A DNA stretch of 64,000 nt, from sequence record OR670491.1; one strand, 5' to 3'. Positions 1-64,000 of the stretch are shown one piece after another (position 1 is the first letter of the stretch; each line of letters starts with the position of its first letter). Under the pieces are notes generated by a model. That model was given only the letters and a program-made list of their open reading frames with translations, did not search any database and was not told the origin of the DNA. The translations under genes and the position numbers were made by a program.

Positions 1-291
1 GTGTATGGTGGATGGGAAGCAAACAATTACTACACCGGATACAAAGAAAGCATTGATTTGAAAATTGAAAAACAAGTCAATGCTGCTTTGGATCAGATGC
101 AACAAGAATCGGCTAAAAGTTATATTGAAACTAAGCAAATCATGCAAGATAATGCTAAGGTCATTGAAACTAAAATACCTTACATCGTTGAACGTGAAGT
201 TTACTACAATGTATGTTTAGACCAAGATGGTGTGAATGTTCTTAAAGAACTAAAAGAAAATTCACGTAAAGCGAGGAATCAGTACAAATGA
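1..291 (+). CDS. i-spanin (Rz-like), 5'-truncated by window
   Basis: Helical periplasmic-type sequence ending VYYNVCLDQDGV, typical of Rz C-termini; ATGA overlap with a lipoprotein gene. Confidence 0.75.
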   Translation: MYGGWEANNYYTGYKESIDLKIEKQVNAALDQMQQESAKSYIETKQIMQDNAKVIETKIPYIVEREVYYNVCLDQDGVNVLKELKENSRKARNQYK

Positions 292-593
292 AATATATTC
301 TGATTTTATCATGTGCACTATTATTTGCTGGATGTGCTCAAAAAGTACAATTACCTGCTGACCGAGTAGTAAAGCAAGAGATTCTACTTGAGCGTTGTTC
401 GTTTGATACCCCACTCCCTGAACAAATTGTTGTTGACAAACACGGCAATTCAGGATACTCTGGTAAAGAAGTTTTGGATGTACTACGTAAATGGGATTCA
501 ATCTACAATGATTGTGCTCTAAAGCACGATGCATTAATTGACTTGATTCGTAAACTACAAGGTGAAAACATCACGGTCATTATTAAAGAGTAA
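288..593 (+). CDS. o-spanin lipoprotein (Rz1-like)
   Basis: Signal peptide with lipobox LFAG-C, further Cys residues, coupled to upstream i-spanin. Confidence 0.8.
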   Translation: MKYILILSCALLFAGCAQKVQLPADRVVKQEILLERCSFDTPLPEQIVVDKHGNSGYSGKEVLDVLRKWDSIYNDCALKHDALIDLIRKLQGENITVIIKE

Positions 594-603
594 GGACATT
601 TGA

Positions 604-1200
604 ATGAAGAAATATCAGGTTTACTATAAAACTAATTTAGATTTAATTCATAAACTATCTACTACTGGAGAAGGTACTAAGCGTTATACTTTCAATAAGG
701 TAACATTCAGATACTTCCCACAAAAAGTACTGACATTTGTTAAAAATTGCAAATGCATTGCTTGTGGTATCGAAGGAACCGAAGTTCGTATTGAACGTTC
801 TCACAGTAACGATCCAATTTATGGTAAACCTCATCTCAATGTCTATGCAGTGTGTGGATTGTATGAAGTACTCATGACCGTAGATCATAACCATCTGGCT
901 TCTAAAGGCGGGTCTGATTTAGAAAGTAATTTTAATACCATGTGCGTTCACTGTAATCAAATGCGTTCAAATAAAACTGAAACAGTTCAAGAATTTCTTG
1001 AAAATGTTAAAGGTCGAAATCTATTAGATGAACACATGAAACTTTTTTTCGATAAACAGGAAAAGAAAAAGAACCCTTCTAATAGAAAGCCAGAAACAAT
1101 CGCTTATGAAAAATGGTGGAATGAAGAACATTTATGGCATTACCGTGATTATCTTCGTAAATTGAAAAAAGAAGAAAAAGCTTTACTTAAACAAAAGTAG
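604..1200 (+). CDS. HNH endonuclease (Zn-binding)
   Basis: CxxC (CIAC) plus DHNHLASKGG...NFNTMCVHCN HNH motif. Confidence 0.8.
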   Translation: MKKYQVYYKTNLDLIHKLSTTGEGTKRYTFNKVTFRYFPQKVLTFVKNCKCIACGIEGTEVRIERSHSNDPIYGKPHLNVYAVCGLYEVLMTVDHNHLASKGGSDLESNFNTMCVHCNQMRSNKTETVQEFLENVKGRNLLDEHMKLFFDKQEKKKNPSNRKPETIAYEKWWNEEHLWHYRDYLRKLKKEEKALLKQK

Positions 1201-1210
1201 TATGTATAAT

Positions 1211-1238
1211 GGGACTTGAGAAATCAAGTCCTTTTTTT
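1211..1238 (+). terminator. Rho-independent terminator
   Basis: GGACTTGA-gaaa-TCAAGTCC then T7. Confidence 0.8.
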
Positions 1239-1251
1239 ATAGGTAAAATAT

Positions 1252-1608
1252 ATGAAAACTAAAATCTTTCTACCACAAACCATGATGGAACTGTGTGAAC
1301 ATGATGCAGGAGATGTAGTCACTATTAGTGGTTCCTGGATTGAGAGTACTGAAGACTTTATGCCAGATGAGGTTTATTCTGTTGTTTTAAATGAACAGTA
1401 CAATACAAGCCGTTGGAATGCACAGTACAATCTAGTTTTTCTTGACAAGAACAATGAAAAGTACTATCATTGTACGTATGAACGAGGTCTGACAGAACGT
1501 AACTACACAACTCCTTTCTGTGATGAAATGGATGGTGTAAAGTGCTATGAAGTTTCTGTTCGTCAGGTTCCAGTTGTTACTTACAAAACCGAGTGGGATT
1601 ATCTGTAA
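1252..1608 (+). CDS. hypothetical protein
   Basis: 118-aa ORF with AGGT SD. Confidence 0.7.
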   Translation: MKTKIFLPQTMMELCEHDAGDVVTISGSWIESTEDFMPDEVYSVVLNEQYNTSRWNAQYNLVFLDKNNEKYYHCTYERGLTERNYTTPFCDEMDGVKCYEVSVRQVPVVTYKTEWDYL

Positions 1609-2006
1609 TGCTTAAAGATTTAGATTTTTCAAATTTAGAGATCATCAGTGCAGTGAAGAACATTACTGATATGGATGATGAAAAAGGTGTAATGGTAACT
1701 ATCACTTTCGTAAAGGAAGAGGATAGCTATAAGCATCTTACTGGAATTGAAGAACTAATCCACAAGACCAATCTCGAAAACGATGGTAAGCTTATCAAGC
1801 TTCAGGCATCCTATTCCCAAAAAACGTCATTTTTTGTAGACCTAAATAATGTAGTCAAGGTGGTATACAATCATCCTGACAACAAATACAGAAGCACAAC
1901 ACGAAACGAAGAAGCAGCCATCGACACTAATATCAAAGATGATGTCGAATTTGTTAATACAGTTTTTGAGCGTTGTGCACCTGAATTGAAAAAAGTATAC
2001 TTATAG
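1608..2006 (+). CDS. hypothetical protein
   Basis: TAATG stop/start coupling at 1606-1610. Confidence 0.7.
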   Translation: MLKDLDFSNLEIISAVKNITDMDDEKGVMVTITFVKEEDSYKHLTGIEELIHKTNLENDGKLIKLQASYSQKTSFFVDLNNVVKVVYNHPDNKYRSTTRNEEAAIDTNIKDDVEFVNTVFERCAPELKKVYL

Positions 2007-2007
2007 T

Positions 2008-2037
2008 TTGGGAAATACTCCAGAAAAGTGCTATAAT
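2008..2037 (+). promoter_or_regulatory. extended -10 sigma70-type promoter for the non-coding unit
   Basis: TGc-TATAAT at 2029-2037; weak -35. Confidence 0.6.
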
Positions 2038-2042
2038 GTATA

Positions 2043-2565
2043 GTGAAAATGACAATGGGCGGTGTAAGCCGGATAACGAGAACCTAATTCTCTTGAAAAT
2101 GTAAAGGATAGATGAGCTTTACCATTGTAGCGATGAGCAAAAGAAACCCGTAAGAGTACTAGCAGCCATTCCAACAAGGCATAAGAACTACGAATCACGG
2201 CGAAGCGGCTCAATAAAGAACTCCGACAGCATAACAGAGAGTTCCTCGATAGACTTATAAGGATCGCACCTTACCAGATTTGCTAAGGGAGTTTAACTCA
2301 ATAAATGCGGTCGCAATTTTTCACAAGAAAGTTGCGTCCAAATTTTGAGTAAACAAGTACTACTTTGGTCGAATAGAGTTAGTACTTTGTGCTGGGGATG
2401 AAAAGACCAGTGACCGTTGCATATGACTGCGATAGAGAGAAACAGAGCAACCCGCTTTCGTTCTCTTAAATTAGACGAGAAAGATCCGTCTAAAATTTGA
2501 GAAATTCGCAATTCGACAATTCCGATGCCATCAGCGTCAAGAAGAGACTTAATTGTCTCTTTTTT
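2043..2565 (+). ncRNA. candidate large structured non-coding RNA (~520 nt), family unassigned
   Basis: No plus-strand ORF; promoter before, terminator after; about 10 helices found by eye; 41% GC by hand count (2041-2520) versus about 30% in the next gene start. Confidence 0.7.
2542..2565 (+). terminator. Rho-independent terminator closing the candidate ncRNA
   Basis: AAGAGAC-ttaatt-GTCTCTT then T-run. Confidence 0.8.
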
Positions 2566-2570
2566 ATTAC

Positions 2571-2709
2571 TTTCATTCCCCTGCGGGGGGATGAAATGTC
2601 CTCAACAAATCCCGTCAAGCTTTTAAAGTACAATATAAAGGAATGAATGAGTTTACGAAGTAAACGATATGAATTCTTGAGTTACGAAGGAACGAAGTGA
2701 ATGAGTAAC
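2571..2709. other. hairpin cluster with C-GAA-G mini-loops
   Basis: 11-bp hairpin 2571-2596; GTTTAC-gaa-GTAAAC 2651-2665; three ACGAAG hexamers. Confidence 0.5.
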
Positions 2710-3129
2710 ACAGCGAATATTTCAAATAAATCTGAATTCACACAAGAGTTGTTTAATGTGTTTTTCAAATATCAAATATTAGAAGAGAGTCAATGCTTTC
2801 AGCTTTATTACAAACAAGTCGGTAGTACATACAACAACTACAAAGAACCTAATTTTTATAAAGAAATTTTGGATTTTGCAGTTAATATAAGAAATAACAG
2901 ACCAATAGCAATACTGTTTTTTGACAGATCTATTCCAGTAGAAGTACCTAATCACATTTACTTCATTGAACCAGAAGATTTATCTTCAAAGAATCAATTA
3001 GATTACTTAAGGAATTGTATACTGATAGTATGTGATGAAGTGAAGTATAACCGTCAGTTGAGATGGGATATACGTCATCAAAGAGTACTCAGGGACATGA
3101 ATCCCGAATTAGCCTTTATAATTAACTAA
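2701..3129 (+). CDS. hypothetical protein
   Basis: 142-aa ORF. Confidence 0.65.
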   Translation: MSNTANISNKSEFTQELFNVFFKYQILEESQCFQLYYKQVGSTYNNYKEPNFYKEILDFAVNIRNNRPIAILFFDRSIPVEVPNHIYFIEPEDLSSKNQLDYLRNCILIVCDEVKYNRQLRWDIRHQRVLRDMNPELAFIIN

Positions 3130-3160
3130 ATATCATAGAAGAACTCTAAGGAGAGATTTT

Positions 3161-3601
3161 ATGGAAAATATTGAAAATTTAAGACATGTAATGGACTTCA
3201 TTGGAAGTACTGAAGAAGATAGTGCATACGATGAAGTACTACTTACTTTTATTGAAAATAGTTTATTTCTATCTAGTTTAGCTCATAGTTGGCATTTACA
3301 ATGTCATTTCTATACTAAGCACTTACAGTTAGATGAACTATATAAAGACTTACCAGAGTACGTTGATGCATTCGTAGAAGGTATTATGAATAATCGCGGT
3401 GCTTTGCAGGTTGGTACTGGACATAGTTACAAATTCACCCCAGTGGAAGAATGTGTTCCTATTCTTGAAGAATATGTTGAGCAATGCAAAGCAATTCATG
3501 CTATGCTTACTGAAGCTGAAGACTATGGCAGTACTAACACACTAGAAGATATTATGAGTTTTGTTGAAGGAATGCTTTACAAACTCAAAGTTTTACAATA
3601 A
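3161..3601 (+). CDS. Dps/ferritin-like four-helix protein
   Basis: HSWHLQ...KHLQLDELY...DAFVE resembles the Dps ferroxidase helix pattern. Confidence 0.6.
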   Translation: MENIENLRHVMDFIGSTEEDSAYDEVLLTFIENSLFLSSLAHSWHLQCHFYTKHLQLDELYKDLPEYVDAFVEGIMNNRGALQVGTGHSYKFTPVEECVPILEEYVEQCKAIHAMLTEAEDYGSTNTLEDIMSFVEGMLYKLKVLQ

Positions 3602-3608
3602 AATATAC

Positions 3609-3639
3609 GGAGAGTCCATAACGGATTCTCCTTTCTTTT
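3609..3639 (+). terminator. Rho-independent terminator
   Basis: GGAGAGTCC-ataac-GGATTCTCC then T-rich. Confidence 0.7.
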
Positions 3640-3650
3640 GGAGAAAATTA

Positions 3651-4004
3651 ATGAGTGAATACCGAGTAACAACTGGCCTAATGGCACGTTTAGTAGAAGC
3701 TGTACCTGAAGATGATTATGAATCTGTTTCTGACCGTCTATTCGAAGCTGACTCTGGCCTTCATATTACATATGATGGTTCATTAATTTTCAGTACTGAT
3801 GTTGATGTTCCTGCATATGAATTTGATATTTCAATTGGTACTAAACTAAGCAAAACTGCATTTATTGAAAAGTGCTTACGTGAAGGTTTTTGTGTTGATG
3901 AAAATTCAATTGAACCATATGTATCAGTATGGTGTGATAATGCTGATAGTCCAATGTCAACTACAACAATTGGTGATTTTCTAAATGCAAATCAAAAAGA
4001 TTAA
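3651..4004 (+). CDS. hypothetical acidic protein
   Basis: ATG 3651 with GGAG SD; ORF-track start 3561 overlaps the upstream gene and terminator. Confidence 0.7.
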   Translation: MSEYRVTTGLMARLVEAVPEDDYESVSDRLFEADSGLHITYDGSLIFSTDVDVPAYEFDISIGTKLSKTAFIEKCLREGFCVDENSIEPYVSVWCDNADSPMSTTTIGDFLNANQKD

Positions 4005-4377
4005 ATTCCATCAGCATTCTTCCTATCATGATTGTGATGACTGTGGGATGATGATAAGTGATATTTACACTGTTTCATGTAAAGGGTTTACATTCACTCA
4101 TGGTGAACCTGCTTATTGCTACGGCAATGAAGAAGGGGATATCGAAATAGTACTAAAAGAGTTGTTTCAGTACTTGCAAAGCGAAGGTCATGATGTTACA
4201 ATGCCCACATATTATGAAGATGATTATGAATCACATGTAGAAGAAAATACATATTATAATCAATTCGTACATGGTAATGGTTTTATTACATACCTTCATG
4301 AGAATGGTATTGAGGTAAAAACCAAGTTCACCAGTGATGACTACGATAGTGATGATTCTATGGAGATTGAAGAATGA
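3985..4377 (+). CDS. hypothetical protein, possible Zn ligand (HDCDDC)
   Basis: 130-aa ORF, CxxC near N-terminus. Confidence 0.65.
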   Translation: MQIKKIKFHQHSSYHDCDDCGMMISDIYTVSCKGFTFTHGEPAYCYGNEEGDIEIVLKELFQYLQSEGHDVTMPTYYEDDYESHVEENTYYNQFVHGNGFITYLHENGIEVKTKFTSDDYDSDDSMEIEE

Positions 4378-4943
4378 AGGCCAAAGATTTAGCGGCATTA
4401 CTGATGCAGAATCCTGAAATGGAAGTGTATCATGAAAATTGGCACAGTGATGATATGTGCGAGGTATATTATTCCCCAGAAACAATTGATGGGATTGAAA
4501 TTACTCCCAGTGGTGTATTCATCAAGACTGCAAGTGTTGATTTCAATGACAGTCGTGAAATTAAACTCCCGTGTGATAAACCAATCATTGGAACAATTGA
4601 CCTAGTATTCCACCAGGAACGTCAGATTGATACTGAAAATGAAGATGGTGAACAGGTTGCTGATGTTGCCAATGTCATTTTCCCTTTTTACTATTCTGAT
4701 TCACAACCAATGCACGGTAATGATTTCTTCCGTGAACTTTTGGAAGATGGTGAGGTATATGGTCGTGATGGAAATGTATTTGCACTTGATGAGAACTACG
4801 AACCAGACCACAACACTTGGCAGTTCTATACACCAGAAGATGTTATGGAAGTAAAAGTACTAACATCATTTGACGAACAGTGGAATGTACAGTATACTTC
4901 AATGAAGTTTGAAGAAGCTAAAAAATACTTTGAAACCAAATAA
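4374..4943 (+). CDS. hypothetical protein
   Basis: ATGA coupling, 189 aa. Confidence 0.7.
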   Translation: MKAKDLAALLMQNPEMEVYHENWHSDDMCEVYYSPETIDGIEITPSGVFIKTASVDFNDSREIKLPCDKPIIGTIDLVFHQERQIDTENEDGEQVADVANVIFPFYYSDSQPMHGNDFFRELLEDGEVYGRDGNVFALDENYEPDHNTWQFYTPEDVMEVKVLTSFDEQWNVQYTSMKFEEAKKYFETK

Positions 4944-4968
4944 GATTATCAAATAAGGATCTAATAAT

Positions 4969-5253
4969 ATGAAAATTGTTGCAAGTGCGTGGATGGGATT
5001 TGAGGATAAAACTACTGGTTACGAATCTAGCCTAATCGTTGAAAGTACTGAAGAATTAAAACGATTTAAAGCTGAAACCGATGATGATGTATTTGATATT
5101 GTATACACTTATCATCTCATCCCTAACGATACCGACTATGACAAATATTATTATGATCCAGACAGCCTCATGGAGCTAGTGTCTTGTACTGAAAATGAAG
5201 TAAATGAGACAACGGCACTACTAATGTTGAGTACTGTCCCAGCAAAGGGGTAG
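4969..5253 (+). CDS. hypothetical protein
   Basis: 94 aa, AAGGA SD. Confidence 0.7.
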   Translation: MKIVASAWMGFEDKTTGYESSLIVESTEELKRFKAETDDDVFDIVYTYHLIPNDTDYDKYYYDPDSLMELVSCTENEVNETTALLMLSTVPAKG

Positions 5254-5256
5254 TTT

Positions 5257-5742
5257 ATGTATACACTTATTTTCTTACGTGAGCCAGACGGTGACAGTAC
5301 TGATGGTGTTGTTGAATTTCATGGTGCTGACTCCATTGTTGCAGTAGAACGACTTATCAAAGCTGTTGTTCGTAGGCAGGTTCTTCTTGAACGTACTAAC
5401 AAAGGAAAATACACTTATGGTGAATGTGGCTTTGTACTGCTGAAAAATGGCGAATTAGTTGATGAATACAATAGTTCTTTTTCAAACATGTATTCTGATT
5501 TTGAATGTATTTCTCAATCTAAAGAAAAATACAGCATAAACAAAGTTGTGCAACAAATTTCCAGACTTCTATCAAGACAAACAAGTTTTATCAATGACCA
5601 GAAAACTGATGAGCGATTCGTATCAAATTCATTAAAACCTTTGTATGAACGTTTGGAAAAAGAAAATATGGAGCGTAAACGTCTAAAAGAATTGATGGAA
5701 AAGTATCCTGATATGGTGAAAGAATATGGCAAAGAGATCTAA
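5257..5742 (+). CDS. hypothetical protein
   Basis: 161-aa ORF in operon. Confidence 0.7.
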   Translation: MYTLIFLREPDGDSTDGVVEFHGADSIVAVERLIKAVVRRQVLLERTNKGKYTYGECGFVLLKNGELVDEYNSSFSNMYSDFECISQSKEKYSINKVVQQISRLLSRQTSFINDQKTDERFVSNSLKPLYERLEKENMERKRLKELMEKYPDMVKEYGKEI

Positions 5743-6046
5743 TTTATCATATGAAGCATGTGAAACATACATGACCAAAGATGGAAAGGAACATCGAGGG
5801 GTTAAGCCAGAGTACGTAGTGCTACGTGAAGTTCTGTTGAATGAAAGTTACGGCAGCAATCGCCGTAACAAGATCTTAGATTTACTAAGAAGCGGAATTG
5901 AAATTGCAGTAAATCGCAAGTACTCTGTCCAGACGAAAGATGATCCAGATATCAAGAAATTGATTAAGGACGGTAAAATTGAAATGTTCAATGTAGCTAC
6001 TGGTCCGAAATCAAAATGCACATACTTAAGGATTAAGAATGGGTAA
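5726..6046 (+). CDS. hypothetical basic protein
   Basis: 106-aa ORF in operon. Confidence 0.65.
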   Translation: MAKRSNLSYEACETYMTKDGKEHRGVKPEYVVLREVLLNESYGSNRRNKILDLLRSGIEIAVNRKYSVQTKDDPDIKKLIKDGKIEMFNVATGPKSKCTYLRIKNG

Positions 6047-6620
6047 ACTAATATATTACTATGGGAGTATGAGTTCAGGTAAAAGTACTAACTTATTACA
6101 AACAGCATACAACCATAAAAAGAATGGAATGGAAGTGGTTTATCTCACCAGTGCATTAGATGACCGATACGGGGTTGGTACGATTAAATCCAGAATTGGC
6201 ATCGAAGCCCAGGCAGAGATTATCCCAAAAGATGACAGTACTTTATTATTGGACATTAAGAAACGTCTTGAGAAGAACTTAGATATTAACAGTATCTATG
6301 TTGATGAATGCCAGTTCCTGAATAAAGAACAAGTTGATATTCTTTCTGAAATTGCAGATGAATACAATGTTGACGTTTACTGTTATGGTATTCGTACTGA
6401 TTTCGAAACAAATCTTTTTGATGGTTCACGACGTTTGTTCGAAATTGCAGATGAAATCCATCAGCTACATAATGTGTGTGAAAACCAAAAATGTGGTCAC
6501 CCAGCAACAATGAACGTCCGCATAGCAAACAGTACTGATAAAGTTTTCATTGGTGGTGATGAATCATATAAAAGTATGTGCAGAAAATGCTATAAAGAAT
6601 ACATGAGGAAAAAGAAATGA
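6039..6620 (+). CDS. tk: thymidine kinase
   Basis: GSMSSGKS P-loop, VDECQF, YGIRTDF, C-terminal Zn Cys pairs. Confidence 0.97.
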   Translation: MGKLIYYYGSMSSGKSTNLLQTAYNHKKNGMEVVYLTSALDDRYGVGTIKSRIGIEAQAEIIPKDDSTLLLDIKKRLEKNLDINSIYVDECQFLNKEQVDILSEIADEYNVDVYCYGIRTDFETNLFDGSRRLFEIADEIHQLHNVCENQKCGHPATMNVRIANSTDKVFIGGDESYKSMCRKCYKEYMRKKK

Positions 6621-6841
6621 TTGATAACTTTCTAAAATCTATTACTCAAAGAGTATTTGGTGCTTTACTGGATAGTATCAAATTAGTATTCAGTACTGTC
6701 TATATGCTTATTATTGTATGTCTATTTTCTTTAGTACTGCATTTTGTACCAACATGGCTAGTTATTACTGCTATTATTGTATTCCTGGCATTTGGTGTTT
6801 ATGGAACATACCTGGCAGAACTTGAAGATTCAGACGTGTAA
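6617..6841 (+). CDS. small membrane protein (2 TM)
   Basis: Two hydrophobic segments. Confidence 0.65.
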   Translation: MIDNFLKSITQRVFGALLDSIKLVFSTVYMLIIVCLFSLVLHFVPTWLVITAIIVFLAFGVYGTYLAELEDSDV

Positions 6842-6846
6842 CACAT

Positions 6847-6871
6847 TAGACCCTTTATGGGTCTATTTTTT
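6847..6871 (+). terminator. Rho-independent terminator
   Basis: TAGACCC-tttat-GGGTCTA then T6. Confidence 0.8.
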
Positions 6872-6882
6872 AAGGAAAATAC

Positions 6883-7362
6883 ATGGAACCTATCTTTGGT
6901 GCATTGAAGCGTTTTGTAGATATTATATCTCATACTAACGTTCTCTATAATGACAATGACAGTACTGTAAAAATGATGGAAGTACTGGGATACACAGACG
7001 TACAAAGTGTGTATTATGACGGTATCATGGTCAGAGGTATCGAAGGAGATTGTCGATTATCTTACATGGGTATGATTGACACCTTTGTTGTACAGAAAGG
7101 AAAGATTGAAATTGTCCTTGAAGTACGTTATACAGGTTCATCAAACACAATATATTACAATTGTACCCGTACTGATTGTGCATATGAAACAGACTTTGAC
7201 CAGCAAACGACTATGCAATCCAGACCAATCGATTACCCTGATGATTCTTTTGTGCAAATTCATAAGGATTTATTTGATTTATGTGCTACAATGTCAGAGA
7301 GTGAAGACGTATATTACTTCCCAATCATCACAGTAAGAGAGAATGGTAATGCGATGGCGTAA
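6883..7362 (+). CDS. hypothetical protein (paralogous family member)
   Basis: 159 aa; C-terminal PIDYPDDSFVQ similar to 10705 and 11098 ORFs. Confidence 0.65.
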   Translation: MEPIFGALKRFVDIISHTNVLYNDNDSTVKMMEVLGYTDVQSVYYDGIMVRGIEGDCRLSYMGMIDTFVVQKGKIEIVLEVRYTGSSNTIYYNCTRTDCAYETDFDQQTTMQSRPIDYPDDSFVQIHKDLFDLCATMSESEDVYYFPIITVRENGNAMA

Positions 7363-7747
7363 ACATAAAGTGAAACAGCTTGAAAAAATTGTCAAGAAGT
7401 TTTATAGCAAAAAAAGTGATCCAATGATGGTTATGCTACGTGACAGTATAGGGGTACGAAAGTATCCTGAATGCTTAACCAACTCTATTGGTCGCATGAA
7501 CAATCGATACTACGTTAATGATTATGCAAGTGCCGAAACCTCTTTTTTCGGAAATCGTGTATCTGTACCATCATACGTTCATTCAAAAGTGAAGCGAAGC
7601 CGTGTTCAAGGTGTTCTGCATGGTTATTTGCTGATTACGATGGAAGAATTAAACAAAGAGTTAGGTACTAACTACACCCAAGGCTGCATAGACAATATCA
7701 AGTTCATAAAAGATTTGGACGAAGAGTTAGATGATGATACAATGTAA
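7343..7747 (+). CDS. hypothetical protein
   Basis: 134-aa ORF. Confidence 0.65.
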   Translation: MVMRWRKHKVKQLEKIVKKFYSKKSDPMMVMLRDSIGVRKYPECLTNSIGRMNNRYYVNDYASAETSFFGNRVSVPSYVHSKVKRSRVQGVLHGYLLITMEELNKELGTNYTQGCIDNIKFIKDLDEELDDDTM

Positions 7748-7777
7748 ATTGTACAACTGGAAAAAGGAAAATGAATA

Positions 7778-7909
7778 ATGAACGGATTAAAGAAGTTTGG
7801 AACTGACGTTCTTAAGTGCATTCGATACACTTATGACGCTAATCCAGAAATGACTGCAATTGTGGGTGTTTTCATTGCACTCGTTGTTTTATCTTGTATT
7901 ATGGTGTAA
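7778..7909 (+). CDS. small membrane protein (43 aa, not in ORF track)
   Basis: AAGGAAA SD; MNGLKKFGTDVLKCIRYTYDANPEMTAIVGVFIALVVLSCIMV fills the gap. Confidence 0.65.
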   Translation: MNGLKKFGTDVLKCIRYTYDANPEMTAIVGVFIALVVLSCIMV

Positions 7910-7912
7910 AAT

Positions 7913-8116
7913 ATGATTGAAATTAATGCTGATGTATATTGTAGTGCTGCACCAAATTACTTCATTTATGCACTAAGTACTTTTGGTGATACAGAAGGTG
8001 AAACTTTTGTTTTAGTAGATAATACTACATGGTACAAAACAAGTAATAAAATTCCGAAAGATGTTTTGGAAACTTATGTTCGTATTGAAAATAAAAACAT
8101 ATATGTAAATTTATAG
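7913..8116 (+). CDS. hypothetical protein
   Basis: 67-aa ORF. Confidence 0.6.
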   Translation: MIEINADVYCSAAPNYFIYALSTFGDTEGETFVLVDNTTWYKTSNKIPKDVLETYVRIENKNIYVNL

Positions 8117-8123
8117 GTAAAAT

Positions 8124-8534
8124 ATGATTGAAATGGAAGGAACTCTGGTGTATGATCCAGATCGTGGCACTATGAAAAAGAAGAAGGACTTCTGGTTAGT
8201 ACTGCAACTTCCATTACAGTTGGTTCGATACTACCAGTACTTCATCAGAACTGACTTACATATTGATATTAAAGACCCACAATGGGGAGCACATGTCAGT
8301 ATCGTTCGTGGTGAAGTGCCACCAAATCCAGAGTACTGGAAAAAGTACGATGGTATGAAAGTTAAGATTAAGTTCGAACCTTTCATCGAAGAAGTAAAAG
8401 ACAATAAGAAACCTGGGTCATTCTTTATCATAGAGTTTGAAGATGATTTCATTGCACAAATTCGTGATGAACTTGGTTTAGCATCTAAATATTTCAAATA
8501 TCACATCACCATTGGTAGAACATACTACGATTAA
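8124..8534 (+). CDS. 2H phosphoesterase superfamily protein
   Basis: Two Hx(S/T) motifs: AHVSIV and YHITIG. Confidence 0.7.
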   Translation: MIEMEGTLVYDPDRGTMKKKKDFWLVLQLPLQLVRYYQYFIRTDLHIDIKDPQWGAHVSIVRGEVPPNPEYWKKYDGMKVKIKFEPFIEEVKDNKKPGSFFIIEFEDDFIAQIRDELGLASKYFKYHITIGRTYYD

Positions 8535-8557
8535 TGTGGTTATTTGGTAAATAGGTC

Positions 8558-8585
8558 TTGATATAACTAAAAAGTATGCTATACT
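8558..8585 (+). promoter_or_regulatory. sigma70-type promoter
   Basis: TTGATA-16 nt-TATACT with TG extension. Confidence 0.65.
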
Positions 8586-8701
8586 ACTTAAATGTTCCAA
8601 AGAACAACTGAGTACTGTAGAAAGTCCAATGAGGCTTTTGCAAATGGCCTCTTTGCCCTCTTTGTGATTGCTCATTGTTAACAACCAACAAAGGAGGCGT
8701 T

Positions 8702-9628
8702 TTGAAAAAAGCGAAAAAAGCACTGAAAACTAAAATTGCCGTAGGCGTATTAGTTTCATCAGCCCTATTCGCTGCTATTGGATTTTATGGTTTTTCTCAA
8801 AGTGATCATGTACCATCATTAGACGAAAGTCAGGTGCATAATTTAAAACCACAGTTTACTCAAATTCAAAAGCAGGAACTACCACAGGTATCAGTACCAA
8901 AAGCAGTTCCAAGCAGCGAGAAACATTATACGGTTCAACCTGGAGATAGTTATTATTCTATTGCACAGAAATTTAAACCTAAAAATGTACAGATTGAAGA
9001 TTATGTCATTTTGTTGAAGAACATCAACTTAAATGCAACTCTTCATACTTCTCAGGGTATCTTTATCCCAACAAAAGAGGATTTGAAGAACGTATTGTTA
9101 CCAGATGTGACTGTACTGTTTGATTATAAAGATCCAGAAATTGTCAATCACATCAAAGAAGCTGAAGGTTCTATTGAATTTCAGTCCAAGAACAAACGAC
9201 GTTTACTTGGTGGGAAAGTTGGAGTTCCATATCGAAATTCTAAATTTTATCCGTATCGTGATATAAAAGGTAACTTCACTATTGGGTACGGACATTATCT
9301 TGGAAAGAAAGAATCAGATGCAAGTAAGTATCGTAATGGTATTACGAAGTCACAAGCACATAAACTTTTATTGTCTGACATGGAACGAACTAATAATGAT
9401 TTAGTTTTATTATTGAAGAAAAGAAATGCAACAAACCTTACGGCTGAACAGCAACGAATTTTATTTGAGATGGCATTTACATTAGGAGTTGATAAGTTAA
9501 ATACTTTCAATAAATTATGGAAAAGCGTTGATAATCAAAATGATAACAAGTTCAAAAAAGAAATTAAGAATTCTCTATGGTATCGTCAAGTAGGAAACCG
9601 TGCAGAATTGTTAGTTAGTAATTTGTAA
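8702..9628 (+). CDS. membrane-anchored LysM plus T4-type (GH24) lysozyme
   Basis: TTG start after AGGAGG; N-terminal TM; LysM YTVQPGDSYYSIAQKF; EAEG...YRDIKGNFTIGYGH. Confidence 0.85.
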   Translation: MKKAKKALKTKIAVGVLVSSALFAAIGFYGFSQSDHVPSLDESQVHNLKPQFTQIQKQELPQVSVPKAVPSSEKHYTVQPGDSYYSIAQKFKPKNVQIEDYVILLKNINLNATLHTSQGIFIPTKEDLKNVLLPDVTVLFDYKDPEIVNHIKEAEGSIEFQSKNKRRLLGGKVGVPYRNSKFYPYRDIKGNFTIGYGHYLGKKESDASKYRNGITKSQAHKLLLSDMERTNNDLVLLLKKRNATNLTAEQQRILFEMAFTLGVDKLNTFNKLWKSVDNQNDNKFKKEIKNSLWYRQVGNRAELLVSNL

Positions 9629-9633
9629 TTTAC

Positions 9634-9666
9634 AATAAAGGATGATATGTATCATCCTTTATTTTT
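9634..9666. terminator. 14-bp inverted repeat terminator
   Basis: AATAAAGGATGATA-tg-TATCATCCTTTATT. Confidence 0.75.
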
Positions 9667-9677
9667 AAGGTAAAAAT

Positions 9678-10310
9678 ATGATATATAATGTTGGTATAAA
9701 TGATGTACCAGGTGATTCTAAATCGGATAGTGATGGTTATTATATATATGTGAAATGGAAAAGTATGATTAAACGATGCTACTCAGTTGAATATCAAAAA
9801 ATACACCATTCATATATTGGAACAACTGTATGTAATGAATGGCTTACATATTCAAATTTTAAAGATTGGTATCTAAATAATTACATAGACGGGTATGTTT
9901 TAGATAAAGACTTGATATCGGGTGATTTACAAGTATACTCACCAGTGACATGTTCATTTGTACCACAAGAATTAAATTGTTCTATTCTTGAAAGTAATAG
10001 TGCTAAAACAAAACTACCATTGGGTGTGTCATATCAACAGAAAACTAAAAATATGATAAATGAACGTTCGAAACCATATGATTCATATATAAAAATGTAT
10101 GGTAAGTTGTATCGTCTTGGTAGTTATGAATGTCCTGAACTTGCACATAAAGAATGGCAAATCGCCAAGAAAAAATATCTCGAAGAACTCATTGACAGAT
10201 ATAAAAATTCTGTTAAAATGGAAGTCATAGAAGGTATTCAGAAACGAATTGATATATTACATAATGATATAGTCAATGACGGTGTTACAATAACAATCAA
10301 TAAGATATAA
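9678..10310 (+). CDS. free-standing HNH-type homing endonuclease
   Basis: KWKSMIKRCY...VCNEWLTYSNFKDW...LDKDL...YSPVTCSFVPQELN motif set of phage HNH homing nucleases. Confidence 0.8.
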   Translation: MIYNVGINDVPGDSKSDSDGYYIYVKWKSMIKRCYSVEYQKIHHSYIGTTVCNEWLTYSNFKDWYLNNYIDGYVLDKDLISGDLQVYSPVTCSFVPQELNCSILESNSAKTKLPLGVSYQQKTKNMINERSKPYDSYIKMYGKLYRLGSYECPELAHKEWQIAKKKYLEELIDRYKNSVKMEVIEGIQKRIDILHNDIVNDGVTITINKI

Positions 10311-10322
10311 GGTAGGTAAATT

Positions 10323-10649
10323 ATGCTAAATTTCGTTATCCAAGGTAATGTAGATGTTACTCCAGCAATTCATGACGCAATCCGCGATGAAGCAACAGTA
10401 CTAAGTAAATTTAGTGATGCTTCAGTACTGAATCTTGGTGTTCATCTGAAGAAAGAGCATAAAACACAGTACACTGTAACACTAACTTCTAATGGTAAGT
10501 CTGTTACTGCAAATGCAGCAGATTTATACAAAGCGATTAGTGATTCATTTGAAAAAATGGAAGTTGTACTTGGTAAAGACAAAAGCATTAAACTGCATCG
10601 TCGTAACCACCCAACACGTCCTCTGGACTTGACAGAAGACGAAGAGTAA
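10323..10649 (+). CDS. ribosome hibernation factor (HPF/RaiA, S30AE-like)
   Basis: N-terminal QGNVDVTPAIHD and C-terminal DLYKAISDSFEKMEVVLGKDK match the HPF pattern. Confidence 0.75.
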   Translation: MLNFVIQGNVDVTPAIHDAIRDEATVLSKFSDASVLNLGVHLKKEHKTQYTVTLTSNGKSVTANAADLYKAISDSFEKMEVVLGKDKSIKLHRRNHPTRPLDLTEDEE

Positions 10650-10657
10650 TTTATAAT

Positions 10658-10691
10658 AAAGGGACAGTATATTTCTGTCCCTTTTCTTTTT
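10658..10691 (+). terminator. Rho-independent terminator
   Basis: AAAGGGACAG/CTGTCCCTTT then T-rich. Confidence 0.8.
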
Positions 10692-10704
10692 GGAGTTTTT
10701 TAAT

Positions 10705-11097
10705 ATGCATAGTGTATGGCTGGAAATAATCAAAACTCTTATATCAGTACATGACAAGGACTTACCTGATAATCTAGTCATTAACCGATGGTACTATCCA
10801 GACACATTTGACAGAAAGGTTGGATGCATCTTTTATCACGACGATTACGGTAAATTTTGTGGATTAATTGAAGATATCAAATCCAATGTATCTTTCTCTA
10901 TAGAAATGAACGTAGATCACATAAAATACTACAACAGTAAAATGGATGAAGAACATGATGATGTTATAATCCCTATGGATATTGACGAAGCTGAGTTTTT
11001 TCAGTTATCAACAATTTATAATTTATCTGACATTACTTATGATAATGTTAAAGACATTATTAAATTGTACGATAAAATGTATAATTACTTTTTGTGA
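10705..11097 (+). CDS. hypothetical protein (paralogous family)
   Basis: ATG 10705 after GGAG; C-terminal IPMDIDEAEFFQ. Confidence 0.7.
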   Translation: MHSVWLEIIKTLISVHDKDLPDNLVINRWYYPDTFDRKVGCIFYHDDYGKFCGLIEDIKSNVSFSIEMNVDHIKYYNSKMDEEHDDVIIPMDIDEAEFFQLSTIYNLSDITYDNVKDIIKLYDKMYNYFL

Positions 11098-11481
11098 TTG
11101 AGGTATAAGTTGAGAAATACATTAATTAAAGTTAATTTATCACATTTCGATCCATACCAGAAATATGAAGAAAGTAAAAGGTATAATATTAATGATGATT
11201 TCACAATATATTTCAATAGAACATACAGCACAATCATCATCACTATTTGTGATCATATAAAAATTTGTATAACAAAAGATATAATAACTTTGTACATTCA
11301 AAACAAAGAAACTGATATACCAACAGATTTGGATGAAGATGCATATGCTCAAGACGAATTCGTGAGAGATCACTTGTTGATTGAGTACGATACTTATTCA
11401 TTGATTAATTTCTACAAAGTAAATTACATTAAGTGGTTGTCTGGTGAAAGTGATGATGGTATAATAGAGTGGAGCATTTAA
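11098..11481 (+). CDS. hypothetical protein (paralogous family)
   Basis: TTG start abutting upstream stop; IPTDLDEDAYAQ. Confidence 0.6.
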   Translation: MRYKLRNTLIKVNLSHFDPYQKYEESKRYNINDDFTIYFNRTYSTIIITICDHIKICITKDIITLYIQNKETDIPTDLDEDAYAQDEFVRDHLLIEYDTYSLINFYKVNYIKWLSGESDDGIIEWSI

Positions 11482-11482
11482 T

Positions 11483-11608
11483 ATGAATACAATTATGCTA
11501 GAAGAAGATTGGGGTGTTTCTGAACAAGGAACCGACGAGTACAAAGAGCCAGAATACAAGCCTAAAGGCTTCTGGGAACGTCTCTTTGACTGGTTGATGG
11601 GGGAGTGA
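11483..11608 (+). CDS. small hypothetical protein (41 aa, not in ORF track)
   Basis: GGAG SD; ends KGFWERLFDWLMGE; TGATG coupling to next gene. Confidence 0.6.
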   Translation: MNTIMLEEDWGVSEQGTDEYKEPEYKPKGFWERLFDWLMGE

Positions 11609-11793
11609 TGGAATATACGATATGTGCTGTAATTTGTATCTTAGCTTTAATCGGCGGCGTTGGTGTGATGGTGTATTGTGATGCAGAACCCAGTACTGAA
11701 ATTGGTATCAGAACAAATGCCAAGCCAGGGTTGAAAATCAATGAGAAGTACTGCTATAATATCAGAACTAACTCCTATGACATTTGCCTATAA
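11608..11793 (+). CDS. small membrane-anchored protein
   Basis: N-terminal TM segment. Confidence 0.6.
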   Translation: MEYTICAVICILALIGGVGVMVYCDAEPSTEIGIRTNAKPGLKINEKYCYNIRTNSYDICL

Positions 11794-11802
11794 GGAAACA
11801 TT

Positions 11803-12915
11803 ATGAAAAAATATCTCGTGGGTGGATTCGTCCGCGACCGACTACTGGGCTTACGTGCTAAAGACAAAGATTATGTCATTGTCAGTGCATCTGAATCTGA
11901 TATTAAGTACTTGAAAAGTATTGGGTACAAACAAGTCGGCATTGATTTCCCTGTATTCTTGAGTCCAGAGGGAAATGAATATGCATTAGCCAGGACTGAA
12001 CGTAAAGTCGGTGTAGGCTATAATGGCTTTGAAGTTAATACTAAAGGTGTAACCTTAGAAGACGACTTATATCGCCGTGACCTCACAATCAATGCTATTG
12101 CATACGATCCAGTACTGCAAATTCACATCGACCCATACGGTGGGAAAGATGATATTAAGAATAAAGTACTGCGTCACGTTTCAGAGCACTTCAAAGAAGA
12201 CCCATTACGTGTTCTTCGTCTTGCACGCTTTGCAACACGATATAATGACTTTACAATTCACGAAAGTACTGTTACAATGTGCACTGAAATGGTTAGTACT
12301 GGTGAGTTGAATCATCTTGTACCAGACCGTGTGTATGTTGAATTTGAAAAGGCACTCACTGAAGAGAAACCTGCCAAGTTCCTTAAGACACTGGCTAATT
12401 TCGGCTATTATGAAAAAGCATTTACTAAAACACTAACCCGTAAGGTATTAGAATTGGTTGATAACATTTCAGATAATTGTACAGAAGCATATAAGCCATA
12501 TTTCATTTGGAGTGCACTACTCGAAACAGAAGAAGTAAATAAAGACTCAGTACTGAACGAATCAATTAAAATGCCCGTTAAGTACGTGAAGTTTAGCAAT
12601 TATGTAAAACGATTCCGTGATGATATCAAGACATTCCGTAAGAAAACACCTGAAGAGATGGGTGCGTTGTTACTGGAAATGAACATTCGAAATAACGGTG
12701 GGGAAGAATTCCTGTACAAAGTGCTGGAGTACTTTATTCTTCGTCGTGAAATCGACCTTGAACTTGAAGATTTGATTATTAAGGTGTATGATCGTTACAC
12801 CGATACTGTATTACCTGATATTGAAGAAATGGTTAAAGACGGTTCTCTGGACAAGAAAGATATTCGTGACTTTGTACAAGGTTTGCGTATTACTGAAATC
12901 CAGAAAATGTTCTGA
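11803..12915 (+). CDS. cca: tRNA nucleotidyltransferase (CCA-adding enzyme)
   Basis: VGGFVRD, DKD, EYALARTE, RRDLTINAIA, EDPLRVLRLARF. Confidence 0.95.
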   Translation: MKKYLVGGFVRDRLLGLRAKDKDYVIVSASESDIKYLKSIGYKQVGIDFPVFLSPEGNEYALARTERKVGVGYNGFEVNTKGVTLEDDLYRRDLTINAIAYDPVLQIHIDPYGGKDDIKNKVLRHVSEHFKEDPLRVLRLARFATRYNDFTIHESTVTMCTEMVSTGELNHLVPDRVYVEFEKALTEEKPAKFLKTLANFGYYEKAFTKTLTRKVLELVDNISDNCTEAYKPYFIWSALLETEEVNKDSVLNESIKMPVKYVKFSNYVKRFRDDIKTFRKKTPEEMGALLLEMNIRNNGGEEFLYKVLEYFILRREIDLELEDLIIKVYDRYTDTVLPDIEEMVKDGSLDKKDIRDFVQGLRITEIQKMF

Positions 12916-12921
12916 AATCAT

Positions 12922-12949
12922 TGGACAAATCTTCAAGTACTGATATAAT
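12922..12949 (+). promoter_or_regulatory. sigma70-type promoter
   Basis: TGGACA-16 nt-TATAAT with TG extension. Confidence 0.65.
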
Positions 12950-12991
12950 TAATGGTATCTGAACATCATATGATGAAAACGAGATAAGATT

Positions 12992-13424
12992 ATGCGTTAT
13001 AGTTGTGGTATAATATTTTATCGTGATGGTCAGATACTTGTTGGTCATACAACACGGACAGCAGCACTGGGATTTACCTAAAGGTAAAACTGAAGGTGAT
13101 GAAACATTTAAAGAAGCTGCGGTTCGTGAGTGTTATGAAGAGACAGGATTCCAAATCAATGAAGATGATTTACTTCTTCTTGGTGATGTTTCTTATAGAA
13201 AGGGTAAGAGATTAGTATTATTCTTTTATACTGCAAAGGATAAGCCAATCCCTTCAGAACTGGAATGTAAAAGTACTTATACCAACCGATACGGTAGAAG
13301 TCATCCAGAACTGGATAAGTTCATGTACATTGATGTAGAAGATTGTCAAAAGTATTTGACTGAACGAATGTGTAATAGTATAATAAAGGCTGTTAAAGCT
13401 TTTCAAAGAAACAGAAGGAAATGA
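12992..13424 (+). CDS. NUDIX hydrolase split by a +1 frameshift near 13055
   Basis: MRYSCGIIFYRDGQILVGHTT (frame of 12992) joins GQQHWDLPKG...REC.EETG Nudix box in the +1 frame; 143 aa joined. Confidence 0.8.
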
Positions 13425-13426
13425 AT

Positions 13427-13675
13427 ATGAAAGTTAAAATTTATGGTCGTAAGACTGGCTGTAAGTTCTGTGATACTGCGAAGCAAGTATGTGAAGCGAA
13501 CAAATTTGATATGGAATTCATTGATATCGCTGAAGCTGGTATCGATGGTGTTAAACTGGCAGAAATCTGTGGTCAAGCAGTACGCCAAGTTCCACAAATC
13601 TTTGTAAACGAAGAATACGTACCAGGTGGTTGTACTGGTTTTATCGATGGTCTACGTGAAGGTCGCTGGAATTAA
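13427..13675 (+). CDS. glutaredoxin
   Basis: CKFC active site, VPQIF, GGCT. Confidence 0.88.
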   Translation: MKVKIYGRKTGCKFCDTAKQVCEANKFDMEFIDIAEAGIDGVKLAEICGQAVRQVPQIFVNEEYVPGGCTGFIDGLREGRWN

Positions 13676-13917
13676 TGAATATTGATAAAGTATCATTACG
13701 TGCTAAACAATTAGCAGAACAATTTGGTATTGAGTTTAAAGTACCAGATATTAAAGCTGCTCAAGAACATGCACAACGTAAGATTCACAAATTAAAAGAG
13801 TATACTTCTAATAAAGAGAAGTATGATGAAGCTATCGCACACATTGTTGAGTCATTCAGTAAAGATGATATTTTGGCATTCTTAGATTCTGTAGCGGTTT
13901 CTAAAAACCCTAAATAA
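13675..13917 (+). CDS. hypothetical protein
   Basis: TAATG coupling. Confidence 0.65.
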   Translation: MNIDKVSLRAKQLAEQFGIEFKVPDIKAAQEHAQRKIHKLKEYTSNKEKYDEAIAHIVESFSKDDILAFLDSVAVSKNPK

Positions 13918-13962
13918 TATTGAAGAACACAAGTTCTTCGTAACAATTTGGGAGATACTATT

Positions 13963-14202
13963 ATGCTCAGTTTTCGTGAACAATTAGCAAAAGGCAATTT
14001 CGCTGCTCAAGCTCAAACCAAAATTCCTAAAAAGTCAGCTTTCTTAGGGACGATTACAGAAGATGGTTATTGTGATTTTAATGCACCAGAAGATACGTGG
14101 TACATTGAAAAAGACACAAAACGTAGTAGTAGACTTCACAAAAGTACCGTCGCTCGAAAACAGCGTAAAGAATTAAAACGTATACGTTTTGGTGAAGAAT
14201 AA
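13963..14202 (+). CDS. hypothetical basic protein
   Basis: ATG after GGAG SD. Confidence 0.65.
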   Translation: MLSFREQLAKGNFAAQAQTKIPKKSAFLGTITEDGYCDFNAPEDTWYIEKDTKRSSRLHKSTVARKQRKELKRIRFGEE

Positions 14203-14209
14203 TAAAATT

Positions 14210-14238
14210 AAGGACTCTTACAAGGAGTCCTTTCTTTT
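14210..14238 (+). terminator. Rho-independent terminator
   Basis: AAGGACTC/GAGTCCTT then T-rich. Confidence 0.75.
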
Positions 14239-14249
14239 CGGGGTATAAA

Positions 14250-14726
14250 ATGATACACGAACATATTGGTAATCTGTTTGAATTATTCAGTACTGTAACA
14301 AATGATGACGGTGTATTGCACATAATCGCTCATGGTTGTAATGCTCAAGGTAAGATGGGTTCAGGATTTGCAAAAGAATTACGAAATCGTTACTCAATGG
14401 CCTACGATGATTACAAGAAGTATGAAAAGGAAATGGGCTTTCTACGAACTGGTCAAATTTCCTATTCTGCCATCAATGATGATTTGATTATTGCAAACTG
14501 TATTACCCAAAAATGGTATGGTACAGATGGTGCAAAATACGTAAGTTATGATGCAATTGACGAAGTATTTCATAAACTAAATATGTTCTGTAAAATTGAA
14601 CGCAATGTTCATTTGCACTTCCCGAAAATTGGAGCCGACTTAGGCGGTGGTAACTGGAACGTTATCAAAGAAATCATTGACCACAGGATGGTTAATGCAG
14701 AAAAACACTTATATATTTTGAAATAA
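14250..14726 (+). CDS. macrodomain (ADP-ribose binding/hydrolase)
   Basis: IAHGCNAQGKMGSGFA and FPKIGADLGGG motifs. Confidence 0.9.
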   Translation: MIHEHIGNLFELFSTVTNDDGVLHIIAHGCNAQGKMGSGFAKELRNRYSMAYDDYKKYEKEMGFLRTGQISYSAINDDLIIANCITQKWYGTDGAKYVSYDAIDEVFHKLNMFCKIERNVHLHFPKIGADLGGGNWNVIKEIIDHRMVNAEKHLYILK

Positions 14727-14748
14727 CATACAAAAGGAATTGACAAAA

Positions 14749-15057
14749 ATGACTATGACCGTTAAACTACTAAACATCAACAGCATTGGCCCAGTACTAG
14801 CAGTTCTACAAAACGATGCACCAGAAGCAGTAGTTGTGAACTATCCAGCACAACTAGGCACTGATGAGAAAGGTGAAATCATTCTACGTGATTACCTAGA
14901 GTTTGTAAGTTCTGAAAAAGGTGTTATTTTCTATAAATCCAACATCATTAGTATTAGCGATGCTAACCCAGCACTAGTTGATGCATACGTAGAAGCAATT
15001 AAAGCAATCGAAGAAACGCCACGAGTCTTCGTTCCAGAAAACAAAATTATCGTATAA
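14749..15057 (+). CDS. hypothetical protein, possible Sm-like fold
   Basis: Beta-rich pattern with terminal helix; weak family call. Confidence 0.6.
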   Translation: MTMTVKLLNINSIGPVLAVLQNDAPEAVVVNYPAQLGTDEKGEIILRDYLEFVSSEKGVIFYKSNIISISDANPALVDAYVEAIKAIEETPRVFVPENKIIV

Positions 15058-15069
15058 TAGAGGTATATA

Positions 15070-15447
15070 ATGGCTGCTAATGAAACTAAAGTTGAAACTA
15101 TCCAAGCAATCGTAGTACTGAAAGGTACTGTCCCATCACCAGCGGAATTGGTTATGGCTGGAATGACTATTCTACACCAGTACAATCCAGCATCACCTAA
15201 CTATGTTCAAGATTATGAGGCAAAGGAATTCAATAAGCATTGGCAGTCGTGGCTAACTGACAACGAAGCAAAACAAGTTGTCTTTGAAGCAGATGATATT
15301 TTTGAACTGGAACAGATTGAGTTCTTGGCATCACAGCAATCTGTTCCATTGAGTAACTTCGGTAATGGTGAAGAGGTTCTAGTACTTGGACCATTCAGTA
15401 AAGGTGAAATCATTCATCTACTATCAAACTGCTCCGAAGTAAAGTAA
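15070..15447 (+). CDS. PTH2-like (peptidyl-tRNA hydrolase 2 fold), degenerate
   Basis: QAIVVLK...W...AKQVVFEADDIFELEQI..LA....VP...LVLGP..K.EI follows PTH2 layout. Confidence 0.55.
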   Translation: MAANETKVETIQAIVVLKGTVPSPAELVMAGMTILHQYNPASPNYVQDYEAKEFNKHWQSWLTDNEAKQVVFEADDIFELEQIEFLASQQSVPLSNFGNGEEVLVLGPFSKGEIIHLLSNCSEVK

Positions 15448-15506
15448 TCTAATAAACAACCAGCACCTCTAAATAATGTATATAAACATTAATGAGGTGC
15501 TTTTTT

Positions 15507-16298
15507 ATGTCTTACGATTATATGGGTGGAAACCCTGATGCTCCGAATTTTGATCACAGAGAAAAACTAAAAGATGTGGTCACACAAATGTTAGGTGCAG
15601 GTGCAGTTGAAGTTGAAATCACTGATGGTCAACTCGAAATTGCAATTGATAATGCTGTTGCTAACTACCGTGCATGGAGTTCAGCTTCTAAAGAAGAAGC
15701 ATTTTTAAATATGAAATTTTACGATTCTCAGTCGGTCTATATGTTACCAACTGAAGTTGAAATCGTTAAAAAAATCTACCGCTATGGTAATGGTTATTTG
15801 AGTTCAGGTAGTGGTAACTCCGTTGACCCATTCTCACTTGCATTCACTAACTCATATTTGCTAACATCTGCTCGTAACGCAGGTGGTTATGACTTAACTA
15901 CTTATGACTTCAGTTTCCAGTTCCAAGAACTAGTGGGTCGTATGTTTGGTCGTGAAATTATATTTCAATTTAACCCAATGACTAAGAAACTAGTTATTGA
16001 CCGTGATATTCGCGGTACTGAAGAAGTACTGTTACACGTTTATCACAACATCCCTGAACCGCTCCTATTCATGCGTCAGATGAGCTATCCGTGGCTTCGT
16101 GACTGGACACTATCTGAAGCTATGATTATGCTTGGTCGTAACCGTGCGAAGTTTGCTACGCTACCAGGACCACAAGGGACATTCTCAATGGATGGTGATA
16201 CACTACGTAATGAAGGTCTTCAATTACAAGAACAGTTGAAAGAACGCTTGAAACGTTACGAAGATGGTGCAGATCCACTAGGTATGATTATAGGCTAA
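15507..16298 (+). CDS. neck protein (T4 gp13-like)
   Basis: LG...VEVEITDGQL..AID.A, WLRDWTL, GRNRAKF..LPGPQG...DG; TAAATA at 15470. Confidence 0.85.
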   Translation: MSYDYMGGNPDAPNFDHREKLKDVVTQMLGAGAVEVEITDGQLEIAIDNAVANYRAWSSASKEEAFLNMKFYDSQSVYMLPTEVEIVKKIYRYGNGYLSSGSGNSVDPFSLAFTNSYLLTSARNAGGYDLTTYDFSFQFQELVGRMFGREIIFQFNPMTKKLVIDRDIRGTEEVLLHVYHNIPEPLLFMRQMSYPWLRDWTLSEAMIMLGRNRAKFATLPGPQGTFSMDGDTLRNEGLQLQEQLKERLKRYEDGADPLGMIIG

Positions 16299-16300
16299 TA

Positions 16301-16328
16301 AAAAAGACTCCTTTATGGGGTCTTTTTT
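16301..16328. terminator. terminator hairpin flanked by A- and T-runs
   Basis: AAAAAGACTCC-tttat-GGGGTCTTTTT. Confidence 0.75.
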
Positions 16329-16373
16329 CATATGTGGTGATATAATGTTTTTAAGTGAATTGAGGAATTTAAA

Positions 16374-16634
16374 ATGGGAACACAAAATTACAGAATTAAC
16401 AAATGTTATGACACATTCAAAGGTTCGGAAAGAATGTGGGAATTTGTCAAAACAGCACTTACTGACGTATTTGATAAAGAACGTTTGCATGTGTGGTGTA
16501 GCATTTATCGTTGTAATGATGTAACCAAATATGCAGTTTACTTAAGATTATTTGATGATGATGAGATTTTGAAGATTATGGTCGAATCAGCAGTTGGTAA
16601 AATTTTAAATGTATCAAAAGACACGGATGATTGA
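16374..16634 (+). CDS. hypothetical protein
   Basis: GAGGA SD; extended -10 TGaTATAAT at 16338-16346. Confidence 0.7.
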   Translation: MGTQNYRINKCYDTFKGSERMWEFVKTALTDVFDKERLHVWCSIYRCNDVTKYAVYLRLFDDDEILKIMVESAVGKILNVSKDTDD

Positions 16635-16661
16635 TACAGTACTGAATTACATGGAGAAAAT

Positions 16662-17294
16662 ATGAAAAGGAAAATCGTAGCAGTTAATGGTACAATCGGT
16701 AGTGGTAAGAATGCATTCTCTGAACCATTCATCGATAATGGATTTACACAAATGTCTTTTGCAAAGAATCTCAAGGATTCAGTTGCAGCTATCTTTGGTT
16801 GGGATCGTGAAATGCTGGAAGGTATTACCAAAGAAAGTCGTGCTATCCGTGAAATTCCAGATGCGTACTGGTGTAAAAAACTAGGTCGTGATGATGTATC
16901 ACCGCGTTGGGTACTTCAATATTACGGTACTGACGTAGTTCGTCGTTATCTTAATAATGATATTTGGGTGTACAGTTTAGAGAAATCAATGCAAGACATT
17001 AAAGGTGATATTATCATTAGTGATTGTCGTTTTCCAAATGAATTAACGATGATTCGTGAAAATGGTGGTGTTGTTATTGAAGTACAACGAGAATTGCCAG
17101 AATGGTATAATGATGCATATCGTTATAATGTTCGTGGTGGTGATTTACCAGAAGCACTAAAAACTATTCACCCATCAGAGTGGGCTTGGATTGGTATTAA
17201 TAAACCAGATTATGTGGTTCAGAATAACAGTACCTTAGAAGAACTGAATAAACAAGCAGAATGGATTATTCACGGTATCAAAGACAAAAACTGA
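16662..17294 (+). CDS. deoxynucleoside monophosphate kinase (T4 gp1-like)
   Basis: GTIGSGK P-loop, SFAKNLKD, PRWVLQYYGTD, ISDCRFPNE. Confidence 0.9.
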   Translation: MKRKIVAVNGTIGSGKNAFSEPFIDNGFTQMSFAKNLKDSVAAIFGWDREMLEGITKESRAIREIPDAYWCKKLGRDDVSPRWVLQYYGTDVVRRYLNNDIWVYSLEKSMQDIKGDIIISDCRFPNELTMIRENGGVVIEVQRELPEWYNDAYRYNVRGGDLPEALKTIHPSEWAWIGINKPDYVVQNNSTLEELNKQAEWIIHGIKDKN

Positions 17295-17326
17295 TCACTT
17301 TCAATAGCTAACTTTATATCCTCCAA

Positions 17327-17332
17327 TAAATA
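17327..17332 (+). promoter_or_regulatory. late-promoter-like TAAATA motif (also 15470, 20094, 20392, 21166, 24109, 52944 on +; 36252, 43585, 48617, 52908, 58589 on -)
   Basis: Recurs just upstream of structural genes; core of T4 late promoter TATAAATA. Confidence 0.6.
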
Positions 17333-17382
17333 AGACTATACGAATATATTTCGAATAACCAATTATTTTTGGAGGATTTAAT

Positions 17383-20046
17383 ATGGCAGGAGATCTACTC
17401 TCACCTGGCGTTTCCGTAACAGTAACTGATGAAAGTATGAGTACTGCGTCTGCTCCTGGTACAGTCCCACTATTCATTATCGCAACTGCGGAAGACAAAC
17501 TAGTACCTGGTAGCAGTGCAATCGCTGCTGGTACAACGAAAGCAAATGCTGGTAAACTACAGCTTTTAACATCACAAAAAAGTTCTTTGGACACCTATGG
17601 TACTCCAATTTTCCAAATGAGCAATGGTTCAGTTGTTCAAGGTGACGAACTTAACGAATATGGCCTACATGCAGTGTATTCCTATCTTGGAATTACTAAC
17701 CGTGCATACGTAGTGCGTGCTGACATTGACTTAGCTCAACTAGCACCATCTGCAACTGCACCAACTGGCCCAGTATCTAATGGCACTCTATGGCTTGATG
17801 TTGCTCAATCACAAGTTGAAGCATATGTAGCACGTAAAGACAGCCCAAGCAGTTTCTATGATTGGGAACTAAAAACCGTAACTATCGTATCTTCTGAAGA
17901 AGTTGCTGACGTTAGTACTATCGGTATGAATGTAAATGATCTAGTACTACGCTATAAGCCAAGTAACGGTCAGATGCTAATGTACAAATTTACTGCTTCT
18001 GGTTTGGTACAGATGGAAACTTATCTATCACCAATCAATAAAGTTCCAGTAGGCAGTACTATTGAACAAGGCAATATCTGGATTCGTGATGGCTATACTC
18101 AAAATGGTTCTAACTATTTTGGTACTCGCTTTGTAATTAAACGTTACGCTTCCCTAACTCAAGTTTGGAATACCGTTGCAGCTTATACTGGTAACTCTTT
18201 CCAAGAAATCGAAGCTAAAAGCGGTGCTCTAAGTAGTGCATTTATCGCAGTTCGTTTTGACGATGATAGTAAGAGTTTCTCTTTCTACATTCAAAGTGCT
18301 AAACTTTCTGTAATTAGTGCACCAGCAATGCCACTAGGCGAAACTGTTATTGAACAGGCTGGTGAAGACAGCTATTTAACTTTCCAATTCCTAAATCAAA
18401 CTGTTAAAGTACTAGCAGTACCGCAAGGTAATGTTATTAATACTCAAACAATCGTTGATAACGTGAATAAAAGTGCTGATCTAATTAACAATGGCTTTAA
18501 ATTTAAACGTGAATCTAATGGTGGTTTCGTAGTTACTAACGTTAAAGGTTATAGTTTCAAAATTACCCAAAGTGGTGATGATATTTTTGATGCAACTGAA
18601 ATCAAAAAACTAACTGTTGACAGTAACAACTACTCTCTAATCAACGTTAACAACTTCCGTGTTGATTCTTCTGTGCCACGCAGTACTGCTAAAGAAGGTA
18701 CTCTATGGTATGATTTTGGTAACTCTGACAACCTAACCGTTACTATGTACATCGCTGATGTAGCTAATGACGAATGGGACGTAGTTCAAGAAGACAACAA
18801 ATACGTTCAACTAGACGAACCTGCTGCTGACCGTTTGATTTGGGTATCTCCTAAATCTCAAGGTATCGATGGTTATGACTTCTATCGTAACGTAAATGGT
18901 GAGTGGGTTAAACTAGACCAAACTGACCAAAGTACTCTAAACGGTATGATCTTTGAAGATTTCAACTTCCCTGAACAAGTACCTGCTGCTGCTCTATATC
19001 AGAATGGTATGCTCGCAATCGACCTAGGCAATACCGAAGGTGTTGTTAAGAAAATGGTTAATGGTCAATGGCAAGTAGTTAGTGGTGTTGGTATTGATGG
19101 TAATGGTCTATTTGGTCGTGCTGCACAACGTCAACTAATCGTTGAAGCACTAGCTGCTGTTGTAGTTGGTAACGATGATATCCGTTCCGAATTTATCGAC
19201 TTTAACCTAATCTGTGTTCCTGGTTATGTTGAACTACTAGATGAGTGTGTTACTCTAAACACTGACCGTAAAGAAACTGCTTTCATCGTAACTGATGTTC
19301 CAGCACGTTTGAACCCAACTGGTAACGGTAGTGAAGTTCAAGAATGGGCTACTAACGCAAACAATGCACCAAGCAACGGTTCTGTAGGTCGTACTACTGC
19401 TTATGATTATGCTGCTCAGTATATGGGCTGGGGTCTAAGTACTAACGTTGATGGTGAAGAAGTTGCAGTTCCTGGTAGTACTATTGCAATGCGTACCTAT
19501 GCGTACAGTGATAGTGTTAGCTACGTTTGGTATCCACCTGCTGGTACTACTCGTGGTGTGGTAACTAACGCTTCATCTATTGGCTTTATTAACGACGAAG
19601 GTGAATATCAACCAGTTGTTTATAACCAAGGCCAACGTGATGTAATGTATACCAACAACATCAACCCAATTGCAATGCGTCCTAACCGTGGTTTGCTAGT
19701 TTATGGAGATAAAACTCTATCTGCTAACCAAACTTCAGCACTAAGCCGTGTTAACGTTGCTCGTTTAGTTGTTTATATTCGTCGTCAACTAGAAATCATT
19801 TCCGAGCCATTCCTATTCCGTTTGAATACCCCAAGTACTCGTCAGGAATTCGCTGGTGTAGTGAATAGTTTCCTAGCAGAAATCGTTCAACAACAAGGTC
19901 TATATAACTTCGCAGTAGTTTGTGACGAAAGTAACAACACTTCCGAGCGTATTGACCGTAACGAACTCTGGATGGATATCGCAATTCAACCAACTAAGAG
20001 TATCAACTTCATTTACGTACCAATTCGTATTGAAAAAACTCAATAA
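17383..20046 (+). CDS. tail sheath protein (gp18-like)
   Basis: LSPGVSVTVTDES start; WYPPAGTTRG, INPI, GDKT, SRVNVARL, RIDRNELWMDIAIQPTKSINFIYVPI. Confidence 0.95.
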   Translation: MAGDLLSPGVSVTVTDESMSTASAPGTVPLFIIATAEDKLVPGSSAIAAGTTKANAGKLQLLTSQKSSLDTYGTPIFQMSNGSVVQGDELNEYGLHAVYSYLGITNRAYVVRADIDLAQLAPSATAPTGPVSNGTLWLDVAQSQVEAYVARKDSPSSFYDWELKTVTIVSSEEVADVSTIGMNVNDLVLRYKPSNGQMLMYKFTASGLVQMETYLSPINKVPVGSTIEQGNIWIRDGYTQNGSNYFGTRFVIKRYASLTQVWNTVAAYTGNSFQEIEAKSGALSSAFIAVRFDDDSKSFSFYIQSAKLSVISAPAMPLGETVIEQAGEDSYLTFQFLNQTVKVLAVPQGNVINTQTIVDNVNKSADLINNGFKFKRESNGGFVVTNVKGYSFKITQSGDDIFDATEIKKLTVDSNNYSLINVNNFRVDSSVPRSTAKEGTLWYDFGNSDNLTVTMYIADVANDEWDVVQEDNKYVQLDEPAADRLIWVSPKSQGIDGYDFYRNVNGEWVKLDQTDQSTLNGMIFEDFNFPEQVPAAALYQNGMLAIDLGNTEGVVKKMVNGQWQVVSGVGIDGNGLFGRAAQRQLIVEALAAVVVGNDDIRSEFIDFNLICVPGYVELLDECVTLNTDRKETAFIVTDVPARLNPTGNGSEVQEWATNANNAPSNGSVGRTTAYDYAAQYMGWGLSTNVDGEEVAVPGSTIAMRTYAYSDSVSYVWYPPAGTTRGVVTNASSIGFINDEGEYQPVVYNQGQRDVMYTNNINPIAMRPNRGLLVYGDKTLSANQTSALSRVNVARLVVYIRRQLEIISEPFLFRLNTPSTRQEFAGVVNSFLAEIVQQQGLYNFAVVCDESNNTSERIDRNELWMDIAIQPTKSINFIYVPIRIEKTQ

Positions 20047-20055
20047 TAAAACATT

Positions 20056-20082
20056 AAGGGAGCCGTTTGGCTCCCTTTTTTT
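20056..20082 (+). terminator. Rho-independent terminator
   Basis: AAGGGAGCC-gttt-GGCTCCCTT then T-run. Confidence 0.85.
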
Positions 20083-20128
20083 ATTGTAAAAATTAAATAC
20101 AATACAATATTATTATATGGGTAATTAT

Positions 20129-20375
20129 ATGGAAGAAATATTAAAGTCGATATTACAAGAACTTAGCTCCCATGTATCAACTCAAGATGAATCTCTTGAT
20201 TTACTTTATGCAGTACTGGATATAATCAAAGACTGTCGGTATTATTAAAAGTTTCATTGTGTATAAAAATGGGAAATGGTCGAATGGCATCAGGTACTTA
20301 GATAGTACTGGAGAAACAAAATATCTTTATTGCATTAATATTAATTGGTTTCCAGTTGAAGGTTTCAGTCATTAA
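20129..20375 (+). CDS. hypothetical protein split by a +1 frameshift near 20237 (not in ORF track)
   Basis: 36-codon 5' part plus 45-codon +1-frame part fill the sheath-tube gap; TAAATA at 20094. Confidence 0.5.
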
Positions 20376-20432
20376 TATTAAGTTGTTTAGATAAATAATA
20401 TAAAGATGTCATTCCATGAAAGGAGAATTTCA

Positions 20433-21119
20433 ATGGCTACAATGCTTGATCGATATGGTGTTCCGCTCGCTGGCGGTGGTCGTATCTCTATGAAACAACC
20501 AAAAGCAAAATACAAATTCCGTGTTATTTTCTTTGGTTTCGGTGCTAATGATGACGGTAATATGATTACACTTGATACTAACACTGTTGGTGCGGTATCA
20601 GTATCACATGAAAACGTAACTGTTCATAGCTATAACAGTTCTGCACACTACAAAGGCAAATATACTTGGGATAGTATCGAAGTTGCATTCCGTGATTCAG
20701 TAGGTAACGCTTCTTCAAAAGCTCTTTACAACCAAATGCGTAAAGAATTTAACTACTACAGTCAAGAATCTCGTATGACTGATTCACAATTCAAATTTGA
20801 AATGTGGATTCAGGAACTTGATGGTTCTAACAGTGAAAATGCTACTAACCTATACGAAGGTACACTAAGTACTTGGGTATGTCAGGGTTGCTTTATTGAA
20901 TCCAGTAACTTTGGCGACTGGGATTATTCATCCAGTGAAGCTCAAGTTATCACCATGACTGTTCAACCTGATGGTTGTGCTAAATTGGGTCCAAATGGCG
21001 AAGCGTTCGGTGATGAAGTTAGTGCGTTCGGTAATCCGTCCACCTCTACCTCTATCAGCGGTGCACAAACCAACATTAGTAGTACTACTCTTCCAGATAG
21101 TAACTTCTACGAAAACTAA
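20433..21119 (+). CDS. tail tube protein (gp19-like), copy 1
   Basis: QPKAKYKFRV, GKYTWDSIEVAFRD, W...GCFIESSNFGDWDYSSSE; AGGAG SD. Confidence 0.85.
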   Translation: MATMLDRYGVPLAGGGRISMKQPKAKYKFRVIFFGFGANDDGNMITLDTNTVGAVSVSHENVTVHSYNSSAHYKGKYTWDSIEVAFRDSVGNASSKALYNQMRKEFNYYSQESRMTDSQFKFEMWIQELDGSNSENATNLYEGTLSTWVCQGCFIESSNFGDWDYSSSEAQVITMTVQPDGCAKLGPNGEAFGDEVSAFGNPSTSTSISGAQTNISSTTLPDSNFYEN

Positions 21120-21132
21120 TTTAATAAAGTTT

Positions 21133-21161
21133 AAGCCTCGAACTTGTTCGGGGCTTTTTTT
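21133..21161 (+). terminator. Rho-independent terminator
   Basis: AAGCCTCGAAC/GTTCGGGGCTT then T-run. Confidence 0.8.
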
Positions 21162-21206
21162 ATGCTAAATAAAGTATATACCTTAAAAATATAATAAGAG
21201 GTTGCT

Positions 21207-21983
21207 ATGGCAAATAACATGATTAGTAAATATGGCGTTCCTTTACCATCTGGTCGTAACCGTTCCATGTTACAACCTAAAGCAAAGTACAAATTCAGAG
21301 TGATAGTTTATAACTTCGGTACTGAAATTGATGAACGTGACCATATTGCATTAGACGTAGATAAAGTTGATCGTCCTACAGTATCATTCAATACTCATAA
21401 ACTTTTTCAATTTACTACGAACACATCATATATTGGTAGTTACGATTGGGAACCAATTACACTAACAATCCGTGATTCTGTCGGTAACGCTTCTGCAAAA
21501 GCACTATCCAGACAATTACAAAAACAAATTGACTTTCAGCGTAGAATTACATCCAGAACAGACCAAGACTATGGCTCTTATAAGTTCGGCATTGTTATTC
21601 AAATGTTGAATGGGCGAAACTCAGATGATACAATAGATAACTTGGCAAGAAATACTGCTACATCAGCAGCTACATCGTTAACAAATAATGGTGGTCTTGT
21701 CAATGCTGTTGACCAATTTATTGGGGGTTCAACATACAATAGTGCAGGTGTTATGGAATACTTTGTACTAACTGGATGTGTCATTCAAAATATATCTTAT
21801 GATTCGTTGGATTATAGTTCTAGTAATTCTGTGGAAATGACTATTTCAATTAAGCCTGATAACTGTATCCAGTTTGACAACATTGAAGAAATGTACAGTA
21901 CTCGTATTAACTCACTATTACCTGAAAACGTCAATCAAGGATTAGATATAATTGACCGTGTTTTCGGTAGTATCGGATTTTAA
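21207..21983 (+). CDS. tail tube-like protein, paralog 2
   Basis: Same QPKAKYKFRV, W.PI.LTIRDSVGNASAKAL, GC.I..I.YD.LDYSSS motifs. Confidence 0.8.
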   Translation: MANNMISKYGVPLPSGRNRSMLQPKAKYKFRVIVYNFGTEIDERDHIALDVDKVDRPTVSFNTHKLFQFTTNTSYIGSYDWEPITLTIRDSVGNASAKALSRQLQKQIDFQRRITSRTDQDYGSYKFGIVIQMLNGRNSDDTIDNLARNTATSAATSLTNNGGLVNAVDQFIGGSTYNSAGVMEYFVLTGCVIQNISYDSLDYSSSNSVEMTISIKPDNCIQFDNIEEMYSTRINSLLPENVNQGLDIIDRVFGSIGF

Positions 21984-21995
21984 GGGGAGTGAAAT

Positions 21996-24115
<2,120 letters not shown>

Positions 24116-24145
24116 CTTAAACTACTATATTATGGAGTTATTATA

Positions 24146-24679
24146 ATGAACAAATTACAACAAATCCTCACGGATAACAAACCTGTCTATGAATATCGTG
24201 TAAAATTTGCTTTTGAGCCAAGCAACGAACAACTAAGTAAAGTAACACAACGCCTTATGGATCGTTATGATGCTTTCGAAGTTGGTGGCCTTAAGAAAAC
24301 TATCTTCATGGAAAAACCACTTGATTTTTATGATTTAGATTGTGGTGAAATTTGGATGTTTGATTTTAAATGTAACCGTGGTGTTCAATCAAACGTACTA
24401 ATGTATGAAATTGGTAATCTACTAAGCGTAACCGAAGCACTAATTCGTATTCGCAGTAAAGATGAACCACGTCAAATTGAAATGACTGATCTGGAAGATG
24501 ATATCGATTTTGATGATTATGAACCAGTTATTGGTGTACCATTTGGTGCTCCAGAAGACAGTACTGATATCGCTGGTCAGGAACGTGCTGAAACCGCAGT
24601 CAAAGATGCAATTGATGCAGTAAAAAAGGACAATAAATACTCTCAATATATGAGTGCTGGTTTTGGTAAAAAGGATTAA
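24146..24679 (+). CDS. hypothetical (probable virion) protein
   Basis: GGAG SD, TAAATA upstream. Confidence 0.75.
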   Translation: MNKLQQILTDNKPVYEYRVKFAFEPSNEQLSKVTQRLMDRYDAFEVGGLKKTIFMEKPLDFYDLDCGEIWMFDFKCNRGVQSNVLMYEIGNLLSVTEALIRIRSKDEPRQIEMTDLEDDIDFDDYEPVIGVPFGAPEDSTDIAGQERAETAVKDAIDAVKKDNKYSQYMSAGFGKKD

Positions 24680-24682
24680 GAT

Positions 24683-25228
24683 ATGAGTATACTCAATGAA
24701 ATGTTTGAATATGACGATCAAGAATTGAATGAAGCTCGTCCTTATAGCCGTTCTCAAGGTGCAATCGATAATGCAAAAGGGAAAGTTAAAGGATTCTTCG
24801 GTAGTGGTCAGGTTGAGCAAGGTGCACAAGAAGTTGGTGCTGAAGCAAACCGTCTATGGGCTGAGTTTAAACGTTATATAGGTCGTAAGTACGGTAAAGC
24901 ACAACCTTCAGTGCCATTTGCTGATGTTGCACAATTTTTTAAAGGTAACAACTTAGATGTTAAGCATCTTGGTAACAATCCACGTCGTTCCTTTACACCT
25001 AAAGATGTAGGTGCAGCATTACTTGCGGCAGCACGTGAAAGTATGGATCTTTATCGTGATCAGGAAGAAGCTCCTGCTGAACAACCTAAGCCGCAAGGTA
25101 AACCACAAGAAGAACCTCAACAACAACCAGAACCTAAAGCTGCTCCACAGCCTGGTGCTAGTGTTCCTGATGTTCTACAAAAACTAAGTCCAGAGCAACG
25201 CGATCAACTATTACGTATGCTTTCGTAA
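24683..25228 (+). CDS. probable internal head protein
   Basis: ILNE/LNEA motifs; P/Q/E-rich linker. Confidence 0.6.
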   Translation: MSILNEMFEYDDQELNEARPYSRSQGAIDNAKGKVKGFFGSGQVEQGAQEVGAEANRLWAEFKRYIGRKYGKAQPSVPFADVAQFFKGNNLDVKHLGNNPRRSFTPKDVGAALLAAARESMDLYRDQEEAPAEQPKPQGKPQEEPQQQPEPKAAPQPGASVPDVLQKLSPEQRDQLLRMLS

Positions 25229-25241
25229 GGAGAATTAACAC

Positions 25242-26753
25242 ATGGATAATTTTTTCAGTACTGATAGTACAGTAGTACCTAATTTATATGTGTACACGTC
25301 ACATACTGGTGCAAAATATGTGTTTGTTGAAGGTTTATGGTTCAATGACAGTAATATGTTAATGGTTGATCCTCAAAAATATCCATCTCTATATGCTTGT
25401 GCTCGACAACAGATTGTTGAGCACAATCTTTCAACTAACAATACTTATAAAATTGGTCAGACATATATCCAAGAAGGTATAGAATGCACGTTCTTGGGTG
25501 AAAACCGTTTCAATTCAGCAAAAGGTCTTATCCTAACTGAGAGTGAGATTATTACAGAACTGATGGCTGATGATCATCGTGTATATAACGTCACAAAAGA
25601 AACACTTCAAAAAGAATGGAATGCTTTAAAATTCTACATTCTCCCTCCATATGCTGATGATATTTCAATTCCTGCTGGGATGGAAGTTAATGGTTTTAAA
25701 TTTATTCCTAAGAATCATCGTTTTGTTGATAGTCGTACTGGACGCCCAGTTGATCCTGCAATGACACGTAAACTAAGTGAAGAAGGTCTTAGAATTGCAC
25801 GTCAGTTAGCAACTAAAAACAAACTAGTTCCTATCAAATCTACCTTAGTTCAAGGTAATACCCGTTCAGAATGGAATGGTAAAGAATTTTGTGATAATGA
25901 TGGTAATGTTGTGATTCCTGCTCAAAATGCACATTCTATTATTAGTGCTTACCAACAATTTGTTAAAGCGAACCCTGCTGACTTCCCAAGCCTAACTGGT
26001 GATGATGGTCAGGGTGAACAACGTTTTGGAAGTGGTGAGAAGCCTGAACAACCAAATAATAAAGAAAAACTGCCAGTATTTGCTACTAAAGAATCTATCA
26101 ATGAAGCAGATGAAGAAGAAGTATCAGTAACTGTACCACATGGTTATCGAATTACTTCTAAATCTGGTAAAACTTACATTAAACAAAATGATAAATGGTT
26201 TGATGTAGATACTAAAAAACAACTTAATACTAGTGCCGCTAAAAGTGTTGAACGTGCTGCACAGAATAGTATTATTCAGCACAATGAATCAGGTGCAATG
26301 AAGATTGGAACAACAATTAATTCCAAGAAAGGTAAACAATATAGTTATATTGGTGGTAACCGCTTCATTTCCGACGATGGTAAGATTATACCAAAGTCTG
26401 CTGCTGAACAAATCCTTGCTCGTTATGATGAAGAACGTGCTGCTAAAGAGGACAAGCCTGAAGAAGTTAAACAGGATGAAGTTAAATCCGAAGTTGAAGC
26501 TCCGAAGCCTCCAAAGGAAGAACAGAAACCTAAAGCAGAAGAACCAACAGAGGAACCAGTTAAATCTGATGATGAAGTTTCTCCTGAAGTTCAATCTATT
26601 GCTTCTAAAATTAAAGAATCCCCTCACGCACAAAGGATTAAAGTACTGTTAACTCGTGGTGATGAGGTATCTCTGTTAGCAGCAGATATCCTACTATCGG
26701 GTAAGAAGGATGAAACAGTTCAAATTTTAAAATCATTAAATAAGAATGATTGA
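25242..26753 (+). CDS. probable internal head protein with internal repeat
   Basis: Two domains with Y...G.W(F)...KIG.T...Y.F.G.NRF pattern; K/E/P-rich linker. Confidence 0.6.
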   Translation: MDNFFSTDSTVVPNLYVYTSHTGAKYVFVEGLWFNDSNMLMVDPQKYPSLYACARQQIVEHNLSTNNTYKIGQTYIQEGIECTFLGENRFNSAKGLILTESEIITELMADDHRVYNVTKETLQKEWNALKFYILPPYADDISIPAGMEVNGFKFIPKNHRFVDSRTGRPVDPAMTRKLSEEGLRIARQLATKNKLVPIKSTLVQGNTRSEWNGKEFCDNDGNVVIPAQNAHSIISAYQQFVKANPADFPSLTGDDGQGEQRFGSGEKPEQPNNKEKLPVFATKESINEADEEEVSVTVPHGYRITSKSGKTYIKQNDKWFDVDTKKQLNTSAAKSVERAAQNSIIQHNESGAMKIGTTINSKKGKQYSYIGGNRFISDDGKIIPKSAAEQILARYDEERAAKEDKPEEVKQDEVKSEVEAPKPPKEEQKPKAEEPTEEPVKSDDEVSPEVQSIASKIKESPHAQRIKVLLTRGDEVSLLAADILLSGKKDETVQILKSLNKND

Positions 26754-26775
26754 TAACTAAAAGGATTTATTCAAA

Positions 26776-27783
26776 ATGGCTAAAAAAATTAACGAAGCAC
26801 AAGTTAAAATCGATATCGCAGGTCTAGAATCTGAAGATTTAGAAACCCTATCACGTATGCTTGCACTAGCTGGTCAAGCTGAACGCCAAGCACCTACTGT
26901 TGCTCCAGTTCCTTCTATGGGGTCTATGACCCCATCTCTCTCCCCAATTGAACCACTAGATATGGATTCTTTAGGTGGTAGCGAAGAAGAAGTTGGTGTA
27001 GAAGTAGGGGCTGATGTTGCTGAACCAGTACAAGATCCACTAGATTCAGCAGTTGATAGTTTATCTGCTGATGTAGGTGATTTTGGTGCTGATGATGAAA
27101 TTGAAATGGATGCAGAAATTAGTGCTGATCCAGTAGGCGATGATTTCAGTGCAGAAGAAGAAGTTGAAGATATGGGTCTAGGTCTTGGTGGTCAACCGAC
27201 ACTAGAATCTGTTGAAGAAGAAGAGGAAGAAGAAGTAATAGAAGAAGAATTCGATTTCAGCCGTATGCTTTCCCTAGCTGGTATTGATGACGAAGACGAT
27301 TCCTATTCAGTTGAAGACAACCCAGATACTGAAGTTAAAATGTCAGAGAATCAATTCCTACCAGACCTATCTATTTCTGAAGAAGATGAGTCCAGTGATA
27401 CTACTTCATTTGGTCCTTATCCTTCTGAAGCTGACGCTGTTCGTGATGCACAACGCAAGACTAATGGTGTTGAAGGTGATAACTTTGTCGTTACTGCTAA
27501 AGGTAATCAGTTCTACTGGAGTCGTGTTGTTCAAGAAGATCTTGACAATGTTCCAGATCCAGAGTACTATGACAATGAAGGAAACGAGAACCGTGTTCAC
27601 AAGTTTGAACCAAAATTCCCTGGTACTGCGTTAGGTGATAACCCACTAAACGTAAATGAGAGTGAAGAAGATGAAGACTCTCTAGAAAGTAATCCAGAAC
27701 TAGAAGATGATTCTGATGAAGAAGTAGAAGATATCTTTGAAAGTCTCCAAGCTAAGTACGAGAAATTTCTTGGAGGGAAATAA
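26776..27783 (+). CDS. highly acidic scaffold-like or internal head protein
   Basis: D/E-rich, repeated SRMLxLAG, INEA/TLES/VNES motifs. Confidence 0.6.
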   Translation: MAKKINEAQVKIDIAGLESEDLETLSRMLALAGQAERQAPTVAPVPSMGSMTPSLSPIEPLDMDSLGGSEEEVGVEVGADVAEPVQDPLDSAVDSLSADVGDFGADDEIEMDAEISADPVGDDFSAEEEVEDMGLGLGGQPTLESVEEEEEEEVIEEEFDFSRMLSLAGIDDEDDSYSVEDNPDTEVKMSENQFLPDLSISEEDESSDTTSFGPYPSEADAVRDAQRKTNGVEGDNFVVTAKGNQFYWSRVVQEDLDNVPDPEYYDNEGNENRVHKFEPKFPGTALGDNPLNVNESEEDEDSLESNPELEDDSDEEVEDIFESLQAKYEKFLGGK

Positions 27784-27786
27784 AAA

Positions 27787-28161
27787 ATGGGATATAATTA
27801 CCGTGAACTCGTTGAAGCGTTAGATGAAATTACTTCACAGGAAGACGAAAGTTTTTCTGTGGAAACACCTTCAGATGATGTTGTAATCGATTTACTGAAA
27901 GATATCACCAAATGCCTTATCCACTGTGTGGATAAGGTTAAATCAGGTGAAGATGTTGACGAAATCGCTGAAAAATTACAAAAAGCTCGTGACATACTAG
28001 ATGATATGAAGTATAATGATGAAAGTACTGAAGCAGTTGAAGAAGACTGCTGTTACGGTACTGAAGACATGGCTCCTACAATTGGGAAAGATGGCGTCCA
28101 AGACTACAGTGTTAAAGATGCTCCTTCTTATGCAGCGAGACATGGTTTCGTAGGAATGTAA
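27787..28161 (+). CDS. hypothetical acidic protein
   Basis: 124-aa ORF. Confidence 0.7.
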   Translation: MGYNYRELVEALDEITSQEDESFSVETPSDDVVIDLLKDITKCLIHCVDKVKSGEDVDEIAEKLQKARDILDDMKYNDESTEAVEEDCCYGTEDMAPTIGKDGVQDYSVKDAPSYAARHGFVGM

Positions 28162-28164
28162 GTT

Positions 28165-28542
28165 ATGATGCCTACTCCATCGAACAGTACTGAATATCAG
28201 AATAATGTTCTCCACAAGATAAAGGAGATACATGAGTCAGACGCAGCTATAACAGACCGTATGCTTCTGATGTCAATTTTTGAAAATTTCAGAACTGGCG
28301 GTGGATTGAGATTGAGTAAGTACGGATTTAAATTGTGTGAAGAAAATAAACTTTACGAATTTACAAAAATCCCCTTGCGAAAAGATTTCAAAAGCTCTAT
28401 AATGTTTACATCGCTTGACAGGATATGTGCTGAACCTTACTATGTTGACGGTCAGTACATATACCTCGCAGACATAATGATTGTTACTGAGTTGACATTA
28501 TGCTGCGATGACTTTAAAATGTTATTCTCGAATCATCAGTGA
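28165..28542 (+). CDS. hypothetical protein
   Basis: 125-aa ORF. Confidence 0.7.
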   Translation: MMPTPSNSTEYQNNVLHKIKEIHESDAAITDRMLLMSIFENFRTGGGLRLSKYGFKLCEENKLYEFTKIPLRKDFKSSIMFTSLDRICAEPYYVDGQYIYLADIMIVTELTLCCDDFKMLFSNHQ

Positions 28543-28566
28543 TTCGAAAATAAAGAAAAAAAGTTC

Positions 28567-28594
28567 TTGACAAGTTAAAATGATGTGATATAAT
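28567..28594 (+). promoter_or_regulatory. strong sigma70-type promoter P1
   Basis: A-tract, TTGACA-16 nt-TATAAT, TG extension. Confidence 0.85.
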
Positions 28595-28658
28595 GAGCAT
28601 CACGAAGTAAGTTTTCAAAATCACATGATGTGAGATTGAAAAAAAAGAAAAAAAGTTG

Positions 28659-28686
28659 TTGACAAGGTTGAACGATGTGATATAAT
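28659..28686 (+). promoter_or_regulatory. strong sigma70-type promoter P2
   Basis: A-tract, TTGACA-16 nt-TATAAT, TG extension. Confidence 0.85.
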
Positions 28687-28789
28687 GTTCAACATCAAGA
28701 CGACGAAGTGATTGACCTTTTTAAACACACGGATGATTCATGAAGTAACAAAGGAACTGATAAGTTAAAAATACTTTTAACACAGTTCC

Positions 28790-28817
28790 TTTACTTTTGC
28801 CATCGGATTGGTATAAT
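28790..28817 (+). promoter_or_regulatory. sigma70-type promoter P3
   Basis: TTTACT-16 nt-TATAAT; -35 overlaps the hairpin at 28750-28792. Confidence 0.6.
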
Positions 28818-28855
28818 AGAAATCTCAAATTTATCCAACTAAAAGGAAACTATAC

Positions 28856-30187
28856 ATGTCTACTCAAAACGCTGATATCCTGAACGTAAAACTGACTCCT
28901 AAGAAAGCTAAAGCAGCAATGGCACTGGCTGACATGATTCAAGACAGCCTGATGATTTGGGGTAGCCCTGGTATCGGTAAATCTGCAATTGCCCGTCAAT
29001 ACGCTGATGAGAACTACCCACTGCGTAAAGACAATCTGGCTAAGATTGAGTTCATGAAGCAGCAAATTGAAGTTGATGTAGAAAATGCTGACCAACTACG
29101 CCGTGAACTGGCAGCGTTCGAAGCTAAACTGATTGACCAAGACACCAACTTCATCGACTTCCGTTTGTCACAGATTGAACCAAGTGACCTACGTGGTATC
29201 CCAGTACCAGAGAAGATTTTCCTTGATATGGATGGTAAGCAACTGATTGAATCTGAACTGGAAACTGCACAAAACTACATCGCTGAAACAGCAGTAGTAT
29301 GGGCTGCACCAAAAGTACTGAAACTAAGCCCTGAATGGAAAGGTGTTATCCTGTTCGACGAAATTAACTCTGCAATGCCTATCGTGCAAGCAGCTTCTTA
29401 TCAGCTAATCCTCGACCGCTGTGTTGGTGAGATGAAGCTACCTAAGAAAGCTCTGATTCTGGCAGCAGGTAACCGTGAAACTGATGGCGGTGTAACCTTC
29501 TCTCTAGCTACACCACTGCGTGACCGTATGACTCACATCGAGATGGTTCCTTATCATCAAGATTGGATTAACGACTACGCAATTGCGAAACGTCTGAACC
29601 CAGCAACTGTTGCGTTCATCAACAACACTGGTGCTAAGTACTTCAACACCCTTAGCCCACAAGATCCTTCTCACAGTGGTGGTACTTCCCCACGTTCATG
29701 GGAAGCAGTAGCACGCTACGAAGACCTGAAGAAAGGTGGTCAGAGTATCGATAAAGAAGTGTTCCGTGCTCTAGTTGCAGGTCGTGTTGGTGAAGGTGTT
29801 GCTACCGAGTACATCGAATATGTAGAAAACGTATCTAAACTACCAGATACCATGTCTATCCTAAACGGTGAGATTAAAGAGATTGACGCTTCGCTAGATA
29901 TTTCTGCGAACTACTTCATCTCTCTGAACCTGGTCTATAAAATTATCGACCTGTACAATGAGAAGCAAGAACAACGTCTGGATGTGGCTGAATGGGGTAA
30001 ACTGTGCAACAACTTCATCATCTTCCTAGACCATAACTTCTCTGCAACTCAAGCAGAACTGGCAGTACTAGCGATTCGTACCATCACTCAGGCACGTGTA
30101 GCGATTTCGACTAAAGATGTACCAGCGTTCACTGACTTCATCAAGAAGTACACTGACCTAGTACGTAAAGCACGCTCCCTAAGCTAA
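28856..30187 (+). CDS. MoxR-type AAA+ ATPase
   Basis: GSPGIGKS, IDFRLSQ, LFDEIN, AAGNR, LATPLRDRM, SPRSW. Confidence 0.9.
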   Translation: MSTQNADILNVKLTPKKAKAAMALADMIQDSLMIWGSPGIGKSAIARQYADENYPLRKDNLAKIEFMKQQIEVDVENADQLRRELAAFEAKLIDQDTNFIDFRLSQIEPSDLRGIPVPEKIFLDMDGKQLIESELETAQNYIAETAVVWAAPKVLKLSPEWKGVILFDEINSAMPIVQAASYQLILDRCVGEMKLPKKALILAAGNRETDGGVTFSLATPLRDRMTHIEMVPYHQDWINDYAIAKRLNPATVAFINNTGAKYFNTLSPQDPSHSGGTSPRSWEAVARYEDLKKGGQSIDKEVFRALVAGRVGEGVATEYIEYVENVSKLPDTMSILNGEIKEIDASLDISANYFISLNLVYKIIDLYNEKQEQRLDVAEWGKLCNNFIIFLDHNFSATQAELAVLAIRTITQARVAISTKDVPAFTDFIKKYTDLVRKARSLS

Positions 30188-30203
30188 TAATTCGAAATAG
30201 TGG

Positions 30204-30238
30204 TTGACAAGGAGGATACCAAATGGTATCCTTCTTTT
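30204..30238 (+). promoter_or_regulatory. overlapping promoter and terminator-like hairpin
   Basis: TTGACA-17-TATCCT superimposed on AAGGAGGATACC-aaat-GGTATCCTTCTT. Confidence 0.5.
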
Positions 30239-30263
30239 ATCTTAACTAAACGAGGAATTTAAA

Positions 30264-31688
30264 ATGTCTCAAGAACAAAAATTCAAATTCGAAGAAGTTT
30301 CAGCTTCAGTACAGAAAGAGTGCCAAGACCGTCTTATTCTCGCACGTACATCTTTGATGCTTACTAAACCATTCTTTGGTGTACTGGCATCCCGTCTTCG
30401 TCCAGTACCTAACAACACATGGTGTCGTACTCTGGCAGTAGATGGTAAGCACCTTTTTTATAACGTAGAATTCGTAATGGGTATTCAAGACCCACTCAAG
30501 AAAGACGCATATGAAGCAGCAATGCGTGAAGCTCATCCAGAAATTACTGACGAGCAGTTGAAAGAAATGACCGAAGGCTTGACTGACGAAAACCTGATTG
30601 CAGTTATTTGTCATGAAATTCTTCACTGTGCATACGACCACTTCTTGCGTCGTGGTATGCGTGACCCACAACGTTACAACCGTGCTGCTGACTACGCGAT
30701 TAACCAGATTCTGGTTCGTGAAAAGATTGGTAAAATCCAGAATGGTTGGTTGTATGATCCAAAATATGACGGTATGACCGCAGAAGAGATCTACAACATT
30801 CTTCTAGAAGAAGATGAAAAACAAGAACAACAAGAAGGTGAAGGCGAAGGCCAACCACAACAAGGTGGTAGTGGTCAGGGTGAAGGGCGTTCACGTGGTA
30901 CATTTGGTGACCTTGCTGATGGTAAAGGTAAAGGCACTCCAAAAGGTACTACCATTGACCAACATGACGTTCCACAAGATGGTGATGGCGGTCAGTCTGA
31001 AGAGAAGAAACGTGAATATATGGACGATTTCAAAACCGCAATGATGAACGCGGCTCGTGCAGGTGGTACACCAGCAGAAATCGAACGTATGATCAATAAC
31101 TTCAAAGCACCAAAAATTGACTGGCGTGCAAAACTGCAACGTACTTTGCGTAGCTGGTTGAAATCTGACGCTACTTATCAGAACCCAAACCGTCGTTCAT
31201 GGGGTGCAGGTTTTGGTTCTAACGGTTCATTCTACGGGAACCCAATTTTCCCAGGCATGAAACCAGATGATGATATTGATATCGCAATTGCACTAGATGC
31301 ATCCGGTTCTATCTCTGAAGATATGCTCCGTGACTTCATCAGTGAAGTACTGGGTATCACTAAACAATTCAAACAGTTTAAGATTCGTATCATGACATTT
31401 GATACTCAAGTTTATACTGTAATGGATTACAAAACTGGTGAAGAACGTAAGATTCTTGAATATCCAGTTAAAGGTGGTGGCGGTACTGACTTTGAAGCAG
31501 TGTGGGTTCACATGAAACACGACAACTACAAGCCTAAACAACTTGTAATGTTTACAGATGGTGAGCCGTGGCAGTCATGGGGTGATCCTAACTACTGTAA
31601 GACACTGTTCGTTATTCACAGTAATCCAGAGAAAGTCGCACCATTCGGTGAAACCGTACACTACGAGTACGAAAATAAGAAAAAATAA
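30264..31688 (+). CDS. metallopeptidase-like (HExxH) plus VWA domain protein (DUF2201-type), MoxR partner
   Basis: HEILH, NRAADYAIN, DASGSIS MIDAS, GGGTDF, FTDG. Confidence 0.88.
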   Translation: MSQEQKFKFEEVSASVQKECQDRLILARTSLMLTKPFFGVLASRLRPVPNNTWCRTLAVDGKHLFYNVEFVMGIQDPLKKDAYEAAMREAHPEITDEQLKEMTEGLTDENLIAVICHEILHCAYDHFLRRGMRDPQRYNRAADYAINQILVREKIGKIQNGWLYDPKYDGMTAEEIYNILLEEDEKQEQQEGEGEGQPQQGGSGQGEGRSRGTFGDLADGKGKGTPKGTTIDQHDVPQDGDGGQSEEKKREYMDDFKTAMMNAARAGGTPAEIERMINNFKAPKIDWRAKLQRTLRSWLKSDATYQNPNRRSWGAGFGSNGSFYGNPIFPGMKPDDDIDIAIALDASGSISEDMLRDFISEVLGITKQFKQFKIRIMTFDTQVYTVMDYKTGEERKILEYPVKGGGGTDFEAVWVHMKHDNYKPKQLVMFTDGEPWQSWGDPNYCKTLFVIHSNPEKVAPFGETVHYEYENKKK

Positions 31689-31701
31689 GTAAGTAAATAA
31701 A

Positions 31702-31730
31702 AGGGAATGGTGATGAGCCATTCCTTCTTA
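31702..31730 (+). terminator. Rho-independent terminator
   Basis: GGAATGG/CCATTCC stem then T-rich. Confidence 0.6.
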
Positions 31731-31736
31731 TTAAAA

Positions 31737-31764
31737 TGGACAATCACTGAAAGCGTGATATAAT
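31737..31764 (+). promoter_or_regulatory. sigma70-type promoter
   Basis: TGGACA-16 nt-TATAAT with TG extension. Confidence 0.65.
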
Positions 31765-31798
31765 TAAAGTTGTAATCAATAACATGGAGAGTTATACA

Positions 31799-32047
31799 AT
31801 GAGTCAAGAAAACCAACAAGAACAAGTTATCCAACTAGACCTAATCGACCTAATCAATGCTGCACGTATTCTAGAAGCTGCTGTTGCTCGTAATACTTTT
31901 ACCGTTGATGAATTGGTTCAAGTCGCACCAGTTGTTTCTAAAGTTGTTTCTTTTGCACAAACTGCACAAGCAGACATTGAAGCTAAAGAAGCAGCACGTC
32001 TTGCTGCTGAAGCTGGTGAAACTAACAACGTTCAAGAAGGGGAATAA
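31799..32047 (+). CDS. hypothetical helical protein
   Basis: ATG 31799 after GGAG. Confidence 0.75.
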   Translation: MSQENQQEQVIQLDLIDLINAARILEAAVARNTFTVDELVQVAPVVSKVVSFAQTAQADIEAKEAARLAAEAGETNNVQEGE

Positions 32048-32049
32048 TT

Positions 32050-32691
32050 ATGGCTATTCGTCACACTGGTGTAATGCGTAATACAGGTTCACGAGTTTTC
32101 GTTGTATGGCGTGCACTACCAGATGATCCACAACATTGCTTGGTAATTTATCGTGATTCACTTCCAGAAGCATATGTATATGCCGTGACTGATATTGTCA
32201 ACAATCAAGGTCAAAGCTCAATCGACCTATGGGAAGTTATGCACAAGATTGGTTATCTAGATGGACGTAAAATGCTAGATGTTCTACACAATATGCAGTA
32301 CTTACATCGTGTTCGCACTTGTGACATTGATATGCATACTGGTGGTAACAACAAGATTTCTCTTGACGTTCTAAACGCTGCTATCGATGAAGGTAACAAA
32401 GTACACCAAGATAGCAAAGTAAAAGATTTCAATCCATTTGCACCACAAGAAGTTGATACCAGCGTTGAAGATGCTACTATCGTAGGTCAACTACTAGCTG
32501 ATGCTCGTAAACACGAGAAACTAGCTCAAGACTTCTATGAGCGTGCATATAACCTAGAACCTTCACTTCGTACTGAAGTTAAAGTTGAAGCAGTAACTCC
32601 AGGTACATTCACTGTTGAATTCCCTGAAGGTATTTCACAAACTAAAGCAATCGAACGTGTTAAGAAAGCTCTTGCAGAGCGTAAAGCATAA
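32050..32691 (+). CDS. hypothetical protein
   Basis: 213-aa ORF with GGGA SD. Confidence 0.75.
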   Translation: MAIRHTGVMRNTGSRVFVVWRALPDDPQHCLVIYRDSLPEAYVYAVTDIVNNQGQSSIDLWEVMHKIGYLDGRKMLDVLHNMQYLHRVRTCDIDMHTGGNNKISLDVLNAAIDEGNKVHQDSKVKDFNPFAPQEVDTSVEDATIVGQLLADARKHEKLAQDFYERAYNLEPSLRTEVKVEAVTPGTFTVEFPEGISQTKAIERVKKALAERKA

Positions 32692-32696
32692 GTTCT

Positions 32697-33293
32697 ATGA
32701 AAATAACCGAATTAGATGAAGCAATTCGTGGCTTTTCTAATACGTTTTTCAGTGGCGGGGCAGATGGTGCTGACCGCCATTTTACATTATATGCTCTTGA
32801 AAAGGGATTCAATGTAATCAACTTTTCTTTCAGGGGTCATAATCATAGTGTAGATGAAGATACAATATTAGAAATACCTTCTCATATTTTATGTGATAGT
32901 ACAGTACTGAAACAATTAAACATGGCATGTTACTCTTTGCAGCGTAAAGTACCTAAGCCTGGTTCTTACGTATTCAACTTACTAGCACGTAATCGTTATC
33001 AAATTCTAAACACAGAACGAGTTTATTGTATTGCAAAAATCGAATCACCAACTAGAGTTAGTGGCGGTACTGCATGGGCAGTTCAAATGTATATGGATAG
33101 TGTTGACAATCCTGAAATCTATTGTTATGATATGAATTCAAAAAGTGTGTATACATTTGACAATACAAATAAAGAGTTCGTTGAAGTATTCACTATTCCT
33201 GCACCACATGGTAATTGGACAGGAATTGGTTCTCGAAATGCAACTGTTAAGCATTTTGAGCATTTCAAAACATTTTTCAAGGAAGACAAATGA
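32697..33293 (+). CDS. SLOG-superfamily (YpsA/DprA-like) nucleotide-binding protein
   Basis: FSGGADGAD glycine loop, SGGTAWA, WTGIGSR. Confidence 0.55.
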   Translation: MKITELDEAIRGFSNTFFSGGADGADRHFTLYALEKGFNVINFSFRGHNHSVDEDTILEIPSHILCDSTVLKQLNMACYSLQRKVPKPGSYVFNLLARNRYQILNTERVYCIAKIESPTRVSGGTAWAVQMYMDSVDNPEIYCYDMNSKSVYTFDNTNKEFVEVFTIPAPHGNWTGIGSRNATVKHFEHFKTFFKEDK

Positions 33294-34219
33294 AACAACT
33301 ACAAGAGCTATATCAAAAAATTCTAGATGAAGGCGTAGAAAGCGTTGACCGTACTGGTGTTGGTACAATCAAACTAATCGGACAACAAATGCGTTTTGAT
33401 TTGTCGGAAGGTTTTCCAGCAGTGACAACTAAACGTTTAGCTTGGAAAGCAATGACCTCGGAATTGTTATGGTTCATTGAAGGTTCCCATGATGAACGTC
33501 GTCTATGTGAAATTCTACATGGTACTCGTGATTGGGAAAAAGTGACAATCTGGACTGGTAATTACAAAAACCAAGGTGTTAATCTTGGATACACCGATGG
33601 TGAGTTGGGTCCAGTTTATGGCAAACAATGGCGTTGCTGGGAAGATTACAAATTCAGTGCTGTTACCGAAGAAATTCAAGAATTGAAAGACAAAGGATAC
33701 AAAGTACTGGATTATACAGGTTCACATGGTGTTGTTATGAAACGCACCACTGACCAGCTAATGGATCTAATCAATGGTATCAAAGAAGATCCATACGGTC
33801 GTCGTCACATTCTTTCCGCATGGAACGTTGGTGAACTTGACCAAATGACATTACCACCATGTCATAGCTTTGTTCAGTTCTGTGTTGTTCAAGGTAAACT
33901 AAGCTGCATTCTACATCAACGTAGTGCTGATATGTTCTTGGGTGTTCCATTCAATATTAGTAGCTATTCTCTACTAACACATATTATTGCACAAATTACT
34001 GGGTTAGATGTTGGTGAGTTTATTTGGAATGGTGGAGACTGCCACATTTACAAAAACCACGTTGAACAAGTAAAAGAACAACTACTTCGTGAGCCACACG
34101 AACTACCAGAATTATGGTTAGATCCTTCAATTACTTCTATCGAAGATTTGAAAATGAATTCATTCAAACTACTGAATTACAATCCAATGGCAACAATCAA
34201 AGCACCAATGGCTGTATAA
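33290..34219 (+). CDS. thyA: thymidylate synthase
   Basis: GPVYGKQWR, LPPCH, QRSADMFLGVPFNI, HIYKNH. Confidence 0.97.
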   Translation: MKQLQELYQKILDEGVESVDRTGVGTIKLIGQQMRFDLSEGFPAVTTKRLAWKAMTSELLWFIEGSHDERRLCEILHGTRDWEKVTIWTGNYKNQGVNLGYTDGELGPVYGKQWRCWEDYKFSAVTEEIQELKDKGYKVLDYTGSHGVVMKRTTDQLMDLINGIKEDPYGRRHILSAWNVGELDQMTLPPCHSFVQFCVVQGKLSCILHQRSADMFLGVPFNISSYSLLTHIIAQITGLDVGEFIWNGGDCHIYKNHVEQVKEQLLREPHELPELWLDPSITSIEDLKMNSFKLLNYNPMATIKAPMAV

Positions 34220-34222
34220 ACG

Positions 34223-34251
34223 AAAGGGAGAACATATGTTCTCCCTTTTTT
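34223..34251. terminator. bidirectional terminator (26-bp perfect palindrome)
   Basis: AAAGGGAGAACAT-ATGTTCTCCCTTT between convergent genes. Confidence 0.8.
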
Positions 34252-34252
34252 A

Positions 34253-36217
34253 TTATCTTAATGTTACCAATGTTCTTCCAGCAAACCTTACATCAGGTGA
34301 AGAAGGGATGCTAAAGACCACGTTAGTGCCGTTAAACGTCACGCTATCGACCTCAACTCGTGTATACACACCAGTACTCACTAGTTCCTGAATCTCTGCT
34401 GTAACGATGTTACTGGCTGTTACAGTGAGTGTATAGTAGTCACCACTAAGCACCCATGCAGACGCAGTGAATGGGTCAGTACGAACAGAACCAGAACCGA
34501 TTGGAACCCACTGTCCTTGTACTTTTTGCATTGATGTACGTTCGGTGTTGGAGTATGCAATCATACCATCTACACCTACACTGTTATCAATAGTAGCTAG
34601 TACTGGTAATTGAATACCATAACGGTTGAAACGTGTACGAATAGTACCATTATCAAGAATAGTTACGTCAGCGTAATTACCCATAGATACTTTTAAATCA
34701 GCACTTAGCAATTGAATAGTTGATTGGTTAGCTGTACTTTCTAAAGTAAAGATACCACTTTCCATTAGATTAAGATTTTTGAATCTATTACTTGCAGCAT
34801 TGAATACGGTATTAGCTGCAAAAGTACTTACACCATTGATAGTAACTGTATCAGTATTAGCATCACCTAAAACAGTATTACCTTTAACGTTCAGGTTACC
34901 ACTTGCTGTAATGTTAGTTACGTTCAAACCACCACTAAGAGTAGTTGCACCATCAACTGTCAAATCACCATGAAGTACTGTAATACCATTTCTAAATTCA
35001 GCTTGAACTTTGTTCATTGAACTTAGTGAGATAATATTACTATCACCACTAATACCTACGTTAGTATTAGTTGCATTATCAAAACGTATAGTTGGAGTAG
35101 CTGCTGGTGTTGTATTTGAATAGTAAAGTACTAATGCACCATTAGTTACACGTACACGTTCAGTTCCATTAGTCGTGAAACCAATAGTATCATCTTGTGG
35201 ATGGAAAATACCAGTATTCGGGTCAGACCATTTGGCTGGATCATTACCTGGGTTTGTTATTGGATCAAATGCGTTATTGTTAAATGACAATGCTGGAGCA
35301 GAGGCTGTACCATATGTTATACCAAAACGACCTGCACCTTTAGTTCCATCGTCATACATGGAATCACCATCACGACGAAGACCTTCAACTGCAATGTTAT
35401 CAAGCATAGTTTGAACAGTACTGGAGTTTTTAACGAACTCACGATTGTTTGCAATCATTACTGTATTATCATATAATACTGAAGCCGCTGCAATACTTGC
35501 TCTTGATTGACGCAAACGAATGTTTTTAGTATCAGTTATAATAATCCAGTCACCATCAGAAAGTGCGGTTTGGTTCATAGGTGAACCACTAGCAAATGCG
35601 TTTGTCAAATCAGTGTCTTGTGCAAGATTAACTAAACCAGTGTGACCTGTGGATGGAATTGAAGCAGTTACAATACGAGCAAATGCATAACTTACTAGTT
35701 TAGAACCAGCAACGATTGGATTGGAATCAACGTAATACATTATTTGAATCCAGTTCCCTTGACCAGTTGGGTTGGTAGGCGTAAATGTTACTGGACTTGT
35801 AGCTGGACTGTTTGCTTCAAAGTGAGCTTGTGCCGCGTCCATGATACCACGAACAACATAATAATCACCTTTAATACTTTCAGCAGGGGCTGGAAGTGGG
35901 CTTTGTGTTAGTGGAGGATCAATATCATCTTCAATAGGTGAATATGTACCAACGAATTGAAGACCACTGGTAATTGAATCAGGTAATTGTGAAGTTAATA
36001 GTTTACCATTGTTATCTAAGTTAGCAAATCTTCTATATGAAACCGTCCCATCTTCAAAATCAAGTACACCTTCAAACGCTTTCCATTCTTGGTTGTATCG
36101 AAACATACCAGACCTGATAACATCAGTTGTTTGTTTAGTTGGTGCTTTAGGTAATTCTAGAAAGGATTTACTATCTATAATTACACCGCCATCACCTCTA
36201 ATTCGATTTATACTCAT
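34253..36217 (-). CDS. virion structural protein (fibre or baseplate associated)
   Basis: G.FRYN....FEG motif, beta-rich repeats, TAAATA upstream. Confidence 0.65.
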   Translation of the reverse strand: MSINRIRGDGGVIIDSKSFLELPKAPTKQTTDVIRSGMFRYNQEWKAFEGVLDFEDGTVSYRRFANLDNNGKLLTSQLPDSITSGLQFVGTYSPIEDDIDPPLTQSPLPAPAESIKGDYYVVRGIMDAAQAHFEANSPATSPVTFTPTNPTGQGNWIQIMYYVDSNPIVAGSKLVSYAFARIVTASIPSTGHTGLVNLAQDTDLTNAFASGSPMNQTALSDGDWIIITDTKNIRLRQSRASIAAASVLYDNTVMIANNREFVKNSSTVQTMLDNIAVEGLRRDGDSMYDDGTKGAGRFGITYGTASAPALSFNNNAFDPITNPGNDPAKWSDPNTGIFHPQDDTIGFTTNGTERVRVTNGALVLYYSNTTPAATPTIRFDNATNTNVGISGDSNIISLSSMNKVQAEFRNGITVLHGDLTVDGATTLSGGLNVTNITASGNLNVKGNTVLGDANTDTVTINGVSTFAANTVFNAASNRFKNLNLMESGIFTLESTANQSTIQLLSADLKVSMGNYADVTILDNGTIRTRFNRYGIQLPVLATIDNSVGVDGMIAYSNTERTSMQKVQGQWVPIGSGSVRTDPFTASAWVLSGDYYTLTVTASNIVTAEIQELVSTGVYTRVEVDSVTFNGTNVVFSIPSSPDVRFAGRTLVTLR

Positions 36218-36308
36218 GTAATATTTCCTCAGAATAGATTTATATATTATGTATTTATTTTAGATAAAAGAAAAGGCCAACCATAGTTGACCTTAGAATA
36301 GTTATATA

Positions 36309-37091
36309 TTAACGAGTGCGTTCTGGAATTTCTACCCCTTCATACACCCATTTTGCTGCTAACTGTAGTTGGCGAATAGGTTCATCACCTACATCTTGTA
36401 CTGCATTAATTGCAGAAACTTGTGCATCACATTCAGCGAATACTGCATCAATCATAGCAAACAATTCATCATTTAGTTGAGTCATTTCTGCTGCTGAAAG
36501 AGTTAAAATTGCATCTGCAAGATATAAAGAAACTGATTCTTTACCAGCTTGAACTTGTGTGTAATAGTTTAGAACCATTTGACGACCAGCAATATCAGTT
36601 GGAATTAAATGATCTTTGAACTTATAACCAGCGGTTGAACGTTCAGAACGTGCACTATAGGTTCTTGCTACTAGTTCACTTTGTACATCAATGAAATTTG
36701 AATCCACATAATTGTAAGTTTTAAGAGCAGTTAGTGCTTTATAATCCCCTTGTGCTTCTTCAATAAAAGTAACTTCAGGTTGACTGGAATCTTTTAATTT
36801 GACGAATTCTAGATATTCACCAATTGCGTTAGTATTCCCGACATTTTTATTTTCCAACCACCAGAAACCTTCTTCTTTACGTACATCATCATTTCCTACA
36901 GGAGCCGGAGAGTTAGGAGAAACCGAGATGCCGTATAGTGGACGAATGTCAGAATACATGTTAAAATATTCTTTCCCTTCATCTGGGGTTGCGATAGTGC
37001 GAGGCTTCAATCCTTTTACGTTAACTGGATTGGAAATGATATTTCCGAGTTCGTAATTTTCTTGAGAGCTACCCTTAACAAATGTAAACAT
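36309..37091 (-). CDS. tail fibre assembly/chaperone-like protein (DUF4376-like C-terminus)
   Basis: AAGGTGG SD at ATG 37091; C-terminal G..F.....TD......LSAAEM..L pattern; downstream of fibre genes. Confidence 0.5.
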   Translation of the reverse strand: MFTFVKGSSQENYELGNIISNPVNVKGLKPRTIATPDEGKEYFNMYSDIRPLYGISVSPNSPAPVGNDDVRKEEGFWWLENKNVGNTNAIGEYLEFVKLKDSSQPEVTFIEEAQGDYKALTALKTYNYVDSNFIDVQSELVARTYSARSERSTAGYKFKDHLIPTDIAGRQMVLNYYTQVQAGKESVSLYLADAILTLSAAEMTQLNDELFAMIDAVFAECDAQVSAINAVQDVGDEPIRQLQLAAKWVYEGVEIPERTR

Positions 37092-37173
37092 ATAAACCAC
37101 CTTATTTTATTTTTTTTTGAATTAGTATCGAAAAACCAGTACTGATCATTGTGACCAGTACTGGGGACATCAA

Positions 37174-40100
37174 TTATGAAGTACGTTGAGCAATAAACAA
37201 GTCAATAACGTTACTTACACCATCATATACTGCTTGGTAGATAGTAACACTGTTCGCTGCTAGGTTCTGTTCACCATCCACAATAGAGTAAGATGGGTCA
37301 GCAGTTAGTACACGGTTACCAGTTGCATCTTGCTTCGCATACATGAAGATAGATGCAGCTTTACCACCACCAATCAGGCCAGCAATTGGTGCTAGTGTGG
37401 TGTTCTGGTCTAGAGTGATAAAGTACACACTAGTAGAGCCATCAGGAGTCCATGTACCAGCCGGAGCAACAGTACTGGAAGTAACTTGTGATGGGATAAC
37501 ATCATACTTCTTAGTAGTTACAGAAGTAGTTACAAAGTTAGCTTCGTCAGTAGTGAATACACCAGCAACTTCAATACCTTTTTCGAAAGTAGCTTTCTCA
37601 ATGAAAGTACTTGTTCCGTTAACTGTGATAACATCTGCTGCTGCATCACCTAGTGTTACGCTACCAGTGGTAGTTAGTGCACCAGATATATTTACAGCCG
37701 CTAGGGTACTTGTACCAGTTACTGCTAGAGTTGAACCGATTGTTGCAGTGCCAGAAGTTGTTAGGTTAGTAACAGAAGCTTCTGCTAGTGTTGCTTTACC
37801 AGTTACACCTAGTGTACCACCAACAGTTGCTGCACCAGTTACGCCTAAAGTAGTTCCAACAGTTACTGCACCAGTGAAGGTTCCACCAACACCACTTACG
37901 TTACCACTGAACTCACCATCAACGCCTTTAACTTTACCAGTACTGGTGATTGCACCAGAACCTAAAGTACCAGTGATTGTCGCTGCTCCACCAACTGTTA
38001 AGTTACCAGTTGATTGCATTGAACCACCTTTAACTAGGTTAGTACTTGTTAGTGATTTAACGTTTACATCAGCATTTGATTGGTCAACGTTGGCATATAG
38101 AACACCACCAACTGTAAAGTTACCAGTAGTAACAACGTTACCGTTAACTGTTAAGTTGTTGTTTTGTGATCCAACTGCACCAAATGTACCAGAGTTTGCA
38201 ATAACTGCTGCGTCAGTTGAAATGTTACCAACTGCGGATAGAGTTGCAGAAGCTTCAATTGCATATGGTTCTAGTGTTTGACCACTTACGTCGATATCGG
38301 CGTTAATGCCACCTTCAACACGTAGTTTACCAGCAATAAAAGTATCAGGGAAAATCTGAACAGTTTCAGGTTGTTCACCAACTTTAACACCAACTACTAG
38401 GTTTGCACCAGTTTTAACTGTACCAGTTTCTAGTGAACCAGAAGTTACTTTGCCAGTTACTTTTGCATCAGCAGCTACAGTTAGTGCATCACCGGAAGCG
38501 GAGGACAATGCCAATGATGGAGCAGAAACAGCACCAGTTACACCTAAAGTGCCACCAACAGTTGCGTTACTTGTTACACCTAGTGTACCACCGAATGTAC
38601 CGTTTGTATCACTGTGGATAGCAGCAGAAGTAGACAAACTCTTCGCAACGATATCAGATGTTGTTAGGTCTAAACCACCAGCAGGAGTAAATGTACCGCT
38701 TACTGTTAGGTCATTAGTGAAAGATGAATTACCAGCCATAGTTAAACCAGCAGTACCAACAATACTTGTTGCAGAAACTGCACCAGTATCTAGTGAACCA
38801 GTTGTTGCTTTACCAGTTACACCTAAAGTATTACCTAAAGTAACAGCACCAGTTGTAGATAAAGTACCAGCTACAATTGCATTACCTTTAACATCAAGAC
38901 CAGTACCAGAAGCATTGGACAATGTTAGGGACGGAGCAGAAACTGCACCAGTTACACCTAGTGTACCAGCGATAGTTGAGTCACCACCAATAGTTGCCCC
39001 CGCAGTGCTCTTAATTGTGGTTGCCACGTCAAGGCTGTTTGCAGTAATATCAGAAGTAGATAGATCCAAACCACCCACTGGAGTGAATACACCGTTAACC
39101 GTTACAGCATCAGCAAATGTTGCAGCACCAGTTACACCTAGTGTACTACTAAATGTTCCAGATGTTGCAGAAACTGCACCAGTATCTAACGAACCAGTAG
39201 TTGCTTTACCTGTTACACCAAGAGTACCACCAACAGTTTGATTTCCGGTAACAGTAAGAGTCCCAGTTTGTGCATCAACAGTTGTGATTTTACCTGAACC
39301 ACTGATATCAGTAGTAGATACACCACCACTTAGAGTACTCAAACCAGTTGCTTTTAGGGTTGTCGCAACATCAAGACTGTTTGCTGTAATGTCTGCACCA
39401 CTTAGATCCAAACCACCTTCAGGAATAAATTCACCTTTAACAGTTAGTTTTTGAACTACTGAATCACCAGTTACGGTTAGAGCAGAAGAAGTTAAACCAC
39501 CGTTCAAAGTTGCTGCACCAGTAACACCAAGTGTACCACCGACAGCCGCATTAGAAGTTACTGAAGCGTTTTCTAGAGTTGCAGTACCGGAGATATTTGC
39601 ACCTTGTGCAGTGATACTACCAGTATCAACACGTACACCACCAGCTACAACTTGAATACCACCTGTATTAACAGTTAGTTTATTACCAACAGTTGCTGCA
39701 CCAGTTAGAGTGCTTGTACCAGCTACAGACAAGTTACCGGAAACGGCTGGGCTACCAGTTACATTACCAGTTGTTAGAACTAGATCAGCACCAACAGTAG
39801 TATTACCGACAGAAGCTAAAGTGTTTGCAGTTACATCAGAAGCAGATAGGTCAAATGTACCAGCTACTACCAAGTCACCACCGATATTTGCACCACCAGT
39901 AGTAGTGATTGATTTAGCACTAACATCAGTTGTTGCTAGGTCAATTGCACCTGGAGTTACAGTTCCGGTTACAGTTAAATCACCTGTTACTTTAGTGTTG
40001 CTTGCAATTTCCACACCAGTTTCGTTAGAAATGGTTGGAGTTACCAAGGAAACAGCAGTTGCTTGACCAGATACTGTTAGTGAAGTTCCAATTACTGCAT

Positions 40101-43100
40101 CTGCACTTGTGCGTAGACTTGTTAGAATTGATGGACCTTCAACAGATAGCTCAGTTGCATTAACTGCATTAATAGTTGCAGTAGTAGATTTAAGTACTGG
40201 AAGTACGTTAGCATTAACTAAGTCAGTACTTTGAATAATACCAGCAGAAGATAGTGATTTAACACTAACATCAGCAGCACTAAGATCAACAGTGCCAGCT
40301 ACTACTAAGTTACCACCAATGTTTGCACCTTCGGTTGTTGTAATAGATTTAGCACTAACATCAGTAGTGGTTAGGTCAATAGAACCTGGAGTTACGGAAC
40401 CAGTCACTACTAGATTACCAGTTACGGTAGTGTCGTTTTTAATTTCAACACCAGCAGCATTTGCAATTGATGGAGTAGTTAGTGAACCAACGGTAGCATT
40501 ACCAGTTACATCAAGAGTAGTACCCACAGATACTGCACCAGTAGCATCGAGTGAAGCTACATTAGATGCACCACTAACATTTAGTGCGGTTACATTTGCA
40601 GTTCCAACAGTTGCTGTGGTACTATTAAGTACTGGAAGTACGTTTGCATCAGTTGCGTTAGTAGAAGTTACAATACCTGGAGTAGTTAAAGATTTAACAC
40701 TAACGTCTGCTGCACTAAGATCAACTGTACCAGCTACTACTAAGTTGCCACCGATAGATGCACCAGCAGTTGTAGATATGGATTGAGCACTAACATCAGT
40801 CGTTGATAGATCAATTGCACCTGGGGTAAGTGTACCAGTGACAGTTACATTATCAGTAAAAGTAGTGTTACCGTTAATAGTTGGTGAAGTTAGAGTTCCA
40901 GTTGATAATGAACCAGTAGTTGCTGCACCAGTTAAATTCATAGAAGAACCAGCGATAGCTACACCTTCGATATTACCAGTTACTTTCAAAGAAGAACCAG
41001 AAATAGCTGCTGCACTAACGTTACCAGTTGCAGTGATTGCACCAGCACTTACATCGGCTAGGGTACTTGCACCAGCAACACTTAGGGTTGTGGTTACATC
41101 AACTTTATTAGGAGCAATATCAAGACCATCAACGTTAGCATCTGCTACAACACCAGTTGTAGTTCCAGTTACTACTAGGTCTTTAACTGTTACTGTTTGA
41201 CCAGTTACTGTCACATTCCCGCTAAATGCACCCGCTGCACCACTTACATCACCACTGAATGTACCGTTCACACCACTTACATTACCAGTAAATGTACCAT
41301 CAACACCGCTCACATTACCACTGAACTCACCACCAACGCCTTTTACGTTACCAGTACTGGTAATTGCTCCAGAGTTTAGTGCTCCAGTCACGTTAGCAGT
41401 TCCACCAACGAGTAAGTTAGCATTAATAGTTGCACCACCAGTTGATTCTAATGATGAAGATTTAATTTCACCAGCCGCAATAACGGAATTAGGTGTTAAA
41501 TCCTGACCACTCACATCAACTGTTAGACCAGTTACGACACCAGTGAAGTCTACATCATTAAGAATGGTTTTACCATTAACTTTTAGACGAGGTGTTGCTG
41601 GGCTTTGTGTTGAGTTACCTAGAATTTCTACATAATCTAATTTGTTTAGACCTTTACCTGTAATACCATAGGTCGCAAGAGACTCATCACCAAAAGTTGC
41701 AGTTTTTTGTACAGTAAGAGTTACCGGAGCCATAGATTCAGACTGGATTTCGTTCTGTAGTAGAACTGTTGGACGTTGACCTGCTGCGGAATAACCAAAA
41801 CCTAGTTTAACGTCAGCATTTGCAACGTTTTGACCAAGGGTAATGGCTTTAACAGTTGCAGTTGTGTTGTTACCAGTGATGTTTGCACCTAATGTAACTG
41901 CTCCGTTAAGACCAGTAGCACCACTTACGTTCAAACTGGTAGCCTGGATATCATCTAAATCAAATGTACCACCTAATGTTCCAGAAACATTGATGTTATT
42001 GAAGTTTGCAGTACCAGTACTTTCAATATTAGGTAATGTTGCAGTTCCAGTTACTTCTAAATCAGTGACCTTAGTTAGTCCTTTGGTTACTTCGAGTAAA
42101 GGAGTACTAGGATCTTGTGTTAAGTTACCACTAATAGTTACATAATCTAATTTGTTTAGACCTTTACTTGCGATACTATAGGTGGAAAGAGATTCATCAC
42201 CAAACGTCGCACTTTTTAGTACGTTTAGGTTAGTTGGTGACATTAATTCGGTTTGAATTTCGTTTTGTAGAACTACAGTTGGGCGAAGCCCTGCCGCTGA
42301 ATATGTAAAACTCAAGCGATCAGTACTACTTGCTGCGTTAGCACCCAATTTAATGTCTTTGAATGTCGCAGTTGTATTGATACCAGTGATGTTTGCACCT
42401 AATGTAACTGCTCCGTTAAGACCAGAAGCACCACTTACGTTCAATGAAGTTGCATTAATGTCATCAAGACTGAATGTACCACCAAGAACACCATTTATGT
42501 TAATATCATTGAAGTTAGCTGTACCAGTACTTTCAATATTAGGAATAGTAGCAGAACCAGTTACTTCGAAATCAGTTACTTTAGTTAAACCTTTAGTAAC
42601 TTCAAGTAAAGGAGTAGTTGGTGATTGAACTGTGTTACCACTAATAGATACATAATCTAATTTGTTTAGACCTTTACCTGTGATACCGTAAGTATCGAGA
42701 GACTCATCACCAAATGTTGCAGTTTTGAGTACGTTTAGGTTTGTTGGTGACATTAATTCAGATTGAATTTCGTTCTGTAGAACAACTGTAGGTCGTTGAC
42801 CTGATGCTGAATAGGTAAAACTCAAGCGATAAGTACTGCTTGCTGAGTTTGCACCCAATTTAATGTCTTTGAATGTCGCAGTACTATTGATACCAGTAAC
42901 GTTAGCACCAAATGTAACAGCACCTTGTAAACCAGAAGCACCACTTACGTTCAATGTAGTTGCATTAATGTCATCAAGGCTGAATGTACCGCCTAGTGTA
43001 CCACTAATATTAACATCTTTGAAGTTTGCTGTACCAGTGCCAGTGATAGTTTCACTAGAAATTGCAGTGATTGTTGCTTCATTTGCAGTTAATTTATCAA

Positions 43101-43536
43101 AAGCAGCAGTTGTGCCTACACCAGCAGTGATGTTACCATCAAATTGTGTAGTTCCGGTGACTTCTAATTGGTCAACTGTTGTGTTTTTAAGAACAGCAGA
43201 ACCAGCAGTTTGATTAATATCGTTGGCAAATGACGCAGTGCCGTTAAAAGATGCATTGGAGTTAACAGTTGCAGTATCAGAACCGACAACAGCATCACCA
43301 ATTACAGAATTACCTTTAATATCTACGCCACCATTAAGAGATGCTTTACCAGCTACGTCTAGGGTAGAAGTGATATTAGCAGTTGCTGCTTCAATTGCAG
43401 TAAATGTTGCATTTGCGAAAGAAACTGTACCATTTACGGTTACATTTTTCTCAAATACAGCATTACCTTTAACCAAAAGATCTTTATTTACCGTAGCACC
43501 ACCAGTAACATCTAGATCCGTCTTTATAGAGTACAT
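37174..43536 (-). CDS. giant beta-repeat fibre protein A (2120 aa)
   Basis: T/G/V/S/A-rich short repeats; three 170-aa units; termini paralogous to 43675-48561. Confidence 0.8.
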   Translation of the reverse strand: MYSIKTDLDVTGGATVNKDLLVKGNAVFEKNVTVNGTVSFANATFTAIEAATANITSTLDVAGKASLNGGVDIKGNSVIGDAVVGSDTATVNSNASFNGTASFANDINQTAGSAVLKNTTVDQLEVTGTTQFDGNITAGVGTTAAFDKLTANEATITAISSETITGTGTANFKDVNISGTLGGTFSLDDINATTLNVSGASGLQGAVTFGANVTGINSTATFKDIKLGANSASSTYRLSFTYSASGQRPTVVLQNEIQSELMSPTNLNVLKTATFGDESLDTYGITGKGLNKLDYVSISGNTVQSPTTPLLEVTKGLTKVTDFEVTGSATIPNIESTGTANFNDININGVLGGTFSLDDINATSLNVSGASGLNGAVTLGANITGINTTATFKDIKLGANAASSTDRLSFTYSAAGLRPTVVLQNEIQTELMSPTNLNVLKSATFGDESLSTYSIASKGLNKLDYVTISGNLTQDPSTPLLEVTKGLTKVTDLEVTGTATLPNIESTGTANFNNINVSGTLGGTFDLDDIQATSLNVSGATGLNGAVTLGANITGNNTTATVKAITLGQNVANADVKLGFGYSAAGQRPTVLLQNEIQSESMAPVTLTVQKTATFGDESLATYGITGKGLNKLDYVEILGNSTQSPATPRLKVNGKTILNDVDFTGVVTGLTVDVSGQDLTPNSVIAAGEIKSSSLESTGGATINANLLVGGTANVTGALNSGAITSTGNVKGVGGEFSGNVSGVDGTFTGNVSGVNGTFSGDVSGAAGAFSGNVTVTGQTVTVKDLVVTGTTTGVVADANVDGLDIAPNKVDVTTTLSVAGASTLADVSAGAITATGNVSAAAISGSSLKVTGNIEGVAIAGSSMNLTGAATTGSLSTGTLTSPTINGNTTFTDNVTVTGTLTPGAIDLSTTDVSAQSISTTAGASIGGNLVVAGTVDLSAADVSVKSLTTPGIVTSTNATDANVLPVLNSTTATVGTANVTALNVSGASNVASLDATGAVSVGTTLDVTGNATVGSLTTPSIANAAGVEIKNDTTVTGNLVVTGSVTPGSIDLTTTDVSAKSITTTEGANIGGNLVVAGTVDLSAADVSVKSLSSAGIIQSTDLVNANVLPVLKSTTATINAVNATELSVEGPSILTSLRTSADAVIGTSLTVSGQATAVSLVTPTISNETGVEIASNTKVTGDLTVTGTVTPGAIDLATTDVSAKSITTTGGANIGGDLVVAGTFDLSASDVTANTLASVGNTTVGADLVLTTGNVTGSPAVSGNLSVAGTSTLTGAATVGNKLTVNTGGIQVVAGGVRVDTGSITAQGANISGTATLENASVTSNAAVGGTLGVTGAATLNGGLTSSALTVTGDSVVQKLTVKGEFIPEGGLDLSGADITANSLDVATTLKATGLSTLSGGVSTTDISGSGKITTVDAQTGTLTVTGNQTVGGTLGVTGKATTGSLDTGAVSATSGTFSSTLGVTGAATFADAVTVNGVFTPVGGLDLSTSDITANSLDVATTIKSTAGATIGGDSTIAGTLGVTGAVSAPSLTLSNASGTGLDVKGNAIVAGTLSTTGAVTLGNTLGVTGKATTGSLDTGAVSATSIVGTAGLTMAGNSSFTNDLTVSGTFTPAGGLDLTTSDIVAKSLSTSAAIHSDTNGTFGGTLGVTSNATVGGTLGVTGAVSAPSLALSSASGDALTVAADAKVTGKVTSGSLETGTVKTGANLVVGVKVGEQPETVQIFPDTFIAGKLRVEGGINADIDVSGQTLEPYAIEASATLSAVGNISTDAAVIANSGTFGAVGSQNNNLTVNGNVVTTGNFTVGGVLYANVDQSNADVNVKSLTSTNLVKGGSMQSTGNLTVGGAATITGTLGSGAITSTGKVKGVDGEFSGNVSGVGGTFTGAVTVGTTLGVTGAATVGGTLGVTGKATLAEASVTNLTTSGTATIGSTLAVTGTSTLAAVNISGALTTTGSVTLGDAAADVITVNGTSTFIEKATFEKGIEVAGVFTTDEANFVTTSVTTKKYDVIPSQVTSSTVAPAGTWTPDGSTSVYFITLDQNTTLAPIAGLIGGGKAASIFMYAKQDATGNRVLTADPSYSIVDGEQNLAANSVTIYQAVYDGVSNVIDLFIAQRTS
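41580..43020 (-). repeat. three tandem ~510-bp intragenic repeats
   Basis: Equivalent tcatc anchors at 41951, 42461, 42971. Confidence 0.85.
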
Positions 43537-43674
43537 ATAGTTCCCTCCATTTTGGGTTATTAAAATACCATGTTTATGTTTATATATTTAGTTGAATTAA
43601 TTGTTTTGGAACTCTCAAAGATAATTATTTAGGGAAAAGAAAAAGCCAACACGAGGTTGGCTTTCTTTTATTTG

Positions 43675-46600
43675 TTATACACGTTGAGCAATGAAGGTAT
43701 CAAATACAGTACTGAAACCATCATAAACAACTTGAATGATACTAACTTGGTTCACAACTGAACTTACCTGACCAGATACAACTGCGTATTCAGCAGGGAT
43801 AGTTAGAACAGCATCACTAACAGTTGGTGTTACGTAAATGTATACAGAACACGCTTCACCGCTACCGATTAGACCAGTAATTGGTGCTAGGGTAGTGTTT
43901 TGGTCAAGAGTTAGACGATATACGTTACTAGAACCATCTGGAGTCCATGTACCGGATACAGAAGCGGTAGAAGCTACTACTGAAGTTGGTAGAACAGAGT
44001 ATTTCTTAGTGATTACAGTACTGGTTGTGAAATCAGCATCAGTAGTGTTCAATGCACCAGTCACCGTTAGGGCTTTATCAATCACAACGTTCTCTTTGAA
44101 GGTTGCAGTGCCATTAACAGTGATAGTATCAGCGGCAGCATCACCTAGAACAACATTACCATTAGCGGTTAATGTACCAGTAAAGGTTGCAGAACCAGTT
44201 ACGGCTACACTTGCTAGTGTTGCTAAACCTGTTGTAGTTATGGATGCAGTTGAAATTTCACTTTGAACGCTTAAGTTTTCAGAGAATGTTGCTGCACCTG
44301 TAACGGCTACACCACCATTCAGACTCGCTAGTCCAGTTACTGCAAGGGTAGAGCCGGTTTCTAAACTTCCACCAGTAATTTTACCAGTTGCAGTAATTGT
44401 TGTACCAGCAGAAATTGAAGTCCCCGCATTCACATTGTTGGTTGCAGTTAAAGATTTAACAGCTACATCAGAATCCGCTTGGTTCAATTGTGCGTTTAGT
44501 ACTCCTGTTACTGTGAAGTCACCGTTGGTTACAACGTTACCATTTACGGTTAGGTTGTTGTTTAGTGAACCAGAATCACCAATTGTTGCTGCTTTAGCAA
44601 TCATGGTTGCACCAGAAGTGATGTTACCAACTGCACTAACAGTTGAATCAGCCGCAATTGCGAATGGTTCTAATGTTTGACCGCTTACATCGATATCGGC
44701 GTTAATACCACCATCAACACGTAGTTTACCAGCAATATATGTATCAGGAACAATATGAACTGTTTCTGGTTGAACTGCTAGAGGTGTGCCAACTGTAAAT
44801 GATGTACCAGTTTTCACTGCACCACTTGCGGTTAGATCTGCAACGGTTGTTGCTCCAGTCACACCTAGTGTACCACCAACTGTAGTATTACCAGTAGAAG
44901 ATAAAACTCCTGCCCCGACAGTTCCAGATGCAGTTAATGATGTTGCATTGATGTCTGCTGTTGATATTCCACCACTCAATGTACTCAAACCAGTAACACT
45001 TAAAGTAGTTGATGAAGACAAGCTATTTGCAGAAACATCAGCACCAGTTAGATCCAAACCACCTTGTGGAATCAATGTACCTTCAACTGTTACGTTACCT
45101 TTTGCCACGGTTGCACCAGTTACTTCCAAAGACGCAGCAGTTGCTTTACCAGAGGTAGATAGAGTTGAAACACTTGTTGCACCAGCTTGTACTACACCAA
45201 GAGTTGAGGTTCCAGTAACACCAAGAGTGGTTGTTACGGATGCACTTGATAGGGTACTTGCCCCAGCAGTTAGCCCAGCAAGAGATGTTGTACCAGTTAC
45301 GCCTAGTGTACCACCAACGGTAGTATTACCAGAGATTACAGGAGCACCAGTAATTACCCCAGTTGTTAGTACTAAATCAGCACCAACAGTTGTGTTTCCA
45401 GTACTTGCTAGTGTTGCAGCTTGTAGGTTTGTACCACTTAGGTCAAATGTACCATCAACTGTTAAATTACCTGCAACGTGTGCATTACCAAGAGAGTTAA
45501 GTGACTTAACAGAAACATCAGTAGTGCTTAGATCAATTGCACCAGCAGTTAAAGTACCAGATGCATGGAAATCACCAGTAACATTTGTGGATTTTGAAAT
45601 TTCAACTGTTGCACCAGGAGCCGTGAAGGATGCACCACTAATTGCACCAGTTGCCGCTACAGAACTAGCATCAATTGCAGTTGCAGATACAGCAGCAAGG
45701 GTAGAAGCACCAACAACATCAAGTGAGCCAGAAGCAGAAATATTACTTGTATTAATATTAGCTACAGTACTTTCCCCAGATACATTCAATGTTGTTGCTT
45801 TTGCTGCACCTAATGTACTATCGGTTGAAGATAGTTTAGGGAATGTATTGGTTTTTAATGCATCAGTACTAACAAAACTTAATGCAGATACATCTGCACC
45901 ACTTAAATCAACAGTACCTGCAACAGATAGGTTTCCACCGATAGTAGCACCTTCAGTTGTGGTTATTGAGTTAGAAGTTATGTCAACTGAGCTTAGGTCA
46001 AGACCACCTTGCGGGGTAAAGACACCTGTTACGGTTAGGTCTTTAGCTGCTACTACATTACTAGCAAGATTCAATGTTCCCGCACCAGACGCTCCAGCTT
46101 GAACCGTAGGAGTTGTTACAGAAGTTGAAATTGTAGCAGTTGTAGAAGATAAACGTGAACCAGAAACAACACCAGTACTGGTCAATGTTCCAACTTTTGC
46201 AGCACCAGTAGTTGTGATAGTACCACCAGATACATCACCGGAAGCTACTACAGAAGATGCGTTAACAACACCAAAGGTACTTGGGTTAGTTGCAGTAATA
46301 GATTTTGCAGTTACATCAGCAGAACTAAGATCGATAGCACCAGATACAGCAAGAGAACCACCTACGGTTACGTTTCCAGTAGTAGTTAAAGATGCAGCAC
46401 TTACATCAGTAGTACTTAAATCAATCCCACTTGGAGTTAGTGTTCCAGTGATCGTAACATCATTAGCAAATGTAGTATTCCCACTGATAGTTGGAGCAGT
46501 TAGTGAACCAACAGTCGCAGCACCAGTTACTTCTAAAGAACCAGCAGTTGCTTTACCGGACACACCTAGTGAATTACCTAAAGTAACAGCACCAGTTACA

Positions 46601-48561
46601 CCTAATGTACCACCAACTGTAGCATTACTCACTACATGAAGACCAGTACCAGATGCACCATTTAGTGTTAGATACCCTGCCGATGCTGCACCAGATATAG
46701 TTGCTGAACTTGCATTAACAGCAGCCAATGTGGTTTCACCAGCAACACTTAGTGTTGTTGTTACATCAACTTTATTAGGAGCAATATCAAGGCCATCTAC
46801 GTCGGCTACGGCGGTTACACCAGTTGTGGTTCCAGTTACTACTAGATCCTTAACAGTTACTGTTTGGCCTTGTACGGTTACATTACCATCTAAAATACTA
46901 TCTCCAGTTACACCTAATGTTCCACCAAGAGACGTTCCACCTGTGACTTCTAGATAGCCAGCAGTGGTTTTGCCAGTAGAAGTTAATGTTGTTCCCTGAA
47001 TACCAGACGTTGCAGTTACGGAGTTAGGAGTTAGATCCTGCCCACTAACATCAACAGTTAGGCCAGTAACAGTTCCTGTGAATTCTACATCACCTAGAAC
47101 CGATTTACCAGCAACAGAAAGTTGTGGAGTTCCTGGAGCTTGAGTAGCGTTACCAGCGATTTCTAGATAATCTAGTTTGTTTAGACCTTTACCTGTGATA
47201 CCATATGTTGCTAGTGAAGCATCACCAAAGGTTGCAGTTTTCTGAACAGTTAATGTAGCAGGAGACATTAATTCAGATTGAATTTCGTTCTGTAGAAGAA
47301 CAGTTGGGCGTTGACCAACGGCAGTATAAGCAAAACCAACTTTGGTATCAGCACTTGCAGATGCTGGACCTAGGTTTAGTGCTTTAATATTTGCAGTAGT
47401 GTTAGTACCACTGATATTACCACCTAGAGTTACAGAACCTTCAAGACTAGTTAGGCCAGATACTTTTAGTGTTTGTGCTTCGATATCACCTAAACTGAAT
47501 GTACCACCAAGAACACCACTTACGTTAATGTTATTGAAGTTTGCAGTGCCAGTACTTTCAATATTAGGAATAGTAGCAGAACCAGTTACTTCGAAATCAG
47601 TTACTTTAGTTAAACCTTTAGTAACTTCAAGTAAAGGGGTAGCTGGTGATTGAACTGCGTTACCACTAATAGTTACATAATCTAATTTGTTTAGACCATT
47701 ACCAGTGATACCAAAAGTACTTAAAGATGCATCACCAAAAGTAGCAGACTTAAGAACAGTTAGGGATGCTGGAGACATTAGCTCGGACTGAATTTCGTTT
47801 TGTAGAATTACAGTTGGGCGTTGGCCTGGTGCGGTATAAGTGAAGCTTAAACGGTAAGCACTGCTTGCGGAGTTAGCACCGATTTTGACATCTTTAAATG
47901 TTGCAGTTGTGTTGATACCAGTGATGTTCGCACCTAGAGTAACAGCACCCTGTAGGCTACTTTGACCAGACACAGTTAGGGTAGTTGCGTTTACATCAGA
48001 AAGACTGAATGCACCACCTAGTGTACCACTTATGGTAACATCGTTAAAGCTGGCTGTACCAGTACTATTAATGTCGGTTGCATTTAAAGTTGCAATAGTT
48101 GCTTCGTTTGCAGATAGTTTATCAAATGCAGCAGTAGTTCCTGCGTCAGCATTAATATTACCTTTAAAAGTTGAAATTCCATCAACTGATAGTGAGTCAA
48201 CAGATGTTGCTTTCAAATCAACATTACCAGCAGTTTGACGAATATTACCACCAAATGAAACACCAGAGTTAAAAGTTGCTGCGGAGTTAATTGTAGCAGT
48301 ATCAGTACCTGGTGCTACTGCACCAATCACAGTGCTACCTACCACTTCAACACCACCATTAAGAGATGCTTTACCAGCTACATCTAGGGTAGAAGTGATA
48401 TTAGCAGTTGCTGCTTCAATTGCAGTGAATGTAGCATTTGCAAAAGAAACTGTACCATTTACGGTAAGATTCTTATTGAATACTGCATCACCTTTAACTA
48501 ATAGATCTTTACCGACTACAGCACCACCAGTAATATCTAGATCAGTTTTAATCGAGTACAT
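43675..48561 (-). CDS. giant beta-repeat fibre protein B (1628 aa), paralog of A
   Basis: Near-identical N-terminal ~70 aa and WTPDGS...TLDQNTTLAPI...FIAQR C-terminus; two 510-bp units (47495, 48005). Confidence 0.8.
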   Translation of the reverse strand: MYSIKTDLDITGGAVVGKDLLVKGDAVFNKNLTVNGTVSFANATFTAIEAATANITSTLDVAGKASLNGGVEVVGSTVIGAVAPGTDTATINSAATFNSGVSFGGNIRQTAGNVDLKATSVDSLSVDGISTFKGNINADAGTTAAFDKLSANEATIATLNATDINSTGTASFNDVTISGTLGGAFSLSDVNATTLTVSGQSSLQGAVTLGANITGINTTATFKDVKIGANSASSAYRLSFTYTAPGQRPTVILQNEIQSELMSPASLTVLKSATFGDASLSTFGITGNGLNKLDYVTISGNAVQSPATPLLEVTKGLTKVTDFEVTGSATIPNIESTGTANFNNINVSGVLGGTFSLGDIEAQTLKVSGLTSLEGSVTLGGNISGTNTTANIKALNLGPASASADTKVGFAYTAVGQRPTVLLQNEIQSELMSPATLTVQKTATFGDASLATYGITGKGLNKLDYLEIAGNATQAPGTPQLSVAGKSVLGDVEFTGTVTGLTVDVSGQDLTPNSVTATSGIQGTTLTSTGKTTAGYLEVTGGTSLGGTLGVTGDSILDGNVTVQGQTVTVKDLVVTGTTTGVTAVADVDGLDIAPNKVDVTTTLSVAGETTLAAVNASSATISGAASAGYLTLNGASGTGLHVVSNATVGGTLGVTGAVTLGNSLGVSGKATAGSLEVTGAATVGSLTAPTISGNTTFANDVTITGTLTPSGIDLSTTDVSAASLTTTGNVTVGGSLAVSGAIDLSSADVTAKSITATNPSTFGVVNASSVVASGDVSGGTITTTGAAKVGTLTSTGVVSGSRLSSTTATISTSVTTPTVQAGASGAGTLNLASNVVAAKDLTVTGVFTPQGGLDLSSVDITSNSITTTEGATIGGNLSVAGTVDLSGADVSALSFVSTDALKTNTFPKLSSTDSTLGAAKATTLNVSGESTVANINTSNISASGSLDVVGASTLAAVSATAIDASSVAATGAISGASFTAPGATVEISKSTNVTGDFHASGTLTAGAIDLSTTDVSVKSLNSLGNAHVAGNLTVDGTFDLSGTNLQAATLASTGNTTVGADLVLTTGVITGAPVISGNTTVGGTLGVTGTTSLAGLTAGASTLSSASVTTTLGVTGTSTLGVVQAGATSVSTLSTSGKATAASLEVTGATVAKGNVTVEGTLIPQGGLDLTGADVSANSLSSSTTLSVTGLSTLSGGISTADINATSLTASGTVGAGVLSSTGNTTVGGTLGVTGATTVADLTASGAVKTGTSFTVGTPLAVQPETVHIVPDTYIAGKLRVDGGINADIDVSGQTLEPFAIAADSTVSAVGNITSGATMIAKAATIGDSGSLNNNLTVNGNVVTNGDFTVTGVLNAQLNQADSDVAVKSLTATNNVNAGTSISAGTTITATGKITGGSLETGSTLAVTGLASLNGGVAVTGAATFSENLSVQSEISTASITTTGLATLASVAVTGSATFTGTLTANGNVVLGDAAADTITVNGTATFKENVVIDKALTVTGALNTTDADFTTSTVITKKYSVLPTSVVASTASVSGTWTPDGSSNVYRLTLDQNTTLAPITGLIGSGEACSVYIYVTPTVSDAVLTIPAEYAVVSGQVSSVVNQVSIIQVVYDGFSTVFDTFIAQRV

Positions 48562-48673
48562 TTAGTTCCCTCCATTTGAATGATTATAAACATAACCATT
48601 CTCGTTAATATGTATATATTTAGTTTATGATATAAAAAAACCAGACCTGATACTAAAGGTCTGGTTATATTTT

Positions 48674-49570
48674 TTATTTACCGGATATTACAACCTTGCC
48701 ACTAAATGCAACATAGGATGTGAATATAACATTACCACTAGCATCAATTTGAGTTTCAGCAGTAACAGCTTCAAAAGGTGCAAGAGCAGTACTGCCTTGT
48801 ACTTTATTACCGTATAGAGAAACGTATAGATTGTCAGGGGTTTGTTTATGATCTGCTGCTGGAATAGTTAGAGTGAATTGATCACCGGAAGCTACCCAAT
48901 CAGCCTGATTAATAAGTTTACTGTATGGTACTGTCATAGTTGTTGCTCCTATAATATTAATTTTAACACTTGCGTATTCTGAAAGCTGACCAACTACTTC
49001 TAGAGTTATATCACCAATACCAGAAACTGTAACGTTAGTTTGGAATACAGAATCCAAATCGACATCACCTGGGTCACCTTGCAATTGAACCATAATATCA
49101 GCACCGCGACCATGAATAGATTCAGGAAGAGTGTATGTATATTTGTCAGATGAACCTGGCTCTAATACAAATGCTGAAACTGGAACAGTATGTGTGGTTA
49201 CATAAGAACTATCACTACCAGGAGTAGATGATTTAAGTGGTTTCCATACACCAAGGTCTTTAATATAAATCTGAAGTGTATTTTCAGCATCAACTAGGAA
49301 ATACACATCACCATCGGTTCCCAATGCATCAGCAGGAGCTACAGTACCGCGAAGAATACCACCAGCACCACCGCCACCATGTGCGTTTAAATATCCCAAG
49401 GTTACCAGATGGGTATTAGCTGTTGGGTCAGCCGCAGAAATTGGAAGAAGACCAGTTCCTGTATAGTTTTGAATTTGCACAACACTACCATTCGTAGTGA
49501 TTTGTGCACCATTTTTACCAAGTATGAAGGTCTTCTTCATGGTTCCTTCTAAATTAGAAAAAACTGCCAT
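48674..49570 (-). CDS. virion structural protein with FSNLEGTM anchor module
   Basis: N-terminus paralogous to tailspike N-terminus; two W/F-V-x-x-G-D-x-Y/F-T repeats. Confidence 0.65.
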   Translation of the reverse strand: MAVFSNLEGTMKKTFILGKNGAQITTNGSVVQIQNYTGTGLLPISAADPTANTHLVTLGYLNAHGGGGAGGILRGTVAPADALGTDGDVYFLVDAENTLQIYIKDLGVWKPLKSSTPGSDSSYVTTHTVPVSAFVLEPGSSDKYTYTLPESIHGRGADIMVQLQGDPGDVDLDSVFQTNVTVSGIGDITLEVVGQLSEYASVKINIIGATTMTVPYSKLINQADWVASGDQFTLTIPAADHKQTPDNLYVSLYGNKVQGSTALAPFEAVTAETQIDASGNVIFTSYVAFSGKVVISGK

Positions 49571-49584
49571 TTTAATCATCTCCT

Positions 49585-64000: not shown

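Follow-up and report, generated by a model that had tools for sequence, protein, structure and literature searches.

A conserved pseudoknotted RNA of jumbo phages and integrative defence islands, and its possible role as a replication-origin module

Between two plus-strand genes of Escherichia phage vB_EcoM_JNE01 (Asteriusvirus) lies a stretch that carries no annotation in the sequence record, and we asked what it encodes and what it might do for the phage. The window, meaning the whole 64-kb stretch of DNA that was analysed, corresponds to positions 62001–126000 of this genome, and the unannotated stretch occupies window positions 2007–2700. A preliminary description had proposed that it holds a large, ornate phage RNA with its own promoter and terminator, possibly of a new family. 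The TGcTATAAT that it reported at 2029–2037 is present as an extended -10 element, preceded by an 18-nt spacer and a -35-like TTGGGA (2008–2013); a promoter consensus scan gave 10 of 12 matches, with the TG, for the element as a whole (2008..2037, plus strand). We infer that the 5′ end of the RNA lies at about 2044. A terminator scan recovered the hairpin expected at the other end, AGAGAC-TTAATT-GTCTCT (2543–2560), which with its T-run forms an intrinsic-terminator-like element at 2543..2566 on the plus strand. GC content is 0.40–0.44 over the region vs 0.27–0.31 in the next gene, in keeping with the difference noted earlier, and minimum free energy z-scores were -3.9 for the plus strand and -2.8 for the minus strand. 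On these sequence features, the assignment of 2007–2700 as a non-coding unit that is bounded by a predicted promoter and terminator of its own holds.

A comparison with Rfam had been suggested as a check, and no known family, with ROOL, GOLLD, OLE, HEARO, raiA, 6S, RNase P, group I/II introns, and RNAI among those covered, matched this copy or seven paralogous loci. Rfam 15 at gathering score gave no matches across the whole window; at E ≤ 10 on positions 1900–2800, only chance-level matches of 14–17 bits were returned, and at E ≤ 1 nothing was found over the RNA in the seven paralogous loci. ARAGORN detected no tRNA or tmRNA in the window and none beside the RNA in 18 related loci. A group I or II intron was rejected, as every copy lies between genes behind a separate promoter and no intron model matched. 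The suggested likeness to ROOL and GOLLD RNAs stood as to size class, but no relationship was detectable. No paralogue occurs within the window, the other copies lying outside it, and no mention of this RNA turned up in the literature searched. Judged by its homologues and these searches, the RNA is a member of an undescribed family with more than 100 distinct members, absent from Rfam 15.

We then examined the fold of the RNA body, which spans 2044..2541 on the plus strand, judging helix support across 30 homologues by alignment and pair counts and mapping the result onto the window. Covariation among orthologues, also proposed earlier as a check, was extensive: the model comprises 98 pairs in 17 helices, with 94.0% of cells paired, compared with 36–45% when the partners were slid, and both-sided changes in 66 of the 98 pairs. 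None of 500 shuffled controls reached the observed covariation values. At the 5′ end, P1 (2052–2059/2121–2128) forms a three-way junction with P1a and P1b, supported by covariation. P2 (2134–2138/2208–2212) and P3 (2148–2151/2197–2200) surround a swappable variable domain and are followed by P4 (2218–2224/2238–2244), P5 (TAAG 2258–2261/CTTA 2270–2273, 100% paired with compensation), a P6 peripheral domain (2291–2354), and the P7 (2356–2386) and P8 (2389–2414) hairpins. The core junction is formed by P9 (2428–2432/2506–2510), P10 (2435–2439/2455–2459), and P11 (2461–2465/2499–2503), all on the plus strand. Several helices that had been found by eye gained covariation support from the 30 homologues, namely ACAATGG/CCATTGT, GAACTC/GAGTTC, GCTGG/CCAGT, AAGTACTA/TAGTACTT, and the outer GTTTA/TAAAC stem, as did the base of the long stem drawn at 2461–2502. 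Two others fell: GAGAA/TTCTC is paired in only 44% of the family, and CCTTA/TAAGG shows uncompensated C.A mismatches in 12 of 30 sequences, the P5 pairing being used instead. RNAalifold also suggested two long-range pairings, GAUAG/CUAUC and ACG/CGU, which were dropped because their variation is uncompensated.

Two pseudoknots connect these elements. PK1 pairs the P7 loop (GTCGAA, 2368..2373) with a segment directly 3′ of P9 (TTCGAC, 2512..2517); its six pairs are formed in 100% of cells, five of the six with both-sided changes, and it was also among the top matches of an unbiased pair search. PK2 joins GTTGC (2416..2420) to GCAAC in the conserved P10 loop (2447..2451), its 3′ strand sitting within the invariant AACAGAGCAACCCGC loop; its five pairs are likewise 100% paired, two with both-sided changes (GC/AU and CG/UA). 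Around the covarying helices run invariant single-stranded stretches (GCAAAAGAAACCCGU, CACGGCAAUGCGGC, CCUCGAUAGAC, UAAGGGAG, CGACCGUUG, and CAACCCGCUU), and invariant, unpaired columns make up about one-quarter of the alignment. Peripheral domains are swapped with the core retained.

These patterns bear on whether an RNA gene is present in the first place. The region might instead be a protein gene, diverged or left unannotated, or conserved DNA whose apparent structure is due to chance; small hypothetical proteins annotated over the region in some GenBank records and minus-strand open reading frames of 60 and 72 aa in JNE01 could be cited for this. Among the homologues, however, there is no conserved open reading frame, stop-free stretches differ in strand and position, and substitutions lack the 3-periodicity of a codon signal, on which grounds a protein-coding gene was ruled out. 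The compensatory changes weigh against chance structure, and the conserved G-U pairs occur on the plus strand only and would be A-C mismatches on the other, so the RNA is assigned to the plus strand. We give a protein gene or chance structure almost no credence. With more than 100 homologues, covariation, two pseudoknots, plus-strand G-U pairs, and no Rfam 15 match, the proposal of a large, ornate RNA that has a promoter to itself and may come from a new family is supported, and the unit appears to be a real gene for a pseudoknotted, plus-strand non-coding RNA of about 520–580 nt, from a family not described before.

The unit does not end at the terminator. The preliminary description placed the end of the RNA at 2565, and the terminator is indeed there; as the end of the unit, this position did not stand, since conservation goes on to about 2619 and a mini-hairpin follows at 2651–2665. 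The resulting 3′ module comprises, in order, a direct repeat, an optional terminator, a C4/G6 hairpin, a second direct repeat, 20 nt of AT-rich sequence, and finally a C-GNA-G mini-hairpin. Motif 1 of the repeat (ATCAGCGTCAAG, 2530..2541, plus strand) is kept in all copies, and motif 2 (ATCCCGTCAAG, 2609..2619, plus strand), the second copy of the 11-nt repeat, has a conserved CAACAA just 5′ of it. Spaced 65–100 nt apart, the two motifs co-vary in parallel within a copy: one position reads TT in 59 copies, CC in 33, and mixed in 0, and another reads GG in 58, AA in 30, and mixed in 4. Mutual information revealed no RNA partner for the repeats, no exact third copy or reverse complement was found from -600 to +800 nt, and a G-U-tolerant scan from -200 to +400 nt found no complement. 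A genome-encoded reader, in which the repeat variant would track the genome, was rejected because the variant is copy-specific. That the repeats stay identical within a copy is in keeping with pairing of a single nucleic-acid strand to both of them at some step.

Where the terminator is present, its stem covaries (five pairs with double changes); the locus-A and locus-D copies of the GAP32/CBB/BF group lack it. The C4/G6 hairpin (TTCATTCCCC-TGCG-GGGGGATGAA, 2572..2595, plus strand) is helix 17 of the alignment and pair counts, and its 3′ arm GGGGGGATGAAA is near-invariant irrespective of the 5′ arm. Just past motif 2, GC averages 22% over 20 nt, and about 140 nt of purine-rich plus strand come next. 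The mini-hairpin is GTTTAC-GAA-GTAAAC (2651..2665, plus strand), with a C-GNA-G triloop; ACGAAG-type repeats follow it to 2700. Of 97 distinct downstream segments, 67 have a C-GNA-G hairpin whose stem is 4 bp or longer on the plus strand and 1 has it on the minus strand, with loops GAA (47), GGA (12), GTA (7), and GCA (3) and a median position 72 nt beyond the profile end. C-GNA-G and C-GNNA-G loops together occur in 78 of the 97 segments. The background is 0.20 per kb. The ACGAAGTGA 9-mer alone was not enriched in the window (22 matches vs 15.5 expected); the conserved feature is the hairpin form, rather than this 9-mer. The C-GNA-G mini-hairpin is a stable DNA motif of the priming sites of phages G4 and St-1 and of RSF1010 ssiA (PMC13037366).

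The even multi-copy layout, the copies in islands, and the 3′ extension past the terminator were all beyond the reach of the preliminary description. Homologues were collected with a profile filter, as a first broad pattern, GACCGTT...AACCCGCTT, gave mostly chance matches. The more than 100 distinct members come from at least five phage genera, with a host range of Enterobacterales and Xanthomonas jumbo phages, and none was found among 72,556 plasmids. Every Rak2-like jumbo phage has four to five copies, all on the plus strand and roughly evenly spaced: JNE01 has four paralogues, at 8.1, 64.0, 149.0, and 267.0 kb, and members of the GAP32/CBB/BF/fHe-Yen9 group have five each. In CBB, the five plus-strand copies lie at 32.4, 94.3, 174.4, 258.1, and 336.4 kb and, with the predicted terminal repeats (PMC5259590), divide the genome into segments of 32, 62, 80, 84, 78, and 42 kb, where five ideally placed bidirectional origins on 378 kb would give 38, 76, 76, 76, 76, and 38 kb. 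A CBB-like layout is also seen in GAP32, BF, fHe-Yen9-04, and three metagenomic genomes. For five points placed at random on a circle, we calculated a probability of about 0.005 that no gap is smaller than 0.146 of the circle's length, a statistic that amounts to about one evolutionary observation, the layout being syntenic across genomes. Spacing in Asteriusvirus is less even (56, 85, 118, and 97 kb). Across Asteriusvirus, the RNA is 86–87% identical, compared with about 78–80% for the surrounding 12-kb stretch, which aligned over 58% of its length. Neither nhmmer nor a motif search found homology to ncRNA001 or ncRNA002, which were defined by RNA-seq in the distant relative PA5oct, so no expression evidence can be borrowed from that phage.

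All family copies, in phages and islands alike, share a promoter in which a TGAAAC(G/A) or (T)GGGA(C/A) box lies about 17 nt 5′ of TGnTATAAT/TATACT, and this promoter stands 15–40 nt before P1 in every copy. The TGAAACG type is a divergent RpoD-like promoter that precedes DNA-synthesis genes in CBB (PMC5259590).

Integrative defence islands of E. coli, Serratia, and Silvania also carry this RNA as part of their backbone, where it adjoins the integrase and borders swappable defence cargo, is directed inward, and has the same promoter box. Homology of the islands ends about 100 nt past the RNA, and a small serine recombinase lies at the island end. In one Serratia island, two reverse-transcriptase genes directly follow the RNA; a sister island has Hachiman and AbiGi in their place and the same RNA. 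No homologue of the island reverse transcriptase was found in Rak2-like phages, and no reverse transcriptase lies near any phage copy. The link between reverse transcriptases and the RNA is thus weak, and a defence-RT (DRT-type) non-coding RNA was rejected, since a reverse transcriptase is adjacent in one island only. Of the six island contexts, four have a convergent next gene: Serratia L174 and the elements of Silvania, the MAG, and S. fonticola. Defence islands without transfer genes have been described as satellites of jumbo phages (PMC12595487).

What, then, might the RNA do? The reading that we put forward, to which we give somewhat less than an even chance, is that each copy yields a pre-primer RNA that acts in cis at an R-loop replication origin, much as at T4 oriF and oriG and with ColE1 RNA II, and that the unit has been pirated by islands. 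Host RNA polymerase would initiate at the middle-type promoter and the nascent RNA would fold; its 3′ part would remain on, or re-anneal to, the template, helped by the G-run and the matching repeats. The hybrid would prime the leading strand, to be extended by the phage's T4-like replisome, and the mini-hairpin on the displaced plus strand could signal priming or loading for the opposite strand. An island with one copy would be amplified by the infecting jumbo phage and could then be transduced. We counted the even spacing and uniform strand of the copies for a cis-acting, position-dependent role, and for an origin we counted the upstream box and sigma70-type -10 at every copy, as in T4 oriF and oriG, the downstream, strand-specific C-GNA-G hairpin, a motif of single-stranded DNA priming sites (PMC13037366), the matched repeats, and, more tentatively, the AT-rich and purine-rich sequence after motif 2. 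Piracy is suggested by the place of the RNA in the island backbone, beside the integrase, and by the satellite status of such islands (PMC12595487). Against the origin model, the known R-loop origins of T4 do without an elaborate RNA, the invariant unpaired columns and two pseudoknots look more like a ribozyme or RNP core, many copies, the one studied here among them, have an efficient-looking terminator that separates the body from the proposed transition zone, Asteriusvirus spacing is less even, and the mini-hairpin could be a protein-binding RNA hairpin. In prophage-like elements, moreover, a position beside the integrase is an unusual place for an origin. GC skew is uninformative here because nearly all genes lie on one strand. 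With less assurance still, the whole unit could be a self-contained, RNA-defined origin module (folded pre-primer RNA, matched repeats for strand realignment, G-run hairpin, and single-stranded DNA priming hairpin) set at regular intervals along 350-kb genomes and copied by islands as a handle for amplification and carriage.

The main rival is a structured RNA acting in trans, which could scaffold an RNP, be a ribozyme, or serve as decoy or sponge for some host or phage factor, such as one of defence or counter-defence, with the several copies providing dosage. We regard this as possible, though doubtful. Invariant single-stranded stretches set among covarying helices and two pseudoknots are the signature of a catalytic or protein-binding core, and the retention of the core while peripheral domains exchange, the self-contained promoter-to-terminator gene, convergent with its neighbours at locus B, and the presence in defence islands all suit such an RNA. 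It leaves unaccounted for, however, the even spacing and uniform strand, a DNA-type mini-hairpin past the terminator, the copy-specific parallel covariation of the repeats, and the status of the RNA in islands as backbone and not cargo; nor is any conserved protein neighbour common to loci A–D or the islands.

Some of the same layout would suit a cis-acting transcription element that modifies its RNA polymerase, giving HK022 put-like processive antitermination over the next ~70 kb and driving island cargo, which we consider unlikely. All copies are oriented like nearly all phage genes (opposite-strand ORFs number 34 of 554 in CBB; PMC5259590), a promoter precedes each copy, the terminator directly after many copies could act as a filter, the island RNA points into the cargo, and several diverged paralogues per genome recall putL and putR. 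Yet the next two genes at phage locus B are on the opposite strand, and with this and the four convergent island contexts, a put-like antiterminator that always leads a co-oriented operon was rejected. The first CBB copy also lies 32 kb from the genome end, not at the end, locus-A copies have a terminator-like hairpin ahead of the RNA, and the mini-hairpin and matched repeats find no explanation in antitermination. Least probable of these functional readings is a template or recombination substrate, for which we see little chance: the repeats would mark sites of strand transfer by a polymerase or reverse transcriptase, or of crossover by a recombinase, and the RNA would be a template or guide. 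Strand transfer or site-specific recombination would maintain the parallel, copy-specific covariation of the repeats, and the paired reverse-transcriptase genes of one Serratia island, the serine recombinase at island ends, and the break in homology just past the RNA are in line with it. The sister island with other cargo and the same RNA, the lack of a homologue of that reverse transcriptase in Rak2-like phages, the lack of a third repeat or reverse complement in the flanks searched, and the mere 65–100 nt between the repeats count against it.

To our knowledge, few RNAs are both large and intricately folded, and almost all classes studied have proved to do something fundamental. The present family offers three experimental handles, namely regular genome placement, a DNA-type hairpin, and repeats that match within a copy. 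It bears on how replication starts in 350-kb phage genomes and on the means by which islands lacking transfer genes travel with jumbo phages, which the description of those satellites left open (PMC12595487). Were the origin module real, no origin family before it would have been defined by a conserved RNA with tertiary structure, and the exploitation of jumbo phages by satellites would have its first explanation in molecular terms; an RNA acting in trans would instead be a candidate new ribozyme or RNP core.

Among known systems, ROOL, GOLLD, OLE, raiA, and HEARO RNAs share with this family their size class, a complex conserved fold, a link to phages or mobile elements, and, in some genomes, multiple copies; the family differs from them in host range and in having no Rfam 15 match, and we know of no description of even spacing, fixed strand, or a conserved DNA-type 3′ module for any of these classes. 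HK022 put RNAs are cis-acting, about 70 nt long, found just 3′ of a promoter, and always lead an operon, with diverged paralogues in one genome. The RNA described here resembles them as a promoter-proximal structured RNA with diverged paralogues per genome, proposed here to act in cis, but its length is about seven times theirs, and the next gene often converges on it. ColE1 RNA II, about 550 nt long, is transcribed from a dedicated sigma70 promoter, and the way it folds determines if a persistent hybrid arises, with the involvement of a G-run; the priming signals lie downstream on the displaced strand, and the system is self-contained, with no element-encoded initiator. By analogy, the transcript length, own promoter, G-run, and self-contained module of the jumbo phage unit may point to similar logic. 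Unlike RNA II, this RNA is pseudoknotted with many invariant joints and is carried by phages and chromosomal islands; it shows no sequence similarity to RNA II, no match in the 72,556 plasmids, and no RNAI match in Rfam.

The mini-hairpin recalls the single-stranded DNA initiation signals of the complementary-strand origins of G4, St-1, and alpha3 and of RSF1010 ssiA (GCGNAGC/CCGAAGG), which likewise place a strand-specific C-GNA-G triloop beside a priming site, here a proposed one (PMC13037366). A strand-specific C-GNA-G or C-GNNA-G hairpin occurs at a fixed place in the present family too; here it lies in double-stranded DNA, so strand displacement would be needed, and it is a candidate primase site only. 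Phage T4 has at least five origins primed by transcripts, the oriF and oriG transcript serving as leading-strand primer, and plasmids bearing such origins are replicated by the infecting phage (PMC3016281). The likeness suggested by sequence lies in a T4-like replisome, several sites per genome, and an activator box with a sigma70-type -10, which was found at the sequence level in all phage and island copies. The AT-rich stretch is about 570 nt from the promoter here, compared with about 50 nt for the T4 unwinding element. Whereas T4 origins span about 100 bp, have no sequence in common, and do not depend on RNA structure, a 500-nt pseudoknotted RNA, matched repeats, and a mini-hairpin are common here to all sites and to distant genera.

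The window covers positions 62001-126000 of Escherichia phage vB_EcoM_JNE01 (OR670491.1), an Asteriusvirus among the Rak2-like jumbo myoviruses. Its unannotated gap at 2007-2700 is flanked by two plus-strand genes of unknown function, a DUF7325 gene (1608-2006) on the 5′ side and a gene for a PHROG-only protein (2701-3129) on the 3′ side. The preliminary description had placed here a structured RNA gene of ~520 nt (2043-2565) with its own promoter and terminator. Both signals were recovered, the promoter-like site as TTGGGA, an 18-nt spacer, and TGcTATAAT (2029-2037), and the terminator-like hairpin at 2543-2560 with an attached T-run. The raised GC content also held (0.40-0.44 against 0.27-0.31 in the next gene), and folding compared with shuffles gave z = -3.9 for the plus strand and z = -2.8 for the minus strand. 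ARAGORN returned no match, in agreement with the reported lack of tRNA and tmRNA. The Rfam 15 search matched no known family, with zero matches across the whole window at gathering score and chance-level matches only for the gap at E ≤ 10.

Annotation of close relatives places genes for a CCA tRNA nucleotidyltransferase, a ribosome hibernation promoting factor, and thymidine kinase in window 1-12000, along with a Dps-like starvation-inducible DNA-binding protein at 3161-3601 (DUF5856/PHROG 858); in phage 121Q, an HNH endonuclease gene is an upstream insertion. Elsewhere, past a gene ending at 28542, a tandem pair of nearly identical strong sigma70 promoters lies ~70 bp apart at 28555-28715. 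Each consists of an A-tract, GTT(C/G)TTGACAAG, N, and TGTGATATAAT, with ACGAAGT near each predicted start site, and the first long plus-strand ORF thereafter begins at 28856.

By blastn, the gap region was found in 72 phage records. Across Asteriusvirus it is 86-87% identical, against ~78-80% over 58% of the length for the surrounding 12-kb stretch, and identity is 65-74% in Mimasvirus CBB, GAP32, Eneladusvirus (Serratia BF and Erwinia pEa_SNUABM), Yersinia fHe-Yen9, and Xanthomonas XbC2/XaC1. Klebsiella RaK2 carries a diverged full-length copy behind a sigma-factor gene. A specific core pattern yielded 63 more metagenomic stretches, all 63 of which were true homologues by profile search. Some GenBank records have small hypothetical proteins annotated over the region, and the genome papers and reviews within the literature searched made no mention of it. 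The suggestion that this may be a new RNA family is borne out by widespread covarying homologues and the lack of an Rfam 15 match. Pseudomonas phage PA5oct, a distant relative, has two non-coding RNAs (L015:8263-8498 and 21951-22401), with no detectable similarity to the present family. These are abundant, were defined by RNA-seq, and account for 2-5% of the phage reads at the majority of three time points, ncRNA002 falling to 1.2% late (PMC7318152).

Seventeen helices emerged from an alignment of 30 homologues, in which stacked pairs of covarying columns were sought without bias. Standard pairs occupied 94.0% of 2880 cells, compared with 36-45% when 3′ partners were slid by 1-3 columns, and 66 of the 98 pairs had two-sided changes; the observed values were not reached in any of 500 shuffles. 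Seven helices drawn by hand in the preliminary description were among those conserved, and its GAGAA/TTCTC and CCTTA/TAAGG were not. Of the helices, two pseudoknots rank with the best supported: PK1 joins the P7 hairpin loop (2368-2373) to 2512-2517, directly after P9, with 100% of cells paired and 5/6 pairs compensated, and PK2 joins 2416-2420 to 2447-2451 in the invariant P10 loop, with covariation in the same alignment. Since G-U pairs are conserved (at one pair, 29 of the 30 sequences have GU), the RNA was assigned to the plus strand. Long invariant unpaired stretches connect the helices. No conserved ORF was found on either strand of the homologues, and variable columns were spread evenly over codon positions (111/150, 115/151, and 109/148).

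The periphery is modular: some copies lack the P6 domain, and others have a module resembling it inserted in P11. The P3-enclosed domain (alignment columns 152-190; window 2152-2196) takes two unrelated forms, long (AGTACTAGCAGTC...GACTACGAATC) and short (GAGATGGCATAGTTTGTACCACC), which are swapped between otherwise 92%-identical copies and also across paralogue classes. Such exchange implies that patchwise recombination among copies would be frequent. The palindromic word AGTACT/GTAC also gave the impression of being strikingly frequent within the units and close to them, including P7, several terminator stems, and the 300 nt that precede the E. coli island copy (L138:19300-19600).

The unit does not end at the terminator (2565), as had been proposed, as conservation runs on beyond it in all copies, forming a composite conserved 3′ module. 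The terminator hairpin itself is optional and is missing from locus-A and locus-D copies (two of the genomic sites) in the GAP32/CBB/BF group. Present everywhere is a plus-strand C4/G6 hairpin with nearly invariant GGGGGGATGAAA (2572-2595), and an 11-nt direct repeat occurs as motif 1, ATCAGCGTCAAG (2530-2541, plus strand), and motif 2, ATCCCGTCAAG (2609-2619, plus strand). Downstream of motif 2 come 20 nt averaging 22% GC and then ~140 nt with a purine-rich plus strand. The module ends in a plus-strand mini-hairpin, GTTTAC-GAA-GTAAAC (2651-2665), with a C-G-closed GNA triloop. Among 97 distinct downstream segments, C-GNA-G hairpins lay on the plus strand in 67 and on the minus strand in 1, against a background of 0.20 per kb; counting GNNA loops as well, 78 of 97 had a hairpin. 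Stems covary, and the loop is GAA, GGA, GTA, or GCA. C-GNA-G forms a very stable DNA mini-hairpin, the RNA form being much less stable, and is known at primase sites of phages G4, St-1, and alpha3 and at RSF1010 ssiA (PMC13037366).

Motifs 1 and 2 vary in parallel within each copy. Across 92 distinct members, one position was T/T in 59, C/C in 33, and mixed in none; another was G/G in 58, A/A in 30, and mixed in 4. Rare variants are likewise doubled (CTTCAA twice in RaK2, CGACAA twice in a Serratia island). Because copies within a single genome differ in repeat state, a shared reader acting in trans fails as an explanation, and no complementary partner was found in the RNA or its flanks. Judging from these patterns, the two motifs must be under a cis constraint to match each other, which would fit a step requiring one strand to pair at both repeats, such as realignment, strand transfer, or slipped pairing.

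Searching the pattern-fetched loci with profiles revealed a regular genomic layout. GAP32, CBB, BF, fHe-Yen9-04, and three metagenomic genomes have five copies each, all on the plus strand, at syntenic loci and in five orthologous clades. Copies lie at about 35, 99, 177, 262, and 341 kb in GAP32 and at 32.4, 94.3, 174.4, 258.1, and 336.4 kb in CBB. With the CBB genome ends predicted from read depth (PMC5259590), the segments measure 32, 62, 80, 84, 78, and 42 kb, close to the layout minimizing replication time from five bidirectional origins. By our calculation, five random points on a circle leave a smallest gap this large with a chance of ~0.005, which counts as one observation because the layout is inherited. 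JNE01 has four less evenly spaced copies, at 8,117-8,678, 64,020-64,600 (the window's copy), 148,952-149,572, and 267,028-267,482. No protein gene is common to the different phage loci, and at locus B genes of the opposite strand flank the RNA, which is therefore a stand-alone gene. One promoter type is common to all copies: an extended -10 preceded at ~17 nt by a TGAAAC(G/A) box, which reads GGGA(C/A) in the Asteriusvirus lineage. TGAAACG-type promoters were found upstream of DNA-synthesis genes by the CBB authors (PMC5259590). Locus-A copies (L004:1406-1463, L007, L010, and L105) also have a canonical terminator-like hairpin and U6 between the -10 and P1 (for example, GGACAGC-AAGATAA-GCTGTCC-TTTTTT), with a covarying stem; transcription starting at that promoter would run into this hairpin at about +5 to +35.

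The core pattern also matched bacterial chromosomes, where island backbones are a second home of the family. Islands in two Serratia strains share the order host arsC, large serine recombinase, RNA, variable defence cargo, and small resolvase. In one (L173:11707-21300), the cargo is a 1780-aa AEP-TOTE plus reverse-transcriptase protein together with another reverse transcriptase; in its counterpart (L174:11707-20200), it is Hachiman (HamA and helicase) and AbiGi. Homology breaks off ~100 nt past the RNA, and the pair reads as a clean example of defence-cargo swapping on a shared backbone. In S. fonticola the RNA closes the island, where a serine recombinase and a pair of ParB-like genes precede it. 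Its neighbour in Silvania and an Enterobacteriaceae MAG is a CI-type repressor, and there it occupies the border of a prophage-like element. E. coli LR-29-1 has it in a 10.8-kb island between ffs and ybaA (L138:15961-26305), with no RefSeq annotation over it; a tyrosine integrase split by IS3 comes first, then the RNA, several proteins without family, and later DUF4326, DUF488, a dual-OB (DuOB) protein, and a small serine recombinase. In all six contexts the RNA lies near one end, is transcribed inward, and comes with both a promoter box of the phage type and the hairpin region downstream. Island copies are nested within the phage tree. Defence islands without transfer genes were recently identified as satellites that a jumbo phage transduces (PMC12595487).

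For this new, widespread, and structurally elaborate RNA gene family we infer a function, tentatively favouring a cis-acting pre-primer of an R-loop replication origin. Placement and uniform strand argue for a position-dependent role; the G-run, AT-rich stretch, and strand-specific DNA-type mini-hairpin are features that would be required by a transition zone with a displaced strand; and the matching of the repeats points to a step of templated pairing. An origin would also be the very element for a satellite island to take over from its helper. Against this, the window's copy has a good terminator ahead of the proposed transition zone, and the invariant joints resemble an RNP or ribozyme core. 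The latter makes a trans-acting RNP, ribozyme, or decoy a possible, though doubtful, reading. The RNA is unlikely to be a put-like antiterminator, and a strand-transfer or recombination substrate is less likely still. That there is no RNA gene at all is scarcely credible, given the 94.0% of cells paired and the two-sided changes in 66 of 98 pairs.

The pre-primer model is further favoured by its parallel with T4, whose origins resemble the RNA units in promoter architecture and number of sites. T4 has at least five transcript-primed origins, and its oriF and oriG combine an activator-box promoter with an unwinding element, origin plasmids replicating in infected cells (PMC3016281). Known R-loop origins, however, need no such RNA, which counts against the model; if the favoured mechanism is right, the RNA would function in the manner of a much-elaborated variant of R-loop origins.
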